Part shown: positions 1 through 64,000 of the stretch, one piece after another | Position numbering within the stretch: position 1 is the stretch's first letter | Layout of the letters: each line of letters opens with the position of its first letter | NCBI GenBank assembly: GCA_965652295.1 | Contig: CBFGTS010000006.1 | Location: forward strand, 128,001-192,000 | DNA from: an uncultured Haloferula sp. | GTDB taxonomy: Bacteria > Verrucomicrobiota > Verrucomicrobiia > Verrucomicrobiales > Akkermansiaceae | Direction of reading: 5' to 3' | DNA: 64,000 nucleotides | The notes under the pieces: model-generated | Database searches by the model: none | Told to the model about the DNA's origin: nothing | The model's input: only the letters and a program-made list of their open reading frames with translations | Translations under genes and position numbers: made by a program

Positions 1-90
1 AAAACCGACCTGATCGACGGCGCGAACCAGACCGCGGTCGGTGTCGAAGGCGGTGATCAGGCCTTCCACTTCGAGCACGGTTTCACTCAT
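1..90 (-). CDS. Peptide ABC transporter ATP-binding subunit (OppD/DppD-like), N-terminus only, runs off the window
   Basis: Manual translation from ATG at 90: MSETVLEVEGLITAFDTDRGLVRAVDQVGF; overlaps the stop of the upstream binding-protein gene. Confidence 0.85.
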   Translation of the reverse strand, partial: MSETVLEVEGLITAFDTDRGLVRAVDQVGF

Positions 91-2224
91 CGCCGCCTCC
101 TTCCTGCTCCTCGTCGCCATCTTCCACAGGAACCACGGGAGCTTCCGTTTCCGACTCCGACGGCGCGGGCGGCGCGGGCGGCGCGGCCGCCGCGTAAGTA
201 CGATATTGATCGTACACCTGGTTGACCTCGGGGAAGGTTTTCCCCGTGCGCATGGCCTCAAGCGTCTCCTTTTTGATCTCCTGATCAATCCAGAAGATAT
301 GCGAGACATCGGGCTCGTCCGAGATTTTCACGTTGAAGTCATCCGGCCACTGCATCCACCGCCAATAGGCGACCCAGTAGAACGGGCGTTGATAGGCCGG
401 GACCCAGACGGCGCGATCATGGAAGATTTGTTCAAGCTGGCGGCTCGTCTCGATGACCGTCTCCAGGTCCCGGGCGTTGCGATTGGTCTCAAGGATTGTG
501 TCGACTTCCTTGTCCGCGAAGCTGGTGAAATTGTTGGTCATCGGCCGCGGCGTCTTGCCGTCCTCCAGAAACGCGTTCGAGGAGTGGAACTGTTGGAAGT
601 AATCGGGAAACGGCGGGGTCACCCCGAGGCCCACGTAGGCGATTTCATGCTCCTTGCGCGAGGTCTTCTGGAAGGCGGCGGTGCCGTCGAGACCCTCCAG
701 CTTGAACTCGACCCCGGCACGCTTGGCCTCCTCCTTGATGCGCAGCAGCCAGCGGTCGATCATCGGATGCTTCACGTGGGTGATCGTAAAGGAAAGCCGC
801 TCCCCCTGCTCGTTGCGCAGAATCCCGTCATTTCCGCGCTCGGTATAACCGGCGCGGGCGAACGCATCGCGCGCCTTGGCGACGGAGAACTCTCTTGCCT
901 CGATGCCCCTCGGGGAAATGCCACTGAAGCCTTCGTTGAGCAAGTTGAGACGTTCCACGTCGCCGCGGAAGTCGATCTCGATGACCTTGTCCCAGTTCGT
1001 CGCATGGCTGAGACCGATGCGGACATCGAGGTTGTCGAGCGGCGGCTGGGCCATGTTGAAATACATGCCGAAGCACGGACGCGGGTAGCCGTGATAAAAC
1101 ATCGCACGCTCGATGTAGCCCTGGAACACGGGATCGACCTCGATGCGCTCGTACCATTGCTTGGCATCGCGGATCCAATACATGTCGATGTCTCCGCGGA
1201 GGAACATCTGGAAAATCTTTTCTTCGTCGCGGACCAGCCGGTATTCGATGCGATCGACGTTGAAACGGTTCTTGTAGTATTTCCGATCCCTGGCCCACCA
1301 ATCCTGCACCCGGCTCAAGGAGATCGAGCGGCCCTTCACAATGTCCTCCGCACGGATGACATACGGACCGGCCGTGGGACGGACCCGCCAATTGTAGCGT
1401 TCCTCGAAATCCGGGCCGAACTCGCGGTAAAAATCCTCCTGGTAGGGCGTTGCCGAGGCGAAATACGGGGCCATCGGCTTCGGATTGGAGTTACGGATGC
1501 AAAGGTAGTCTTTGCCGTAGGTGGCGATGCCCCAGAACTGCTCTCCATAGTAGGTCCGGTAGAAGGGCTCGCTGAGGTAGGGCGACAGCGAGATGTAAAA
1601 GGTCATCAGGAAATCCCCCGAGGTGACCTCGCGCCCGTCCGACCAGCGCGCATCATCGTCGAGATGGAAATACACGCTCTGGCCGTCCTCCGCGACCGCC
1701 CAGCGATCGGCCAGGCCTGGAATGATTTCGGCCGTATTCGGGTGGACACCCACGAGGGCCATCTCGACGTTGTCCCAGTGGTATTGGCGGAAAAAGCCGT
1801 TGGCCTCCTTGCCCAGCGTGCGGATCGTCGACGGGAAGGTGTTCCCCGCGATGTAGGTGTGATAGGTGCCCCCCTTCACCGCCTCGTCCGAGCCGATCTC
1901 CGGCTGATCCATGCCGGTTTCCCACGCAAGGTCTGGCGGCAGGTCGCTTTCCTGAAGTTGCTCGAAATAAGCAGGTCGCTTGAGTCGGCGTCCGAGGTCG
2001 TCGAGATCGCGCCGCGCCTCGGCGTCGTCGGGATTTTCGGCCAGCTTCGCCTCGAGTTCGGCTTTCCGTTTCTCCAGCTTTTCAAGGGTTTCCCGGTTGT
2101 AACGCTCGTAGAAGGCCTCGCGCTCGGCGGTGTTGTCGTACGGCGGGAACTCCCGCGCCTTCCGGCACTGGGTCAGCAGCGGCACCACGACCGCGAGGGC
2201 GATGACGGTAAGGGTGCGGGTCAT
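83..2224 (-). CDS. Peptide ABC transporter substrate-binding lipoprotein (family 5, YejA-like)
   Basis: Start moved to ATG 2224 (ATGA overlap); lipoprotein signal MTRTLTVIALAVVVPLLTQC; motifs PGLADRW, ARWSDG, GPY, DWW, NVDRI. Confidence 0.85.
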   Translation of the reverse strand: MTRTLTVIALAVVVPLLTQCRKAREFPPYDNTAEREAFYERYNRETLEKLEKRKAELEAKLAENPDDAEARRDLDDLGRRLKRPAYFEQLQESDLPPDLAWETGMDQPEIGSDEAVKGGTYHTYIAGNTFPSTIRTLGKEANGFFRQYHWDNVEMALVGVHPNTAEIIPGLADRWAVAEDGQSVYFHLDDDARWSDGREVTSGDFLMTFYISLSPYLSEPFYRTYYGEQFWGIATYGKDYLCIRNSNPKPMAPYFASATPYQEDFYREFGPDFEERYNWRVRPTAGPYVIRAEDIVKGRSISLSRVQDWWARDRKYYKNRFNVDRIEYRLVRDEEKIFQMFLRGDIDMYWIRDAKQWYERIEVDPVFQGYIERAMFYHGYPRPCFGMYFNMAQPPLDNLDVRIGLSHATNWDKVIEIDFRGDVERLNLLNEGFSGISPRGIEAREFSVAKARDAFARAGYTERGNDGILRNEQGERLSFTITHVKHPMIDRWLLRIKEEAKRAGVEFKLEGLDGTAAFQKTSRKEHEIAYVGLGVTPPFPDYFQQFHSSNAFLEDGKTPRPMTNNFTSFADKEVDTILETNRNARDLETVIETSRQLEQIFHDRAVWVPAYQRPFYWVAYWRWMQWPDDFNVKISDEPDVSHIFWIDQEIKKETLEAMRTGKTFPEVNQVYDQYRTYAAAAPPAPPAPSESETEAPVVPVEDGDEEQEGGGDE

Positions 2225-3774
2225 TGGTAGGTGGTGAATTTTTTCGGGTCGAAGGCCTCGCGGATGGCCTCGCCGACGAAGGTGATGAGGAGCAGCAGGA
2301 CCACCATGATGGCGAAGACGGAGGTGACGATCCAAGGCGCGCCGAGATTTTCCACGCCGTCATTCAACACCCGGCCCCAGCTCGGGTAGGAGTCCGGTAC
2401 GCCGAAGCCAAGGAAGTCGAGCGCGGTGAGGGAGGCGACCACGCTGGACACACTGAAGGGCACCAGCGTGACGATGGTGGAAACGGTGTTCGGCAGGATG
2501 TGGCGGAAGATCACCCTCCCGGTGCCCGCTCCCAGGACGCGGGCGGCGCTGACGTAGTCGCGGGCCTTTTCCTTGAAGGTGGAGGTTCGCAGATAGATCG
2601 CCACCGAGATCCACGAGAAGATGCTGAAGACCAGCACGATGGTGGCGAGGTTGATGTTATCGCGGCCGAGGTTGGCGGTGATGATGAGGACGACGAGCAG
2701 GAAGGGCACGTTGCTGAGGACCTCCAGAACCCGCTGCATGAGCAGGTCGAACCACCCGCCGAAGTAGCCCATCATCGAACCGATCGCCACGCCGAGCACG
2801 TAGGTGAGCAGCAGGAAAAGGCACGAAGCTTTGAAGACGACCTGCATGCCGCCGTAGAGCTGGGCGAGGATGTCCCAGCCCTTGGAATCGGTGCCGAGCA
2901 GGTGGCCGCGCTTCAGGCTGGGCGGCAGCGGCATGTAGATGCGGCGGACCCAGTTCCCGCCCTCCGGCACCTCGATCCGCTCGGGCACGGTGGTGGCGGT
3001 GCGCACGCCCTTGTCCCAGGTTTCGCGTCCGACCGGAGCCCCGTCCTTGCCATAGACCTCCGTCGATCCCTCGGGCAGTCCGCCGCGCAGGCGACCGGCG
3101 CGGAGCAGCCGCTCCGACGCATCGGGATGATAGGCGTAGGCATAGCCATTGTAAGCCTCGCCCTTCCCTTCTTCGAAAAACCGGCCGTTCCGGAACTCAA
3201 GCGGGACCTCCATCATTTCGTCCGAATCGAAGGTGGGATCCCACGGCACCATCGGCATGAACACAAGCGTATCGCTGCCCTCCGACTGCTGCTTCAGCAA
3301 CCGATAATCGGTTTCCCCCTCGCCCTCCTGACCGAAGGTAGTGGCGGGGAAGGAGCGGGCGACAAAGGCCGGGAAATACCACTCGCCGCCGTGACGGATC
3401 GCGAGCGCACGCCTGCCGACGAGCGCCTGGTCGGCCAGCGCCAGGACCAGCAGGAAGACCAGCAGAACATACGACCCGTAGCCTCGACCCAGCGATCGGA
3501 AGCGCTCCATCTTCCTCATGGTCAGCGGGTTCCACTGGAACTTCCGACCGCGTCCGAGGGCAACCAGTCCGCAGAGCACCAACAACCCGCAGAGCGCGTA
3601 ACCGACGTAGGCTCCCTGATGCTCCCGCCAGCTTCCGGCGGGATACGAGCCCGGCGATGCATCGAACGAATACAGCCAGCGCAGGCTCGGAATCGCCCAA
3701 CCACGGTAATGCCCGTAGGTCGCCAGCACGGCGGCCAGGATCAGGAGCAGTCCGGTTTTTCGGGGGAAATTCAT
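2221..3774 (-). CDS. Peptide ABC transporter permease (YejE/OppC-like) with enlarged periplasmic loop
   Basis: HLLGTDSKGWD, EAA loop DYVSAARVLGA, RHILPN, ending GEAIREAFDP. Confidence 0.9.
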   Translation of the reverse strand: MNFPRKTGLLLILAAVLATYGHYRGWAIPSLRWLYSFDASPGSYPAGSWREHQGAYVGYALCGLLVLCGLVALGRGRKFQWNPLTMRKMERFRSLGRGYGSYVLLVFLLVLALADQALVGRRALAIRHGGEWYFPAFVARSFPATTFGQEGEGETDYRLLKQQSEGSDTLVFMPMVPWDPTFDSDEMMEVPLEFRNGRFFEEGKGEAYNGYAYAYHPDASERLLRAGRLRGGLPEGSTEVYGKDGAPVGRETWDKGVRTATTVPERIEVPEGGNWVRRIYMPLPPSLKRGHLLGTDSKGWDILAQLYGGMQVVFKASCLFLLLTYVLGVAIGSMMGYFGGWFDLLMQRVLEVLSNVPFLLVVLIITANLGRDNINLATIVLVFSIFSWISVAIYLRTSTFKEKARDYVSAARVLGAGTGRVIFRHILPNTVSTIVTLVPFSVSSVVASLTALDFLGFGVPDSYPSWGRVLNDGVENLGAPWIVTSVFAIMVVLLLLITFVGEAIREAFDPKKFTTYQ

Positions 3775-3775
3775 G

Positions 3776-5062
3776 TCACTTGTAGCTCACCCGCGGATCC
3801 ACCAGCGCCACGCAGAGGTCGGAAACCACATTGCCCACCAGCATCAGCAGCGCGGAAACGAACAGCACGCCCATGATCACCGGCTCGTCGAATTCCAGGA
3901 TGGAGCTGAAGCTCAGCAGCCCGAAACCGTTGATGTCGAACACCCGTTCGATCAGCACGCTGCCGGTCACGAAAATCGTCAGGTTCGCCCCGAAGGTCGT
4001 GGCGATGGGGATGATGGAATTCCGGAACGCGTGGCGGAAAACCGCGGTGCGGAACCCGGTGCCCTTGGCGATCGCCGTGCGCACGTAGTCGGCCGCCAGG
4101 TTGTCCATCAGGTTGTTTTTCATCAGCATCGTCATCATCGCGAACGAGCTCACCAGATAGCACACCAGCGGCAGCGCCATGTGGTGGGCGAGGTCCTGGA
4201 TTTTTCCCGTCAGGGAAAGCGACTCGAACTCGTCGCCCGTGAAGCCACCGAGCGGAAACCAGCGAAGCTGCGCGGCCAGATACACCACCATCAACGCGCC
4301 CAGCGCGTAGCCGGGGATCGCGTAGCCGGCGAAAACCAGGGCAGAGGTCACGCTGTCGAGCCACGAACGGTGACGGATCGCCTTCACCATGCCCAGCGGC
4401 AGGCAGATGGCGTAGATCAGCACCATGGAAACGCCACCGAACGCGAGCGAGACGGGGATGCGGTCGAGGATCATCGCCCACACCGGGTCCTGGTATTTGC
4501 GCGAATATCCGAGGCTACCCTGCAACAGGCCCTCGAACTTCGGCTGGAAGAACACCGCCCGCGGCTCCGGCAAGGTCGGCAGATCCACGCCCTCCACCCA
4601 GCGCTGCCAACGCACCTCCTGTTCTTCCGGGGTCACGATCCGCGCCTCCCAACCGCTCAGATCCACCCCTTGCGGCGGCTCGATCCGTGCCTGATCGCCC
4701 TCGCGGACGATCGTGACTTCGTCGATCGTTCCCGGGATCGGGATCTTCACGCGATTTTCGCCTGCGGGAAACTCCTTGCCGACCTTGTTCGTATCCCGCG
4801 GCAGCGCGCCCAGCCATTCGAGGTAGCCGCGGAGGATGCCCTTGTCCCGATCGTATTCCTCCTCGATTTCCAGCACCTGCGCGGCGGTCAGGGAAAACCC
4901 GGCCTCGGCGCGGTTGCGTTTCCCGCCTTCGCCCATCATCCGCGAAAGCGCCTGCTCGACCGGCCCGCCCGGCGTCAACCTCACGATCGCAAAGACCAGC
5001 AGCGTGATCCCGATCAGCGTGATCGGAATAAGGAGCAGGCGTCGGAGGAAGTAGGCTTTCAA
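3776..5062 (-). CDS. Peptide ABC transporter permease (YejB/OppB-like)
   Basis: YFLRRLLLIP..PGGPVE, DYVRTAIAKG, RHAFRN, ending VDPRV; TTG start. Confidence 0.9.
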   Translation of the reverse strand: MKAYFLRRLLLIPITLIGITLLVFAIVRLTPGGPVEQALSRMMGEGGKRNRAEAGFSLTAAQVLEIEEEYDRDKGILRGYLEWLGALPRDTNKVGKEFPAGENRVKIPIPGTIDEVTIVREGDQARIEPPQGVDLSGWEARIVTPEEQEVRWQRWVEGVDLPTLPEPRAVFFQPKFEGLLQGSLGYSRKYQDPVWAMILDRIPVSLAFGGVSMVLIYAICLPLGMVKAIRHRSWLDSVTSALVFAGYAIPGYALGALMVVYLAAQLRWFPLGGFTGDEFESLSLTGKIQDLAHHMALPLVCYLVSSFAMMTMLMKNNLMDNLAADYVRTAIAKGTGFRTAVFRHAFRNSIIPIATTFGANLTIFVTGSVLIERVFDINGFGLLSFSSILEFDEPVIMGVLFVSALLMLVGNVVSDLCVALVDPRVSYK

Positions 5063-5233
5063 CGGGCGAGGGTGAAACGGCGATGGCTATGCCCTTCCTA
5101 GCCCTGATCGCCCGCCTTGCAAGCCGGGGATGAGAAAGGATCAACCGGGATTCCATCGATGAACGGAAACAGAGCGACGACCAGATCCCGCCTCGCTTCG
5201 GAATTCCCCGGCACCATCTGGAGCGACGCTCAT

Positions 5234-5250
5234 GTTGAACCGAATTCAAC
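5234..5250. promoter_or_regulatory. Dyad operator GTTGAA-N5-TTCAAC (LysR-type T-N11-A box)
   Basis: Perfect 6-bp arms; the same TGAA-N5-TTCA core recurs at 7271-7283. Confidence 0.5.
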
Positions 5251-5265
5251 TTCTGCGTGAGCCGC

Positions 5266-5281
5266 AGGCATACGCCCTGCT
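5266..5281 (+). promoter_or_regulatory. Putative sigma54 -24/-12 promoter
   Basis: AGGCAT-ACGCC-CTGCT has GG and GC at canonical spacing, about 40 nt upstream of ATG 5322. Confidence 0.45.
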
Positions 5282-5321
5282 TTCGGATCGCGTCACCGAG
5301 AAACTCCCGGCGGCGAGGCCT

Positions 5322-6269
5322 ATGAATCCAGTGAATCATCCACCCTCCGTCGGATTCGTCCCCTCGATCGAGGTGCTTCCGTTTCTCGCATGGGCGGACG
5401 GCTCCGGAATCACTCCGCGAGCGTGCGCCGGATACGGGCATCTGGTCCGCGCCATGTTGACCGGAGAACTCGAGGGCGGGTTGCTGCCTTTCGAGCTGGC
5501 CGTCGCCGACCTCCTCATGCGTCCGGGCCAACGACGCGGGTGGAACATTCCCGCCGTGCTCAAAGCAGGTCCCGTCGAACCGGTTCTCAGCCACGCCGCC
5601 TACAAGAAAATCAGCCCCTCCAGCCGCCGTCGCCTCCACGCGAGCCCGATTTCCCTCGCCCTCGGCGTCGAAGCCCGCGTCAGTTTCGCCCGTCAGCAAC
5701 TCGTTCGTTGGCAACAGAACCTCGGGATGAGCCACCTCACCCCGCCGTCCTTCAAGGTCCTTCCCTTCAGCCTCATGATGAAGGCGCTGGAAAAGGCGGA
5801 AATCGATGGGTTTCTCGCCCCAGCCCCGTGGGGACTTCAGGCGGAGAAAACCGGACTCGGGAGGATCGCATCCCAGTTCGACGAGGGCGAGTTCGCCCAG
5901 CACCTCGTGCTCGTGGACCGCCACCGCGATCCCTCGTACGACCCGTATTCCCGCCTCCCGGCGGAACTACCCGCCTTCCGTGCAGTCTTCAGCGATCCCG
6001 CAGCCACCACCCGCGCCGTCCAGCGCATGACCTCACTGGGCGGGCCGACCATTGATCCCCACACCGCCTGGCAGGCGGTCGAGCGCTACCCACTGGACAC
6101 CCTGCCGGACGAATTCGCACCGGACGAGTCGTGGTTCGCCCGCCAACTTGAGATCCTTGCTGGACGATACCGTGTCAGCGTCCATCCCGGTCTCGCCGGT
6201 GAACTCGTCGCCCGCCAGACGGATCCGGGTGCCCGTCTGCTCCCGGAACCCCGGCACACGCTCGGTTAG
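5322..6269 (+). CDS. CmpA/NrtA-family ligand-binding protein lacking a signal peptide (NasS-like sensor candidate)
   Basis: VGFVPSIEVLPF and IDGFLAPAPWGLQAEKTGLG resemble NrtA motifs; no hydrophobic N-terminus; start 5322 chosen because 5232 lies upstream of the putative promoter. Confidence 0.6.
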   Translation: MNPVNHPPSVGFVPSIEVLPFLAWADGSGITPRACAGYGHLVRAMLTGELEGGLLPFELAVADLLMRPGQRRGWNIPAVLKAGPVEPVLSHAAYKKISPSSRRRLHASPISLALGVEARVSFARQQLVRWQQNLGMSHLTPPSFKVLPFSLMMKALEKAEIDGFLAPAPWGLQAEKTGLGRIASQFDEGEFAQHLVLVDRHRDPSYDPYSRLPAELPAFRAVFSDPAATTRAVQRMTSLGGPTIDPHTAWQAVERYPLDTLPDEFAPDESWFARQLEILAGRYRVSVHPGLAGELVARQTDPGARLLPEPRHTLG

Positions 6270-7198
6270 AAACCATCGGCCATCTCGATAAAGCTGAGAA
6301 GCGCCTCCATCGCCCACGAAAGCTGCATTTCCCCGGGCCAGAAAGCACAGCACGTCGCCCGCAGCCTGGCCCCCGAAAATGGAAGCTCCTTGAGCTGCCC
6401 CGCAGCCACCGAAGAGACCGCCGATGCCCTCCCCAGCACGGCGATGCCCATCCCGACCCGCGCGAACTCGCGAACGCTCTCGTAACTCGGCAAGAGCCAC
6501 TCGCGGTGGCTTCCCGGTTCCGTGAGACGGTGATCGTGAATCAATGAGAGAATCGCCGCGTGCGGAACCAGCAGGCGCCGCTTCACGAGATCCCCCGCAT
6601 CGACCCTGTCTTTGCTGGCCAGAAAATGAAACGGCGCGACATAGAAGCCGAAGTCCCCTTCAAAAAGATTCCGCCGCACGCGGTTGCCCGGCTCGCTCTC
6701 CGCAAAGCCCAGCGTGAACCTCGGAGCCCCCCCGAGGTCCACCCCACCGCCTGCTCCGGGATCATCCGATATCTCAATCCGGACATTGAATCCCGGGAAG
6801 CACTCGAAGAAATCCGGCAGAATCCGCGCAAGCGTGCTGGCACACAAGAACTCCGGCACGGTGATCTGCAGGCTCCTCGCGTCCTCATCCGCCATTGAGA
6901 CCGCCCGTCGCAGGCGCCCCACCCGCTGCAGGATGTCCTCCGCGATCGGCAACAGCCGGATGCCCGCGATCGTCAAGGTCACCTTCGGGCCGTGGCGCTT
7001 GAACAACGCGCAGGACAGCTCCTCCTCCAAGGCCCGCACCGCATGGCTGATCGCCGACGGAGTCAGGTTCAGAGCCGTGGCCGTATGGGCAAAACTCATG
7101 CCCCGCGCCGAATGCACGAAAATCTGAAGGCGCCGGATGTCAACCGGTTGCGGATCGTCGGGGATGCCGAGCGGTGCCCCGGAGGTGTGGATTGGCAT
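6266..7198 (-). CDS. LysR-family transcriptional regulator
   Basis: HTH SFAHTATALNLTPSAISHAVRALEEELSCALFKR; C-terminal VGMGIAVL; start uncertain (7198 or 7207). Confidence 0.9.
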   Translation of the reverse strand: MPIHTSGAPLGIPDDPQPVDIRRLQIFVHSARGMSFAHTATALNLTPSAISHAVRALEEELSCALFKRHGPKVTLTIAGIRLLPIAEDILQRVGRLRRAVSMADEDARSLQITVPEFLCASTLARILPDFFECFPGFNVRIEISDDPGAGGGVDLGGAPRFTLGFAESEPGNRVRRNLFEGDFGFYVAPFHFLASKDRVDAGDLVKRRLLVPHAAILSLIHDHRLTEPGSHREWLLPSYESVREFARVGMGIAVLGRASAVSSVAAGQLKELPFSGARLRATCCAFWPGEMQLSWAMEALLSFIEMADGF

Positions 7199-7210
7199 TA
7201 CCATCATCCA

Positions 7211-7226
7211 TGCACGTTCCTTGCCA
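7211..7226 (-). promoter_or_regulatory. Putative sigma54 promoter for the LysR gene
   Basis: Minus strand TGGCAA-GGAAC-GTGCA with canonical GG/GC spacing. Confidence 0.45.
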
Positions 7227-7270
7227 CAATCCAGGGAACCCTCCCCTCCCTGCCGGCCCGACCCGCAGCT

Positions 7271-7283
7271 TGAAATCTATTCA
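7271..7283. promoter_or_regulatory. LysR-type box TGAA-ATCTA-TTCA
   Basis: T-N11-A dyad in the divergent LysR/urtA intergenic region. Confidence 0.5.
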
Positions 7284-7311
7284 GCGTCGCATGCCCCGCA
7301 GCGGCCCCTCG

Positions 7312-7327
7312 CGGCACCCCGGTTGCT
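7312..7327 (+). promoter_or_regulatory. Putative sigma54 promoter of the urt-fmd operon
   Basis: CGGCAC-CCCGG-TTGCT closely matches TGGCAC-N5-TTGCW. Confidence 0.65.
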
Positions 7328-7435
7328 GATCCGGTGAGTCATGTGCGTCTCCCGTCCGGCCCGCCGGCCAGGAGACGCAGGTCCCCATGCTCCCGCAGGT
7401 TCACCGCCTTCGGTGCATCCAATCAAGCAACACCT

Positions 7436-8677
7436 ATGATCCATATGAATAGCACCAAGCACCTGCTCGGAGGTCCGTCCAAGGCATTGGCGGTTCTCCT
7501 GGCCCTTTCCTCCCAGCTAGCCCATGCGCAGGCACCTCCCACCGCCGAGGTCAACACGACGGGACTGGCCGTCACCGATAGCACGGTGACCGTCGGCCAG
7601 CTCCACTCCGCCACCGGCACGATGGCCATCAGCGAAACCGGCTCCATCCAGGCCGAGCAACTTGCCATCGATCAGATCAACTCCGCGGGCGGCGTCCTCG
7701 GCCGGCAGATCAAGGTCATTAAAGAGGATGGTGCCAGCGATTGGCCTACCTTTGCCGAAAAGGCCAAGAAGCTGCTGGTCAGCGACAAGGTCGGCACCGT
7801 CTTCGGCTGCTGGACCTCCGCCTCGCGGAAGGCCGTGCTTCCGATCTTCGAGAAGGAGAACGGGATGCTCTACTATCCCACCTTCTACGAAGGCCTCGAG
7901 CAGTCCAAGAACGTCATCTATACCGGCCAGGAAGCCACCCAGCAGATCATCGCGGGCCTCGACTGGATCGCGAAGGAAAAGAAGGCCAAGACCTTTTATC
8001 TGATCGGCTCCGACTACATCTGGCCCCGCACGTCCAACAAGATCGCGCGCAAGCACATTGAAAACGTGCTCAAGGGCAAGGTCGTCGGAGAGGAATACTA
8101 CGCCTTGGGTCATACCCAGTTCGGATCCCTCATCAACAAGATCAAGCTGAAGAAACCGGATGTTATCTACGCCATCGTCGTCGGTGGCTCGAACGTCTCC
8201 TTCTACAAGCAGCTCAAGGCCGCCGGCATCACCGCCGAGAAACAGACGCTTCTCACCATCTCCGTGACGGAGGACGAAGTCCTCGGGATCGGCGGGGAGA
8301 ACCTGAAGGGCTTCTACTCGGCGATGAAATACTTCCAGAGCCTCGACAACCCGAACAACAAGGCCTTCGTCGCGGCATTCAAAGAGAAATACGGTGCCAA
8401 CTCCGTGATTGGTGACGTCACCCAGGCCGCCTACCTCGGGCCTTGGCTGTGGAAAGCCGCCGTCGAAAAAGCCGGCAGCTTCGATATCGACAAGATCGCC
8501 GCGGCCTCCCCGGGAATCGAACTCACCACCGCGCCGGAGGGCTACGTCAAGATCCACCCCAACCACCACCTCTGGAGCAAGCTCCGGATCGGACAGTGGA
8601 ACCAGGACGGCCAAGCCACCGTGCTCTACGAGTCCGAGCTGATCGAGCCCGACCCCTTCCCGGACGGCTATCAGTGA
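7436..8677 (+). CDS. urtA: Urea/short-chain amide ABC transporter substrate-binding protein
   Basis: LHSATGTMAISE, EDGASDWPTFAEKA, FGCWTSASRKAVLP, YPTFYEGLE, GSDYIWPR; signal peptide ending AHA; start 7436 or 7445. Confidence 0.93.
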   Translation: MIHMNSTKHLLGGPSKALAVLLALSSQLAHAQAPPTAEVNTTGLAVTDSTVTVGQLHSATGTMAISETGSIQAEQLAIDQINSAGGVLGRQIKVIKEDGASDWPTFAEKAKKLLVSDKVGTVFGCWTSASRKAVLPIFEKENGMLYYPTFYEGLEQSKNVIYTGQEATQQIIAGLDWIAKEKKAKTFYLIGSDYIWPRTSNKIARKHIENVLKGKVVGEEYYALGHTQFGSLINKIKLKKPDVIYAIVVGGSNVSFYKQLKAAGITAEKQTLLTISVTEDEVLGIGGENLKGFYSAMKYFQSLDNPNNKAFVAAFKEKYGANSVIGDVTQAAYLGPWLWKAAVEKAGSFDIDKIAAASPGIELTTAPEGYVKIHPNHHLWSKLRIGQWNQDGQATVLYESELIEPDPFPDGYQ

Positions 8678-8719
8678 AGCCCCGCCTGCGACCCCGTTCG
8701 ATCGCTTGATTCATCCACA

Positions 8720-8766
8720 GGGGGAGGCCGGCCCTCCACGGCATCCGCAAGAAGCCCGCCTCCCCC
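8720..8766 (+). other. Intercistronic stem-loop after urtA
   Basis: GGGGGAGGC (8720-8728) pairs with GCCTCCCCC (8758-8766); typical of differential mRNA stability in ABC operons. Confidence 0.45.
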
Positions 8767-8796
8767 CATTCTCATTCATCTACAACCGTACTTATT

Positions 8797-9720
8797 ATGG
8801 GAGAATACACCGCAGAAGAAATCAGGAGCATCCTCATCATGCAGGGGTTCTCCGGCCTCAGCCTCTGCAGCGTACTGCTGCTCATGGGCCTGGGACTCGC
8901 CCTGATCTTCGGACAGATGGGCGTGATCAACATGGCGCACGGCGAGTTCATGGCCCTCGGCGCCTACACCGTTTATCTCTTTTCCTCCCTCACCGAAGCT
9001 CACTTCCCATCCTTCGGGCCCTACTACTTCCTCTTCGCCATTCTGGCCGCCTTTCTCATCTGCATGCTCGTCGGCGCCCTGGTGGAGTGGTTGATGATCC
9101 GGCACCTCTACCACCGACCTCTCGATACCCTGCTGGCCACCTGGGGGCTCAGCCTGATCCTCCAACAATCCTACCGCACCATCTTCGGTGCCCGCGAGGT
9201 CACCCCCACCCTGCCCGACTGGTTGATGGGATCCTTCACCTACGGTGACATCGACATCCCCATCAATGGAGTCTTCGTCCTCGGCCTGGCCATCGCAGTG
9301 ACGATTTTCCTGATGACCTTCATGTACCGGTCCGGCTTCGGGCTCCGGCTTCGCGCCACGGTTCAGAACCGCAAGATGAGCGGTGCCGTCGGCATCAACA
9401 CCGGCAAGGTCGACCGCCTCGCATTCGCCCTCGGCTGCGGCATCGCCGGCATCGCCGGTGCCGCCTTCACCACCATCGGCTCCACCGGCCCCGACAGCGG
9501 CAGCCGCTACATCGTCGACGCCTTTCTCGTCGTGGTCGCCGGCGGTGCCGCCAGCCTCCTCGGCACGCTCGCCTCCGCCTTCGGCATCGCCCAGGCCCAG
9601 TCGGTCCTCGAGTTCTTTCTCGATGGCACCAAGGGCAAGGTGGCGACCCTGCTGGTCATCGTCATCGCCCTGATGATCCGGCCCCAAGGGCTTTTCCCTT
9701 CGAAGGTTCGCGCCCACTGA
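8797..9720 (+). CDS. urtB: Urea/amide ABC transporter permease
   Basis: FGQMGVINMAHGEF, RPLDTLLATWG, IVDAFLVVV, RPQGLF. Confidence 0.92.
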   Translation: MGEYTAEEIRSILIMQGFSGLSLCSVLLLMGLGLALIFGQMGVINMAHGEFMALGAYTVYLFSSLTEAHFPSFGPYYFLFAILAAFLICMLVGALVEWLMIRHLYHRPLDTLLATWGLSLILQQSYRTIFGAREVTPTLPDWLMGSFTYGDIDIPINGVFVLGLAIAVTIFLMTFMYRSGFGLRLRATVQNRKMSGAVGINTGKVDRLAFALGCGIAGIAGAAFTTIGSTGPDSGSRYIVDAFLVVVAGGAASLLGTLASAFGIAQAQSVLEFFLDGTKGKVATLLVIVIALMIRPQGLFPSKVRAH

Positions 9721-9728
9721 GCACGTAC

Positions 9729-10910
9729 ATGAACCCCCAACCAACATTGGATATGCCACGTTTTCTCAAGACCCTGTTCAAAACGAAGGCCGAGGTGATC
9801 GGATTCATCGCCCTCATGGTGCTGGTCTTCGTGATCTTTCCCATCTCGATGCCTGTCTTCCGACTCAATCTGGTCGGAAAGTATCTCTCCTTCGGCTTCG
9901 TCGCCATCGGCCTCGTCCTGCTCTGGGGACGCTGCGGGGTTCTCAGCCTCGGCCAGGGTGTCTTCTTCGGCCTCGGCGGCTACTGCATGGCCATGTTTCT
10001 CAAGCTCGAAGCCTCCGACCCCGAATCGACCTCCATCCAGTCCACGCCCGGGATCCCCGACTTCATGGACTGGAACCAGCTGACCGAGCTGCCCTGGTTT
10101 TGGGAGCCCTTCAAAAGCTTCCCCTTCACCGTCGTCGCCGTGTTCATCGTTCCCGCGGTGGTCGCCTTCTTCATCGGCTGGGCACTGTTCCGTCGGCGGG
10201 TCGGTGGCGTCTACTTCGCCATCATCACCCAGGCCATCGCCCTCATCATGTCGCTCGGCATCGATGGAAACCAGGGTTTCACCGGCGGCCGCAACGGCAT
10301 CACCGACCTCCGCACGCTGCTGGGTTGGGACATCCGGTCGGAGAGCGCCCAATATACGCTCTACTTCCTTTGCTCCATCCTTCTTTTCGGCGTCGCCTTG
10401 GGCGCCAAGTATATCATCAACACCCGCCTCGGCCGCGTGCTCGTCGCCATCCGCGACCGCGAGGACCGCGTGCGCTTCTCGGGCTACGATGTCGCCATGG
10501 TGCGGACCTTCATCTTCGCCTTCGCCGCCATGCTCAGTGGCCTCGGCGGGGCATTGTTCGTCCTCCAAGTCGGTTTTATGTCGCCTTCGATCATCGGCAT
10601 CGTCCCCTCCATCGAAATGGTGATCTTCACCGCCGTGGGAGGCCGCCTTTCGGTTCTGGGTGCCATCATCGGCTGCCTGCTGGTAAATTGGGGCAAGACC
10701 ACCTTTTCCGAGGCCTATCCGGACCTCTGGCTCTACCTCATGGGCGGAACCTTCATCGCCGTCGTCATGTTCTTTCCCAATGGAATCGCCGGCTTGGCCG
10801 AAAAACTCCCCGGCTTCGCCAACTGGCTGACGAACATCGTCGCCAAACGTCTCAAGACCTCCTCCCCCGCGTCCCCACCCTCCACCGAAGCGGTTACAGA
10901 TGAACATTGA
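9729..10910 (+). CDS. urtC: Urea/amide ABC transporter permease
   Basis: GVLSLGQGVFFGLGGY, PDFMDWN, GVYFAIITQA, AIRDREDRVRFSGY, SIEMVI. Confidence 0.92.
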   Translation: MNPQPTLDMPRFLKTLFKTKAEVIGFIALMVLVFVIFPISMPVFRLNLVGKYLSFGFVAIGLVLLWGRCGVLSLGQGVFFGLGGYCMAMFLKLEASDPESTSIQSTPGIPDFMDWNQLTELPWFWEPFKSFPFTVVAVFIVPAVVAFFIGWALFRRRVGGVYFAIITQAIALIMSLGIDGNQGFTGGRNGITDLRTLLGWDIRSESAQYTLYFLCSILLFGVALGAKYIINTRLGRVLVAIRDREDRVRFSGYDVAMVRTFIFAFAAMLSGLGGALFVLQVGFMSPSIIGIVPSIEMVIFTAVGGRLSVLGAIIGCLLVNWGKTTFSEAYPDLWLYLMGGTFIAVVMFFPNGIAGLAEKLPGFANWLTNIVAKRLKTSSPASPPSTEAVTDEH

Positions 10911-11646
10911 AAACGAAGACATACTCACCACCGAGGATCTCGGTGTCTCATTCGACGGTTTCAAGGCGGTCGACGGCTTCAACTTCTATCTAGCCCGGAA
11001 TCACGTGCATGTGATCATCGGGCCCAATGGGGCCGGCAAGACCACCGTGCTCGACCTGATCTGCGGCAAGACCGCCGCCACCACCGGCTCGATCAAGTTC
11101 CACGGCAGGGAGATGCGAGGAAAGCGTGAATACAAAATCGTCCGCGCCGGCATCGGCAGGAAATTCCAGAATCCCTCGATCTACGAAAATCTCACGGTCT
11201 TCGAGAACCTCGAGCTCTCCCACCCGACCGGCCGGGGTGTCATCGGGTGCCTGCTTTTCCGAAGAACTCCCGACGTGCTGAATCGCTGCCACGAGGTCGC
11301 CGAGGAGATCGGCCTGTCGGAAAGCCTTGATGTAGAGGCAGGGATCTTGAGCCACGGACAGAAGCAGTGGCTGGAGATCGGGATGCTCCTCATGCAGCAG
11401 CCGGAAGTCATTATGCTCGATGAACCCGTGGCGGGCATGAGCGTCCGCGAACGCACCGCCACCGCCGAACTCATTCGGCGGATCTCCAAGAACCGCTCGG
11501 TCATCGTGATCGAGCACGATATGGAATTCGTCCGGGAAATCGCCGACCGCGTCACCGTCATGCACCTCGGCAAGATCCTCGCGGAAGGGTCCATGGAGAA
11601 AGTCAGCAGCGATCCCAAGGTCATCGAGGTCTACATCGGCCACTAA
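10900..11646 (+). CDS. urtD: Urea/amide ABC transporter ATP-binding protein
   Basis: Walker A GPNGAGKT, GIGRKFQ, LSHGQKQWLEIGMLL, LDEPVAGM. Confidence 0.93.
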   Translation: MNIENEDILTTEDLGVSFDGFKAVDGFNFYLARNHVHVIIGPNGAGKTTVLDLICGKTAATTGSIKFHGREMRGKREYKIVRAGIGRKFQNPSIYENLTVFENLELSHPTGRGVIGCLLFRRTPDVLNRCHEVAEEIGLSESLDVEAGILSHGQKQWLEIGMLLMQQPEVIMLDEPVAGMSVRERTATAELIRRISKNRSVIVIEHDMEFVREIADRVTVMHLGKILAEGSMEKVSSDPKVIEVYIGH

Positions 11647-11657
11647 CCTTCAAAAAC

Positions 11658-12347
11658 ATGATCTCAGTCAGTCATCTCAAAGTGGCCTACGGCCAAAGCG
11701 TGGTCATCCCGGACATGAGCTTCCGCTCCTCCAAAGGCGAAATCCTCGGCATCATCGGGCGCAACGGCATGGGAAAGACCACCCTCTTCCGCTCCCTGAT
11801 CGGAATGATTCCGGCTGCCGGCGGCTCGATCACCGTCAACGACCAGGTCCTCACCAGGCTACCCTCCCACCGCCGCGTCGCGAGTGGCATGGCATTCGTG
11901 CCCCAGGGACGGATGATTTTCCCGTATCTCACCGTTTACGAAAACCTCATCTCCGGAGTAAAGGGACGACCCAAACCCGAGGACATCGAGGAAATCTACT
12001 CGCTCTTCCCCGTGCTTCAAGAAATGCGGAACCGCAAGGGCGGCAACCTGTCCGGAGGCCAGCAACAGCAGCTCGCGATCGGCCGCGCCCTGATGACCAA
12101 ACCGAGCGTTCTCCTCCTCGACGAGCCGACCGAAGGCATCCAGCCCTCGATCATCAAGGACATCTCACGGAGCCTCCGTGAGATCCGCGATCTCAAGAAG
12201 CTCACCATTCTCGTCAGCGAACAGGTTCTGAGTTTCGTCCTCGATACCTGCGATAAATTGATGGTCATCGATAAGGGCAAACTCGTCCGCGAGGACCAAC
12301 GCGCCGACGTCAATGCCGACCAGATCAAGGCCATGCTGGCGGTCTGA
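11658..12347 (+). CDS. urtE: Urea/amide ABC transporter ATP-binding protein
   Basis: GRNGMGKTT, VPQGR, LSGGQQQQLAI, LDEPTEGIQPSII. Confidence 0.93.
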   Translation: MISVSHLKVAYGQSVVIPDMSFRSSKGEILGIIGRNGMGKTTLFRSLIGMIPAAGGSITVNDQVLTRLPSHRRVASGMAFVPQGRMIFPYLTVYENLISGVKGRPKPEDIEEIYSLFPVLQEMRNRKGGNLSGGQQQQLAIGRALMTKPSVLLLDEPTEGIQPSIIKDISRSLREIRDLKKLTILVSEQVLSFVLDTCDKLMVIDKGKLVREDQRADVNADQIKAMLAV

Positions 12348-12389
12348 CCACGCCCTCAACTCCACTCCTTTCCAACCCACCACAAAGAC

Positions 12390-13610
12390 ATGAAGACACT
12401 GATTAAAGTCGACCTCGATGCGTCTCCCGAGAGCCAGGAATACCTCCACAACCGCTGGCATCCGGACATTCCCATGGTTGCCACGGTGAAGCCCGGCGAT
12501 GAGTTCCGGGTCGAGTGCATCGACTGGACCGGCGGCCAGATCCAGAACGATGACAACGCCAAGGACATCGAGGTCGTCGACCTGACCAAGGTCCACTACC
12601 TCAGCGGACCGATCGGCGTCGAGGGAGCCGAGCCCGGCGACCTCCTCGTCGTGGACATTCTCGATGTCGGCGTGCTTGAAGAGTCTCAGTGGGGATTCAC
12701 CGGTCTATTCGCCCGGACCAATGGCGGCGGTTTCCTCACCAACGAGTTTCCCGATGCCCGCAAGGCCTGCTGGGATTTCCACGGCATCTACACCTCCTCC
12801 CGGCACATCCCGAACGTCGAGTTCGCCGGCATCATGCACCCCGGCCTCATCGGCTGCCTGCCTTCCAAGGACCTCCTGAATACATGGAACAAGCGGGAAA
12901 AGGAGCTTTTCGATACCGACCCGGAACGAGTTCCGCCCCTCTGCGCCCTGCCCTACTCCGACACCGCCCACATGGGAAAAATGACCGGGCCCGAGCGGGA
13001 CGCCGCCGCAGCCGAAGGCGCACGGACGGTGCCCCCGCGGGAACATGGCGGCAACTGTGACATCAAGAACCTTACCAAGGGATCCAAGGTCTATTTTCCC
13101 GTCTATGTCAAAGGCGGCGGCCTCTCCATGGGCGACATCCACTTCAGCCAGGGAGATGGGGAAATCACCTTCTGTGGAGCGATCGAGATGGCCGGCTATC
13201 TCGACATCCGGGTGAGCCTGATCAAGGGCGGCGTCGAGAAATACGCCATCAAGAATCCGCTCTTCCTGCCCAGCCCGCTGTCTCCCGAATACAAGAGCCA
13301 TATCATCTTCGAAGGCATTTCCGTGGATAACTCCGGCAAGCAATACTACCTCGATCCCTTCGTCTCCTACAAGATGGCCTGCCTCAATGCCATCGAGTAC
13401 ATGAAGAAATTCGGCTACACCGGCGAGCAGGCCTACGCCATCCTCGGCACGGCTCCGGTCCAGGGGCACATCAGCGGCATCGTCGATATCCCCAACGCCT
13501 GCGCCACGCTCTGGCTGCCGACGGAGATCTTCGATTTCAACATCCTGCCCGGAGCGGACGGACCCACCCTGTCCGTCACCCCCGGCACCGATCTCGCCTT
13601 TGTGAAATAG
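12390..13610 (+). CDS. fmdA: Formamidase (acetamidase/formamidase family)
   Basis: HNRWHPDIP, DWTGGQI, VHYLSGPI, RTVPPREHGGNCDIKNL, GDIHFSQGDGEITFCGAIEMAG. Confidence 0.95.
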   Translation: MKTLIKVDLDASPESQEYLHNRWHPDIPMVATVKPGDEFRVECIDWTGGQIQNDDNAKDIEVVDLTKVHYLSGPIGVEGAEPGDLLVVDILDVGVLEESQWGFTGLFARTNGGGFLTNEFPDARKACWDFHGIYTSSRHIPNVEFAGIMHPGLIGCLPSKDLLNTWNKREKELFDTDPERVPPLCALPYSDTAHMGKMTGPERDAAAAEGARTVPPREHGGNCDIKNLTKGSKVYFPVYVKGGGLSMGDIHFSQGDGEITFCGAIEMAGYLDIRVSLIKGGVEKYAIKNPLFLPSPLSPEYKSHIIFEGISVDNSGKQYYLDPFVSYKMACLNAIEYMKKFGYTGEQAYAILGTAPVQGHISGIVDIPNACATLWLPTEIFDFNILPGADGPTLSVTPGTDLAFVK

Positions 13611-13627
13611 CCGACCATTTCCCCGTC

Positions 13628-13969
13628 ATTCCCCTCTACAGCTACACCTGCGGCGACTGCGGAGACTTCCACTCGCTGCGCACCATTGCCGAGCGGAACT
13701 CACCGGCCGGCTGCCCGCACTGCGGCCGGCAGGCCCGGCGCTTGATCGAGGCCCCGAATCTGGCGGTCATGCATCCCGTAGCGCGCCGCGCGTCCGAGAT
13801 CAATGAAAAGAGCCGCTACGAGCCGCGGGTTCGCCAAGCCCACCAGTGCGGATCGGGCTGTGGTTGCGGTTCGTCCGGAAAGATCCGCCCGGAGCGAAAG
13901 CGCGAAACCAAGCTCGGTACCCTGCAGGGTCAGAAAGCCAGCGCCCGGCCATGGATGCTGGGCCATTGA
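13628..13969 (+). CDS. fmdB: FmdB-family zinc-ribbon protein, apparent ATT start
   Basis: The frame of ORF 13742..13969 extends upstream as ATT-PLYSYTCGDCG...CPHCG, matching the FmdB N-terminus; C-terminal RPWMLGH. Confidence 0.8.
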   Translation: MPLYSYTCGDCGDFHSLRTIAERNSPAGCPHCGRQARRLIEAPNLAVMHPVARRASEINEKSRYEPRVRQAHQCGSGCGCGSSGKIRPERKRETKLGTLQGQKASARPWMLGH

Positions 13970-13989
13970 TGCCTTCATGCGATGAACTG

Positions 13990-14022
13990 AGCGGGCCGGC
14001 CCGGTGGCAGGGCCGGCCCGCT
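13990..14022. terminator. 13-bp perfect hairpin between convergent fmdB and RAYT
   Basis: AGCGGGCCGGCCC-GGTGGCA-GGGCCGGCCCGCT. Confidence 0.65.
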
Positions 14023-14050
14023 GATCTACTGTTCGAAAGTCGAAGGTCGC

Positions 14051-15133
14051 CTACCCCACCCCCACTCGCAGGTTCCGTGCTGTCCAAAGCTCCCCCGCCA
14101 GCGCTCTCAACGCTCCGCGCGGCTTTCTGGCACCGCTCATTCGCTTGTCGCTGAAATACTCCCGAGAGCCTGCGAACACCTCGTTCACAAACGACCGTCC
14201 ACCGATCACCGCTCCGTCCGTGAAGTATCTCACCCGGTGGCGGATCACCTGCGAAATCCGCAAGTCCCTCGATCCATCTGCGGTTTCCAGTCGCTTCATC
14301 TCCGACCGCGCCTTCTCCGGCTCCATCCCTTTCCTCGTCACCCGACCCTCGTCGTCGGACACGGCCACGGATTTCCCGAGCAAGACCCGTCGGTAGCGTT
14401 TCCCCAGCCCACCCTGCGCCCAAGCTCGCACCAGCGCCTCGAAGCCCATCGCTTCGCCATCTTTGCCGATCAAATACTGCATCACCCGCGCCAATCCCGC
14501 CCGGGCCTTTTTCCCTCCCGCCGCAGCCTCCGCGTAGCTGCTCCAGCGGTAGTCCACCGGGTCCTCGCAGATGCCCGCCCGCACCGGATTCAGATCGATG
14601 TACGCCGCCACCGTCTGCGCCGCGAACCCGCTCTCCACCAACACGCTTTTGAAACGCTGTTCCCACAGCCGACCGGTGCGCTGATGCGCCCGATTGAACC
14701 ACGAGGAAAACCGCTGCAGCAGGATTTTCATGAACTCACTGAGGTCGTTCATGCGGTAGGTGTAGGAGGAAAAGATCCGGTCCACCTCCGCTTCGTTTCC
14801 CGCCGCCCGGGCTTCCACCAGAAGGCGTTGCTGCTCCTTCACCTTCCAGGTCGGGTAGAACACCTCCATCCGCCTCAGCAGTTCGTCTTCCGGCATTCGC
14901 TCAGACGGCTGTGGCGGGACCTCGATGAGCAGGTGGAAATGGTTGGACATCAGGCAGTAAGAAAGCACCCGGCAACCCGTGAAATTCTCCGTCATCCGCG
15001 TCAGCGTGCGGAACTTCTCCTTCTCCTCCGGACCGAACGCGAACCGCCTCTCCACCACCCGTGAGATCACGTGGTAGATCGTCGGTTTTTTCGTCGAGTC
15101 CTTCCAAGGTGCCAGCCACCGCTTCCGAGCCAT
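14051..15133 (-). mobile_element. REP-associated tyrosine transposase (RAYT; HUH Y1, IS200/IS605 superfamily)
   Basis: YHVISR, YCLMSNHFHLL (HUH), GRLWEQRFKS, YIDLNPVRAG, YRWSSY; start ATG 15133. Confidence 0.88.
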
Positions 15134-15282
15134 GGACGGGACCCTACCCAGCCCGCCTTCCACAGAGCAAGCATATTCCCTACTTGTGGTGTGTCCATCT
15201 ATTGGTCTTGATTCAATTCCCCCAGACGGTCACTTTTTCCCTGCCAACCCGGCTCGTGCGCCGCTTTAGTCACCCACGAGCC

Positions 15283-16881
15283 ATGCCACGACGCCTTCTC
15301 ACCCTCGCCGTCGCCGTCCTCGCTCTCGCCGCCTGCTCGCGCGAGACGCAGGTCGAGCGCGCCAATCGCGACGGCATCCTGCTGCTCGGCAATTCCGGCG
15401 AGCCGAAATCACTCGACCCGCAACTGGTCACCGGTGTCCTTGAGAGCAAGATCATCGGCTCGCTGATGGAGGGCCTCGTCGCCGACGATCCCCGCAGCGA
15501 CGACGCCCTGCCACCCGGCGCGGCCGAGTCCTGGGAACACAACGAGGAGCTGACCGAGTGGACCTTCCACCTGCGGCCGGACGGGAAATGGTCCGACGGC
15601 GCGCCCGTCACCGCCCGCGACTACGTGTTCTCCTACCAGCGCATGCTCCACCCGGACCTGATCGCGCCGTACGTGGAAATGCTCTACTTCATCGACAAGG
15701 CCGAGGCCTTCAACAAAGGCGAGATCGATGACTTTTCCGAGGTCGGCGTGTGGGCCGAGGACGACCTCACCCTGCGTCTCCGCCTGCGCGAGCCGGTGCC
15801 CTTCCTTCCCTCGCTCACCCGCCACTACACTTGGTTCGCCGTGCCGCGCCACGTGGTGCTGCTCCACGGAAAAATGACCGACCGGTTCACCGATTGGTGC
15901 CTGCCGCCGAACATGGTCGGCAACGGCCCCTTCCGCCTGAAATCGTGGGAGTTCCACGATTCGATCGAGGTCGAGAAAAACCCGCACTACTGGGACGCGG
16001 AGAACGTCGCGCTGAACGGCATCCGTTTTCTCCCCATCGAAAACCCCTACACCGAGGCCCGCGCGTTCTTCGCCGGCCAGCTCCACAGCTCCTACACGCT
16101 GCCGGCCGACCTGATCGATACCGTGAAGGAAAAGAGCCCGCAGTTCCTACGGCAGGAACCGTACGTCGGCACCGTCTTCGTCCGTCTGAACACCACCAAG
16201 CCCGGCCTCGACGACCCCCGCGTGCGCCGCGCCCTCGGCTTGGCAATCGACCGTGCGGCGCTCACCGAGCACGTGTTGGAAGGCTATTTCCCCGCCACCT
16301 CGCTGACGCCGAAGATGGGACGCTATGAGCCCGAACCGGTACTTCGCTTCGACCCCGAGGAAGCCCGCCGGCTGCTCGCCGAGGCCGGCTACCCGGGAGG
16401 AAAGGGTTTCCCCCGCTACTCCGTGCTGATCAGCCGCCCCGCCGCACGCTCCAGCACCGAGGCGGTTCAGGCGATGTGGCGCAAGCACCTCAACATCATC
16501 GTCGATATCCAGAACAAGGACTGGGGCTCCTACATTTCCGCCCAGCAGTCGTTGGAATTCGACATGGCGATGGCCGGCTGGATCGGCGATTACCTCGACC
16601 CTACCACGTTCCTGAACATGTGGACGAAGGGCAACGGCAACAACAACACCGGCTGGAGCAACGAGCGCTTCGAGGAACTTCTGGCCGAGGCCGCGCACCA
16701 GGCTGATCCGGTGCAGCGGCTCGATTTCCTGCGCCAGGCCGAGCAACTGCTGATGGCCGAGCAGCCGGTGCTCCCCACCGCCTACTACTCCCGCAACTAC
16801 CTCCACCGCCCGGAGGTCAAAGGCTGGTACCCGCTGCTGCTCGACAACCATCCTTACAAATCCATCCGCCTCGATCCCTGA
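15283..16881 (+). CDS. oppA: Oligopeptide ABC transporter substrate-binding lipoprotein
   Basis: Lipobox LAAC; EPKSLDP, KWSDG, GNGPF, KNPHYWD, GWIGDYLDP. Confidence 0.9.
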   Translation: MPRRLLTLAVAVLALAACSRETQVERANRDGILLLGNSGEPKSLDPQLVTGVLESKIIGSLMEGLVADDPRSDDALPPGAAESWEHNEELTEWTFHLRPDGKWSDGAPVTARDYVFSYQRMLHPDLIAPYVEMLYFIDKAEAFNKGEIDDFSEVGVWAEDDLTLRLRLREPVPFLPSLTRHYTWFAVPRHVVLLHGKMTDRFTDWCLPPNMVGNGPFRLKSWEFHDSIEVEKNPHYWDAENVALNGIRFLPIENPYTEARAFFAGQLHSSYTLPADLIDTVKEKSPQFLRQEPYVGTVFVRLNTTKPGLDDPRVRRALGLAIDRAALTEHVLEGYFPATSLTPKMGRYEPEPVLRFDPEEARRLLAEAGYPGGKGFPRYSVLISRPAARSSTEAVQAMWRKHLNIIVDIQNKDWGSYISAQQSLEFDMAMAGWIGDYLDPTTFLNMWTKGNGNNNTGWSNERFEELLAEAAHQADPVQRLDFLRQAEQLLMAEQPVLPTAYYSRNYLHRPEVKGWYPLLLDNHPYKSIRLDP

Positions 16882-16882
16882 C

Positions 16883-17806
16883 ATGCTCCGCGCCATCCTC
16901 CAGCGACTGCTCCAGGGCGTGCTCGTGCTCTTCGTCCTGTTCACGGTCACGTTTCTCCTCGTCAAGCAACTGCCCTACGGACCCTTCCAGCAGGAAAAGG
17001 CCATCCCCGACCACATCCGCGCCAAGGTCGAAGCCTACTACGGCCTCGATCAGCCGACCTCCGTCCAGTATTTCAAGCGCCTCAAGAACTACCTCAAAGG
17101 CGATACCGGCCTGAGCCTCCGCCTCGAGGGCCGGCCGGTTTCCGAAATCATCACGCAGGCCTTCCCCACCTCGCTTCAGCTCGGTATCGCCGCCATGTTC
17201 GTGGCCCTGTTCATTGGCATCCCGCTCGGCACCCTGGCGGCGGCGAAAAAGAACTCGCTCATCGATTTCGGCGCGATGGCCCTGGCCATGACCGGCATCT
17301 GCCTCCCCGCCTTCGTCATCGGCCCGATCCTGGCCGAAATCTTCGGCCGCGGCCTAAAGCTGCTGCCCGCCGTCGGCTGGGACCCCACCACGCCGCGCTC
17401 GTGGATCCTGCCAGCCATCACCCTGGGCCTCGCCACCGCCGCCTACCTTTCCCGCCTCACCCGCGCCGGGATGCTCGATACCCTCTCGCAGGACTTCGTC
17501 CGCACCGCCAAGGCCAAGGGCGTGCCGGGTCGCACGATCCTCGTCCGCCACTGCCTGCGCGGAGGTCTCATCCCCGCCCTCGCCTACATCGGTCCCGCCT
17601 TCGCCGGGCTGATTTCCGGCTCGGTTGTCATTGAAAGCATCTTCCAGATCCCCGGCCTCGGGCAGCACTTCATCAAGGCCATCGAGACCGGCGATGAGCC
17701 CGTCATCCTCGCCACCGTCATGCTCTACGGCACCCTGATCATCATCGCCAATTTCCTCACCGACATCGTCGCCGTTTGGCTCAACCCGCGCCTTCGCACC
17801 CGATGA
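16883..17806 (+). CDS. oppB: Oligopeptide ABC transporter permease
   Basis: GPF..YGLD, DFVRTAKAKG, GSVVIESIF, LNPR. Confidence 0.9.
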   Translation: MLRAILQRLLQGVLVLFVLFTVTFLLVKQLPYGPFQQEKAIPDHIRAKVEAYYGLDQPTSVQYFKRLKNYLKGDTGLSLRLEGRPVSEIITQAFPTSLQLGIAAMFVALFIGIPLGTLAAAKKNSLIDFGAMALAMTGICLPAFVIGPILAEIFGRGLKLLPAVGWDPTTPRSWILPAITLGLATAAYLSRLTRAGMLDTLSQDFVRTAKAKGVPGRTILVRHCLRGGLIPALAYIGPAFAGLISGSVVIESIFQIPGLGQHFIKAIETGDEPVILATVMLYGTLIIIANFLTDIVAVWLNPRLRTR

Positions 17807-18807
17807 CCACCGCCGCCGCATCCACCACCGTCCCACCCCGCCGCGTCGAAAAGGGAGCCTCGCTCTGGCGGGATGCCTGGCGCCGCCTCGCGAAAAACCG
17901 CGCCGCCATGGTCAGCCTCGCCCTGCTGGTCGTCATCGTGCTCGCCTGCGTCATCCTGCCCGCCATTCCCGGGTTCCTCGCCGACCCAGGAATCCAGAAT
18001 CTCGAAAACAAACACCTGCCCCCCAACGCGGAGCACTGGTTCGGCACCGACCACCTCGGGCGCGATCTCTTCAGCCGCATCCTCTTCGGCGGGCGCGTTT
18101 CGATCATGGTCGGCGTCATCACCACCATGGTCTCCGTGACCATCGGCATCACCTGGGGTGCCATCTCCGGGTACGTCGGAGGCCGTACGGATGCCTTCAT
18201 GATGCGTTTCGTCGACATTCTCTACGCCCTGCCTTTCCTCGTGATCGTGATCCTGCTCGGTGCCGTGCTGAGCCCATTGACCGATGATCTCACAAAATTC
18301 ACCGTGGACCTTTTCGCCCCCGAAGGCAGCAGCGCGGCGAAGACCAACGAAGTCCGCACCGCCGTCGAGCCCTTCACCACCCTCGTGCCGCTGTTCATCG
18401 CCATCGGCGCGCTGTCCTGGCTGAACGTCTCCCGGATCGTCCGCGCCCAGGTCCAGAGCGTCGCCCGGCTCGAATTCGTCGAAGCCGCCCGCTCGCTCGG
18501 CCTCGGCCACCTGCGGATCCTATTCCGCCACATCCTGCCGAACACACTCGGGCCGATCATCGTTTACACCACCCTGACTATTCCCGGCGTCATGCTTTTC
18601 GAGGCCACCCTGTCGTTCCTCGGGCTCGGCGTGAAACCGCCGAACTCCTCCTGGGGTATCCTCATCGAGGAGGGCGCCAACCGCATGCTCTCCAACCCCC
18701 GGTTGCTCCTCTTTCCCGCCCTCTTTTTCTCCACCACCCTCTTCGCCCTCAACTTCCTTGGCGATGGCCTGCGCGACGCGCTCGACCCGAAGTCGTCGAA
18801 GGATTGA
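17803..18807 (+). CDS. oppC: Oligopeptide ABC transporter permease
   Basis: SLWRDAWRRLAKNRAA, HWFGTDHLGRD, EFVEAARSLG, GDGLRDALDP; ATGA overlap. Confidence 0.9.
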   Translation: MTTAAASTTVPPRRVEKGASLWRDAWRRLAKNRAAMVSLALLVVIVLACVILPAIPGFLADPGIQNLENKHLPPNAEHWFGTDHLGRDLFSRILFGGRVSIMVGVITTMVSVTIGITWGAISGYVGGRTDAFMMRFVDILYALPFLVIVILLGAVLSPLTDDLTKFTVDLFAPEGSSAAKTNEVRTAVEPFTTLVPLFIAIGALSWLNVSRIVRAQVQSVARLEFVEAARSLGLGHLRILFRHILPNTLGPIIVYTTLTIPGVMLFEATLSFLGLGVKPPNSSWGILIEEGANRMLSNPRLLLFPALFFSTTLFALNFLGDGLRDALDPKSSKD

Positions 18808-18907
18808 CGATTTTCGATTGAAGATCGTCGATTAAAGAGATGGATGTTAGATCGCAAAGACGATCCTTCAATCTTCAATCTTCAATCTTCAATCTTCAAT
18901 CTTCAAT
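18802..18907. repeat. Heptamer repeats: five degenerate GATnnnn units followed by (CTTCAAT)x6
   Basis: GATTGAC GATTTTC GATTGAA GATCGTC GATTAAA at 18802-18836; six perfect CTTCAAT at 18866-18907. Confidence 0.9.
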
Positions 18908-18910
18908 CGC

Positions 18911-19621
18911 ATGAGCCTGATCCGTGACTTGCCGAGCGATGAGCGCCCGCGTGAAAAGCTGGCCCGCCTGGGGCCCGCGGCGCTCGACAACGCCGAGCTG
19001 CTCGCCCTCTTCCTTGGCACCGGGATGAAGGGGAAAAGCTCCATCCAGATCGGGCGCGACATCCTGCGTCACTTCGGCTCGCTCCACGCCCTCGGAGCCG
19101 CCGGCCTCCCTGCCCTGCGCACCACCCCCGGCCTCGGGCTGGCCAAAGCCTGCCAGCTCGCCGCCGCCTTCGAGCTCGGTGCCCGCCTCGCCCGCGAGCG
19201 CATGAACCACACCCCACTCGACTGCCCCGAGCGCATCTACGAATCCTTCGCCCCCCAGCTCGCCCACCTGCCGCACGAGAAACTCCTCGTCGCCATGGTG
19301 AACTCTCGGCTCGAGCACATTGCCACCACCGAGATCACCAGCGGCACCCTCACCGAGACCTCCGCCCATCCGCGCGAAGTCCTGCGACCCATCGTGCTTC
19401 ACCACGCGTGGGGTTTCGTGCTCGTTCACAACCATCCCTCCGGCGATCCCCGCCCGAGTGAAGCCGATCTCGAATTCACCCACCGCCTCAAGGCCGCCGC
19501 CGACGTCCTCAGCATCCGCTTGCTCGACCATCTCATCATCGGCCGCCCCTCCGACTTCCGGGAGCCCTACTATTCCTTCCGGGAAAACGGCCGGTTCGAC
19601 GCCAAGGAACGCGAGGAATAA
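18911..19621 (+). CDS. radC: RadC-family JAB/MPN domain protein
   Basis: RPREKL, ELLALFLGTG, HPREV, JAMM motif HNHPSGDPRPSEAD, LLDHLII. Confidence 0.93.
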   Translation: MSLIRDLPSDERPREKLARLGPAALDNAELLALFLGTGMKGKSSIQIGRDILRHFGSLHALGAAGLPALRTTPGLGLAKACQLAAAFELGARLARERMNHTPLDCPERIYESFAPQLAHLPHEKLLVAMVNSRLEHIATTEITSGTLTETSAHPREVLRPIVLHHAWGFVLVHNHPSGDPRPSEADLEFTHRLKAAADVLSIRLLDHLIIGRPSDFREPYYSFRENGRFDAKEREE

Positions 19622-19654
19622 TTCTCATCCATCCGGGCCTCCACCCCATCCATG

Positions 19655-19687
19655 AAGCAGCCGAAGCGGCGAACGCTTCGGCTGCTT
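19655..19687. terminator. 14-bp perfect hairpin between convergent genes
   Basis: AAGCAGCCGAAGCG-GCGAA-CGCTTCGGCTGCTT. Confidence 0.7.
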
Positions 19688-19751
19688 TAGGGGCACTTCG
19701 TCCACCGGCAACCCCGTGCAATGGACGCGAAACCCCTCAACCCCGGATGGG

Positions 19752-21323
19752 CTACTCCTGCTCCACGCGGAAAAACACCTTCGTCGATTCGATGAACGAC
19801 GCCGTGGACGTCGTCATTCCATCGCCGCCGGGAATCCCCGATCCGATGATCTCCGACCAATCGATCAAGTCTTCGGAAGCGGTGATGCGGTAGGTTGAAC
19901 CGAGGCTGCTCTCCCAGCTCAGCGTGACCTCATCGGCTTCGAGGTCCACCGACACATCAAGAATCCGGAAATCCTCCGGCAGGGGAATCAGCGATTCGCC
20001 GGGAAACGGTATGTAATCGCTATAACTCTGCCGCACCATCGGTATCGCCAGGTCAAAGGCCGTGACGTTCTCGATCAAGGTCCAAGTGACTCCGTCCTGA
20101 CTCCCTTCCATGGTGAATTGCACCGGATCCCACTCCGGGAGATTCGCCGCCGTGCCGAAGGCGTAGTCGACGATGCCCGGCGTCTCCGTGCCGAAATCGA
20201 AAACCAGGGGGGCCTTGGCGTTGTCCACCCACTTGGTCGAGAGAACGCCATCGATGAGACTCGCGGGCCCTTCCTCCGGCACTGGATTGACTCCGCCGGG
20301 ATTCTCCACCGCCACGGGAACCACCAGATCGAACTCATCGTAGAACTCGAACTCGGCGAGCTGCACGAACTCCGCTCCCGGGTCCCGTGTCTTCAGCGTG
20401 TTGAAGCGGATGTAGCGGTAGTTCACCGGCCCGCCCACCACGGACCGCACCACCAGGGAATCGGTCGCGGATAGCCCGGCCTCGGTGTCGGTGGCCACGA
20501 TCTCGAACTCCGTATCGCCAGGGCTGAGGGTCACGCTCGCGGACCCGAAAGGCTCGTTCTCGGTAACGACGCCGGGTGTGATCGTCACCTGATCGGCGAA
20601 GGAGGTGTCCCACGAGAGGAGGATGTCTTCGCCCTGGCGGGAAATCTGGGCGTCCGACGTGAGAGCTTCGACCGCCGGTGGTCCCTTCGGTAGCGTCTCG
20701 ATCACCACGCTTCCAATCCCGACATCGCCGCCGTTGCCGTTGCCGAGCCGGATCCGATCGAAGCTCAACCCGGAGGTGTAAACCGCCGTCGCGAGAACCG
20801 GCCCCGCGATGTCCGTCCCGGCATAGAGCCTCGTCCGTCCGGTCACGAAGTCATAGGTCAGGGTGACGACGCCGCCCACGGTCTGCGGATCGGCAACGGC
20901 CCGCTCCAGACTGGGCGCACCTTCCATACCGATCGAGGTATAGTCGCCGGCGAGGTCGCCGACGAAAACAAGCTCCTGCGCGCCGTTGAAAAGAGACACC
21001 CCTGCGTAGCCTCCATTCTGGCTCAGCAGCGAAAAATCGACCGTCATCTTCAGCAGACGTTCGGTGCCATCGAACGGGTTGGCGAAGTGACCGAACGCGA
21101 GCCGGGCGGCTCCGGTGGTATCAATGGAGCCTCCCTGTACCGTCAGCACCGTCCCGTCCGTCTGGCTCCATGGATTGCCGATATCGGGCAGTTTACCGGG
21201 AAGTTCGGTGCCGTCCGGGTCGTCGAAGTCGTCGGAAAACAGCGTATCCCCGAAGACCGGGGAAGATGCCATCAACAGGGAGACGGGGAGGACGTACCAT
21301 CGGAAGGGAAAAGCTGTCGCCAT
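19752..21323 (-). CDS. Secreted multidomain protein: N-terminal beta-rich domain, discoidin/CBM32-like domain, C-terminal FFRV domain
   Basis: Signal peptide; YRYIRF..VQLAEFEF..LIDG..TKW..FTMEGSQDGVTWT is discoidin-like; N-domain paralogous to 21561..22256. Confidence 0.75.
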   Translation of the reverse strand: MATAFPFRWYVLPVSLLMASSPVFGDTLFSDDFDDPDGTELPGKLPDIGNPWSQTDGTVLTVQGGSIDTTGAARLAFGHFANPFDGTERLLKMTVDFSLLSQNGGYAGVSLFNGAQELVFVGDLAGDYTSIGMEGAPSLERAVADPQTVGGVVTLTYDFVTGRTRLYAGTDIAGPVLATAVYTSGLSFDRIRLGNGNGGDVGIGSVVIETLPKGPPAVEALTSDAQISRQGEDILLSWDTSFADQVTITPGVVTENEPFGSASVTLSPGDTEFEIVATDTEAGLSATDSLVVRSVVGGPVNYRYIRFNTLKTRDPGAEFVQLAEFEFYDEFDLVVPVAVENPGGVNPVPEEGPASLIDGVLSTKWVDNAKAPLVFDFGTETPGIVDYAFGTAANLPEWDPVQFTMEGSQDGVTWTLIENVTAFDLAIPMVRQSYSDYIPFPGESLIPLPEDFRILDVSVDLEADEVTLSWESSLGSTYRITASEDLIDWSEIIGSGIPGGDGMTTSTASFIESTKVFFRVEQE

Positions 21324-21377
21324 GGGGATAGGGAGTTGGGTTTACGGAACGGCTCGAAATCGCCGCATCTAGAAAGG

Positions 21378-21406
21378 CATGCGGATTCGGAGGCGAAGGA
21401 CCGCCA
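21378..21406 (-). promoter_or_regulatory. Putative ECF-type promoter TGGCGG-N16-CCGCATG
   Basis: Minus strand TGGCGG TCCTTCGCCTCCGAAT CCGCATG, upstream of ATG 21323. Confidence 0.65.
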
Positions 21407-21467
21407 CGAAATCCGCGGTTTTTCCGGCAGCGGTCGGAGGGAGCGAAAAAAGAATCTTCCGACTTTC

Positions 21468-21496
21468 TGGCGGAAATGGCGGGGGATTTCCGCATG
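21468..21496 (+). promoter_or_regulatory. Putative ECF-type promoter TGGCGG-N16-CCGCATG
   Basis: TGGCGG AAATGGCGGGGGATTT CCGCATG, upstream of ATG 21561. Confidence 0.65.
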
Positions 21497-21560
21497 ACCT
21501 CATGATGGGACCTCTCGGTTCGAGGCCCCGGATTGAAAAAACTCAGCGACATCCCCATCC

Positions 21561-22256
21561 ATGAAACATCCCCTGAAAAACCCCTCCCTGCTGGTCACGG
21601 CGGTCACGATCCTCGGTACTTCCGTCGGTCACGCCGCTCTCGTCTTCGCCGATGACTTCAGCGAAGCCGATGGCACGGCGATCATTGGCAAAGCCCCGGA
21701 CATCGGCTCGAACTGGTCCGGAACCGCGCCGACCATCAGTGCCGGCAGCTTCGACACCAGCGGCGCAGGCCGCGAAGCCTACGGAAACTTCACCCTGGCT
21801 CTCGGGTCCGGACAGGTGCTCACCATGAGCTATGATGCCCTCCTCCCCTCCGCGGGTGCCTTCTTCACCGGTGGCTATGGAGGCGTGAGCCTCTATTCCG
21901 ACGCCGGCGAGCGGATCTTCACGGGCGATCTGGGTATCGACACGAACTGGGGGGTCGACCAGGCCGCCGTCCTCGGTGCCCAGGCCAGTTCCGACTCCAC
22001 GATTCCGACCACCGCGACCCTCCAATACTTCTTCGATACGGGGGAGTGGTCGTTCACCACGACCTCGGGGGTGAACCTCTCCGGCACCGGTCTGAGCGGT
22101 GAAGCCCTCAACCGGCTCCGCATCGCTAATGGAGCCGGTGGTGACATCCGCGTCGACAACCTGACGGTGGACATCAGCGCGGTGCCCGAGCCCTCCTCCG
22201 CGCTTCTCTCCGGTCTCGCGGTCCTTGGCTTCGGCCTCTGGCGCCGCAGAGCCTGA
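21561..22256 (+). CDS. PEP-CTERM sorting domain protein
   Basis: Signal peptide ending GHA; C-terminal [24 protein letters not shown]. Confidence 0.93.
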
Positions 22257-22273
22257 AGCTCCGGCTTCGTTCT

Positions 22274-22308
22274 CGGCCGGCCGGATGATCTCCGGCCGGC
22301 TGTTTTTT
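22274..22308 (+). terminator. Intrinsic terminator after the PEP-CTERM gene
   Basis: CGGCCGGCCGGA-TGATC-TCCGGCCGGCTG followed by T6. Confidence 0.8.
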
Positions 22309-22332
22309 CTCCTGATTTCATCCCGCCCTTCC

Positions 22333-25300
22333 ATGACCCGCACCTCGTGTCCCGCCGCCGCTCTTCTTGCCACGGCGGCTTCCCTCGCCCTCTCCTCCGC
22401 CGCTGAGATCGGCCACGAAACCTTCGACTACCCCGATGGCGCGATCGCCGGCAGGTCGGGCGGGACCTTCTGGGACTGGAACCAGCTCACCGCCATTCAC
22501 AGCGGCAGCGCCTCGGATTGGGCTCACGTCTTCGGCACTCCACAGATCGTCTCCGGCGTGCTGCGCACCCACGAATCCGGTGCCCTGCGGGAATACAACG
22601 GCCCGAGCACCGGTCTCGGTGGCGACGAAGGTGCCGGTGCCCTGCGCGGCTCCGGCGTGGTCTACTACCGCGTCGACTACACCCAACGCGGCGAGAATGC
22701 ATGGTCGGGCATGAGCTCATTCGAGTTCGGCACCGAGCGGGTCTTCTTCGGTCAACCGGGCGGCCAGAGCAACCCGCGGCGATTCGGCATCGATCAGGGC
22801 GGCCAGACCGCACTGGGTTCACGTTCCGTGGCTCCGAACCAAACCTTCGACCTCGTCGCGGAGCTCAACCACAGCTCCAACACCCTGCGTCTCTGGGTCG
22901 ACCCCGAGGACGGTAACTCCGCGCCGGAAGCCTCGAAGATCCGCACCGGCTCGGCGTGGTCGTCTTCCATCCGTCTCGCCTCAGGCGGGCCGACGGAGTG
23001 GGACAACCTGCAGGTGGCCACTTCATGGAAAGACCTCGGTCTTCCTCCGAAGTCCGGAGTGCTGCTGGCGGAGACCTTCGCCGGCTACAACGTGGGCAGC
23101 CTCCCCGGCCAGGCCGTCACGAGCACCGGCTTCGGCGTGGGTGCGAGCTGGCAGGGCGACGGACCGGCTGAGTCCACCTTTGCCTCCAGGTCGGTTTTCT
23201 ACCCCGGGCTGCTGCCGGCCGGGGGCAAGCTGGTCACCTCCGGCGATGGTGGTGCCGGCACGACCGCCCTCCTTGACACCGGGAGCTTCGACCGCGCGGG
23301 ACTGCTGGATGCCGATGGAAAGGTCGGAGGAGGCGACATCGAAGGCTCGCTGTATTTCGCCTTCGTCGGCCGCTCGATGACCGACGTCGGCAGCGGCGCT
23401 TTCGGCGGGCTCCACTTTTACCTCGATGGCAACGAACGCACCTTGATCGGAAACAGCTGGCCGGAGTCGAACTTCGGAGCCTCGGCCGAACACACCGCCA
23501 CGGTGATGCCGCTTTCCAGCGCGAACCCGGACCAGAACGGCGGCCTCGAATCCATTGATACCGACAGCCATTTCTTCATCGGTCGCATCGATTTCCGCGC
23601 CGGCGAGGCGGATGACCTCACCATCTGGCTGGACCCGGATCTCTCCGCACCGGAGCTGGACCAGAGCGCCTCGCTCACCACCCGGACGCCGGGCTTCGCC
23701 GACCTGGCCTTCGATGCAATCCACTTCCGCAGTGGAAACGGGAACCCGTGGGAGTTCGACGACCTCCGCATGGGAACTACTTGGGATTCCGTACTTCCGA
23801 CGCCCTACGAAGGCGACCTCATCCGCGTCCAGACCCTGGGCGAGCGGCTGGTGCGGGTCGAAATCCGCGGACCCCAGGGCTTTGAAGATCGCGAGACCTT
23901 CACCGTCGTCGGCCGCGATTGGGACGAGGTCCCCGCCACGACCACGCACGGGGACGGGGAAACGGTCATCAGCACCGCGAGCTACCGCGTCCGCATTCCG
24001 GCCGATGCGACCTCGCTGGAAGGCATCCGGATCGAGTCGCCCTCCGGTGAGCTGCTCCACGAACTTGCCGCCACTCTTCCTGCAAACGCCTATCTTCCCA
24101 GCCCCGAGGATGCCGGTCCGGTCTGGCTCATGGCGGACCACCCGCGGCTGGTGCCCCCACCTTGGGGTGCCACGCCACCGCCGGACAGCAGCGACCCGCA
24201 GTCCGGTTGGGATTCGGGAAACGACGCCCACGATGTGTACGTCTTCCTCCTCCCGGACGGGGCCGACGAAGCGTTCCGCGAGGACTTCCTGCACCTCACC
24301 GGGCCGGTTCCGCTGCCTCCGCTCTCGACCTTCGGTCTCTGGGACAGCCGGTATTTCCCCTACACCGAGGAGACCGCGCTGGAGGTCATCGACACCTACC
24401 GCGCCAAGTCGATCCCGCTCGACATGTTCGTGCTCGATACCGACTGGCGGATCGGCGCATCCGACGGCTACGGCGTGGCCACGAACTATTTCCCGGACAT
24501 GGCCCGCTTCCTTGAGGCAGCGCACGCACGGAATGTCGGCGTGATGTTCAACGACCACCCCGAACCGATCGCTCCCACGGCGCTCGACCCCGCGGAGCTG
24601 CAATACCGTTGGGAAGGGCTGACCTCGATCCTCGACCTTGGCGGCGACGTCTGGTGGTACGACCGGAACTGGCATACCAGCCTGCCCGAACCGATGCCGG
24701 GGATCCGCAAGGAAGTCTGGGGCATGCGGCTTTTCCAGGACATCACGCAGCGCTACGCACCGGACCGCCGGCCGCTGATCATGGCCAACGTGGACGGCAT
24801 CGACAACGGAGCGTGGAACGACCCCTCGCATCCCGCCGCGCACCGTTTCCCGATCTGGTGGACGGGGGACATCTACAGCGACTGGGATGACATCCGGAAC
24901 GAAGTCGCCCTCTCCACCAACAGCGGCATCGCCCGCATGATGCCCTATGTGCACCCCGACTGCGGCGGCCACAACACCAATCCGACCTCGGAAGGCTACG
25001 CGCGCTGGGTGCAGTTCGGCGCGCTCTGTCCGGTGTTCCGGCTTCATGGTGGTGCCAAGGAAATCCGCTATCCCTGGGCCTACGGAGCGGAAGCCGAAGC
25101 GATCGCCCGCGATTACACCCAGCTCCGCTACCGCCTGCTGCCCACCATCTACTCCGCCGCCGCCCGCGCCCACGAGGATGGCATGCCGATCCTGCGCCGC
25201 TGCGACCTTGAATGGCCGGAGCAACCCGAGGCCGCGGGCGACGGTCAGTATCTGTTCGGCGATGACCTGCTGGTCGCACCGCTCACCCAGCCGGGCACCT

Positions 25301-26745
25301 CGTTCGCGGAGCAGGAAAGCGGCCTCCTCCGCACGGCGGAATCCGGCGGGCAGCCGGGGCTCAACGCAGAATACTTTGCCAACCCTTCGCTCACCGGTGC
25401 GCCGGTGCTCTCGCGTGTCGATGCCGCGGTGAACTTCGATTGGGGTACTGGCTCCCCGGGCCATGGCGTGCCCGCCAACAGCTTCTCGGCCCGCTGGACC
25501 GGATGGATCGGTCCATTCGAGGAAACGGGCACCTTCGAGATCGCCCTCCAGGCGGACGACGGCGTACGTCTGTGGATCGATGACGAATTGTTGATCGATG
25601 CCTGGGTGCCGCAGGACGGCATCTATCACTCGGCCTCCTTCCAGGTCACCGCCGGGGAATCCCTGCCGATCCGCATCAGCTACTATGAAGGTAGTGGAGG
25701 CGCGAAGATCCGCTTCGGTGAAGCCGTCCCGCAGTCGTTCAGCCTGTGGCTGCCACCCGGCGAGTGGGAGGACGCGTGGACCGGCGAGCGCCTCAACGGC
25801 CCCGCCACGATCAGCCGCCATTACCCGTTGGCCCGCTGTCCAATCTTCTACCGCGTGGGCGGGGCCGTGCTGACGGTGCCAACGATGCAATACTCCGGCG
25901 AGCGCCCGTGGGGCGAGGTCGTGGTCGATGCCATTTCCCCTTCCACGGACGGCGAATCCACGCGCGTGCTCTACGAAGACGACGGCGAGTCCACGGGCTA
26001 CCTCGAGGGCCTTTCCCGCCGGACGGTGGTGAAAACCCGCCGCCTCGGCGAGCAGCACCGCGTTTCCATCCTACCCGCGTCCGGAGACTACCCCGGAGCC
26101 ATCAGCGAACGTTCCTGGGGCGTTCGTTTCCACCTGCCCGCCGGAACCACGAAAGGCACCGTACTTCGCAATGGCGTACCACTCCCCTGGGACGGCGGCG
26201 AAGCCGTGTGGATCGAAGGAGGCGGTGATTCCGACGACTCCATGCCTCTTGGCGGCGCAGGCACCGGCACCCGTTCGCTGCAAGGTCCGGTGGTCGAGGT
26301 CACCCTGCCTTCCGAGTCCGTGGCCACCGCCCAGGAGGTCATTTTCGGACCGCTCGACTCGGATGGCGATGGCATCCCGGACGAAACCGAAGGCGATGGC
26401 GATCCTGATGGCGACGGCATTCCGAATTACCTCGACGACGATTCGGATGGCGATGGCCAAAGCGATGCCGTGGAAGCCAGCGCCGGCACCGACCGGCTGA
26501 ACCCGGCGGAGTGGTTCCGGATTGAAAGCTTCGACCATTCCGGTGCCGAAACGCTTCGCCTGACCCTTTCCGGCAAACCCGGCCAAACCTATCAGCTCGA
26601 AGGTTCCCCCTCGATGGAGGAAGGCAGCTGGACGGATGTCGGCGAGCCCATCGGCCCGCTGGCGGCCGCAGCCACCGTGGAGATGGAGGTGCCGCTGACG
26701 GAGGAAAGCAGGAGTTTTTTTCGCATCGCCACCGCCGGTCCATGA
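22333..26745 (+). CDS. Secreted multimodular GH31 glycoside hydrolase with PA14 domain, DxDGDG repeats and C-terminal FFRI domain
   Basis: [57 protein letters not shown]14-like [24 protein letters not shown]. Confidence 0.85.
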
Positions 26746-26749
26746 GGAC

Positions 26750-28969
<2,220 letters not shown>

Positions 28970-28978
28970 GGGTATTCC

Positions 28979-29539
28979 TCAGGGCGCGGCGGTCGATCGA
29001 TCGGCGGTGATCATCTGGTAAAGCTTCGCCCGCGCGAACATCCACTGCCGTTCCACCGAGCGCATGCTGCGACCGACCAGGTCCGCGATTTCCCGGTTGC
29101 CTAGGCCGGCGTAGAACTTCAACAGGACCACCTGCGCCGACGCCGGATCCGTGCGTTCCAGCTGGAGCAAACACTCGTGGATCAGCAACACATGGTCGTT
29201 GTCGCCGGGGAAACCCTGTTCCAGCGCTTCGTCCGGTTCGGTCGCCCGGCGTTTGGCCGCGGATTTCTCACGCGCGCGGTCCACCAGGATCCGCCGCATC
29301 GCCTGGGCGGCGGCTCCGAAGAAATGCGCCCGGTTTTCCCACGTCACCAGTCGGCCTCCGGAAAGCCGCAGCCACGCCTCGTGGACCAACGCCGTGGGCT
29401 GGAGGGTGAACTGCCGGCTTTCATGCCGCAACCGGTCCGAGGCGATCCGCCGCAGTTCCTCATACACGACCGGGAGAATCTGCTCGGTGGTCAGAGCTTC
29501 AGGCCCCTGCTCGGTCGGCGGTTCCTCCTCGAAAAACAT
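28979..29539 (-). CDS. ECF sigma factor, kinase-associated (TIGR02999-like)
   Basis: VYEELRRIA, TLQPTALVHEAWLRL, RAHFFGAAAQAMRRILVDRAR, W.FARAKL; SD-like GGAGGG before ATG 29539. Confidence 0.92.
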   Translation of the reverse strand: MFFEEEPPTEQGPEALTTEQILPVVYEELRRIASDRLRHESRQFTLQPTALVHEAWLRLSGGRLVTWENRAHFFGAAAQAMRRILVDRAREKSAAKRRATEPDEALEQGFPGDNDHVLLIHECLLQLERTDPASAQVVLLKFYAGLGNREIADLVGRSMRSVERQWMFARAKLYQMITADRSTAAP

Positions 29540-29658
29540 ACCCTCCCTTCTAAGAATCCGGAGGTGGCGCGACAAGGCAAATGAACGCTGCAAGACCGCC
29601 CTTCAGCCTCTCGTATGCAGCCTTTTTCCGGGAATCGAAAGATCGCAGGCCTCCGCTC

Positions 29659-30330
29659 TCACAGCCATCCCGCCACCTCGAAAGCCCGCCGCGCCCGCTC
29701 CCGGGCATGCTCGCGCAGCGGCTCGCCGTGACCCACCACGACCTGCTCGAACTCCCATTCCATCACCCGCCGCACCGATTTCCGGAGCGCCTCCTCATCC
29801 TGCACGGCGAACCTCATCCGCCGCGAGGTGCCCGGAGCGTGTTCTTTTCCCAGACCCACGCGCAGCAGGCACTGCTTCCAGAGGCCCGTGGCCGCAGGGA
29901 AATTCATCAGCAGGTCGCACACGATCAAGGTCCGGCTGGGCAGGTGAAAAAAGACGTGCTCGCCGAACCCCGGTGCGCCTTCGATCGGTAGCACCTCGAT
30001 CTCGTCCCGCCATTCCTCCGGCGGCGGCATCAGCGGCAGCACCGGGCGACCGATCCCGGGAAAACCCTCCGGGGCGAGGTAGCTCGCCTCGGGAAAGGCG
30101 GCGGCCCCCGCAGCCGCGAAGGTATCGTGATCGATCATCGGATCAGTGATCCACGCCGGTTCGCCCAACGCCCGGATCTGCGCCACGTCATCCGCGGGAA
30201 AATCCGCCGTCGAATGAATGAGCAGCTTGCCCGAGGTCAGCCGGATCACCGTAACGTTGCGATGAATGTCCACCCCGAGGAGGGGAAATTTGAAGGGAAG
30301 ATACCAGATGCCGGAACCGATCGCTTTCAT
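29659..30330 (-). CDS. DUF4336-like (metallo-beta-lactamase-related) protein
   Basis: NVTVIRLTSGKLLIHS, EHVFFHLPSRTLIVCDL, WEFEQVVVGHG; start moved to ATG 30330. Confidence 0.75.
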   Translation of the reverse strand: MKAIGSGIWYLPFKFPLLGVDIHRNVTVIRLTSGKLLIHSTADFPADDVAQIRALGEPAWITDPMIDHDTFAAAGAAAFPEASYLAPEGFPGIGRPVLPLMPPPEEWRDEIEVLPIEGAPGFGEHVFFHLPSRTLIVCDLLMNFPAATGLWKQCLLRVGLGKEHAPGTSRRMRFAVQDEEALRKSVRRVMEWEFEQVVVGHGEPLREHARERARRAFEVAGWL

Positions 30331-30531
30331 GGGAGACGTCACGCCTCCACCAAAACGCCCCGTCTTTCCAACGAAATCAGCGCGGCCTCGGGGAAGTCCG
30401 ACTCTGCCGCGGGAGATCGCTACCCGGCTGCCGGGTTTTCGTGTCACCGGCCGAGGTTTCTCATTCACCCCGAATGGGGAGGTTGCCAAGGTGGTCAAGA
30501 AGCCGGGAGAGTCCCGCGCGCAAATGTCCTT

Positions 30532-31560
30532 ATGAAAGTTTCTTCCTCGTTCTTCACCGTCGGCCTCCTGACCGGTCTGCTGGCCGCGTGCCTGGCATTT
30601 GCCTGGATCGGCCGCCGCGGCGAAACCGGCACCGCCTCGGGGGGCCGCGTCCTCACCGTCGCCCACGCCCTGCCCGTGACCCACCCGGTCCACAAAGGCA
30701 TCGAGAATTTCGGCGATGAGCTGAAGAAACTCTCCAACGGCGCCCTCACCATCGAGATCTTCCCCAGCGAACAGCTTGGCAACGAGACCGAGTGTCTGGA
30801 GAAAGTCCAACAGGGCACCATCGACATCACCAAGACCAGCGCCGCGCCGATCGGCAACTTCGTCCCCGTCTTCAAACTCTTCAGCCTGCCTTATCTGTTC
30901 CGCGACCGCGACCACTTGTGGCGCGCGCTCGACGGCCAGGTCGGCCAGGATTTGCTCACCGCCCTCTCCACCAACGACCAAGGCTCGCCGAGCGGCCTCA
31001 TCGGCCTCGGCTACTACGACGCCGGCAGTCGCAGCTTTTACACCACCCGCCCGGTCACCTCGCCCGCCGACCTCCAGGGTCTCAAGATCCGCGTGATGCA
31101 GGATCCGGTGGCCGAGGACACCGTCAAGGCCATGGGGGCCTCCGCCGTCGCCATGGCATTCGGGGAACTCTACACTTCGCTGAAACAGGGCGGCGTGGAC
31201 GGCGCGGAAAACAACCCGCCCAGCTTCCTTTCCAGCCGCCACTTCGAGGTGTGCAAGCACTACATCCTCGACGCGCATTCCAGCATTCCAGACGTCCTCG
31301 TCGCCAGCGCCAAGCTCTGGGATGGTCTCAACGAAACCGAGCGCGGGTGGGTGCTGGAAGCCATGAAACGCTCGAGCCAGTTCCAGCGCGAACTCTGGGC
31401 GGTCGAGACCGAGCGCGCCCTCAAGGAGCTGGCGGAAGGCGGTGTGACCATTGTCGAGCCCGACCCCGAGCCGTTCCGTCAGGCGGCCGAACCTGTCACC
31501 GAAAAATACGCCACCGGAGCCCGGGCGGAAATGGTCAACCGGATCAAGGAGGTCAAATGA
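30532..31560 (+). CDS. dctP: TRAP transporter substrate-binding protein
   Basis: IFPSEQLG, FSLPYLF, DLQGLKIRV, ELYTSLKQGGVDGAENN. Confidence 0.92.
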   Translation: MKVSSSFFTVGLLTGLLAACLAFAWIGRRGETGTASGGRVLTVAHALPVTHPVHKGIENFGDELKKLSNGALTIEIFPSEQLGNETECLEKVQQGTIDITKTSAAPIGNFVPVFKLFSLPYLFRDRDHLWRALDGQVGQDLLTALSTNDQGSPSGLIGLGYYDAGSRSFYTTRPVTSPADLQGLKIRVMQDPVAEDTVKAMGASAVAMAFGELYTSLKQGGVDGAENNPPSFLSSRHFEVCKHYILDAHSSIPDVLVASAKLWDGLNETERGWVLEAMKRSSQFQRELWAVETERALKELAEGGVTIVEPDPEPFRQAAEPVTEKYATGARAEMVNRIKEVK

Positions 31561-32060
31561 GCCGTCACGGAACCTTCCACCACATCCTCGTGCGAACCCT
31601 CGGCGGCCTCTGTGCCCTGATGTTCGCCGCTCTGGTGCTCGACGTCCTGTGGGGCGTCTTCACCCGCCAGATCCTCAACGCCCAGCCCGCCTGGACCGAG
31701 GAACTCGCGCGCTTCCTGCTCGTCTGGCTTTCCATCCTCGGCGGCGTGCTGGCCTATGCCGATGACCGACACCTCGGCGTCGATGTCCTCGTCGCCCGCC
31801 TCGACCCCGGAGCCCGGAAGATCGCCCTGCTGGTCTCCCACCTCTGCGTGCTCGGGTTTTCGCTGGCGGTGCTGGTGATCGGCGGCAGTGAGCTCTTCCA
31901 CAGCCGCTGGGAGGCCGGCCAGATGATGTCCGCCCTGCACATCCGCAAGGCCTGGTTCTACCTCGTGCTGCCCCTCGGAGGCTCGCTGATCACCCTGCTC
32001 GCGATCGGCAAGCTTCTCGAAACGCTGCGCATCTTCCGTGGAAAGGAGGAAGTACGATGA
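31557..32060 (+). CDS. dctQ: TRAP transporter small permease
   Basis: VFTR..WTEELARFLLVW..HLGVD; ATGA overlaps at both ends. Confidence 0.88.
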   Translation: MSRHGTFHHILVRTLGGLCALMFAALVLDVLWGVFTRQILNAQPAWTEELARFLLVWLSILGGVLAYADDRHLGVDVLVARLDPGARKIALLVSHLCVLGFSLAVLVIGGSELFHSRWEAGQMMSALHIRKAWFYLVLPLGGSLITLLAIGKLLETLRIFRGKEEVR

Positions 32061-33364
32061 GTGTCGGACTTGCCGTTCTTCTCGTGGCCTTCGTCGTCCT
32101 CCTGCTGCTGGAGGTTCCCGTGGCCTTCGTCATCGGCCTCGCCACCCTGCTCGGTGCGCTGGCGCTGGGGCGCGATGGCAGCCTGGTCTCGCTGGCCAGT
32201 GACATGGCCAACGGTCTCGACAGTTTCCCGCTGCTCGCCATCCCGTTCTTCGTGCTCGCCGGCGAGCTGATGGCCGCCGGCGGTCTCGCCCGGCGTCTCA
32301 TCGACTTCGCCGCCTCCATCGTCGGCCGCATGCCCGGCGGGCTCGCCCTGATCAACACGCTCACCTGCATGCTCTTCGGTGCGGTCTCCGGCTCGGCCAC
32401 CGCCGCCATTTCCTCGATCGGCGGCTCGCTGATCCCGGAGATGGAACGAAAAGGCTACCCGCGGGATTTCAGCGTGGCCCTCACCGCCACCGCCGCCACC
32501 ACCGGCCTGCTCATCCCGCCGAGCAACGTGATGATCGTCTACGCGCTGGTGGCCTCCAACGTCTCCGTCGGCGCGCTGTTCCTCGCAGGCGTCTTCCCCG
32601 GCGTTGTCACCGGCATCGCCCTGATGATCGTTTCCCTGATCGTCAGCCGCGGCTTCCGCAGCGCCTCCGGTGCCGCCGCCCAGCTCGATGAGATTCCGCG
32701 CTTCTGGCGCTCCCTCCTCCGCGCCTTCCCCAGCCTGCTGATGCTCGTGCTGGTGCTGGGCGTCATCTTGACAGGCTTCATGACGCCCACCGAGTCCTCG
32801 GCCATCGCCGTCCTCTGGGCGCTGCTGCTCGTCGCCGTGTTCTACCGGGAAATCAAGTTCTCCGAACTGCCGAAGATCCTCGTCAACTCGGCGCGTACGA
32901 CGGGAATCGTACTCCTGCTCGTCGGCACCAGCGCGGCGATGAGCCGGCTGCTGACCATCGAGCAGGTCCCCCAGCTCGCCGCCGATGCCCTGCTTTCGGT
33001 CTCCGATAATCCGCTGGTCATCCTGCTGCTGATCAACCTCGCCCTGCTGCTGGTCGGCATCTTCATGGACATGACCCCGGCAATCCTGGTTTTCACGCCG
33101 ATCTTCCTCCCGGTCGCGATCGCGATCGACATCAACCCGGTCCACTTCGGCGTGATCATGGTGGCGAACCTGTGCATCGGCCTCTGCACCCCGCCGGTGG
33201 GCACCTGCCTGTTCCTCGGCTGCGGCGTCGGCAAAGCGAAGATCGCCGGCGTCTCGCGGGCGATGATCCCTTTCTACATCGCGATGTTCGCCGCCCTCCT
33301 GCTGATCACCTACTGGGAGTCCCTCTCCCTCTGGCTGCCCCGGTGGCTTGGAGAAATGGAATGA
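32057..33364 (+). CDS. dctM: TRAP transporter large permease
   Basis: FPLLAIPFFVLAGELM, GAVSGSA, IPPS, TPTE, HFGVI, TPPVG. Confidence 0.93.
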   Translation: MSVGLAVLLVAFVVLLLLEVPVAFVIGLATLLGALALGRDGSLVSLASDMANGLDSFPLLAIPFFVLAGELMAAGGLARRLIDFAASIVGRMPGGLALINTLTCMLFGAVSGSATAAISSIGGSLIPEMERKGYPRDFSVALTATAATTGLLIPPSNVMIVYALVASNVSVGALFLAGVFPGVVTGIALMIVSLIVSRGFRSASGAAAQLDEIPRFWRSLLRAFPSLLMLVLVLGVILTGFMTPTESSAIAVLWALLLVAVFYREIKFSELPKILVNSARTTGIVLLLVGTSAAMSRLLTIEQVPQLAADALLSVSDNPLVILLLINLALLLVGIFMDMTPAILVFTPIFLPVAIAIDINPVHFGVIMVANLCIGLCTPPVGTCLFLGCGVGKAKIAGVSRAMIPFYIAMFAALLLITYWESLSLWLPRWLGEME

Positions 33365-33414
33365 TGATGAAGGTTTGACACCCTCCTTCATCCTTCGCTT
33401 TTTCTCCCGTCATC

Positions 33415-34047
33415 ATGTTAGATCGACTGAAACACGCCACCCTCCTTCTCCTCACCACTCTTTCCGTCTCGTGCGTGAGCCTGGTGACGCCCGAACAAGC
33501 CGCCATCGAGGTGAGCGGCGTCAAGCCGGCCAGCGTCGGAGTCACCGTCGCGGACCAGCGGACCCAGGTGTCCGGCGGGTTTCGAAAATCAAGATACTAC
33601 GGCCGCACACGGATGAGCTACGGCATCCCGCAGCCAATCCTCGATCCGAAAATGTCGGTGGCCGATCGGCTCGCTGCGCAACTTGAGGCCGGCTTCCGGA
33701 AAAACGGCGTGGCGGTGCACAAGGTCGCCACGGAGTTCCGGGGTGATCCCGCCTCCGCCATTCGTAGCGCGGGCACCTCTTCGCGTTTCCTAGTGGTGAA
33801 GCTTGAGAACGTGTGGATCGACTTCGCCAACCCGTTGTTCGGCAAGCAATCCATCCTCTACTTCCATGCCACCGCCCAGGTGATGGATGCGGGAGGCAAG
33901 GTCCAGGCTTCGACATCGAAACGCTTCGAGAAGCGCTTCCGCTATGACGTCAACGACTCGTTCTTCAATCAAGCGGTATGGACCTTGCAGCCGGAGTTCG
34001 CCGCCTTGGTGAACCGCCCCGAGATCCGGCGCGCTCTCGCCCGCTGA
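33415..34047 (+). CDS. Hypothetical lipoprotein (possibly YajG-like)
   Basis: Lipobox-like LSVSC; VTVADQR motif. Confidence 0.6.
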   Translation: MLDRLKHATLLLLTTLSVSCVSLVTPEQAAIEVSGVKPASVGVTVADQRTQVSGGFRKSRYYGRTRMSYGIPQPILDPKMSVADRLAAQLEAGFRKNGVAVHKVATEFRGDPASAIRSAGTSSRFLVVKLENVWIDFANPLFGKQSILYFHATAQVMDAGGKVQASTSKRFEKRFRYDVNDSFFNQAVWTLQPEFAALVNRPEIRRALAR

Positions 34048-34127
34048 CCCTCCGCATCTCCTGCCAAGCGCTTGGCGTGACAGACGGCGGGAATGACAGC
34101 CGTCTCGATCCGGGCCAACCTCCCGCC

Positions 34128-35411
34128 ATGGAAACCAGCTGGATGCACCCCAGGGAGGAACTCGTCCGCACGATGGCGCGCATCTACCGCTATCGGATGA
34201 CCACCACCTCGGGCGGGAACCTTTCGGTTCTCGATCCCGATGGCAGCATCTGGATCACGCCCTCGCGCCTCGACAAGGGAAAGCTCCGCCCCTCGGACAT
34301 CGTCCGGGTCACGCCGGACGGTCGCCATGACACGCCCTATCCGCCTTCCTCAGAGTTTCCATTTCACCGCGCGATCTACCGCCGGCGGCCGGACATCAAG
34401 GCGATCGTCCACGCCCATCCGGGTGCCTTGGTGGCCTTCAGCATCTGCCGGCAGATTCCCGATCTCCGGGTCCAGAGCCACGCCTACGACGTCTGCCGTA
34501 GAATCGCCTACGCCGAATACGCCTGCCCTGGCAGCGAGCAGCTCGGCGAGAACATCGCCGATGCCTTCGCCGGTGGGGCGGACTGCGTGATGCTGGAAAA
34601 CCATGGCGTCGTCGTCGGTGGAGCGAGCCTCAAGGACGCCTTCCAACGTTTCGAAACGCTGGAGTTCGTGGCCCGAACCCTGATCAATGCCAGACGTCTC
34701 GGCGAGATCACCACCGTGCCGACCGAGGTCCTGAGGCATCCGCCGCGCGCGGAGTTCGCCACCCTCCCCTCCACCACGATCACCAACCGCGAGAAGGAAC
34801 TCCGCGGAGACCTGTGCGCTTTCGTCCAACGCTCATACGAGCAGCGGCTTCTGATCAGCACCGCCGGGGCGTTCTCGGCGCGGTTGGAAGGCGATGAGTT
34901 CCTCGTCACGCCCCACCGCAGCGACCGCCTCGAACTCGGGCCGGAAAAAATCGTCCGGGCCCGCGGGCATGCCTGCGAGGAAGGCGGCCATCCCTCCCGC
35001 GCCACGCCCTTGATCGCGCGGATCTACGAACGGCACCCGGACATCGGAGCCGTCATCCTCGCCCAACCCGCCGCGGCCAGCGCCTATGCCATGTGCGGCG
35101 CTCCCATTTCCACGCGGACCATTCCGGAGAGTTATGTGGTGCTCCGTGATACCCCGAAGCTTCCTTTCACCTGCATCGTGAACGAAGCGGACGAACTGGC
35201 GGAGGCAATCGATCTGGTTCACTGCCCCACCCTCTTGATTCAAAACGAGGGCGTGCTGGTGGCAGGCAAAGACCTGCTCGACGCCTTCGACCGGCTGGAA
35301 GTGCTGGAAGCCACCGCCGAAGCCCTGCAGCTCGCCCAGCCGCTCGGCCCGCTGGTGCCGATGCCCGAGGCGGCCTTGCAAGAACTCCGCGAGGCCTTCG
35401 GGCTCGCTTGA
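34128..35411 (+). CDS. Class II aldolase/adducin family protein with two tandem domains
   Basis: Domain 1 TTSGGNLS, ITPS, PSSE, VHAHP, LENHG; domain 2 STAGAFS, VTP, PSRA, AFDRLEVLE. Confidence 0.85.
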   Translation: METSWMHPREELVRTMARIYRYRMTTTSGGNLSVLDPDGSIWITPSRLDKGKLRPSDIVRVTPDGRHDTPYPPSSEFPFHRAIYRRRPDIKAIVHAHPGALVAFSICRQIPDLRVQSHAYDVCRRIAYAEYACPGSEQLGENIADAFAGGADCVMLENHGVVVGGASLKDAFQRFETLEFVARTLINARRLGEITTVPTEVLRHPPRAEFATLPSTTITNREKELRGDLCAFVQRSYEQRLLISTAGAFSARLEGDEFLVTPHRSDRLELGPEKIVRARGHACEEGGHPSRATPLIARIYERHPDIGAVILAQPAAASAYAMCGAPISTRTIPESYVVLRDTPKLPFTCIVNEADELAEAIDLVHCPTLLIQNEGVLVAGKDLLDAFDRLEVLEATAEALQLAQPLGPLVPMPEAALQELREAFGLA

Positions 35412-35419
35412 GCCGGTGG

Positions 35420-37960
35420 TCAGCGGATCAGGATCACGTAGTCGAGCGTCCGGCCCGGGATCGCGATCTCCTCGCCGGCCTTCGTCGGCCGGCTCCACAC
35501 CGCCGCATCGGCCAGCCACAGGTCGTGACCGCGCCAAACCGCCGGGGTCTCCGATTTCGTGAAACCGAGGTCCTGGAGATCCTCCGCAAGCCCCGCAGCG
35601 GCTGCGACCTGCGCCGGATCCGGCTCGCGCAGCACGATCGGTGGATAGGTGCCGGTGGCGTGCATGACGAAGACCGTCACGTCCTTCTTCAGCGTGAACG
35701 ACAGATCGGTCTTTCTCTCGGGATCACTGAGGCGTTTCGTGGCGATCCATGATGCGCCTTCGATCATCTCCGGCAACTTGTCGAAGGTGTTGTCCGACGA
35801 TCCATCGACCATGTAATAGAACGGCGACTGCGCCTCGACGGGCCGCTGGATGAAGTGAGCCTTGTTCTCCGGATTGCTGCTCGTCAGTCCTTCCAGCACG
35901 TCGTTCTCCGGGTCGGTCTCCGCCCATTGGTGGATCACCACCGTGTCGCTGAGGCCGTTCGCGTCCCGGGCTTCGATGACATTGCGGCCCGGCTTCAGGG
36001 GTGCGTTCCAGAAAAACACGTGGTTGATCGCCCGTGGTTCGCCTTTCCAGCCATCGGGATACGTGGCGGCCGGTTGGCGGTAGTCCCCGTTCCGCCGTTT
36101 CCCCTGGCTCTCGCCATTGACGATCAGCTCCACCCAATCGGCATTGGAGAAAACCTTGGTGCCATTGTCCGGCGCGAACCAACGGTAAAAATGTCCGCGG
36201 CTGGTGATGCGCAGCAGCGGCTCCTCCGGGCGGAAGAAGGCCTTGTGGAGATAGTAGAGGTCCTTCGGCGTCCCGGCCAGGGTGATCATCCCCTTGGTGT
36301 TCCGGTTGTTCTTGAACTTGCGGTCGTAGAATTCCCGGAAGTTCCACCACAGATACATTTTATGGCCGGACGGATTGTCGCGAAAGACCGTCTGAAGGCG
36401 ATATTCGGTGTAGAGATTGCCGTATTCCATCGGCTCGAACTTGTTGACGTCCCACCGCGCCTCGTCCTGCGGGATGTGCTGGCTGACCCAGGTGCCCGCG
36501 CCGGTTTCTGACACGTAGCGGTTGCGCGGAAGCTCGCTGAAACCAGTGAAGTGTCCGCCATACCACCCCTGATACGTGTTTCCCGCGATGAAATCGACGG
36601 TGTCGGGACGGTCCTCGTGCGCGGAGGCGTAGGTCACCAGGCGGCTGGTGTCGTTCTCCCGGATCACGTCGGCATAGTGGGCGGCGACTTTCTCGTAAGT
36701 CTCGTTCCCGCTGCTCCAGAAGATGATGGAAGGGTGGTTCCAGTTCTGGAATACCATTTCCCGGGTGATCCGCTCGCCATCGGCGGTGGGTGTCCGCTCG
36801 CCGCTGTCGCGTTTCACCTCGTGCTGCCAGAGTTGCCCGGCAAGGCCGTTCTCCGCCCACACCGCGATGCCGCGGCGGTCCGCCTCGTGGTATTCGAACC
36901 GACGGTGCGGATAGTGGGCGAGGCGGACGGCGTTGATTCCCAGCTCGTCGAGCATCTGCCACTCGTTCGCCAGCTCTTCCTCCGGGATGGCGTTCCACTC
37001 CTGTTCGGTCTGCTGGTGCTTGTTGACACCGCGGACGAGCAGTTCCTCTCCATTGAGCAGGAACTTGCCGTCCTTGATGGCAATGGTCCGGAAACCGGTG
37101 GCGTCGGAGATCTCATCCATGGGTACGCCATCGACCGTCAACGTGCTGGTCACCTTGTAGAGGTGGGGCTGCCGGATCCCCCAAAGCTCGGGGTCCGGAA
37201 CCATGACGTCGGTCTCCAGCACCGATGCGGCACCCGCCGGGATCGTGCCGATCACAGTGGCTTCCACGACCCGATCGCCGTCAGGACCCTCCACGACGTG
37301 GCGGCAGGCGACTTCGGCATCGCGATCAAGCGTGTTGCGGACGTGGGCCTTGATCGCAAGCGTGGCACCCTCATCGGAAATGTCTTTCGCCGTCAGGAAA
37401 AGACCGCTGGAACCCATGTAAGGATCGAAGCAGGCCTTTCCCGTTTCGATCAGATGAACCGGCCGGTAAAGACCGCCGTTGGTCACATAGAGGGTGGAAT
37501 GGGAAAGGCAGTCGCGCGCTTCGAGATCCCCGTTGCTGATCCGGATGGCCACGGTGTTGTCGCCGTCCTTGAGCAAATCGGTCAGGTCGAACACCGCTGC
37601 GGTGAATGCTCCGCGATGGCGGCCCGCCTTGCGGCCGTTCGCATAGACATCCGCCACCGAGGCCGCGCCCTCGAGATGCAGGAAATAGCGGCGGTCCTGA
37701 CCCTCGCGGGCGATCACCGTGCGATACCAGCCAGCGGCTCCGTCCTCGACGCCGCTTTGGCGGAAAACGTGGGGCACCCGCACCTCCCGCCACCCCTCCG
37801 TCGGTAGCGACGCAGCCGCATCGTCCGCCGGAGCCTCCGTGGTGGAGCCCGGCTTGGTTTCGTGAAACTGCCAGCTGTCGAGAGTCAGAACTTTTCGAAC
37901 GGGCTCGGCCTCACTGGAGGCGATGGCGAGGAGAAGGACGGCAAGGCGGTAAAGGGTCAT
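35420..37960 (-). CDS. GH2 glycoside hydrolase (beta-galactosidase/glucuronidase-like), secreted
   Basis: GWYR, GGLYRPV, TGFR, RGVNKHQ, NAVRLAHYP, NHPSIIFWSSGNE, VSETGA. Confidence 0.9.
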   Translation of the reverse strand: MTLYRLAVLLLAIASSEAEPVRKVLTLDSWQFHETKPGSTTEAPADDAAASLPTEGWREVRVPHVFRQSGVEDGAAGWYRTVIAREGQDRRYFLHLEGAASVADVYANGRKAGRHRGAFTAAVFDLTDLLKDGDNTVAIRISNGDLEARDCLSHSTLYVTNGGLYRPVHLIETGKACFDPYMGSSGLFLTAKDISDEGATLAIKAHVRNTLDRDAEVACRHVVEGPDGDRVVEATVIGTIPAGAASVLETDVMVPDPELWGIRQPHLYKVTSTLTVDGVPMDEISDATGFRTIAIKDGKFLLNGEELLVRGVNKHQQTEQEWNAIPEEELANEWQMLDELGINAVRLAHYPHRRFEYHEADRRGIAVWAENGLAGQLWQHEVKRDSGERTPTADGERITREMVFQNWNHPSIIFWSSGNETYEKVAAHYADVIRENDTSRLVTYASAHEDRPDTVDFIAGNTYQGWYGGHFTGFSELPRNRYVSETGAGTWVSQHIPQDEARWDVNKFEPMEYGNLYTEYRLQTVFRDNPSGHKMYLWWNFREFYDRKFKNNRNTKGMITLAGTPKDLYYLHKAFFRPEEPLLRITSRGHFYRWFAPDNGTKVFSNADWVELIVNGESQGKRRNGDYRQPAATYPDGWKGEPRAINHVFFWNAPLKPGRNVIEARDANGLSDTVVIHQWAETDPENDVLEGLTSSNPENKAHFIQRPVEAQSPFYYMVDGSSDNTFDKLPEMIEGASWIATKRLSDPERKTDLSFTLKKDVTVFVMHATGTYPPIVLREPDPAQVAAAAGLAEDLQDLGFTKSETPAVWRGHDLWLADAAVWSRPTKAGEEIAIPGRTLDYVILIR

Positions 37961-38066
37961 GGGAGTTCGGGTGACGGCGCAAGCCTACCCCGCGCCGCCC
38001 GCAGGGTCACTCCTCCGAAGGGAGGGCTGACGGAATACGTCCCGGCTCCGGCCGGGAACGGCCGCG

Positions 38067-38324
38067 TCAGTAGCGGCGACGCTTGTCCTTCTCGTTCCCG
38101 ACCGCATAGCCGGTCCCTGCACCCAGCGCGGCACCGACGGCGGCACCCTCGGCGGTGTGGCCCGACTGGTGACCGATAATACCGCCCGCAGCGGCACCGA
38201 TCGCGGCACCCGTCGCCGCATCACGTTGGGCGTGCGAGTAACCGGGCCCGCAACTCGTCAAACCGAGCCCTGCGATGGAGACCGAGAGGCAAAGGGCGAG
38301 GCGAAGTGGTTTTTTGGTTTTCAT
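38067..38324 (-). CDS. Glycine-zipper lipoprotein
   Basis: Lipobox LTSC; GAAIGAAAGGIIG..GAAVGAALGAGTG. Confidence 0.8.
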   Translation of the reverse strand: MKTKKPLRLALCLSVSIAGLGLTSCGPGYSHAQRDAATGAAIGAAAGGIIGHQSGHTAEGAAVGAALGAGTGYAVGNEKDKRRRY

Positions 38325-38583
38325 AACGTCCATTCCCCACGCCCGTCGCGTGCCACCCCGGCCGAGGCACCGGGAAGACTGGAACCGTCGGCCTCCCGAG
38401 CGGAGGCGTGCTCCGAGGGTCTCCCGCCCGGATTGCAAATCCCTTTGGTTTTCGTGCGATTAGCACCCCCGAACCGCCCGAAACCCACGAAAACTCAGGC
38501 GCGGAGACACGGAACGGCGTCTGCGAACAGCGCCAGCGACCGAACATCCCGTTCGAGACGAACCCCAAACACCATCATATCTC

Positions 38584-39333
38584 ATGAAACCCACTGTCAC
38601 TCGCCATACCCTGCTGGCCGCCGGCTTCTCGCTCGGCCTCGTCACACTGCCCGCCATGGCCGCCGACGCGGAAATGGAGAGCACCCGCCAGACCCCACAG
38701 CAGAACCAGCAACAGGACGCCCGGCCTGAGTCCCAGCCCGCCACGGGTGAAACCGCCATGCGGGCCAACGCCATGGAGGACAATCGCGAGGATCAGCAGA
38801 TGGCTGCCGACGCAAAGAAAGATAAGGCGCCATCCCTCGCTGAAACGCAGGAGCTGATCGCAGCGATCCAGCCGGTGAACAGCTCGAACGTCCGCGGCAG
38901 CGTGCTTTTCGAGAAAGTCTCCGGCGGCGTGAAGGTCACCGCCAAGGTCGGTGGACTGGAGCCGAACTCGAAGCACGGCATCCACATCCACCAGTATGGC
39001 GACATCACCGCCGATGATGGCACCAGCGCCGGTGGGCACTACAACCCGGACGGCCACGAACACGCCCTCCCGTCCGAGTCACGACGCCATGCCGGCGACT
39101 TCGGGAATCTGGAGGCGGACGCCGATGGCAACGCCACGCTGGAACTCACCGTCGACAACATCAGTCTCACCGGTGACAAGAACCCGATTGTCGGCCGTGC
39201 GGTCATCATCCACGCCCAGAGGGATGACGGCAGCCAGCCTTCGGGCAACGCGGGCGATCGGATCGGAGCCGGAGTCATCGGCATCGGCTCCGCCGAGCCC
39301 GAGCCGGGGGACGAAAGCGCGATGGCGGAATAA
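38584..39333 (+). CDS. sodC: Cu/Zn superoxide dismutase, exported
   Basis: HGIHIH, SAGGHYNP, RHAGDFGN, AVIIHA..DD..QPSGNAGDR; signal peptide plus low-complexity linker. Confidence 0.93.
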   Translation: MKPTVTRHTLLAAGFSLGLVTLPAMAADAEMESTRQTPQQNQQQDARPESQPATGETAMRANAMEDNREDQQMAADAKKDKAPSLAETQELIAAIQPVNSSNVRGSVLFEKVSGGVKVTAKVGGLEPNSKHGIHIHQYGDITADDGTSAGGHYNPDGHEHALPSESRRHAGDFGNLEADADGNATLELTVDNISLTGDKNPIVGRAVIIHAQRDDGSQPSGNAGDRIGAGVIGIGSAEPEPGDESAMAE

Positions 39334-39344
39334 GCCATCCTCTC

Positions 39345-39372
39345 AAGGCCGGCCCGTCCCAAGGCCGGCCTT
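39345..39372 (+). terminator. Hairpin after sodC
   Basis: AAGGCCGGCC-CGTCCCAA-GGCCGGCCTT. Confidence 0.55.
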
Positions 39373-39412
39373 CCGCAGCGGCCCTCCCCCGCCGAGCACC
39401 TCTCCAACGACC

Positions 39413-39895
39413 ATGATCCAGAACATTGAGGAACTGTATTTCAACAGATTAAGGGACCTCTACAGCGCGGAAGACCAGCTCTCCAACGCCCTTCCCAGAC
39501 TGATGATCGAGTCGTCCTGCAACGAGTTAAGGACGGCCTTCGGCGACCACCTGGAGGAAACCGAGCGACAGAAAGCACGGCTGGAACGGTTGTGTGCCCG
39601 ACACCTCATCTCGCCCGGCGGAGAGAGCTGCGAATCGATCCGCGGGATGATCCGCGAGGCCGAAAAGCACGTTCTTTCCTCGGCCTCCGGCGAAGTGCGG
39701 GACGCGCTGCTGGTCGTCTCGATGGTCCAGTTCGAGCATTACGAGGTCGCCGCCTACCGCATGGCGAAACGGTTCGCGGAAATCCTCGGCTTTCATGACG
39801 ATGCCGAGCTTCTCAGCGAGTCGCTATCCGAGGAATGCCGGGCCGACGAAGAAGCGGCGATCCTCGCACGCGACGGCATTTTCTCCGAAACCTGA
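39413..39895 (+). CDS. Ferritin-like DUF892 (YciE/YciF) protein
   Basis: LRDLYSAEDQ, HLEET, EHYEVAAY; start ATG 39413. Confidence 0.85.
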   Translation: MIQNIEELYFNRLRDLYSAEDQLSNALPRLMIESSCNELRTAFGDHLEETERQKARLERLCARHLISPGGESCESIRGMIREAEKHVLSSASGEVRDALLVVSMVQFEHYEVAAYRMAKRFAEILGFHDDAELLSESLSEECRADEEAAILARDGIFSET

Positions 39896-39981
39896 ACCGT
39901 CATCCGTCACTTGAGGGCGAAACTCTGGTGCGCCGGAAATGTTCTTCCCGCGGGATACCCTGCTGTTAGCCTTTTCCGCGA

Positions 39982-41040
39982 ATGGACGCCGCCCTCCTCG
40001 ACCTCCTCTCGACCGCCTTCACAGGCGGTGCCAGTGATGTATTTCTCGCCGAGGGCGAAAAACCGCGGGTCCGCCAGGATGGCGAGGTCATCCTGGCGCA
40101 CGGCGAGCCACAGACCCGCGAGCAGATTGCGGCGCTCTGGCAGGCTTGCGGGATCGATCCCGAAACGGCGGACGATGGCGACGCCAGCATGGCCGTGCCA
40201 GGCATCGGCCGGCTGCGACTGAACGCCTACCGGACCCTCGGCCGCCTGGCCGTGGTCATGCGTCCGATCAAGAGCGAAGTCCCGAGCTTCGACGATCTCG
40301 GCCTGCCCGGCGATGTCCTGAGTCGCTGGATCGAGCGGCGCTCGGGCCTGATCCTCGTCTGCGGCCCAACCGGCTCGGGCAAGTCGACGACGGTCGCCGC
40401 CTGCCTGGAGTGGATCAACCGTCACCACCCGCGGCACGTGGTGACCTTGGAGGATCCCATCGAGTATCTCTTCACCAACCGCCGCTCGTATTTCTCGCAG
40501 CGGGAAATCGAGCGCGACACGGGCGACTTCAACCATGCCCTGCGCCAGGCGCTCCGGCAGAACCCGGACGTCATTTTCTTCGGCGAGATCCGCGATGCCG
40601 GCTCCGCGCTCTCCGCGCTGCGGGCCGCTGAGACCGGCCACCTGGTGATTTCCACCCTGCATGCCGCCGGGGTCTCCGGGGTGCCCGTGGCGATCGATCG
40701 CCTCACCCGCATGCTCGGTTCCGCCATGGCCGGGACCTCTTACCTTCTCGCCACCCAATTGATCGGAGTGATGGCCCAGCAACTCCTGCCGCGCCTCGAT
40801 GGCGGGCTGGTGCCGATGCTGGAGTACTTCGAGAATGTCGCCGTAACCCGCAGATGGATCGGCGAAGGAGATGTGTCCGAGCTGCGCGACCACGTCGACC
40901 GCGGCGACATGCGAACCGCCTGCCCGTTTCTCCGCTATCTCGTCGCCGCCACGCGCCAGAACATCATTTCGGCGGACGTCGCCCGGGCCGCCTGCGACCG
41001 GCCGCAGGACTTCGACCGGGCCATGCGCGGCATCTCCTGA
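39982..41040 (+). CDS. PilT/PilU-family ATPase
   Basis: ASD, GPTGSGKST, TLEDPIE, LRQNPD, GEIRD, ETGHLVISTLH. Confidence 0.88.
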   Translation: MDAALLDLLSTAFTGGASDVFLAEGEKPRVRQDGEVILAHGEPQTREQIAALWQACGIDPETADDGDASMAVPGIGRLRLNAYRTLGRLAVVMRPIKSEVPSFDDLGLPGDVLSRWIERRSGLILVCGPTGSGKSTTVAACLEWINRHHPRHVVTLEDPIEYLFTNRRSYFSQREIERDTGDFNHALRQALRQNPDVIFFGEIRDAGSALSALRAAETGHLVISTLHAAGVSGVPVAIDRLTRMLGSAMAGTSYLLATQLIGVMAQQLLPRLDGGLVPMLEYFENVAVTRRWIGEGDVSELRDHVDRGDMRTACPFLRYLVAATRQNIISADVARAACDRPQDFDRAMRGIS

Positions 41041-41051
41041 CCCATCGATCC

Positions 41052-42104
41052 ATGAGCGAACCCAAGGAAATCACCGACTACCTCCGCCAGACCGTCGAGC
41101 TGGGGGGATCCGACCTCCACCTCTCTGCTTGGGCCCCGCCCGCCGCACGCGTGTCCGGCCGCATGGTGCCGCTCGAGGAGTTTCTTTTCGATCCCGAGAC
41201 GGTCGCTTCGGTCATCGATCAGTCCCTCACCGAGAAACAACGGGCCGACCTCGAGGCGGACCTCGAACTCGACTACGCCCTGCACATCGAAAACATCGGC
41301 CGTTTCCGCGGCAACGTCCACGTCGTCCGGGGTAGCCACGAGGCCGCGTTCCGCTTCATCCCCGAGGAAATCCCCGAACTCGACAACCTCGGCCACCACT
41401 CGACCGTCGCGGATCTCTGCAACCTGCGACGTGGCTTGGTCCTCGTCACCGGCATCACCGGGTCCGGAAAAACCACCACCCTCGCCGCCATGATCCGGCG
41501 CATTTCGGAAACCCGCTCCGGAGTGATCATCACCATCGAGGATCCCATCGAGTACCTCTTTTCCCACAACTCCTCGCTCATCAAGCAACGCGAACTCGGC
41601 CGGGATACCAAGAGCTTCTCCACCGCCCTGCGGCAGGCGCTCCGGCAGGATCCCGACGTCATCGTGGTCTCCGAGCTGCGCGATCTGGAAACCATCCGCA
41701 TCGCCCTCACCGCGGCGGAAACCGGGCACCTCGTGCTCGCCACGCTGCACACGGTCGATGCGCCGCAGACGATCGACCGCCTCGTCGATGTCTTCCCGCC
41801 CGAGCAGCAGCAGCAGATCGTCACCCAGCTCGCCGGAGTGCTCGAAGGCATCGTCTCCCAGCGGCTCATTCCGCGCGCCGACAACCAGGGTCGCGTGCTC
41901 GCCTCCGAGGTGCTGCGCGCGAATCACGGCATCCGCGCCTGCATCCGCGAGCGCAAGGTGGAGCAACTCGTGGGCCTCATGGAAATCTCCTCCCGGGAAG
42001 GCAACCGGACCATCGACCAGTCGATCAAGGCGCGCCTCGACCAAGGCTACATCACCCTCGAAGAGGCGCTCTTCCACGCACGCGAGCCGCGGAACTTCAT
42101 CTGA
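41052..42104 (+). CDS. pilT: Type IV pilus retraction ATPase
   Basis: GSDLHL, GITGSGKTT, TIEDPIE, LRQDPDVI, ETGHLVLATLHT, GIRACIRE. Confidence 0.85.
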   Translation: MSEPKEITDYLRQTVELGGSDLHLSAWAPPAARVSGRMVPLEEFLFDPETVASVIDQSLTEKQRADLEADLELDYALHIENIGRFRGNVHVVRGSHEAAFRFIPEEIPELDNLGHHSTVADLCNLRRGLVLVTGITGSGKTTTLAAMIRRISETRSGVIITIEDPIEYLFSHNSSLIKQRELGRDTKSFSTALRQALRQDPDVIVVSELRDLETIRIALTAAETGHLVLATLHTVDAPQTIDRLVDVFPPEQQQQIVTQLAGVLEGIVSQRLIPRADNQGRVLASEVLRANHGIRACIRERKVEQLVGLMEISSREGNRTIDQSIKARLDQGYITLEEALFHAREPRNFI

Positions 42105-42371
42105 TCACCGGCCCGGCCACTTCCCATTTTTCGGAATCGGCAGCTTCTTGAGCCAGCGGCGCGACCACTCGAACTCGATCGCCAGAATCCCCAGCCCGGC
42201 CGGAATCACGATCAACGCCGGCCCGGGCAACACGAGCAACGCCAGGCCGATCAGCAGCACCGTGCCGCCGAGAAGGAACACAACCGCCCGCCGAATCCGT
42301 GCGGCCGCGGCGTTGTCGTGCCGAGACGAGCCGTCCTCGTCCTGCGCGGAGGATGGTCCGTCCTCATTCAT
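42105..42371 (-). CDS. Small membrane protein, PGPGW-like
   Basis: LLVLPGPALIVIPAGLGILAIEFEW. Confidence 0.8.
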   Translation of the reverse strand: MNEDGPSSAQDEDGSSRHDNAAAARIRRAVVFLLGGTVLLIGLALLVLPGPALIVIPAGLGILAIEFEWSRRWLKKLPIPKNGKWPGR

Positions 42372-42726
42372 CGCCCTGCACCCAGGTTTGCGCGGCCAGG
42401 CGATCTTCGGCAGAAAAATACCGGACCTCCGCCGTGGTGAACGGTTTCATCAGCTTCGTCATCCACTCCTCCCAGCGCTTCTCCCCGACCATCGCGATGC
42501 GGGTGAAATCACCGGCATGGCGGACATCGAAACCCACGTCCTTGCCGAAGCCCTCGACCGTCCACCCCTTGAGATCCTCCATTTCCCAATACAGGCGGAT
42601 CTTCCCGTGGTGTTCGATCCGCGTTTCGAGCATCGGCAGGATCATCTCGTAGTCCGTCTCATCGAGCTTGCCGGAAACGCGGAGCGCGACCAGATCGGAG
42701 CGGGTTTCTGGAAGGACTTCGTGCAT
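42364..42726 (-). CDS. SpoIIAA-like (STAS/SEC14) protein
   Basis: VSGKLDETDY, FTRIAMVGEKRW, EVRYF. Confidence 0.85.
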   Translation of the reverse strand: MHEVLPETRSDLVALRVSGKLDETDYEMILPMLETRIEHHGKIRLYWEMEDLKGWTVEGFGKDVGFDVRHAGDFTRIAMVGEKRWEEWMTKLMKPFTTAEVRYFSAEDRLAAQTWVQGDE

Positions 42727-42748
42727 CGCGGGAGATCATCAAAGGGGT

Positions 42749-43198
42749 TCACAGCCGGCCTTCCTCCAGGTCGTAGACGTCGAACCAAACGTAGACCGGC
42801 CGGTGTTTCGGCACGCATTCCTCGATGTAGCCCTCGAGGAATTCCTGCAGCTCGTCCTCCATCTCACTGATGCGTTTGTAGCGCAGGTCGTTGTTCCATT
42901 TGATGACCTCCAGTGGCTCGGACTGCTTTGCGTTCGCACGCACCCATTCGGCCATTTCCTCATCGCTCGCCCCATTCTCCACCCGCTCACGGAACGCACC
43001 GGAATCGATGCCCGAGAAGTCGAAGAACATCCGATCGAGCGGGCAGTCGAAATGATACTCTCCCTCCGTGCCCGCACACACCGCCCGGCACTTGTCGAGC
43101 GTCCGGCAGGCCAGCACGTACCCACCCAGCGTCTCGCGCGGGCTCCGGGGAAATTCCTTCGTCAGGTCCTTGGCGTAGGACTTCAATTTCTCGTTCAT
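42749..43198 (-). CDS. DUF5069-like protein
   Basis: PRSPRETLGGY..RTLDK.RA..GEYHFDCPLD..DLEEGR. Confidence 0.75.
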   Translation of the reverse strand: MNEKLKSYAKDLTKEFPRSPRETLGGYVLACRTLDKCRAVCAGTEGEYHFDCPLDRMFFDFSGIDSGAFRERVENGASDEEMAEWVRANAKQSEPLEVIKWNNDLRYKRISEMEDELQEFLEGYIEECVPKHRPVYVWFDVYDLEEGRL

Positions 43199-43204
43199 GG
43201 CCGC

Positions 43205-43654
43205 TCAGTTGTTGAGGATGACTTTCACGTCGATCTTCTCGAATCCGGGCTCCAGCAACCGATAAACCGGGCAGCTCTTGCGCGTTTCTTCCACCGCGTC
43301 ACGGAACTGCTCCTCGTTGAATCCACCCACCATGCCGGCCACTTCCAGAGTCAGCTCATCTACCGCCGGACCGGAGTCGGTGATGTTCAGCGTCACCGCC
43401 GCCGTGACGACGAGTTGCTGCGCGACCGTATCGCGGTCCTGAAGCGTCTTGCTCAGGGCCATGCTGAAACACGACGCCAGCCCGGCGGCGATCAGCTCCT
43501 CCGGATTGGTGTGCTCGTGGTCGCCCTGGCTGGTGCGCTTGGAAAAGGAGAACGGCTGCTTCAGCAGAGCCTGGCTCGCGGTCGTCACCAGACCATGCCC
43601 CTCGCTCAGGTTTCCGTTCCAATCAGCTTCGGCTTTGCGGGTAATCTTCTTCAT
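43205..43654 (-). CDS. osmC: OsmC-family peroxiredoxin
   Basis: A.WNG...G.G, TNPEELIAAGLASCFSMAL, second Cys in KSCPV. Confidence 0.88.
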   Translation of the reverse strand: MKKITRKAEADWNGNLSEGHGLVTTASQALLKQPFSFSKRTSQGDHEHTNPEELIAAGLASCFSMALSKTLQDRDTVAQQLVVTAAVTLNITDSGPAVDELTLEVAGMVGGFNEEQFRDAVEETRKSCPVYRLLEPGFEKIDVKVILNN

Positions 43655-43785
43655 CTTGGTTTTCTGCTGGAATTCGATTCCCGGGCTCATCCTGTGGAGG
43701 CCCGATTTGGCACCCTAGGACCAAAGTGCGCGATGGAAAGCGACTTCTTCAGTGGATCTTCCCACAGCTCGTGCAAGGGTGGAGA

Positions 43786-44049
43786 ATGATGAAGTTCCAG
43801 ATGCTTTTCGCTCCCGAAAGACATGGAGATTCGCTCAAGGGCGGCGGCCACCCCGCCGATGAGAAACTCACCGAAGCCACTGAGATCCGGGAGATGACCG
43901 GCCATTCGGTCGAGGGCCACGCCAAGACCCCGGGGATCGACAAAGGGGTCAAACCCGGCAGCGATCCCGATCCCGAACACTCCGGCAGCGAATCCTCCGA
44001 TCCCATCCGTCCCCGCACCGGCCCCGACTCACCGCAAGCCGGTTCCTGA
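43786..44049 (+). CDS. Small low-complexity hypothetical protein
   Basis: ORF preceded by GGAG, fills the gap divergent from osmC; no recognisable motif. Confidence 0.4.
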   Translation: MMKFQMLFAPERHGDSLKGGGHPADEKLTEATEIREMTGHSVEGHAKTPGIDKGVKPGSDPDPEHSGSESSDPIRPRTGPDSPQAGS

Positions 44050-44057
44050 GGCACGCC

Positions 44058-44942
44058 TCACCCGCGCGGGTGGAACTTCTTGTGAATCGCCTTCAGCCGC
44101 GCGCCATCGACATGGGTGTAGATCTGCGTCGTGGAAATATCCGCGTGCCCCAGCAATTCCTGGATCACCCGCAGGTCCGCGCCGCCCTCGAGCAGATGCG
44201 TGGCAAACGAATGCCGCAGCAGATGGGGGTAGACCTTGAGATCGATCCCCGCCGCCACGGCACGTTCCTTGACGATCTGCCGCACCCGGTCGGGCGAAAG
44301 CGGACCTCCCCGAACGCTGAGGAACACCTCCGATCCCGTTCGCCGCTTCACCAACTCACGCCGTGCTCCGGAAAGATAGGCTTCCAGCGCCTCCCGCGCC
44401 TTGCCGCCCACCGGCACGATCCGCGTCTTGTTGCCTTTTCCCGTGACCCGCAGGAACCGCTCTTCAGCGTCGTACTGCTCCAGCCGTAGTTGGCACAGCT
44501 CGCTGAGCCGGAGCCCGGACGAGTAGAAAAGCTCGAGAATCGCCCGATCCCGCCGGCCCAGCGGTTCGGCCGTATCGATCGATTCCAGCAGCCGCTCGAC
44601 CGTCACCCGGTTCATCGTTTCCGGCAGGTGCTGCTCCGGCCGCGGCGACACCAGAGGCTCCGCCGGATCCATCGGCAACCGCCCGGTCGAGGCGAGCCAG
44701 CGGAAGAACACCTTCAGGTGGACCGAGGAAATCCGCAGCGACGAGGCTGCCAACCCGTCCGCCTTGCGCGAGCCGAGAAAAGCGGAGAGTTCATCGGTGC
44801 CGAGGTCCTCCAAGGGCAGTCGTTTCGAGCGCATCCAAAGACCGAGCGCGTCGAGCGTCTGACGGACCGAGAGCTGGTAGGCATCGGACAGTCCCCGCTC
44901 CGTCGCGAGGTAACGCATGAACCCGTCGATCTCCCCTTCCAC
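44058..44942 (-). CDS. xerD: Tyrosine recombinase XerD/XerC-like
   Basis: YLATERGLS, RDRAILELFYSSGLRLSE, GKGNK, PHLLRHSFATHLL, LLGHADISTTQIYTHV; GTG start 44942. Confidence 0.85.
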   Translation of the reverse strand: MEGEIDGFMRYLATERGLSDAYQLSVRQTLDALGLWMRSKRLPLEDLGTDELSAFLGSRKADGLAASSLRISSVHLKVFFRWLASTGRLPMDPAEPLVSPRPEQHLPETMNRVTVERLLESIDTAEPLGRRDRAILELFYSSGLRLSELCQLRLEQYDAEERFLRVTGKGNKTRIVPVGGKAREALEAYLSGARRELVKRRTGSEVFLSVRGGPLSPDRVRQIVKERAVAAGIDLKVYPHLLRHSFATHLLEGGADLRVIQELLGHADISTTQIYTHVDGARLKAIHKKFHPRG

Positions 44943-45226
44943 CCGGCGAGCATCGCGGATGCATTCCCGATTCGCAATCTTCCGGTGAGTGGATGTTTCC
45001 GCTCCGCCAATTTTGCATCCACCCAAGGTCCGAAGAGCTTTTCTCAATCACGGAAAGGAAGTTCGAGCACCCATCGACGGCATGAAACAACCCTGACGGA
45101 AGGCTCAACGCTACGAGAGTTCTTCGTTAGGTTGTCTTGGAACGAAGCGATACTGATTCCACCATCGGCGCGCCGCCGCTCGAAGCTTCGCTGGACCGCG
45201 GCCACGCCGCCTTTACCATCCCGCTC

Positions 45227-46210
45227 ATGAACCAAAGAACCGTCGGAATCGCGGAGCGGCAGGTGTCGGAGATCGGGCTCGGCTGCTGGCAACTCGGCGG
45301 CTCCGACTGGGGAAATGTCGATGACGCCGCAGCCTTCGCCATCCTCCACACGGCGGCGGATGCCGGCGTCACCTTCCTCGATACCGCCGACGTCTACGGA
45401 AACGGCCGTAGCGAGTCGCTGATCGGCAAGTTCCTCAAGGAACGCGGGAATGACTTCTTTGTCGCCACCAAGCTCGGCCGGATGCCGGATCTGTATCCCG
45501 ACCACTACAGCGAAGCCGGCGTGCGGGCGGCCACCGAGGCCTCGCTCCGGCGACTCGGCGTGGAGACGCTCGACCTGACCCAACTGCACTGCGTCCCGCC
45601 CGCGGTCCTGGAAGACGGGGAGATCTTCGACTGGTTGCGGAAGCTGCGGGACGAAGGCAAGATCCGGAATTTCGGAGCCAGCGTGGAATCGATGACCGAG
45701 GCGGAGATCTGCCTCCGCCAGGAAGGGCTTTGTTCGCTCCAGATCATCTTCAACGTCTTCCGCCAGAAGCCCGCGGAAGCGATCTTCGCCCGGGCCCGGC
45801 AACAACAGGTCGGGATCATCGTGCGACTTCCCCTCGCCAGCGGCCTGCTTTCCGGACGGATGACCGCCGGGCAGAGCTTCGCCGCCAACGACCACCGCAG
45901 CTACAACCGCGACGGCCAGGCCTTCAACGTTGGCGAGACCTTCGCCGGATTGCCTTTCGAAAAGGGAGTCGCTTTGGCCGATGAACTGAAGCCTCTGGTG
46001 CCGGACGGTATGACCATGGCCGACATGGCGCAGCGTTGGATCCTCGACCACGAGGCGGTTTCGACCGTGATCACCGGGGCCTCGCGGCCCGCCCAGGCGA
46101 CTGCCAACGCCCGCGTGTCGACCCTGCCACCGCTGCCCGCCGATCTTCACCGGAGCTTGCGCGGGTTCTATGAAACCGAGGTCGCCCCCCACATCCGCGG
46201 TCCCTATTGA
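45227..46210 (+). CDS. Aldo/keto reductase
   Basis: IGLGCWQLGG, DTADVYG, ATK, LDLTQLH, PLASGLL. Confidence 0.92.
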   Translation: MNQRTVGIAERQVSEIGLGCWQLGGSDWGNVDDAAAFAILHTAADAGVTFLDTADVYGNGRSESLIGKFLKERGNDFFVATKLGRMPDLYPDHYSEAGVRAATEASLRRLGVETLDLTQLHCVPPAVLEDGEIFDWLRKLRDEGKIRNFGASVESMTEAEICLRQEGLCSLQIIFNVFRQKPAEAIFARARQQQVGIIVRLPLASGLLSGRMTAGQSFAANDHRSYNRDGQAFNVGETFAGLPFEKGVALADELKPLVPDGMTMADMAQRWILDHEAVSTVITGASRPAQATANARVSTLPPLPADLHRSLRGFYETEVAPHIRGPY

Positions 46211-46253
46211 TCCTCCGGTTGCGAAAACCCAAGGCGGCACCACACTTCCGCCA

Positions 46254-47186
46254 GTGCCCGATCCATCCGCCGCCCGCCGCTTCGAAGTCGTCCTCAACCG
46301 CGAGTCGGGGACGCTGAAAGATCTCTGGCACGACGATTTCCCGCAGGAACTGGCGGCCGTTTTCCAAATGGAGGGAATCGCCCCAAACATCCGCGTGACG
46401 CGCGGCCGCGAGCTGGATGCCACGCTCGACGCGGCCATGGCCACCCGGCCGCAGGCCCTGATTATCGGCGGCGGCGATGGCACCGTCTCGCACGCCGCGA
46501 GCCGGATGCTCGGCGCGGACATTCCGATCGGCATCCTGCCCTGCGGGACCTTCAATCTGGTCGCGCGGGACCTCGAGGTGCCGCTCGATCCCTTCGAGGC
46601 GGCGCGGGCGCTGGGCACCGCGGAGATCGACGAAGTGGACGTGCTTTCCGCCAACGGCCGCACCGCGCTGTGCAATCTGATGCTCGGCTTTTACCCCCGC
46701 ATGGCGCGACGGCAGGAAGAGTTCCACGGACGGGCGTGGTGGAGGAAATCGGCCCGCATCCTGTGCGACCTGCGCGACGCCTTCTACCGCTGCCCGCCCC
46801 TGATGCTGACCCTGGAAAGCGCCGAGCACGGAGAGATCCATCGCGTCACCCGCTTCGCGGCCTTCGTGCCGGGCGACTTCGACGACATCCTTTCCGTGAT
46901 CCCGAAGCGCATGTCGATGGATGGCGGACGGATCGGCGTGTACGTCTCTAGGCACCGCAGCGCGCTGGCACTGGCGCGGGGGATGGCCGCTTACGTGCTC
47001 GGGCTGATGGAGCGCGAGCCCGGCCTCGAACATTTCCATGCCACGCATCTGACCATCACTTCCGGCCGACGGCATCGGCTGGCGGCCTCGATCGATGGCG
47101 AAATTCTCGACATCTCCCTGCCTCTGCGGCTCGATCTGAGGCCCAAGGCGCTGCGGGTGCTCCGTCCGCGCGCCGAGAACGACTGA
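46254..47186 (+). CDS. Diacylglycerol kinase-family lipid kinase (YegS-like)
   Basis: LNRESG, GGGDGTV, LPCGTFNLVARDL, IDGE; start uncertain. Confidence 0.85.
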   Translation: MPDPSAARRFEVVLNRESGTLKDLWHDDFPQELAAVFQMEGIAPNIRVTRGRELDATLDAAMATRPQALIIGGGDGTVSHAASRMLGADIPIGILPCGTFNLVARDLEVPLDPFEAARALGTAEIDEVDVLSANGRTALCNLMLGFYPRMARRQEEFHGRAWWRKSARILCDLRDAFYRCPPLMLTLESAEHGEIHRVTRFAAFVPGDFDDILSVIPKRMSMDGGRIGVYVSRHRSALALARGMAAYVLGLMEREPGLEHFHATHLTITSGRRHRLAASIDGEILDISLPLRLDLRPKALRVLRPRAEND

Positions 47187-47195
47187 AACTCCGCT

Positions 47196-48011
47196 TTGGC
47201 TTTCTTCATCCAGATTTCCGACCTGCACTTTGGCGCCGAAGTGCCCGCCGCCGTCGATGCACTGCTTGAGACCATCGCCCACACCCACCCGGACGCCGTC
47301 CTTTGCTGTGGCGACTTCACGATGCGCGCGCGACGCTTCGAGTGGCGGGCCGCCCGGGATTTCCTGGAAAAGATCGCCGTCCCCGTGGTCTCGATCCCCG
47401 GCAACCACGACATCCCCGCCGCCAACCAGCCGCTCGACCGCCTGCTCCATCCGTTCCGCCGCTACAAGCGCTTCATATCCGACGACATGGAGCCGCACGC
47501 CAGCTTCGGTGGCCTGGAGGTTTCCGGCATCAACACCGCCCGCCCCTGGGGTTCGTGGCCGACCTTCGATTGGTCGCACGGCGCGGTGAGCGTGGCCCAA
47601 TGCGCGGCGCTGCCCTTCAAGTTCACCTCGCACGCCGGCATGCGCGCCGTGATGATCCACCACCCGCTGCGCGGCGAGGCTGGCCAGACCCGGAAGCTGT
47701 TGCGAAAAAACGGGCTGCTGCTCGCCGCCATGGCCTCCGCGAAGGTCGATCTACTACTGGCAGGCCATTTCCACCGCTCCTATATCGACGTGATGCCGCT
47801 GCCGGTCGGCGAGGGCAACATCGTCCTTTCCCATGTCTCCACCGCCTGCTCCCGCCGGACGAAAGGCGAACCCATGGGTTTCCACGGCATCGAGACCGGC
47901 GAGAATTCGGTGACAATCACGCAGTACTGCTTCAACGACGGGAAGTTCGAGATCGCCTCCACTCATCTCTTCCATCGCGAGGAGAATGTTTGGTCGAAGC
48001 AGGGTGCCTGA
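47196..48011 (+). CDS. Calcineurin-like metallophosphoesterase
   Basis: SDLHFG, GD, PGNHD, HHP, GHFH. Confidence 0.9.
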   Translation: MAFFIQISDLHFGAEVPAAVDALLETIAHTHPDAVLCCGDFTMRARRFEWRAARDFLEKIAVPVVSIPGNHDIPAANQPLDRLLHPFRRYKRFISDDMEPHASFGGLEVSGINTARPWGSWPTFDWSHGAVSVAQCAALPFKFTSHAGMRAVMIHHPLRGEAGQTRKLLRKNGLLLAAMASAKVDLLLAGHFHRSYIDVMPLPVGEGNIVLSHVSTACSRRTKGEPMGFHGIETGENSVTITQYCFNDGKFEIASTHLFHREENVWSKQGA

Positions 48012-48053
48012 AGCGTATCGACTCCCGCCCGCAAAGAATCAGTTAGGACACCC

Positions 48054-48136
48054 GGAGCGGCGAAACGCGTTCGCCGGAACCCGCCAGAGAAGACCGCCCT
48101 CAGGGACCACTCCCGGCGGACATGTTCCGCCGTTCC
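48054..48136. repeat. Inverted REP-like doublet
   Basis: GGAG-CGGCGAA-ACGCG-TTCGCCG on +, and GGAA-CGGCGGA-ACATG-TCCGCCG on -. Confidence 0.6.
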
Positions 48137-48344
48137 TTTCCCCCGCGACCGTCCTCGCACGTCCGCAACCGCTTCTCCTATAACCCACAGCTTCAGACTG
48201 GCGCTCTTTCCACCAAAATCAGGTTCCGACCGACGAACAAAAGGAAGTATTTCATGGCTCCGCTCGAAGAGCCGGAAGCGGGGTCTCAATCTGGCATGAA
48301 GATCAGATCCAAAAGCTCGTCCAGCAAAAGAACCGGTAATTCTT

Positions 48345-48381
48345 TCTGTAAATTTGCAGAATCGGTTGCATCCCATATTAT
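48345..48381 (+). promoter_or_regulatory. sigma70-like promoter with an overlapping palindromic operator
   Basis: TTGCAG (48354-59)-16 nt-TATTAT (48376-81); near-perfect palindrome TCTGTAAATTTGCAGA (48345-60). Confidence 0.55.
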
Positions 48382-48418
48382 TCCCGCTACCGTGGGTTCG
48401 AATCCCGCCAGATCCGAA

Positions 48419-48823
48419 ATGAGCACCAGTATTCGCAGAGCCACGCTTCCTCCATCCACCGCCGGAAGCGGTTGGCGCAAGGGTGACCATCCACCAACGA
48501 AGGGCCTCATTCAGACTCTGCGAGAGGATTACGGAGTAACTCAGAACCTGATGGTCCGCCTGTCGGGCTACTCCCCTCGCTCGATCGCAAACTGGGCAAG
48601 TGGGACCAAGGCCACCAAGCCGGCGACAACAAAGTTCATGGAACTGACGAGGCTCTTCAGCGCTCTCGCCGAAATGGCTCAGAGCCCGAAAGACGTGATC
48701 CAGTGGCTTCAGGAGCCCAACGAGGCCTTTGATGGCTCAACACCTTTGCAAGTCATTGAACGGGGCGAGTCGGACCGTATCTGGCGGATGATCTACTTCC
48801 TGCGCTCCGGCGAGCCTCTCTGA
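48419..48823 (+). CDS. Xre/MbcA/ParS-family antitoxin (HTH plus DUF2384-like C-terminus), orphan
   Basis: HTH LREDYGVTQNLMVRLSGYSPRSIANW; C-terminal WLQEPNEAFDGSTPLQVIERG. Confidence 0.8.
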   Translation: MSTSIRRATLPPSTAGSGWRKGDHPPTKGLIQTLREDYGVTQNLMVRLSGYSPRSIANWASGTKATKPATTKFMELTRLFSALAEMAQSPKDVIQWLQEPNEAFDGSTPLQVIERGESDRIWRMIYFLRSGEPL

Positions 48824-48954
48824 CGATTTCTGTCTCAAGGATCCATTCCGGCTCGTGTTTCTATGAGAAGGAAGCTCAGCCGATCTGACGCAGGGGCGGG
48901 AAAAGACGGCTGCCGGGCTCGTGGAACGGGGGCGTCCCACCTCCAAAGTGAGAC

Positions 48955-49302
48955 TCACCCGATCGCCGCCTCCCACTCGGCTTCCTTGAAGCCGGTGAGG
49001 CCGATGCCGTTCCCCACGACGAACGGGCGCTTCACGAGGTTGCCGTGACGGGAAAGCAGGTCGAAGGCCTCGGCCTCGCTCATGGCGGCCAGGCGGTCCT
49101 TCAAATTCAGCTCGCGGTAATCACCTCCAGCGGTGTTGAAGAGGCGCTTCAGGTCTCCCATGGCCTCGCGCACTTGCTTCAGCTCCGCCACCGTCGGCGG
49201 GGTTTCGCGAATGGCAATCGGCTCGTAGGTGAGGCCTCGGGCGTCGAGCCATTTCAGGGCTTTCCGGCAGGTATCGCAGCCGCGGTAGACGTACACTTTC
49301 AT
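48955..49302 (-). CDS. ArsC/Spx (YffB-like) family protein
   Basis: CDTCRKA, LFNTAG, NLVKRP; ATGA overlap with folB. Confidence 0.88.
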   Translation of the reverse strand: MKVYVYRGCDTCRKALKWLDARGLTYEPIAIRETPPTVAELKQVREAMGDLKRLFNTAGGDYRELNLKDRLAAMSEAEAFDLLSRHGNLVKRPFVVGNGIGLTGFKEAEWEAAIG

Positions 49303-49661
49303 GAAGACGGGCGTTCTCTTTCCAGGCTCACGCCGACCCACTCGGTTTGGGGCAGGATGAATTTCCGGATCCGCACCTTCACCGCGACGGCACCGAAGCT
49401 GTCCAGCACCAGGTCCGCGATTTCATCGGCCAGGGTTTCCACCAGCTTGCGCTCTCCTTCCGCGGCGAGCTTCTCCACGGCCAGCGAGACGGCGTGGTAG
49501 TCGATCGTCCGGCCGACGTCTTCGGCCATGTCGGCGAAATCCGTCGCCGGGCGCATGTCGAGGTCGATCTTCAACATCTGCGAACCGGCCCGTTCTTCAT
49601 CGGGCACGCCGATGCGGGTGAAGATCTCCAACCCGCGGACATGGATCCATGCGGCATTCAT
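49299..49661 (-). CDS. folB: Dihydroneopterin aldolase
   Basis: IGVPDEER..Q, TIDY, LVETLA, RK..VGV. Confidence 0.9.
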   Translation of the reverse strand: MNAAWIHVRGLEIFTRIGVPDEERAGSQMLKIDLDMRPATDFADMAEDVGRTIDYHAVSLAVEKLAAEGERKLVETLADEIADLVLDSFGAVAVKVRIRKFILPQTEWVGVSLERERPSS

Positions 49662-50695
49662 GATTCGGGGCCGCCGAGGACTTCCTCGATCAGGCGGCGG
49701 GTCGGTTGGTTAAGGTCCAGCTCCAGGGCTTCCTCCGGCGTCAGCCAGCGGAATTCCTCGGCTTCGTCGTTGAGCACCACCTCGCCGGAAATACGGCGGG
49801 CGACGTAGTTGAGCAGCAGGAAGTGCTCGGGCCGTTCGAATTCGTCGGAGTCGATGCAGTCCTGCACCATCACGAAGACCGGGGCGGCGACATCCAGGCC
49901 GGTTTCCTCGCGGATCTCGCGCACCAGGGCGGCGGCGGCGCTTTCGCCGCGCTCGATCTTCCCGCCGGGGATCCCCCAGCGATGGCCCCACTTGTGGGTT
50001 TTCACCATCAGCACGCGACCTTCCTCGTCCTCGATCAGGGCACCGACGGTGGCAACCGGCCGCTGTTTCTCGCCCGGGCGCTCCATCAGGCGGCGCAGTC
50101 CGTCGAGGTCCTGCACGGTGAGGTGCGGCCTCGCCAGCGCCAGCGCGCCGGCGTGGGTGTAACCGGTGAGCACCGCCACGGAAGTGAGCTGCGCGTGGTG
50201 CGCGGTCTCCACATCGTGGGTCATGTCACCGACGAAGGCAGTCTGGGAAGGAAGCAGGGCGTGGCGCTCGATGATTTCCAGAATGACCTCGCGTTTGTCG
50301 AGGACGCCGGAGTAGGTGGCTTCGAAATACGGGCCGAGGCCGAATTCCTCAAGCTGCCCGTGGAAGGCGTCGGAGTCCATGCTGGTCAGGACGAAGCAGC
50401 GGATGCCGCGCCGCCGGCACCATTCGAGTTTTTCCCGGGCATGGGGCAGCACGGTGACTTTTTCCAGTGATCCGGAAAAGGCCCTGCGGAAATGCACCTC
50501 GAGCTTGGCGAGCGGCACGGCGGGCAGCATTTCCTCGTAGAACTCGCGGTAGGGCAGCCGGAACCGTTGGCGGAAGGCCTCGCGATCGAGCGGCGGCAGA
50601 CCGTAGACGGCCAGCACCCGGTTGGTGGCATCGAGCACCGGCGGGAGGTCGTCCACCAGCGTGCCGGACCAGTCGAAGATGATATTTTGAAACAT
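49658..50695 (-). CDS. HAD hydrolase-NUDIX hydrolase fusion
   Basis: HAD IFDWSGTL, LTS, K, VGDMTHD; NUDIX box GGKIERGESAAAALVREIREETG. Confidence 0.88.
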   Translation of the reverse strand: MFQNIIFDWSGTLVDDLPPVLDATNRVLAVYGLPPLDREAFRQRFRLPYREFYEEMLPAVPLAKLEVHFRRAFSGSLEKVTVLPHAREKLEWCRRRGIRCFVLTSMDSDAFHGQLEEFGLGPYFEATYSGVLDKREVILEIIERHALLPSQTAFVGDMTHDVETAHHAQLTSVAVLTGYTHAGALALARPHLTVQDLDGLRRLMERPGEKQRPVATVGALIEDEEGRVLMVKTHKWGHRWGIPGGKIERGESAAAALVREIREETGLDVAAPVFVMVQDCIDSDEFERPEHFLLLNYVARRISGEVVLNDEAEEFRWLTPEEALELDLNQPTRRLIEEVLGGPES

Positions 50696-51066
50696 CAGCC
50701 GAGAGAGAAACGGATCGACTTCACTTTTCCCTCGCCGAGGGAGGCGCGCAGGTTGGTGAGCAGCCTGCCTTTCATCTGCTCAAGCTGGAAGCGCATCGCG
50801 GGCTGGAGCACCTTGAGGGTGAGGCAGCCGTTTTTCAGCGACTCCGGAGATGCATGGCGGGCGACGAGATCGCCGGCGATTTCGCGCCAGAGCTCGCGGA
50901 GGCGTTCCTCGTCGATGCCCTCGGCGGCACCGACCTGGTTCAGGATCGCCGCCAGGAATTCATCCGGCCGATGGACTCCGGCGTCCGGGTGTTTCGGCTC
51001 CTCGCCGCCCCGCCACTCGGCGAGGATGGCGCGACGGAGCCGGGACATCCGGTCACCCCTGGCCAT
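50695..51066 (-). CDS. DUF721/DciA-family protein
   Basis: LWREIAGDLVARHASP..LKNGCLTLKV..KSIRF; start 51066 or 51048. Confidence 0.8.
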   Translation of the reverse strand: MARGDRMSRLRRAILAEWRGGEEPKHPDAGVHRPDEFLAAILNQVGAAEGIDEERLRELWREIAGDLVARHASPESLKNGCLTLKVLQPAMRFQLEQMKGRLLTNLRASLGEGKVKSIRFSLG

Positions 51067-51067
51067 A

Positions 51068-51304
51068 TCACGCGTCGCCGTCGTCGCCGATGGCTTCGAC
51101 CGGGCAGCCCTCCATGGCCTCGCGGCATTGGGATTCCTCCTCGGCGTTCTCCGGTTGCTTGTAAACGTACGAGTAGCCTTCGTCGTCGGAGCGGGTGAAA
51201 TTGTTCGGCGCGGTCTCGCGGCAGAGGTCACAGTCGATGCACTGGGAATCGACGTAGAACTTGCCTCCGATGTTTTCCTCGTTTTTGTCTTCGCGGTCAG
51301 CCAT
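51068..51304 (-). CDS. Ferredoxin (single cluster)
   Basis: CIDCDLC...CPVEAIG. Confidence 0.92.
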   Translation of the reverse strand: MADREDKNEENIGGKFYVDSQCIDCDLCRETAPNNFTRSDDEGYSYVYKQPENAEEESQCREAMEGCPVEAIGDDGDA

Positions 51305-51435
51305 GGTGTGTGGGTCCGGGTTCCTTGGCCTGTGAATCGCGCCAGCGGGCCCGGCGTGCAAACCTTTTCCGTGCTAGCGGGGCGTTCGTTTCCACTGGCC
51401 AAGAGAGCGGCCGATTCCTATCACCGGCTCGTCCC

Positions 51436-52455
51436 ATGCCCGACGAGCCCGACCAACCGTCCAAACCCTCCCGCTCGCGGCCGCGTCTGAACGACCTGGC
51501 CGGCGAAACTTTGGAAGACGAGCTTTGGAACCTTGATGACGACGATTCGCAGCCGGCGGACGTCGAGGTGCAACCGCGCAATCCCAAAGCCAGGCCCGCG
51601 CCGCGAGCGGTGAGCCAGCCGGAGGAGGTCGAGGACAAGCCGGGGGAGGGAGCCGAAGCGCCCGCCGGGGAGCCCCCTGCTGAGCAGCCGGAGAAGCACG
51701 AGGCGCTCGCCGCGAAGAAGCCGAAACCGAGCCGCCCCCTCCACGCATCCGAGGACGAACTGGACCTCCCGGAAGAGGAGGCCGATGACACGATTTCCGC
51801 CAAGCCGACCGAGCCCGAAACCGCTCCGGAAACCGGACCCGACGTGGAGGAGTTCGAGAAAAAGCGCCCCGCAGCCGCGGCCGCCACGCCTCCGGTCGCA
51901 GGAGCGAACTCGCAGAAAATCGAGAAGATCGGGCTGATCTCGCTCGCCGTCGTGGTGGTCGGGATCGCCATCTGGGCCACCGCCGGGCTTTTCTCCAGCG
52001 TCAGCACCACCGAGCTGGGCGAGGATTTTCCCGACCTCCCGGCGGAAGGGAAATACGCGACGATCGACGAAGTGGACACCTACTGGCGCAAACCGGTGCG
52101 TGAGGGGGAAGATGCCGATGCCGCCACGGCCGGCGTGCTTTACATCCCGATCGTGTCGGTGACGCTCGACGAGGGCGGGTCCGGCGTGCTGCGCATCCTT
52201 TTCCGCGACGAAAACGGGGAGTTCGTGGGCGATGCGATTTCCCGCCGTTTCGCGAATGGCAGCTTCACCGAAAGCGGTTCGGAAACGGCCGACTTCGCCG
52301 CAACGGACGGCTTTCGCGAGATTTCCGAGTTCAATGGCTACCGCGTCGGCACCGAGCGGTGGACGGCCGAGATCTACGAAGGCCCCTCGGCCGATGCCTC
52401 CGGCAGCGAATTCAAGCAGCTCGTGACCACGCCGCTGTTCCCGAAGACCCGGTGA
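51436..52455 (+). CDS. Hypothetical bitopic membrane protein
   Basis: Acidic/Pro-rich N-terminus, single TM IGLISLAVVVVGIAIW, beta-rich C-terminus. Confidence 0.7.
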   Translation: MPDEPDQPSKPSRSRPRLNDLAGETLEDELWNLDDDDSQPADVEVQPRNPKARPAPRAVSQPEEVEDKPGEGAEAPAGEPPAEQPEKHEALAAKKPKPSRPLHASEDELDLPEEEADDTISAKPTEPETAPETGPDVEEFEKKRPAAAAATPPVAGANSQKIEKIGLISLAVVVVGIAIWATAGLFSSVSTTELGEDFPDLPAEGKYATIDEVDTYWRKPVREGEDADAATAGVLYIPIVSVTLDEGGSGVLRILFRDENGEFVGDAISRRFANGSFTESGSETADFAATDGFREISEFNGYRVGTERWTAEIYEGPSADASGSEFKQLVTTPLFPKTR

Positions 52456-52474
52456 TCGCCCGATTTTCCCGCTC

Positions 52475-53308
52475 ATGAATGACAGCAACTCCGCCGTTCC
52501 GCCGCTCGTGCCCCGTGAAGGCTGGCACGTCATGCACCTCTTCTACCATATCGATCACTCACAGTGGTCGCTGCTCGACGACGAAGACCGCCGCCACGCC
52601 AAGACCCGCCTGACCGAGTTGGTCCAGGAAATCCGCAGCACACCGGACACCCATCTGCTCATCTTCGCCGTGGCCACGCCGAAGGCCGACCTCGGCTTCA
52701 TGCTGCTAACGCCCGATCTCCAGACGGCGAACGCCTTCGAAAAGCGGCTCACTCTTTCGCTCGGGCCCGACATCCTCACCCCGGCCTACTCCTATCTCTC
52801 CCAAACCGAGCGCTCGGAATACACCACCACTTCCGAGCAGTACGCCGAGGAAACCCTCAAGGGCGAGAAGGGCCTCGCGCCGGACTCCCCGGAATTCGCC
52901 GCGGCGATGAAGGAATTCGAGGAGCGGATGGACCACTACCTGAAGCACCGCCTCTATCCCGTCCTGCCCGATTGGCCGGCGATCTGTTTTTACCCGATGT
53001 CGAAGCGCCGCAGCGGGGCCGACAACTGGTATTCGCTCCCCTTCGAGGACCGCAAGCGCCTGATGGGCGGTCATGCCCGCACCGGCCGAACCTACTCCGG
53101 CCGCATCCTCCAGCTCATCACCGGCTCGACCGGCTTTGACGAGCACGAATGGGGCGTGACCCTGCTCGCCAAGGACACGATCGACATCAAACAGATCGTT
53201 TACGAAATGCGCTTCGACGAAGTCTCCGCCCGCTATGGAGAGTTCGGCGACTTCTACATCGGCATGCAGCTGCCGCTGGCCGAGCTGTTCAAGCGGCTGT
53301 GCCTGTGA
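52475..53308 (+). CDS. hemQ: Coproheme decarboxylase (ChdC/HemQ; chlorite dismutase-like family)
   Basis: EGWHVMHLF, CFYPMSKRR, WYSL..R..LMGGH, ITGSTGFDEHEWGVTL, YEMRFDEVSARYGEFG. Confidence 0.88.
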   Translation: MNDSNSAVPPLVPREGWHVMHLFYHIDHSQWSLLDDEDRRHAKTRLTELVQEIRSTPDTHLLIFAVATPKADLGFMLLTPDLQTANAFEKRLTLSLGPDILTPAYSYLSQTERSEYTTTSEQYAEETLKGEKGLAPDSPEFAAAMKEFEERMDHYLKHRLYPVLPDWPAICFYPMSKRRSGADNWYSLPFEDRKRLMGGHARTGRTYSGRILQLITGSTGFDEHEWGVTLLAKDTIDIKQIVYEMRFDEVSARYGEFGDFYIGMQLPLAELFKRLCL

Positions 53309-53312
53309 AGCA

Positions 53313-53439
53313 AGGAGCGCCGATTAGGAAATCGGCATTCCTTCTTCCGCACACTTCACCTCGAATCCGAGGCGCGGCTCGTCTCCAAAACTTCGGGCCC
53401 CCTTGGCAAGGCAGTGCCGATTTCATCATCGGCGCTCCT
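53313..53439. repeat. Inverted REP-like doublet (REPIN/BIME-like) between convergent genes
   Basis: AGGAGCGCCGATTAGGAAATCGGCA (+, 53313-37) and AGGAGCGCCGATGATGAAATCGGCA (-, 53415-39). Confidence 0.75.
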
Positions 53440-53443
53440 GGCC

Positions 53444-54631
53444 TCACGGACCGAAGGGGGCCATTTCGCGGTCCATGCGGCGCATGAACTCGGCCATCTC
53501 TTCCAGATGCGCACGCATCGCGTCCGCCGCGCCTTGAGGAATCGGCACAACCTGCTGACGCGGCCCCCGCCCGGCGCCGCGACGATTTCCCGGCACGGCA
53601 GCCAGATTGGGTGCGACCGGCTCCTCTTCCAGCAGCTCAAGAATCCGCGCTGCGGGAATGATGAAACTCCGGGTCCGGTCGGTGCGGGAAATCGAGAGAC
53701 CGATCACGTCGCCATCCAGGTCCACCACCGGGCCGCCGCATTGCTCGGGACGGAGCTGCATGTCCGTCTGGATCACCACGGGGAAATCCTCGCCGCGCAG
53801 GCTGATCGGGCCGCCCATGGAACGCATCACGCGCAACCGGCCCTCGGGGATTTTCTTGTACTTCGATTTATCGCCGAGCACGACCTCCACGGTCTGCTTC
53901 TGATCACCGCGGCGGAACTCGACCTCCACGGCATCGCCGGGCGATTTCCCCTCCAGCACGGGTCGGAGATCGAACGGAGCGTTCATTTCCACGCCATCCG
54001 CCGACAGCAGCACATCGCCGATCCGCAGACCGGCATCGTCGGCTCCGCCGCTTTCGTCGATCTCCGCGATGCGGACGCCTTCGCCGGTGTCGGAATTTTC
54101 GAGCACCACTCCGAAGAACGGCTGGTTCGAAAGCCGCAAGATCCGCTCCTCGACGGCCACCACACCCATCCGCGCCGCGCCTTCCGGATCGGCGGAAATC
54201 AGGAAACGTCCCAGAGACGGAGATTCTCCCGTCCCCCACTCCACCGGCGTGAAGGTGACGTCCTCTTCGACCACTTCCAGCAGCGCGAGGTCGTCGTCCT
54301 CATAGACGCCGACAACCGTCGCCGTGGCTTCGCGACGATGGCCATCGACCACCTGCAACGCGCCACGGGCGAAGGCGATCTGGCTCCATTTCGTCAAAAT
54401 GCGATGACCATCACCGATTACCGTGCCGAGGGAAATCATCCGTCCGCCGGACCAGACCCACACGGCCGAGGCCGAAGCCTCGTCCACCACCGGGTCGATG
54501 ACATCGTAGAGCATCTGCGACTGGCGCGCGGTGGCCGCTTCCTCGTCGGGCCGCTGCAACGGCACCTCCGCTTCGATCTGCGCACAGAGAGGCGTCACCG
54601 CCACCCCTATCCATAAAAGCAGTTCTTTCAT
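53444..54631 (-). CDS. Exported trypsin-like/PDZ protein lacking the catalytic triad (pseudoprotease)
   Basis: ILTKWS replaces ILTAAH; QCGGP replaces DSGGP; PDZ (FFGV..GGADDAGLRIGD) inserted inside the protease fold. Confidence 0.7.
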   Translation of the reverse strand: MKELLLWIGVAVTPLCAQIEAEVPLQRPDEEAATARQSQMLYDVIDPVVDEASASAVWVWSGGRMISLGTVIGDGHRILTKWSQIAFARGALQVVDGHRREATATVVGVYEDDDLALLEVVEEDVTFTPVEWGTGESPSLGRFLISADPEGAARMGVVAVEERILRLSNQPFFGVVLENSDTGEGVRIAEIDESGGADDAGLRIGDVLLSADGVEMNAPFDLRPVLEGKSPGDAVEVEFRRGDQKQTVEVVLGDKSKYKKIPEGRLRVMRSMGGPISLRGEDFPVVIQTDMQLRPEQCGGPVVDLDGDVIGLSISRTDRTRSFIIPAARILELLEEEPVAPNLAAVPGNRRGAGRGPRQQVVPIPQGAADAMRAHLEEMAEFMRRMDREMAPFGP

Positions 54632-55630
54632 TCAGCGATTCAGGGAGGGTTCGACTTTGTCCAAACGGCTGAGGGTGGCCCCGACCTCGAAGGTCTCGCG
54701 CCCGCGGCGCACGCCCACTTTCACCTCATCGCCGTCCTCGTGTTTCATGATCATGTTGATGAGCGCCTGGCCCCCGGTCACCCGGCTGCCATCGACGCTT
54801 ACGATTTCATCGCCGGCACGGATGCCGGCTTTCTGCGCGGGGCCGCCCGGCGTCACCCCGGCGATGATCACCGCGCCGTCCCGCCGTTCGCCCGCGATGT
54901 TGACGCCCAGCACGGGGCGCTCCTGGTTGACCATCGGATCGAGCTGCAGCTCGCCCCATGCCTCGCCGGCCAGCAGCCGGTCCCAATCCTCGCGGAAGCC
55001 ATCGATGCCGGCATGGTTGTTGTTCGACCACGATTGGCCGATCGAGGAATTCACCGCCACCAACCGGCCTTCCAGATCAAAGAGCGGACCGCCGGAATCG
55101 CCGCCGATCAGCGTGCAGTCCGTGGTCATGAAGTTCCCCGGGCCGTCCGAAACCACGCGGCCGAAGCGGACCGGCGGCGTGCGGGTGGCATCGTAGCCCT
55201 CGCTGTGACCCATCGCGATCACCCAATCGCCCGCTTTGAGCGGCTTCGATTCGCCCAGCTCGACATGCGGCCAGCTCTTTTCCTCGGTGATCTGCACCAT
55301 GCCGATGTCCTTGGAAAAATTCGACCCCAGCACCTTGCCCTCCGTTTCCTGGCCGTTCGGGAAAATGACCCGGACGATTTCCGAACCCTGCGTGACGTGG
55401 GCGGCGGTGAGGATCAGACCATCCTCATTCACGATCGTTCCAGAGCCCGAGGCACCGACTTCGTCGGAAATGAGAGCCACCACCGCTGGCAGGACTTTCT
55501 CCGCGACGGCCTCGGTCTTCCGCTCCAGATTCCGCACATCCTCCAGCGAGTGGATCGGCCCCTGAGCGGGGAGCACCGCGCACAACAACGCGGAAATGAG
55601 GGCCGTTTGCAAAATTCCTGATTTCTTCAT
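54632..55630 (-). CDS. S1C/HtrA-like serine protease with PDZ domain
   Basis: GSG, LTAAHV, DIG, GGDSGGP, PDZ VLGV..GPAQKAGI; start 55630 or 55648. Confidence 0.9.
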   Translation of the reverse strand: MKKSGILQTALISALLCAVLPAQGPIHSLEDVRNLERKTEAVAEKVLPAVVALISDEVGASGSGTIVNEDGLILTAAHVTQGSEIVRVIFPNGQETEGKVLGSNFSKDIGMVQITEEKSWPHVELGESKPLKAGDWVIAMGHSEGYDATRTPPVRFGRVVSDGPGNFMTTDCTLIGGDSGGPLFDLEGRLVAVNSSIGQSWSNNNHAGIDGFREDWDRLLAGEAWGELQLDPMVNQERPVLGVNIAGERRDGAVIIAGVTPGGPAQKAGIRAGDEIVSVDGSRVTGGQALINMIMKHEDGDEVKVGVRRGRETFEVGATLSRLDKVEPSLNR

Positions 55631-55720
55631 CGCTTTCTCAACCGTCATAGCGACGCAATTTCCGCGCTTCGTCTTCAAGCGAATCTTCCGCGGATTGCTC
55701 GACCAAGCCTTCCTCACCTC

Positions 55721-58081
55721 ATGGCCAAACGCAAATCGAACGAAGAAACGCCGGCTTCAAAAAACCGTCGGCGCAAAGTCGCGCCCCGGCGCCACGGCCT
55801 CGGCACTCTCGTCCTTCTGTGGCCGTTTTTTCTCCTCCAGAGGATCACCGCCGGTTTCCCCCTGCCCGTCCGCTGGGGACTGCGCGCCTTCGGACACCCC
55901 GTCGTTCTGGGCCTCTACGCCGCCATTCCCATGGCTCTCTTCTACTACGCCCGGGCGCGGTCGTACGACATGGCGAAGGTTGCGGAAATGCCGGAACGCA
56001 GCGTGGTGCTTGATCGCCACGGCGAGGAGATCGGCCGCATCCACGGGGAAAAACGCGACATCATTCCTCTCTCGAAAGTCTCCCAGGACTTCATTTTCGC
56101 GATCCTCGCCCGCGAGGACGAACGTTTCTACACCCACCACGGGGTCGATTGGATCGGTTTCGGCCGCGCCACACTCCGCAACATCAAGGACCGCTCGCTC
56201 ACCCAAGGTGCATCGACGCTGACCATGCAGCTCGCGCGGAATTCCTACCCGCTCTACGCCCCGTGGCTGGATTTTTCCGGCGCGCTTCAGGAGCTGGACC
56301 GCAAGTTCCTGGAAATGGCCGTCACCTACCGCATTGAGGGCAACTACACCAAGGAGGAGATCCTTGAGCACTACGTGAACCGCATTTTCTGGGGCCACAC
56401 GATCCGCGGCATCGAGGAGGCCTCACGCACCTATTTCGAAAAGTCGGCGGCCGATCTCACCCTCTCCGAGTCCGCGCTGCTCGCCGGCATCGTCCGCGGG
56501 CCGAACGCATTCTCTCCCTTCCGCGACATTTCGGACTCAATCCGCGAGCGCGACACCACGCTCGACCGGATGGTCATTGCCGAATTCATCACGCCCGAAC
56601 AAGCGGAAGCGGCCAAGGCGGAGGAAATCAAAGTCCGCCCCGAATGGCGCCGGGTGTTCCACGATTCGTGGGCGATGGATGCCGTCCGCCGCGAGCTGGA
56701 GCGCATTCTGGAAGAGGAGAGCATCGAGTTCGGCGGGCTCCAGATCACCACCACCATCGATCTCCCGGTCCAAGCCAAGGCCGAGGAAGCGCTCAACCGC
56801 CACCTTCGCACCTTCGAACGCCGCGCCGGCTACCCGCACCAAACCCGCGCCGCCTGGCAGGACAAACCGGAGCCGCGGCCGAATCCCTCCTACCTCCAAG
56901 GCAGCGTGGTGGTCATCGAAAACCTCACCGGCGCGATCATCGCCAGCGTCGGCGGACGGGATGCCGACGAATCGAAATACAACCGCGCCACCCAGGCCAA
57001 GCGCCAGGTCGGCTCCAGCTTCAAGCCCTTCGTCTACGCCGCCGCCTTCGAGGCGGGAATGCGCCCGGACGCAATGATTTCCGACGACCCGCTGGCCCCC
57101 GGCGAGGTCAAGAAAGCAGGTCGGTGGTCGCCGCGGAATTCCGACGGCACCTTCCTCGGCTACCAGCCGGTGGAGGTCGGCCTGATCCGCTCCCGCAACA
57201 CCATGTCGGTGCGGGTGGGCGACTATGCCGGCGTTGAACACGTCTCGGACGTCGCCCGTCAGGTCGGGTTCGAGCGGCAGATGGAAATGAACGCCGTCTC
57301 CTACCTCGGCACGCTGGAAGCCTCGCCGGAGGAAGTCGCCTCCGCCTACACGATTTTCCCAAATGGCGGCCGTCGCTTCCCGCCGCGGATCATCGCGGAA
57401 ATCCGCAACCGCGACGGTGAAATCGAGTATCAGAACCGCACCGTTTCCTATCAGGCGATCCAAGGGCAGGCCGCCACCACCACCGCCCGCATCCTCGGCG
57501 AGGTGATGGAGCGAGGCACCGGCGCCGCGGCCCGGAGACTCGGGTTCAACCGCCCCTGCGGCGGCAAAACCGGCACCACCGACGATTACAAGGACGCTTG
57601 GTTCACCGGCTTCACCTCCAGCCTGACCTGCTCGGTGTGGGTCGGTCTCGACCAGCCGAAGACCATTTTCGAACGCGCCTACGGCTCGACCATGGCGCTG
57701 CCGGTGTGGGTCGAGGTCATGAAAACCGCCGAGCGCCTCGGCTACCGGGCCGACGGCCTGAGCTCGTCCGAACCCTTCACCGATGCCCGCCTTTGCAAAA
57801 GCTCCGGCAAGCGCGCCACCAAAGGCTGCGAAATCGCCGGCACCGCCTACACCGACAGCCTCCCGGCCGAGCGATTGCCGGTGGAGGGCGATTTCTGCTC
57901 CGAGCACGACGATCTGCTGGCGGAAGCCGTGGAGGACGCGCCCAAGGCGGTAGTCATCGAACCCGGTGCGGAGGTCGATTTGGAGAGCGCACCCAAGGCC
58001 CGCCCGGTCGATGAAGAAGCCGTGCCGAAGGCGATTCCCATCGAGGAAGAGAAAATCCCGCGTGCGCTGCCGATTGACTAA
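55721..58081 (+). CDS. Class A penicillin-binding protein (PBP1A-like)
   Basis: TG motifs EDERF, GASTLTMQL, RK.LE; TP motifs SSFK, SRN, KTG. Confidence 0.93.
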   Translation: MAKRKSNEETPASKNRRRKVAPRRHGLGTLVLLWPFFLLQRITAGFPLPVRWGLRAFGHPVVLGLYAAIPMALFYYARARSYDMAKVAEMPERSVVLDRHGEEIGRIHGEKRDIIPLSKVSQDFIFAILAREDERFYTHHGVDWIGFGRATLRNIKDRSLTQGASTLTMQLARNSYPLYAPWLDFSGALQELDRKFLEMAVTYRIEGNYTKEEILEHYVNRIFWGHTIRGIEEASRTYFEKSAADLTLSESALLAGIVRGPNAFSPFRDISDSIRERDTTLDRMVIAEFITPEQAEAAKAEEIKVRPEWRRVFHDSWAMDAVRRELERILEEESIEFGGLQITTTIDLPVQAKAEEALNRHLRTFERRAGYPHQTRAAWQDKPEPRPNPSYLQGSVVVIENLTGAIIASVGGRDADESKYNRATQAKRQVGSSFKPFVYAAAFEAGMRPDAMISDDPLAPGEVKKAGRWSPRNSDGTFLGYQPVEVGLIRSRNTMSVRVGDYAGVEHVSDVARQVGFERQMEMNAVSYLGTLEASPEEVASAYTIFPNGGRRFPPRIIAEIRNRDGEIEYQNRTVSYQAIQGQAATTTARILGEVMERGTGAAARRLGFNRPCGGKTGTTDDYKDAWFTGFTSSLTCSVWVGLDQPKTIFERAYGSTMALPVWVEVMKTAERLGYRADGLSSSEPFTDARLCKSSGKRATKGCEIAGTAYTDSLPAERLPVEGDFCSEHDDLLAEAVEDAPKAVVIEPGAEVDLESAPKARPVDEEAVPKAIPIEEEKIPRALPID

Positions 58082-58117
58082 GCGCGCCCGGCCCCCTCTT
58101 CTCGGGTTTTCCGAACC

Positions 58118-59827
58118 ATGTCCACCTGGCGTCCCGTTTCCCGCCCACCCCGCTGGCTCGCGTGGCTGCCCGGCTGGGCGCTGACGCTGCTCAAGCTCGG
58201 GCTGTGGTGTGCCGGCGGGGCCACCGTCATCGGCTTCTGCGTCGCCCTTTTCTACTTCAGCCGCGCCGGGCGCTTCAATCTCGATGAGGTCGCCGCGATG
58301 CCGGCCCGCACCACCCTTCTCGACCGCGACGGCACACCGATCGAGGTGAGCTGGGGGTCATCCCGCCACCTGGCGAAACGCGACGACCTCCCGGATTTCC
58401 TCGTGCAATGCTTGGAAGCGCGCGAAGACGCCCGGTTTTTCGACCATTGCGGCGTCGATTTCCGCGGCCTCGCCCGCGCCACGCTGCGCAACCTCAAGGA
58501 CCGCGACTTCACCCAGGGGGCGTCGACCCTGAGCATGCAGCTCGCCCGGAACACCTACGACATCCGTGCCAAATCGATCGACCGCAAGCTGCTGGAAATC
58601 GCGCTCACCCTGCGCATCGAGCGGCGCTACTCGAAGGACGAGATCCTCACCCACTACCTCAACCGCATTTACTTCGGTTCCGGCTGCCATGGCATCGACG
58701 AAGCCGCCCGGACCTATTTCGGCAAACCGGTCTCCGGCCTCCACCAGGGCGAGTCGGCGATGCTCGTCGGTATCATCCGCGGGCCACACATTTTCTCCCC
58801 CGCGCGGAACCTCGAAGGGGCCCGGGCCCAGCAGAGCGAAGTGCTCGACCGCATGATCGCCATGGGACGGATCACCGCCGGGGAGAAGGAGGCCATCCAA
58901 GCCCTGCCGATCGACATCACGCCGGAGGATCAGCGTTCCGCCGAGCGCTCCTACGCCATCCAAGCCGTGCGCCGCGAACTGGGCGACATCCTTGAGGCGC
59001 TCGACATCCGGCTCGACGGGCTGGTCGTTCACACGACGCTTTCCACCGGCTGGCAGCTCCGGCTAGAGACCGACCTCTCCAACACCCTCCTCGAAGCCGA
59101 GCGCCGCGCCGGCTGGAGCCACCCGACCCACACGCAGCACACCGCCGGCGAGGCGACCGCCTATCTCCAGTGCGCCGCCGTCACTTTGGAAAGCCGGACC
59201 GGCGCGGTGCTCGCTCTGATTGGCGGGCGCGATTTCCTCGACTCCCGCTACGACCGCAGCACCGGTGCCCGGCGCGACCTCGGCAGCGCCTTCATCCCGT
59301 GGGTGGCCGCCGCCGCCGCCGAGCGCGGAAAACGCGTGCTTCCGGGAAACATCATGCTCACCGGGCGCCAGATCGGCCCGCTCGAAACCGCCCGCATCGC
59401 CCAGCGCTGCGGCCTCGGCGGCCCCTTCCTCCAGACCGAGGATCTTTTCCGCGGGAGCGCCGCCAGCACGCCGATGGAAGTCGCCACCGCCCTGGCCACA
59501 CTCTCGAATCAAGGCCAGCGGCCCGATCCGTTTTTCATCACCCGCGTCACCGATGCGGCGGGCGAAACGCTCTATCAACGGTCGAGCGGACTCTCCCAGG
59601 CGATCACCGCCGCTGCGGCCGACGAGGCAATCGAGCTCTTCAGCGAGGTCGGCATGAGCCGCTGCTACGACGGCCACACCGGCTCCGAGCGCGATGCCTG
59701 GCTCCTCCGCGTCGGCCCCGGCGGCTCCACCGCCGTCTGGCTCGGGTTCGACGAGCCCGCGAAAATCTGCGAGCAACGCCAGCTTCGCAGCATGCTCGAC
59801 CGGCTCTCCAACCGGCTCGGGAAGTAG
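58118..59827 (+). CDS. Class A PBP paralog with intact transglycosylase and degenerate transpeptidase domain
   Basis: EDARF, GASTLSMQL, RKLLE, YLNRIYFG; TP has SAFI, no SxN, HTG. Confidence 0.8.
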   Translation: MSTWRPVSRPPRWLAWLPGWALTLLKLGLWCAGGATVIGFCVALFYFSRAGRFNLDEVAAMPARTTLLDRDGTPIEVSWGSSRHLAKRDDLPDFLVQCLEAREDARFFDHCGVDFRGLARATLRNLKDRDFTQGASTLSMQLARNTYDIRAKSIDRKLLEIALTLRIERRYSKDEILTHYLNRIYFGSGCHGIDEAARTYFGKPVSGLHQGESAMLVGIIRGPHIFSPARNLEGARAQQSEVLDRMIAMGRITAGEKEAIQALPIDITPEDQRSAERSYAIQAVRRELGDILEALDIRLDGLVVHTTLSTGWQLRLETDLSNTLLEAERRAGWSHPTHTQHTAGEATAYLQCAAVTLESRTGAVLALIGGRDFLDSRYDRSTGARRDLGSAFIPWVAAAAAERGKRVLPGNIMLTGRQIGPLETARIAQRCGLGGPFLQTEDLFRGSAASTPMEVATALATLSNQGQRPDPFFITRVTDAAGETLYQRSSGLSQAITAAAADEAIELFSEVGMSRCYDGHTGSERDAWLLRVGPGGSTAVWLGFDEPAKICEQRQLRSMLDRLSNRLGK

Positions 59828-59919
59828 CCGGCTTCGGGAGCATCGACCCACTTCGTCTTCCCTTGTCCGACAGGCGCTTTCCAGTTAGTCAGGAAACATG
59901 AAGCTTCGCCCATGCGCAG

Positions 59920-60273
59920 ATGACCCTCGAAGCCATGGATCGCTTCAACAGCGATGAGATGCCCGACTGGGGGAGCCTGACCTCAACAGGACTCGGAGAT
60001 CCGGATCTCTCCCACCTGTCGCCCGCCAGCGAGAAGGTGCTTGAGCTGTTTTACATCGGCGCGGATGCATGGGGCAAAGGTGCCTTCCGTAGCCAGTCCA
60101 CCTTCGCCATGAACCAAGCCGCCTTCGACATCATGAAAGGTCAGCCGGTTCCGGTGGATCCGGTTTTCGGTCAGCCCTACCGCTGGAACCCTGACACCCG
60201 CGAACTCGCCGCACCCGACACGCCGGAATTCAAGCAGCTGGACATCAAACCCATCACCGTGCCGCGGCCGTAG
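59920..60273 (+). CDS. Hypothetical protein, possibly a C-terminal gene remnant
   Basis: PVDPVFGQPYRW motif; in-frame TGA at 59899 limits upstream extension. Confidence 0.4.
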   Translation: MTLEAMDRFNSDEMPDWGSLTSTGLGDPDLSHLSPASEKVLELFYIGADAWGKGAFRSQSTFAMNQAAFDIMKGQPVPVDPVFGQPYRWNPDTRELAAPDTPEFKQLDIKPITVPRP

Positions 60274-60279
60274 CCTTCC

Positions 60280-60336
60280 GGAACAGCGGCATTCCTGCCG
60301 CTGCGGTGGGAGGGGCGGGCAGGATTGCCCCCTCCC
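60280..60336. repeat. REP-like hairpin plus a second hairpin between convergent genes
   Basis: GGAA-CAGCGGCA-TTCC-TGCCGCTG, then GGGAGGGG...CCCCTCCC. Confidence 0.55.
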
Positions 60337-60342
60337 TATGAC

Positions 60343-60945
60343 TCACACGTAGTGGAGTCTCTCAGCGACGGCCTCGATCTGCGGACTGTGGTCGAGCAAC
60401 TCCTGAATCGGGTCCCAGCGGCCGGAAATCAACGCGTCGCGGGCGGATTCGGGGATGGAGAAACCAAACTCGTCGCCGGCGGAGGAACGGACCTTTTTCG
60501 CTTCCAGATCGATCGTGATCTCGGTGGCCGGATCGGCCTCGACCGCGGCGCGCAGCTTGGCGATCGCCTCGGCCGGGAGGGTCACGCAGGGCATGCCGAG
60601 CGTGGTGGAGTTGCCGAAAAAGATCTCGGCGAACGACTCGGCGATGACCGCCTTGAAGCCGTACTTGCTGAGCGATTGCGGCGCGTGCTCACGGGACGAA
60701 CCGCAGCCAAAGTTCACACCGGCCAGAAGGATTTCGGCGTCATTGAAGCGCGGATCGTTCAACGGGTGGCTGGTCTTTTCTCGGGTCGTCGGGTCGAAGC
60801 GAACGTCGTAAAACGCGTACTCGCCGAGACCGTCGAAGGTCACGCACTTCATGAACCGCGCGGGAATGATGCGGTCGGTGTCGATGTCGGCGCCGGGCAC
60901 GAATACGCCGCGGCCGGTTACTTGGGTGATCTTTTCGAGTGCCAT
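60343..60945 (-). CDS. leuD: 3-isopropylmalate dehydratase small subunit
   Basis: DIDTDRIIPARF, NFGCGSSREHA, SFAEIFFGN. Confidence 0.95.
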   Translation of the reverse strand: MALEKITQVTGRGVFVPGADIDTDRIIPARFMKCVTFDGLGEYAFYDVRFDPTTREKTSHPLNDPRFNDAEILLAGVNFGCGSSREHAPQSLSKYGFKAVIAESFAEIFFGNSTTLGMPCVTLPAEAIAKLRAAVEADPATEITIDLEAKKVRSSAGDEFGFSIPESARDALISGRWDPIQELLDHSPQIEAVAERLHYV

Positions 60946-60967
60946 GGTGTCGATCGGTGGGAGAAAT

Positions 60968-61906
60968 TCATTCGGTCACGCGGGTTACCTTGAACCCTTG
61001 CTTCCTGAGGTCGCCGACGATGCTTTTCTCGCCCAGATAGTGGGCGGTGCCGACGGCGAAAAAGTGGCTCTTGCCGGGCTCGGTCTGGAGCCGGCTGACC
61101 ATCGTCGCGGCCATCGCCGCATTGCGGTCGTCGAGGAGGCGCTTCATGAGCTTCTTGCCCAGCTCGGCGTGCTCGCCCTCGATCATTTCCTGATAGTAGC
61201 GGTTCATCCAGTCGAGCACCGCCTCGTCGTCGCCCGCCACGTAGGCGTCGATGAGCTCCTGGGTGAGATCCTCGTCCTTCTCCCGCGCTTCCGCGAGTTG
61301 ACGCAGCGTTTCGGAAAGCATCACCACCTGCTCGTCCTCGCTCAGGTCGTCGAAGATCCGGAACTGGTCTTCGGGCTTCTCGAGGGCCACCGTGGCCTTG
61401 CCAGCTTCTTGCGCCAGTTCCCAGATGATCATGTCGAGCGGCGGTGCGCCCTCAAGCTGGAGCTTCAGGGTCGGCAGCGTGATCGCCACCGCCCAGGTCT
61501 TGAAGGCTTCGAGAACCGCCGAGTTGAGCGCCGGTTGGATCTTCTTCAGCTCGGTGTCGAGTTGCCGGGAAAGTTCGTCACCGATCGATTCGGAGAGGGT
61601 ATTCCCATCGCTGCGGATGAAATGCTGCGCCAACCCCAACTGGGTGGCAGGGTCCATCTCCAGTTCGGTGTAGAGCGCGTCGGAGTTTTCCAGCGCCTGT
61701 TCCGCGGCCGGATGCAGGTTGGCCACCGCGCCCTTGCCGATGTGGATGGTGCCGAAGAGCCACGAGGGCTCTTCGAGCTTTCCTCCCTCCACTTTCCACA
61801 GCATCGGCTTGGCCGGATGCGCGGCGGCCTCCTCCACGCCCCATGCAGGGACGAACAGGCCCACCACGGCAAGCGTGGCCAGACAGCGGCGGAAGAGGCG
61901 CTTCAT
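60968..61906 (-). CDS. TraB/GumN (Tiki-like) family exported protein
   Basis: LWKV..SWLFGTIH, ALE, DRNAAM, FFAVGTAHY; signal peptide. Confidence 0.88.
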   Translation of the reverse strand: MKRLFRRCLATLAVVGLFVPAWGVEEAAAHPAKPMLWKVEGGKLEEPSWLFGTIHIGKGAVANLHPAAEQALENSDALYTELEMDPATQLGLAQHFIRSDGNTLSESIGDELSRQLDTELKKIQPALNSAVLEAFKTWAVAITLPTLKLQLEGAPPLDMIIWELAQEAGKATVALEKPEDQFRIFDDLSEDEQVVMLSETLRQLAEAREKDEDLTQELIDAYVAGDDEAVLDWMNRYYQEMIEGEHAELGKKLMKRLLDDRNAAMAATMVSRLQTEPGKSHFFAVGTAHYLGEKSIVGDLRKQGFKVTRVTE

Positions 61907-61919
61907 TTCCCTGGAAAAA

Positions 61920-63338
<1,419 letters not shown>

Positions 63339-63547
63339 GATTTTGCGTCGCCCGGTGTCGCCGGGGGGCACGGAACGTGGGTCAGCCCGCCGCGATTGTC
63401 AAAGCGGGATGTGCGGCGGGAAATTCCGGGTTGCCACCGGGATGGACTGCCGCGGATCTGCAGCAGGATGGAGGGGACTCCCGTCAACGAAAAACCCGGA
63501 CGCACTTGGCGCTTTCGGGCCGTCGCTTCCTCCCTCAGGTTCGGCCC

Positions 63548-64000
63548 ATGAGCTCGCGCGTCACCGACCTCCACGTCGCCCGCAACATTCCGCTGCCCGC
63601 CCCCGCCCTGCTGCTTTCGGAAATCCCGCGCAGTGAGAAGCAGGCGGACTTCGTCGCCACTGCCCGGGAGACCATCCACTCCATCCTGTTCGGCTCCGAC
63701 CCGCGCCTGCTGGTCATCGTCGGCCCGTGCTCGATCCACGACACCGATGCCGGCTACGAATACGCCCAGCGTCTCGCCGCCCTCGCCGAGCGCCTGAAAG
63801 ACAAGCTCTACCTCGTGATGCGGGTCTATTTCGAGAAACCGCGCACCACCGTCGGCTGGAAGGGCCTGATCATGGACCCTGAGCTCGACGGCTCCGACAA
63901 CATCCCCGAGGGCCTGCGCCGCGCCCGGACCTTCCTGCGTCAGGTCATCGACCTCGGACTGCCGACCGCCACCGAGTTGCTCGATCCCATCACGCCGCAA
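63548..64000 (+). CDS. Class I-alpha DAHP synthase (AroF/G/H type), partial, runs off the window
   Basis: Manual translation MSSRVTDLHV...RLLVIVGPCSIHD...VMRVYFEKPRTTVGWKGL...ATELLDP; absent from the ORF track. Confidence 0.93.
   Translation, partial: MSSRVTDLHVARNIPLPAPALLLSEIPRSEKQADFVATARETIHSILFGSDPRLLVIVGPCSIHDTDAGYEYAQRLAALAERLKDKLYLVMRVYFEKPRTTVGWKGLIMDPELDGSDNIPEGLRRARTFLRQVIDLGLPTATELLDPITPQ

Follow-up and report, generated by a model that had tools for sequence, protein, structure and literature searches.

The window analysed here is a stretch of 64,000 nucleotides from the genome of an uncultured Haloferula sp. Between its positions 19752 and 29539 lie five genes (Table 1), and identification of their products with Pfam profiles and TIGR02999 agrees with the gene content given in a preliminary description of this DNA, namely two divergent genes for secreted proteins, a GH31 gene, and a convergent pair encoding a Ser/Thr kinase and an ECF sigma factor. 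A search of Rfam over 19500-30600 returned 0 matches.

Table 1. Genes and predicted regulatory features of the module, in positions of the window
Feature	Position	Strand	Remarks
Secreted 523-aa protein	19752..21323	minus	F5/8 type C domain, Pfam PF00754
Predicted ECF promoter, 523-aa gene	21378-21406	minus	-35 TGGCGG, 16 nt, -10 CCGCATG
Predicted ECF promoter, PEP-CTERM gene	21468-21496	plus	-35 TGGCGG, 16 nt, -10 CCGCATG
231-aa PEP-CTERM protein	21561..22256	plus	PF07589 above cut-off, residues 207-230
Terminator-like hairpin	22274..22310	plus	12 pairs, then T run; between PEP-CTERM and GH31 genes
Secreted 1470-aa GH31 glycosidase	22333..26745	plus	PF01055, PF07691 (PA14 insert)
Hanks-type Ser/Thr kinase	26750..28969	minus	PF00069; catalytic motifs intact
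TIGR02999/PF07638 ECF sigma (ECF43 type), 186 aa	28979..29539	minus	PF07638 E 4e-42

The two divergent genes are paralogues, a relationship overlooked in the preliminary description: their products are 36% identical over 207 aa, and their DNA shows no similarity past chance matches of 9-15 nt. The domain that the 523-aa protein shares with the PEP-CTERM protein is N-terminal; its C-terminal domain, with an ending of the FFRV type, is one that a C-terminal HMM detects in about 100 of the genome's proteins. This candidate sorting domain also ends the GH31 protein. The PEP-CTERM protein has an N-terminal hydrophobic stretch as signal peptide and, through PF07589, the VPEP motif, hydrophobic helix and basic tail of C-terminal sorting signals. 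For its one domain, the prediction is a beta-sandwich of the concanavalin-A type (laminin G / L-lectin): the model (pLDDT 95.9) matches calreticulin, Emp47 and GH16/PL7 folds in Foldseek and aligns with a domain of 5mqs at a VIA Z of 15.4 (rmsd 2.9, 162 residues aligned). By this modelled fold the protein is a candidate sugar binder. The hairpin downstream of its gene, likewise overlooked earlier, has a counterpart of different sequence, also followed by a T run, at the same place in the orthologous locus L011. The GH31 protein scores 152 bits against PF01055 and also contains PF21365, and the solved structures nearest to it are those of alpha-xylosidases and alpha-glucosidases (best E 2e-40). 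In the alignment with 7wj9, its WTGD falls on the SGD motif, while the nucleophile stretch, putatively WWYD, aligned poorly. Its N-terminal domain has 28-43% homology to proteins of loci L012-L016 and is common to genes of the nearest sigma clade that bear the promoter site considered below.

The sigma factor scores 166 bits against TIGR02999, for which the cut-off is 126. With the residue register fixed on an alignment with Mycobacterium tuberculosis SigL, the QPTA previously noted in region 2.2 is indeed present, at residues 47-50, and stands where SigL has AED; QPTA or QATA occurs in 176 of 195 relatives, and Thr49 is invariant in all 50 of those aligned. Other key residues are Asp87 and, in or beside the recognition helix, Ser158 and Glu163. 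The kinase gene, in position +1, starts 9 nt past the sigma stop, and its product has a single predicted membrane helix (hydropathy peak 421-439) and an all-helical C-terminal domain of about 300 aa (model pLDDT 96.5), which is predicted to be a TPR-like periplasmic sensor. TPR matches to this domain are weak (Foldseek best E 2.7e-3; Pfam TPR below cut-offs), an Atlas value of 0.85 offers a lead, and the fold search gave nothing at E 0.001 or better and no sugar-binding match. The lack of any anti-sigma gene also held, as none was found by Pfam among 11 proteins scanned; the sigma gene has as neighbours the kinase gene and one for a DUF4336 protein. As judged from sequence, the pair has these hallmarks of ECF43 systems (sigma domain, kinase at +1, one predicted helix, Thr motif, no anti-sigma), consistent with the proposed ECF43-like activation by the adjacent kinase, of which the phosphorylation step itself is what we infer. 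The genome carries 12 TIGR02999 sigma genes and 11 sigma-kinase pairs, the ten beyond that of the window having escaped the preliminary description. Among the pairs, the -35 box takes four or more variant forms and the -10 tails vary.

The 237-bp gap between the divergent genes contains two copies of TGGCGG-N16-CCGCATG, one per strand, exactly where they had been reported, with 13 of 13 box bases identical and the spacers unrelated. Their distance to the start codons, given earlier as 55-65 nt, is 64 nt for the plus copy (before 21561) and 54 nt for the minus copy (before 21323). The exact 6+7 pattern, spacer of 16 nt included, has two occurrences in the 4.37-Mb genome, and these are the twin copies. 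A genome-wide scan with a pattern of this type, suggested earlier as a check, brought out no spacer enrichment: relaxed TGGCGG-Nn-CGCAT has 8 matches at n=16, which is not a peak, against 1-16 at the other spacings of n=8-27. One further relaxed match in the window, at 37617-37644, falls within an opposite-strand gene and was taken as chance. The exact boxes gave scattered matches in 6 genomes of the genus, none tied to gene starts, and on these counts are a variant of the locus and not a genome-wide motif. Dinucleotide shuffling of the gap produced an opposite-strand twin in 8 of 3000 trials, and the twin test is passed by 4 of the 305 divergent gaps of the genome, the studied one included; a sigma-70 promoter scan gave 1 match versus 0.9 expected. 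By itself, the twin motif is thus only modestly beyond chance, and the comparative data carry the case.

Beside TIGR02999 (ECF43-type) sigma relatives, a family motif TG[TG]C[GC]G-N16-xCG was found de novo, of which the boxes of the window are one variant. The top gapped word pair of an unseeded search over 475 upstream regions from the sigma loci of 60 relatives, GTCGG-N17-CGT (21 occurrences versus 1.65 expected), has the geometry of these boxes. The studied genome was held out, the matrix being trained on other genomes, and sites of at least 14 bits were found in 17 of 101 regions near a sigma gene (within 10 kb of one of the 12) against 14 of 2155 elsewhere, an odds ratio of 31; PEP-CTERM genes have a site in 9 of 13 cases near a sigma gene and in 1 of 57 far from one. 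On this scale the plus-strand site of the window reaches 22.3 bits (rank 5 of 2256 upstream regions) and the minus-strand site 11.9 bits (rank 50 of 2256). Upstream of the GH31 gene the score is 1.2 bits, with no promoter site of its own found; upstream of the sigma gene it is just 2.3 bits, and autoregulation was rejected. Since the sigma-kinase operon lacks the motif, its production is probably independent, with phosphorylation as the only gate. In a second held-out set (120 loci, 1004 regions), 61 regions held a site of at least 16 bits and none did after shuffling; for 52 of 122 held-out sigmas there was no site above threshold. Enrichment near the TIGR02999-kinase loci of relatives, the other check suggested at the outset, holds for the family motif, and in this kinase subfamily 76 of 85 sites lie upstream of cargo genes.

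Conservation points the same way. In L011, whose sigma factor is 78% identical, the PEP-CTERM/GH31/kinase/sigma block is conserved, the 523-aa gene is absent, and both plus-strand boxes are kept around a different spacer, in a site that falls below the 11.5-bit threshold of the matrix scan. Another Haloferula locus, L112, also keeps both boxes, and homologues of the 523-aa gene have TGGCGG-N16-CCGCATT (L017) or near-identical boxes (L021) upstream. The variable -10 bases agree at 0.64 between sites of the same locus versus 0.37 between loci, the corresponding spacer control being 0.46 versus 0.35.

The fifth base of the -35 box follows a residue of the sigma recognition helix in the held-out loci, according to a code stated before that set was obtained: Glu or Asp goes with G in 37 of 40 cases (3 exceptions) and Arg or Lys with C in 15 of 20 (5 exceptions). 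The column of Glu163 is the best predictor of this base (0.80 bits, next column 0.37) and, in the register of the SigL alignment, corresponds to Arg171 of RpoE, a position at which Arg reads C at -31 in experiments described by Todor et al. (10.1101/2020.06.23.168245). The same paper describes experimental reading of -13C/-12G by Asp at the Asn84 position, where 131 of the 195 rows of sigma relatives carry D and 56 carry E; CG is found in the -10 box of 52 of 53 held-out sites, CG being part of the scoring matrix. Met at the helix position goes with A in 2 of 2 held-out cases and Tyr with A in two cases (L045 and one read by eye), whereas the Met and Tyr mutants of Todor et al. gave T and G. 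With kinship controlled, the code does not reach significance: the tree shows 6 changes, which supply just 3 independent pairs where branches are well supported, each pair being concordant (p 0.25), the tree being a quick one and a sigma-only tree yielding 1 independent pair. A second link, between the Ser158 column and the third -35 base (0.49 bits, next column 0.45; Thr with T in 15 of 17 held-out cases), is suggestive only, and among the sigma columns none stood clearly above the rest as a code for the -10 tail. Held-out enrichment, orthologue conservation and helix covariation together give good computational support to the original reading of the motif as the promoter of the adjacent sigma type.

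We therefore favour, as a probable reading, a module in which twin promoters are read by the adjacent sigma, gated by the kinase via Thr49 and driving the cargo. Both TGGCGG-N16-CCGCATG copies would serve the TIGR02999 (ECF43-type) sigma, which likely stays inactive as long as Thr49 has not been phosphorylated by the co-encoded membrane kinase; once active, it would transcribe the PEP-CTERM gene and its larger secreted paralogue, and also the GH31 gene, probably by partial read-through. By analogy with EcfP/PknT and EcfK/PknS, phosphorylation would probably supply the negative charge absent from region 2.2 and so allow binding of core polymerase. Thr49 may not be the sole switch, since an EcfK T51A mutant still works (PMC13147305). 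Together the 11 pairs would amount to a bank of partly insulated, locally acting switches for proteins of the cell surface, and these bacteria probably use sigma-kinase pairs in this way. Two paralogous sigmas, C4 and C8:43863, also have TGGCGG sites, so insulation of the module may be incomplete, with possible cross-reading among the three.

How the switch is set off is a matter of more even balance: the periplasmic helical domain of the kinase may sense a glycan or its breakdown product, making the unit an inducible glycan-capture cassette, a weaker claim to which we give about equal chances of being right and wrong. A minority reading, still a serious one, keeps the promoter and kinase switch and replaces the glycan by another input, the module being a general surface-remodelling switch (adhesion, biofilm, predator, envelope stress) with lectin-fold and autotransporter cargo that is located among many CAZyme genes by coincidence. 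The two studied ECF43 systems, as described in PMC8999054, answer amoeba contact or polymyxin; the sensor domain here is a predicted TPR-like solenoid that drew no sugar-binding match; no CAZyme was seen among the proteins scanned at two other loci of the genome; at C4, a halogenase-family gene is present and the 3 proteins scanned include no CAZyme. Among the direct targets there is enrichment of lectin-fold, autotransporter-repeat and TonB-receptor proteins and none of hydrolases, with passenger repeats in 12 of 51 versus 2 of 49 control genes 6-10 kb away and hydrolase domains in 7 of 51 versus 11 of 49. Yet lectin/CBM-type domains are also enriched (9 of 51 versus 1 of 49, p 0.016), six TonB-dependent receptors and one sugar MFS carrier are among the targets, other loci hold GH115, GH29 with fucose isomerase, GH27, GH31 and lyase genes, and the block with its GH31 gene is kept in L011. 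Of the "self-contained sense-and-degrade unit" first proposed, the co-location of GH31 with the regulator stands; self-containment is less well supported, given a GH31 gene without its own site, behind a conserved hairpin, and hydrolases that are not enriched.

Reading of the motif by another regulator, either a further sigma paralogue or a transcription factor, is improbable. It would fit the sharing of TGGCGG by three sigmas of the genome and the placement of the adjacent sigma, 7 kb off, convergent and without a site, but across loci the -35 variant tracks the helix residue of the nearest sigma, and where the sigma is orthologous the CCGCATG tail is retained exactly, the sites at C4 and C8 having other tails. 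Slightly less probable still is that the twin copies are relics of the duplication behind the divergent paralogues, one or both no longer working as promoters, as their paralogy, the missing left gene in L011 and the lower minus-strand score might suggest; the boxes have nevertheless stayed identical amid diverged spacers and vanished DNA likeness, which indicates selection on them, and left-gene homologues in L017 and L021 retain nearly the same boxes. A chance match in a GC-rich intergenic region, which the three other gaps passing the twin test and the missing spacer peak would allow, is largely excluded by orthologue conservation and both held-out enrichment tests.

A literature search found no account of this promoter or module in Verrucomicrobia, with the qualification that Iyer et al. 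2020 or the supplements of Todor et al. may list ECF43 promoters, and no mapped promoter for phosphorylation-activated sigma factors, which are known from very few studied systems. With the motif and residue code, regulons of such sigmas would become predictable from sequence, and paralogous kinase-sigma-promoter triplets could be useful as partly orthogonal switches. Verrucomicrobia are major degraders of complex glycans, and little has been described of how they control surface and carbohydrate proteins; the module offers a concrete, repeated regulatory unit.

In Bacteroidota, polysaccharide utilization loci (PULs) place a trans-envelope sensor and a dedicated regulator beside surface binding proteins and CAZymes, in many paralogous units. 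The module resembles them in its predicted sensor and dedicated regulator beside a binding-protein candidate and a CAZyme, likewise repeated. It differs in that the regulator would, by analogy, be a phosphorylated sigma instead of an anti-sigma or hybrid two-component system, and in that the binding-protein candidate is a PEP-CTERM protein. The PUL likeness suggested earlier thus extends to a CAZyme with a dedicated regulator and stops short of a susC/susD pair, since neither a TonB receptor nor a SusD family member was identified among the five proteins of the module and those next to them; some relatives (Opitutaceae, bacterium/Verrucomicrobia MAGs, one same-genus locus) have a TonB-dependent receptor gene behind the motif. 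Tentatively, one could picture a verrucomicrobial counterpart of a PUL switchboard, an expanded bank of receptor kinases, each sensing its own glycan in the periplasm and phosphorylating a sigma of its own, with the promoter variant set by one or two helix residues and, in each cassette switched on, one lectin-fold domain exported two ways, as a short PEP-CTERM form made in excess before an attenuating hairpin and as a long form with a C-terminal sorting domain.

Among sigma factors, ECF41 and ECF42 promoters (TGTCACA/CGTC and TGTCGAT/CGTC) share the TGTC-type -35 and CG-containing -10, whereas those sigmas are controlled by C-terminal extensions that the 186-aa sigma lacks. Todor et al. likewise found that the residue equivalent to Arg171 tracks -31 (Arg with C) and that CG in the -10 box accompanies Asp at the position of Asn84. 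Their code rests on autoregulatory promoters, and their main text does not mention "ECF43", while here most sites precede cargo genes and a few cases of Met and Tyr show other associations. The closest parallels are the ECF43 pairs EcfP/PknT of Vibrio parahaemolyticus and EcfK/PknS of Xanthomonas citri, in which, as described in the PMC7826278 supplement, PMC13147305 and PMC8999054, a PF07638 sigma is directly followed by a kinase with one membrane helix and an outer TPR-like domain (here predicted), Thr replaces the acidic region 2.2 motif (DAED giving way to a Thr-bearing QTTA consensus, PMC7826278 supplement), and an anti-sigma is absent. The GTC (-35) / CAG (-10) printed for ECF43 was predicted on a set that is small and proteobacterial; the motif found here is fuller and differs at -10 (xCG[C/T]), and GTC is contained in the family consensus TGTCGG and absent from the TGGCGG of the window. 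Each cited system has one pair, controlling T6SS or polymyxin resistance, in contrast to the verrucomicrobial genome studied here, in which 11 pairs are paralogues and the regulons are local and made up of exported proteins with a lectin fold. Particular to the DNA studied here is a repeated verrucomicrobial cassette with a PEP-CTERM protein and its larger twin.

The preliminary description had placed two copies of a motif, TGGCGG-N16-CCGCATG, one on each strand, between two divergent secreted-protein genes, and both are present there with identical boxes and unrelated spacers. Family searches likewise confirmed the gene identities: a 523-aa F5/8 type C protein, a PEP-CTERM protein, a GH31 enzyme, a Hanks kinase and a TIGR02999/PF07638 sigma factor. 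The exact motif occurs only twice in the whole 4.37-Mb genome, both times in this gap; the relaxed pattern, searched genome-wide, gave no spacer peak, and the enrichment foreseen at that scale failed to appear in this form. Because shuffling the gap yields a comparable twin 8 times in 3000, and 4 of the genome's 305 divergent gaps contain one, the twin motif alone is weak evidence.

Positions in the window of the twin motif and of the C-terminal domain discussed in the text
Feature	Position	Strand	Remarks
Divergent gap	between starts 21323 (-) and 21561 (+)		237 bp; two TGGCGG-N16-CCGCATG copies
TGGCGG-N16-CCGCATG	21378-21406	-	54 nt before start 21323
TGGCGG-N16-CCGCATG	21468-21496	+	64 nt before start 21561
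C-terminal domain	19752-19960		on the 523-aa protein
C-terminal domain	26540-26745		on GH31

Related sites were first noticed by eye at further loci, before testing on other genomes. When gapped word pairs were counted, unseeded, in 475 upstream regions from the sigma loci of 60 relatives, GTCGG-N17-CGT came out on top (21 versus 1.65). A matrix trained on 59 of those loci (seed TGTCGG-N17-CG, orthologous locus excluded) was applied to 2256 upstream regions of the window's genome. Scores of at least 14 bits came from 17 of the 101 regions that lie no more than 10 kb from a sigma gene, versus 14 of 2155 elsewhere; for PEP-CTERM genes the proportions are 9/13 and 1/57, the sole distant match lying 10.7 kb from a sigma gene. 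The window's two sites rank 5th and 50th of the 2256. The reverse strand also scores in 5 of the 101 near regions, partly because divergent genes have one region in common. A further test set comprised 120 loci, at least one of which (L178) duplicates a training locus; here 61 of 1004 regions reached at least 16 bits versus none after base shuffling, with a 16-nt spacer in 50 of 53 such sites and a median distance to the start of 65 nt. The enrichment anticipated near sigma-kinase pairs in relatives was found for this wider family motif. The orthologous module of a relative (genome G021), whose sigma factor is 78% identical to the window's, keeps the order radC, PEP-CTERM, GH31, kinase, sigma, lacks the 523-aa gene on the left, and contains the exact TGGCGG-N16-CCGCATG around a different spacer.

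A prediction concerning the recognition helix was set down before the held-out test, in which the matrix was neutral at -35 bases 3, 5 and 6 and a site was present for 70 of 122 held-out sigmas. Glu or Asp at the position of the window sigma's E163 goes with G as the fifth -35 base (37/40 held-out), and Arg or Lys with C (15/20 held-out), an association of p = 4e-9, uncorrected for kinship. When all sigma columns were compared, over the 76 sigmas (of 195) that have a site, none predicted that base as well as E163 (0.80 bits, the next 0.37). Kinship counts against the association: on a tree of 59 rows, built from sigma plus kinase with the helix excluded, six changes leave only three pairs that are both independent and well supported, and although all three are concordant, p is 0.25. 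Alignment to SigL puts E163 at the position of Arg171 in RpoE and D87 at that of Asn84. In the mutants that Todor et al. describe (10.1101/2020.06.23.168245), Arg at the former position reads C at -31 and Asp at the latter reads -13C/-12G, both in agreement with the associations found here, whereas Met and Tyr go with A here and with T and G in those mutants. Most of the sigmas closest to the window's, which have S-x-R-S/T-V-E-R, go with TGGCGG sites, and the window's boxes therefore match the prediction from its sigma's sequence. Enrichment near TIGR02999 sigmas in held-out tests, boxes kept in the orthologue and a -35 base that covaries with the helix argue for the proposed promoter: the twin motif would, with high probability, be read by this TIGR02999 family, and very likely by the window's own sigma.

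In region 2.2 this sigma has, as originally noted, QPTA in place of the acidic motif of other ECF factors, and its threonine, T49, is invariant across 50 aligned relatives. The kinase has intact catalytic motifs, one hydrophobic helix and a C-terminal domain that is all-helical in the predicted structure, with weak TPR likeness. These features are among the hallmarks described for ECF43, a group of kinase-activated sigma factors (PMC7826278). EcfP is reported to be activated by phosphorylation at the corresponding threonine (PMC8999054); in the account of EcfK, the same residue is phosphorylated and a linker threonine can stand in (PMC13147305). By analogy, the window sigma is probably activated by its kinase at T49. 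The matrix found no motif upstream of the window's sigma gene. Where the kinase belongs to the window's subfamily, cargo genes lie behind 76 of 85 sites and the kinase gene behind 5; with other kinase types the kinase gene lies behind 20 of 50, a difference that makes the subfamily look output-directed rather than self-amplifying.

The unit is repeated in the genome, which encodes 11 full-length TIGR02999-family sigmas and one fragment. The latter (contig C5, 140414-140587, ~57 aa) ends just past region 2.2, between large secreted genes and near lyase-domain genes, and its remainder was not found within the following 500 bp. Counted genome-wide and with the window's included, 11 kinases have the window kinase's C-terminal domain in common, and among the matches listed most sigma-kinase pairs adjoin PEP-CTERM and large secreted genes (our own gene calls). 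Among PEP-CTERM genes, 6 of the 15 lying no more than 11 kb from a sigma have a larger paralogue next to them, versus 4 of 58 elsewhere; the window's two divergent genes form one of these pairs (36% over 207 aa). Named homologues of the window's PEP-CTERM protein belong mainly to Haloferula, Luteolibacter and Akkermansiaceae, and this assigns the window to that group. The larger member of such a pair finishes with a ~70-residue domain (S.DL..W ... F[FY]R[LV]-like), which an HMM from 13 copies detected in 102 proteins of the genome, mostly secreted (23/140 near a sigma versus 79/2752 elsewhere). Pfam and NCBIfam gave it no family name on the two window proteins, and it is a candidate verrucomicrobial sorting signal. 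A distant twin PEP-CTERM cassette at C1:419381-424952 (C1:421974), with amino-sugar genes close by, adjoins, as read by eye, an apparent classical ECF sigma and FecR-like anti-sigma, which suggests that the same cassette may be used by either type of regulator; a similar pair lies at C5:163045-165200. At five sigma loci (L016, L013, L023, L126, L139), two to three sigma-kinase pairs, or an additional kinase, stand side by side.

The PEP-CTERM domain yields a confident model of a concanavalin-A-like β-sandwich, a predicted lectin-like fold that alone is no proof of sugar binding. For the wider cargo, the scan covered 51 of the 55 non-PEP genes that have a site and encode at least 300 aa. Its controls were 49 genes of the same loci that lie 6 kb or more from the sigma; of 51 sampled out of 132, two were removed as targets. 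By our own tally, lectin/CBM-type domains without a hydrolase occur in 9/51 targets versus 1/49 controls, TonB receptors in 6/51 versus 1/49, autotransporter passenger repeats in 12/51 versus 2/49, and hydrolases or lyases in 7/51 versus 11/49; one target is a kinase and 8 lack any family. The direct regulon is therefore one of surface and binding proteins; enzymes are frequent near the sigma, yet without preference for the first place behind a site. Of the 75 proteins neighbouring the window genome's sigma loci, a hand-chosen 46 were scanned. Several loci contain GH115, GH2, GH29 with fucose isomerase, GH27, GH31 or lyase domains; the proteins covered at C4 and C3:215109 have no such domain. 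Halogenase-family genes (PF04820, flavin-dependent) lie in two TGGCGG-type sigma-kinase loci, at 5075-6580 of L191 (contig C4) and, directly behind a site, at 6129-7637 of L013.

The GH31 protein contains a PA14 domain, and among solved structures alpha-xylosidases and alpha-glucosidases are nearest to it. The matrix found no site upstream of its gene, which is preceded by a terminator-like hairpin (22274-22310), as at the same place in the orthologue. Its N-terminal domain links it to the module, being homologous to the proteins that TGGCGG sites precede in the nearest sigma clade. Partial read-through past the hairpin would reach GH31, whose membership of the regulon we somewhat favour. Genome-wide, a strong hairpin (-25 kcal/mol or lower) follows 22 of 32 PEP-CTERM genes versus 288 of 1072 others; such hairpins would keep the PEP-CTERM protein well in excess of the protein encoded downstream.

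Elsewhere in the window, 14051-15133 (-) encodes an IS200-like (Y1_Tnp) transposase, which we take to be possibly REP-associated. At 30532-37960 lies what looks like a sugar-use cluster beside the module, with no strong motif (9.3 bits): it comprises TRAP transporter genes, DctP among them confirmed, a class II aldolase in tandem and, convergent, a secreted protein of 846 aa that is GH2-like by eye.

We found no literature on this promoter or module in Verrucomicrobia, and ECF43 motifs may sit in published supplements. The motif, gene families, enrichment, conservation and covariation are observations; the kinase-ECF switch belongs to a type already described, and the general ECF code has been published. 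Three features set this case apart: an 11-fold expansion in which promoter variants differ by locus, a kinase subfamily directed at cargo genes, and the twin PEP-CTERM/C-terminal-domain cassette. The idea of a PUL-like sense-and-degrade unit is partly supported: the surface and binding cargo fits it, and degradation fits less well, hydrolases not being preferred targets and GH31 having no site of its own; the odds that a glycan is the module's signal are about even. Five more distant loci (L125, L142, L144, L148, L149; three Opitutaceae, one Opitutia, one Verrucomicrobia MAG) have the motif upstream of a TonB-dependent receptor gene, a layout that appears more PUL-like. The window module lacks the susC/susD pair of a Bacteroidota PUL, though it may work like one. 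Its sigma and kinase, as first proposed, would work like EcfP/PknT of Vibrio parahaemolyticus, and with the testable ECF43 hallmarks present the pair is therefore filed as ECF43-type.

Follow-up and report, generated by a model that had tools for sequence, protein, structure and literature searches.

A HAD-Nudix fusion coupled to folB as a candidate for both dephosphorylations preceding dihydroneopterin aldolase

Introduction

Folate synthesis includes two dephosphorylations between GTP cyclohydrolase and dihydroneopterin aldolase (FolB). Published accounts assign the step on dihydroneopterin triphosphate (DHNTP) to the Nudix enzyme FolQ/NudB and put the last dephosphorylation down to a "non-specific phosphatase" (PMC1971073, PMC4161248), in agreement with the background that an earlier note on the DNA studied here had given, and they place the gene of FolQ (YlgG) of Lactococcus lactis in a folKEPQC cluster (PMC1971073). 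The locus described below encodes a protein whose Nudix part has the same fold and complete Nudix box as FolQ (L. lactis), NudB (E. coli) and NUDT1 (Arabidopsis), together with the same predicted reaction from DHNTP to dihydroneopterin monophosphate (DHNMP) and pyrophosphate, and like folQ its gene is in physical linkage with genes of folate synthesis; unlike all three, this Nudix domain shares its polypeptide with a HAD domain and, among relatives, also with FolB.

Dephosphorylation of DHNMP is, to our knowledge, the only step of the classical folate pathway that has never been given an assigned enzyme. In riboflavin synthesis, a dephosphorylation long ascribed to unspecific phosphatases belongs to the HAD enzymes YigB and YbjI of E. 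coli, which carry the canonical DxD motif and are not known to be fused with other enzymes of their pathway; the logic there is the same, with a HAD enzyme filling the phosphatase step of a GTP-derived vitamin pathway, and pathway and substrate differ. Mycobacterial MutT1 (Rv2985) likewise combines a Nudix pyrophosphatase with a second phosphate-removing domain, in that case not a HAD domain, and its Nudix part matches ours structurally (9cxx, 5ggc). Unlike the present fusion, which scores 34 bits against NF052459 (cut-off 475), MutT1 has no FolB link and acts on oxidised guanine nucleotides or diadenosine polyphosphates. A literature search that left most subscription journals outside its scope found neither a HAD-FolB or HAD-Nudix-FolB enzyme nor a DWSGT motif described in any paper, and we found no curated family for the HAD-Nudix/HAD-FolB module.

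Results and discussion

A HAD-Nudix fusion gene coupled to the only folB of the genome

The window, meaning the whole stretch of 64,000 nucleotides that was analysed (positions 128,001 to 192,000 of contig CBFGTS010000006.1, assembly GCA_965652295.1, from an uncultured Haloferula sp.), contains a string of genes on its minus strand with the following features, given in the direction of reading:

51068..51304, minus strand: 4Fe-4S single-cluster ferredoxin gene, first in the string (ATG at 51304, stop 51070..51068; Pfam Fer4_13, E 8.2e-23)
50695..51066, minus strand: dciA (DUF721; Pfam DciA, E 4.9e-17)
49658..50695, minus strand: HAD-Nudix fusion gene, 345 aa (Pfam HAD_2 and NUDIX)
50078..50695, minus strand: HAD domain of the fusion, residues 1-206, modelled as C1-capped subfamily IA (Pfam HAD_2)
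50660..50674, minus strand: HAD motif I, D8-W-S10-G-T12, with the nucleophile Asp in place and Ser at Asp+2 (read from the sequence)
49658..50077, minus strand: linker and Nudix domain, residues 207-345, with the stop codon (Pfam NUDIX)
49895..49963, minus strand: Nudix box G245-x5-E251-x7-R259-E260-I-R-E263-E264-T-G266-L267, complete (read from the sequence)
49299..49661, minus strand: folB, dihydroneopterin aldolase, 120 aa (Pfam FolB PF02152, E 6.1e-23)
48955..49302, minus strand: ArsC/Spx-family glutaredoxin-like gene, last in the string (TIGR01617, 91.2 bits, cut-off 75.05)

The earlier note had described a HAD+NUDIX gene whose stop overlaps the folB start, set in a tight ferredoxin-DciA-fusion-folB-ArsC string, and both descriptions hold. 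Pfam assigns residues 5-175 to HAD_2 (E 3.9e-24) and residues 214-338 to NUDIX (E 6.2e-24; 85 bits, cut-off 21.1), the neighbouring genes match Fer4_13, DciA and TIGR01617, and the junctions read as a single nucleotide between the ferredoxin stop and the dciA ATG, one base common to the dciA stop and the fusion start (TGATG), and an ATGA overlap both between the fusion stop and the folB start and between the folB stop and the arsC-like start. The fusion is translationally coupled to the genome's only folB, PF02152 having a single match in this genome. The fusion protein is real and conserved, with both Pfam domains present in 120 of the best 120 protein matches listed, at 67-100% identity; a related-locus search of genome contigs returned close relatives only (Haloferula, Luteolibacter, Akkermansiaceae). 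Upstream, ferredoxin and dciA precede the HAD gene in 27 of 30 loci from the same family. Downstream, among these 30 loci, an arsC match follows folB solely at the window's own locus, and the ArsC/Spx-like gene is not a conserved partner of the module. Rfam and tRNA scans of the whole window gave no match, and from the empty Rfam scan we take it that no riboswitch lies upstream of the string.

The FolB protein itself scores above the cut-offs of PF02152 (81.9 versus 31.8 bits) and TIGR00526 (70 versus 45) and just under that of the equivalog model TIGR00525 (69.9 versus 72.15), and its nearest PDB entry is the dihydroneopterin aldolase 3o1k (E 2.9e-14). Residues E23, Y55, E75 and K100, which we take to be catalytic, do not vary among the 53 FolB sequences taken from HAD-linked loci. 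The genome also encodes FolE2, FolK and FolP, and FolE (PF01227) was not found in it. A 246-aa Nudix ORF about 2.3 kb from folK, on the far side of a gene resembling DHQ synthase, was considered as an alternative DHNTPase and set aside; it has no operon link.

A complete Nudix box in a MutT-like domain

The Nudix box (GX5EX7REUXEEXGU) is complete from G245 to L267, and its residues are highly conserved across the aligned relatives (G245 in 51/51, E251 in 50/50, R259 in 48/50, E260 in 47/50, E263 in 49/50 and E264 in 48/50). Outside the box, K235, W236, W240, H291, N296, Y297, N309, E311, W317, N329, P331, T332 and R333 are conserved in a family-specific manner. Structural matches are to NudI and MutT-type Nudix proteins. 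Compared with NudB, the only one of the known pterin enzymes to which we matched it, the domain is no orthologue by sequence: it reaches 31.3 bits against the NudB model NF006961 (cut-off 103), with only residues 219-293 matching, and NudB 2o1c (E 1.8e-6) ranks 20th among the PDB matches. By sequence, then, the domain classes as MutT/NudI/NudG-like and not as NudB-like. Homology does not discriminate its substrate, the best matches being uncharacterised MutT/Nudix proteins, NudI and GDP-mannose hydrolase.

A HAD phosphatase fold without the second motif I aspartate

Motif I reads F-D8-W-S10-G-T12, which bears out the earlier claim of a DWSGT motif lacking the second Asp. The nucleophile D8 is invariant in 91/91 aligned sequences and present in 30/30 same-family loci, whereas position 10 (Asp+2) is Ser in 81/91, Cys in 10/91 and Asp in 0/91; the DWSGT motif occurs in all 30 same-family loci and in 109 of the best 150 cluster representatives. 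Ser or Cys at Asp+2 is thus a family-wide trait of the HAD and not a defect of the window's copy. Motifs II (S/T), III (Lys) and IV ((G)DxxxD) are all intact, only Asp+2 deviating: D8, W9, G11, P48, K134, G156 and D157 are invariant in the 91-sequence alignment, D161 is found in 90/91, and position 104 is Ser or Thr in 44/44 ingroup and 32/32 outgroup rows.

Structurally, the AF2 model of the HAD part (mean pLDDT 95.2) presents a Rossmann-like core with a helical C1 cap, as in subfamily IA, and Foldseek aligns it to the HAD phosphatases 3mc1 and 2ah5 at TM 0.84-0.86. With C1-capped subfamily IA members (Gph, the BT2127 pyrophosphatase, beta-phosphoglucomutase-like enzymes) the domain thus has in common its fold (TM 0.74-0.86 to 3mc1, 2ah5, 2hsz and 3qu2), the motif I nucleophile, the motif II S/T, the motif III Lys and the motif IV GDxxxD. 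It departs from them in having Ser or Cys at Asp+2 in every member, in a His (H160) just before the last motif IV Asp in 86/91 sequences, in being fused or adjacent to Nudix and FolB, and in reaching no curated model.

The last point bears on the public naming of the relatives as "phosphoglycolate phosphatase". Among NCBIfam models the HAD part does match Gph best, and one could imagine a phosphatase of the phosphoglycolate type with a two-carbon phosphate as its substrate, such as the glycolaldehyde phosphate that FolB would release by cleaving the monophosphate directly; Pfam FolB scores are weaker in HAD-bearing lineages (E 1e-15 to 1e-23) than in HAD-less ones (mostly 1e-25 to 1e-37). We regard such a role as extremely improbable, given that all Gph models remain far under their cut-offs (54-60 bits versus 180-466; TIGR01449 54.1 versus 180, NF009695 59.8 versus 225), that the Asp+2 of Gph-type enzymes is absent and that the FolB catalytic residues are standard. 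We know of no evidence, moreover, that FolB accepts a phosphorylated substrate.

In canonical HAD phosphatases, losing Asp+2 would slow phosphomonoester hydrolysis. Replacement of this general acid/base by Ser or Cys in every aligned member and every same-family locus would fit a HAD domain that is catalytically impaired and serves FolB and Nudix as a pterin-phosphate-binding, scaffolding or regulatory domain, but we consider this very improbable, because the near-complete or complete invariance of D8, S/T104, K134, D157 and D161 over deep divergence would be unexpected in a dead enzyme, and HAD-fold enzymes active without Asp at this position exist, namely the P-type ATPases and phosphonatase. 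Phosphonatase carries a DWAGT-like motif; phosphonatase-like chemistry was dropped for the present HAD, no phosphonatase being found among its sequence or fold matches.

Linkage to FolB across genomes and metagenomes

The earlier note had called for a check of synteny with folate genes, and for folB this check came out strongly in favour of its interpretation; linkage of the fusion to folK or folE was not seen in the window's genome. Within the family, 58 of 61 genomes have a strong match to the HAD part, with best E values of 4.5e-53 or lower, and the 30 loci comprise 12 HAD-Nudix genes, 8 single-ORF HAD-FolB fusions and 10 HADs standing alone, with FolB fused to or directly after the HAD gene in 27. 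In metagenomes, where HAD and Nudix form one ORF in 51/80 loci, 45 of the 51 ORFs had at least 450 nt downstream and folB was the next gene in 42 of these 45 (absent in 3/45). In the sample of 201 genomes from the phylum, HAD-Nudix followed by folB recurs in four more families (L048, L050, L051, L052), and one genus (g3) has HAD-FolB fusions at 15/15 loci; an HAD-FolB fusion cluster carries the name Akkermansia muciniphila/sp. Among the best 150 cluster representatives, 49 are at least 255 aa long, and these include 16 HAD-FolB, 15 HAD-Nudix and 6 HAD-Nudix-FolB proteins. We saw 26 triple HAD-Nudix-FolB fusions in all, and 22 of 120 relatives of the protein P0146 are of this kind; among 401 phylum genomes, an uninterrupted triple fusion occurred in none.

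Several observations run against a role shared with FolB. Three of the 12 same-family HAD-Nudix genes are unlinked from folB (in one genome, G057, about 0.7 Mb apart), one genome (G023, genus g6) keeps FolB without the HAD, and in one family (f8) the HAD has no folB within 1.5 kb. At the scale of the phylum, the HAD is present in 28/201 genomes and FolB in 189/201, and therefore most relatives in the phylum do without the HAD.

Most same-family genera, furthermore, have no Nudix partner for the HAD, so a two-step picture cannot hold unchanged for them. A FolB module with another division of labour could account for this: the HAD would be the essential part, removing all phosphates or acting on another phosphorylated pterin, and the Nudix domain would be accessory, for instance disposing of pterin or guanine triphosphates that are oxidised or off the pathway. 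FolB is constantly accompanied by the HAD and not by the Nudix domain, as the 8 HAD-FolB fusions and 10 HAD/folB pairs without Nudix and the uniform fusions of genus g3 show; the Nudix-less genomes of the family have no free-standing Nudix orthologue either, since outside the 12 fusions nothing matches the Nudix part better than E 4.1e-11. Chemically, a good leaving group such as a phosphoanhydride would go well with Ser at Asp+2, and the HAD pyrophosphatase BT2127 (3qu2) is among the structural neighbours. We nonetheless hold this division of labour to be unlikely, as the Nudix domain, wherever it occurs, keeps a complete box and a high degree of conservation and is itself joined to FolB in the 26 triple fusions, and as the DHNTP pyrophosphatases known so far are Nudix enzymes.

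Proposed role in folate synthesis

Functionally, we posit that the fusion performs both dephosphorylations between GTP cyclohydrolase and FolB, to which we assign a probability of about 0.6; it likely strips phosphates from DHNTP because its relatives repeatedly adjoin or fuse with FolB. What follows is our inference on the substrates, on how the two domains share the work and on what Ser10 and His160 do in catalysis. FolE2 would provide 7,8-dihydroneopterin triphosphate, the C-terminal Nudix domain with its complete box would convert the triphosphate to the monophosphate and pyrophosphate, and the N-terminal HAD domain would take off the last phosphate by way of an aspartyl-phosphate formed at D8, D157 and D161 holding the Mg2+ and K134 and T104 assisting, whereupon FolB would turn dihydroneopterin into 6-hydroxymethyl-dihydropterin and glycolaldehyde. 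Since Asp+2 is replaced by Ser10 here and by Ser or Cys family-wide, the proton transfers would have to be done differently, and the family-specific His160 of motif IV or Asp16 are speculative candidates for this task.

If this proposal is right, the conserved FolB-fused HAD would give DHNMP dephosphorylation a gene and would account for the completion of folate synthesis in Akkermansia and its relatives, bacteria that are common in the gut and in the environment. Thousands of annotations as "phosphoglycolate phosphatase" and "HAD hydrolase-like" would be corrected, and the HAD superfamily would gain a mechanistic variant in which Asp+2 is invariably lost.

Origin and repeated fusion of the DWSG-type HAD clade

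Evolutionarily, DWSG-type HADs at a greater distance have genes of nucleotide metabolism and not folate genes around them, which counts against the folate reading. These outgroup HADs adjoin a separate Nudix gene, ribonucleotide reductase, guanylate kinase, nucleoside deoxyribosyltransferase, dCMP deaminase and thymidylate kinase, and they have the core and part of the cap (L47, P48, F52, Y53) in common with the FolB-linked clade. Together with the MutT, NudG and NudI types that the Nudix part matches best in NCBIfam and the PDB, this would suit a nucleotide house-cleaning or nucleotidase module, in which a Nudix (d)NTP pyrophosphatase works with a HAD (d)NMP phosphatase and adjacency to folB is inherited gene order. 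We judge such a module quite improbable: inherited order explains neither why HAD or HAD-Nudix has repeatedly become fused in frame to FolB, in several lineages, nor the 42/45 adjacency in unrelated metagenomes, and the FolB-linked clade has conserved cap residues of its own (N25, R42, F45, P58, F73).

Returning to the folate reading, the nucleotide-metabolism setting of the distant DWSG-type HADs suggests recruitment from an older nucleotidase/Nudix pair. Going one step further, and more tentatively, at somewhat less than even odds, the DWSG-type HAD clade may be the dedicated DHNMP phosphatase that folate synthesis has long lacked, one that operates without Asp+2, with Ser10 and His160 instead, and that was recruited from such a pair; with Nudix and FolB it would form a three-enzyme module handing labile pterin intermediates between active sites, in some bacteria within one polypeptide. 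On the HAD tree, the FolB-fused state changes 21 times among 250 rows (FastTree) and 12 times among 66 rows (IQ-TREE quick), and the branches with strong support by themselves require at least 2-3 changes per FolB architecture.

Anatomy of the folB gene string and pathway context

Five genes on the minus strand of the window lie head to tail:

51304..51068, minus, 4Fe-4S ferredoxin gene, first of five
51066..50695, minus, dciA, second
50695..49658, minus, 345-aa ORF (HAD + Nudix; Pfam HAD_2 and NUDIX), third
49661..49299, minus, folB (Pfam FolB, E 6.1e-23), fourth
49302..48955, minus, ArsC/Spx-family gene, fifth

Read from the sequence, the junctions comprise a 1-nt gap (ferredoxin/dciA), a 1-nt overlap (dciA/fusion, TGATG) and two 4-nt ATGA overlaps (fusion/folB and folB/ArsC-Spx), a spacing that bears out the earlier note's description of a tightly coupled operon in which the fusion stop overlaps the folB start. 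The two-domain gene described there was also recovered, with Pfam placing HAD_2 at residues 5–175 (E 3.9e-24) and NUDIX at residues 214–338 (E 6.2e-24) of one ORF, and motif I indeed reads FDWSGT, the second Asp (Asp+2, the usual acid/base) being absent. Of 30 same-family loci (L001–L030; window 50695–51304, minus), 27 have the ferredoxin gene and dciA directly before the HAD gene, as do two loci (L047, L052) that belong to other families of the class; no functional reason for this conserved ferredoxin-dciA-HAD-folB order is evident.

The nearest named relatives of the organism are Haloferula, Luteolibacter and other Akkermansiaceae (Verrucomicrobiota). Its genome (98% complete) encodes a type IB, FolE2-type GTP cyclohydrolase (PF02649, E 5.8e-94), one FolK, a FolP and exactly one FolB, the window's gene, with no PF01227 FolE detected; the pterin branch of folate is therefore made de novo, and the bacterium needs some enzyme or enzymes to convert dihydroneopterin triphosphate to dihydroneopterin. 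Passages of three papers assign the first dephosphorylation to the Nudix enzymes FolQ, NudB and AtNUDT1, and name a non-specific phosphatase for the second (PMC1971073; PMC4161248; PMC9544542). Elsewhere in the genome, folK lies in a panB-folK-dapB string (contig C8:65658–69192, locus L224), and a second Nudix gene (246-aa ORF) sits ~2.3 kb from folK, past an opposite-strand DHQ-synthase-like gene; its product could be an alternative pyrophosphatase, though without an operon link.

Linkage and fusion to FolB across genomes

The core result of the analysis is linkage to FolB. Of 61 same-family genomes, 58 contain a strong match to the HAD part (best E ≤ 4.5e-53), and the 30 same-family loci fetched comprise 12 HAD-Nudix genes, 8 in-frame HAD-FolB fusions without Nudix and 10 stand-alone HAD genes. 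In 27 of these 30, FolB is either fused to the HAD or encoded directly after it; the exceptions (L005, L006, L012) are HAD-Nudix genes in genomes with folB elsewhere, and in one comparison genome (G057) the two genes lie ~0.7 Mb apart. Metagenomes gave a similar picture: among 80 contigs retrieved by a degenerate DWSG pattern, HAD-Nudix is one ORF in 51, and folB is the next gene in 42 of the 45 with at least 450 nt downstream. The synteny check proposed in the earlier note thus came out in favor of linkage to folB, in both family and metagenomic loci.

In a phylum sample of 201 genomes, with the HAD called at E ≤ 1e-20, it was present in 28. All 15 loci of one genus (g3) are HAD-FolB fusions, and other families contribute one locus with HAD then folB and four with HAD-Nudix then folB; four HAD-alone loci of family f8 have no folB in their 1.5-kb flanks. 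A search of 1.84 billion protein clusters yielded, among the best 150 representatives, 49 of at least 255 aa, which Pfam split into 16 HAD-FolB, 15 HAD-Nudix and 6 HAD-Nudix-FolB proteins, one with a partial, sub-cut-off FolB match, and 11 with no second domain or with other additions. With one triple fusion as query, 22 of the best 120 matches were triple fusions. One protein (P0179, 483 aa) carries an Smr nuclease-type domain at the N-terminus of the same module (Smr-HAD-Nudix).

Public names of relatives are 'phosphoglycolate phosphatase', 'HAD hydrolase-like protein', 'NUDIX domain-containing protein' and 'FolB domain-containing protein'; a HAD-FolB cluster named Akkermansia muciniphila or Akkermansia sp. 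is annotated merely 'HAD hydrolase-like protein'. A full-text search, with most subscription journals outside its coverage, turned up no publication on the DWSGT motif or on a HAD-FolB or HAD-Nudix-FolB enzyme. The HAD-Nudix module is genuine and conserved but carries no annotation as such, and it is a variant of known enzyme kinds, namely a HAD phosphatase joined to a Nudix pyrophosphatase.

Domain structure and conservation

The AF2 model of the fusion has a mean pLDDT of 95.2, with a pTM of 0.68, so the mutual orientation of HAD and Nudix is not fixed by the model. Structurally, the HAD part resembles C1-capped phosphatases of subfamily IA at TM 0.74–0.86, a HAD pyrophosphatase among them, and the Nudix part resembles NudI and MutT-type proteins; none of the solved chains matched spans both domains. 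No curated NCBIfam model reached cut-off on either half (phosphoglycolate phosphatase models on HAD, 54–60 bits versus cut-offs of 180–466; NudB on Nudix, 31 bits versus 103).

Across 91 aligned sequences, D8, W9, G11, P48, K134, G156 and D157 are invariant and T12 (90/91), D16 (87/91), H160 (86/91) and D161 (90/91) nearly so, with position 10 being Ser in 81, Cys in 10 and Asp in none. Judged from this alignment, the absence of Asp+2 is fixed throughout a well-defined subfamily in which all other catalytic residues are retained, a pattern that would not be expected of a dead HAD domain; His160 and Asp16 are our guesses for stand-ins as acid/base. The Nudix domain has a complete, conserved Nudix box along with further family-specific invariant residues. 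FolB itself is ordinary, with E23, Y55, E75 and K100 invariant in 53 sequences and dihydroneopterin aldolases as the best PDB matches of the window's protein. Among phylum genomes, Pfam FolB matches are clearly weaker in HAD-bearing lineages (E 1e-15 to 1e-23) than in HAD-less ones (mostly 1e-25 to 1e-37), and the HAD-linked FolB is therefore a divergent subtype.

Proposed origin and role of the module

Evolutionarily, the FolB-fused state requires 21 changes when 250 HAD domains are placed on a FastTree tree and 12 when 66 rows are analyzed by IQ-TREE in quick mode (Nudix- or FolB-fused rows thinned to <65% identity, plus 12 outgroup rows, ingroup HAD-only rows omitted). Strongly supported branches alone force only 2–3 changes per FolB architecture, and the counts denote recurrence, not an exact number of events, because genes that already overlap are easily fused or split. 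The nearest HAD-only clade, which a 99%-supported branch of the 66-row tree sets apart from the fused clade, shares the DWSG[T/V] motif, K134 and GDMxHD, and occurs on low-GC contigs amid nucleotide-metabolism genes. None of these outgroup HADs has folB within 4 kb; a separate Nudix gene lies directly upstream in 2 of 11 loci, and other neighbors encode ribonucleotide reductase, guanylate kinase, nucleoside 2-deoxyribosyltransferase, dCMP deaminase and thymidylate kinase. Distant HAD-only members were seen in metagenome loci L148, L154, L217, L152, L187 and L213, where PNP/UDP phosphorylase is also a neighbor and L213 has two DWSG HAD genes nearly in tandem.

These surroundings are what the main rival, a nucleotide house-cleaning role for HAD-Nudix, would draw on, but such a role cannot account for the repeated FolB fusions. 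The same surroundings suggest recruitment of a nucleotidase/Nudix pair to act on the GTP-derived pterin substrate. Additional conserved cap residues (N25, R42, F45, P58, F73) mark the FolB-linked clade. Gene anatomy, residue conservation, coupling in the genome and the pathway context are directly observed; beyond them, we infer substrates and a division of labor in which the Nudix domain would take pyrophosphate off dihydroneopterin triphosphate, the HAD domain would take off the last phosphate, and FolB would receive the product. We give this reading a probability of roughly 0.6, and hold with distinctly greater confidence that the module serves FolB in some way. The module is a strong candidate for both pre-FolB dephosphorylations, the orphan one included.

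Several points weigh against the two-step reading. The HAD is restricted to part of the phylum (28/201 and 38/401 sampled genomes) whereas FolB is nearly universal (189/201), so folate synthesis at large does not depend on the HAD, and one 1.6-Mb genome (G023, genus g6) retains FolB without it. In sequence, the Nudix domain resembles the MutT, NudI and NudG types more closely than it does NudB. Furthermore, a Nudix partner is missing from most genera of the family, and no free-standing orthologue of the fusion's Nudix part was seen in the same-family genomes (best match outside fusions, E 4.1e-11); in those genera, either another enzyme removes pyrophosphate or the HAD performs more than one step.

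Neighboring genes

Chlorite-dismutase-family (HemQ-like), diacylglycerol-kinase-like and calcineurin-like phosphoesterase genes lie nearby (52475–53308 and 46170–48011, plus), with no evident tie to the folB string. An ORF at 48122–48823 (plus) has an Xre/MbcA/ParS antitoxin C-terminal domain (E 3.9e-6) and no adjacent RES-type toxin gene, since only ~130 nt separate it from the convergent arsC-like gene. Divergent from the ferredoxin gene is a 381-aa ORF (51310–52455, plus), the N-terminal half of which is long, acidic, of low complexity and rich in Pro, Glu and Ala.
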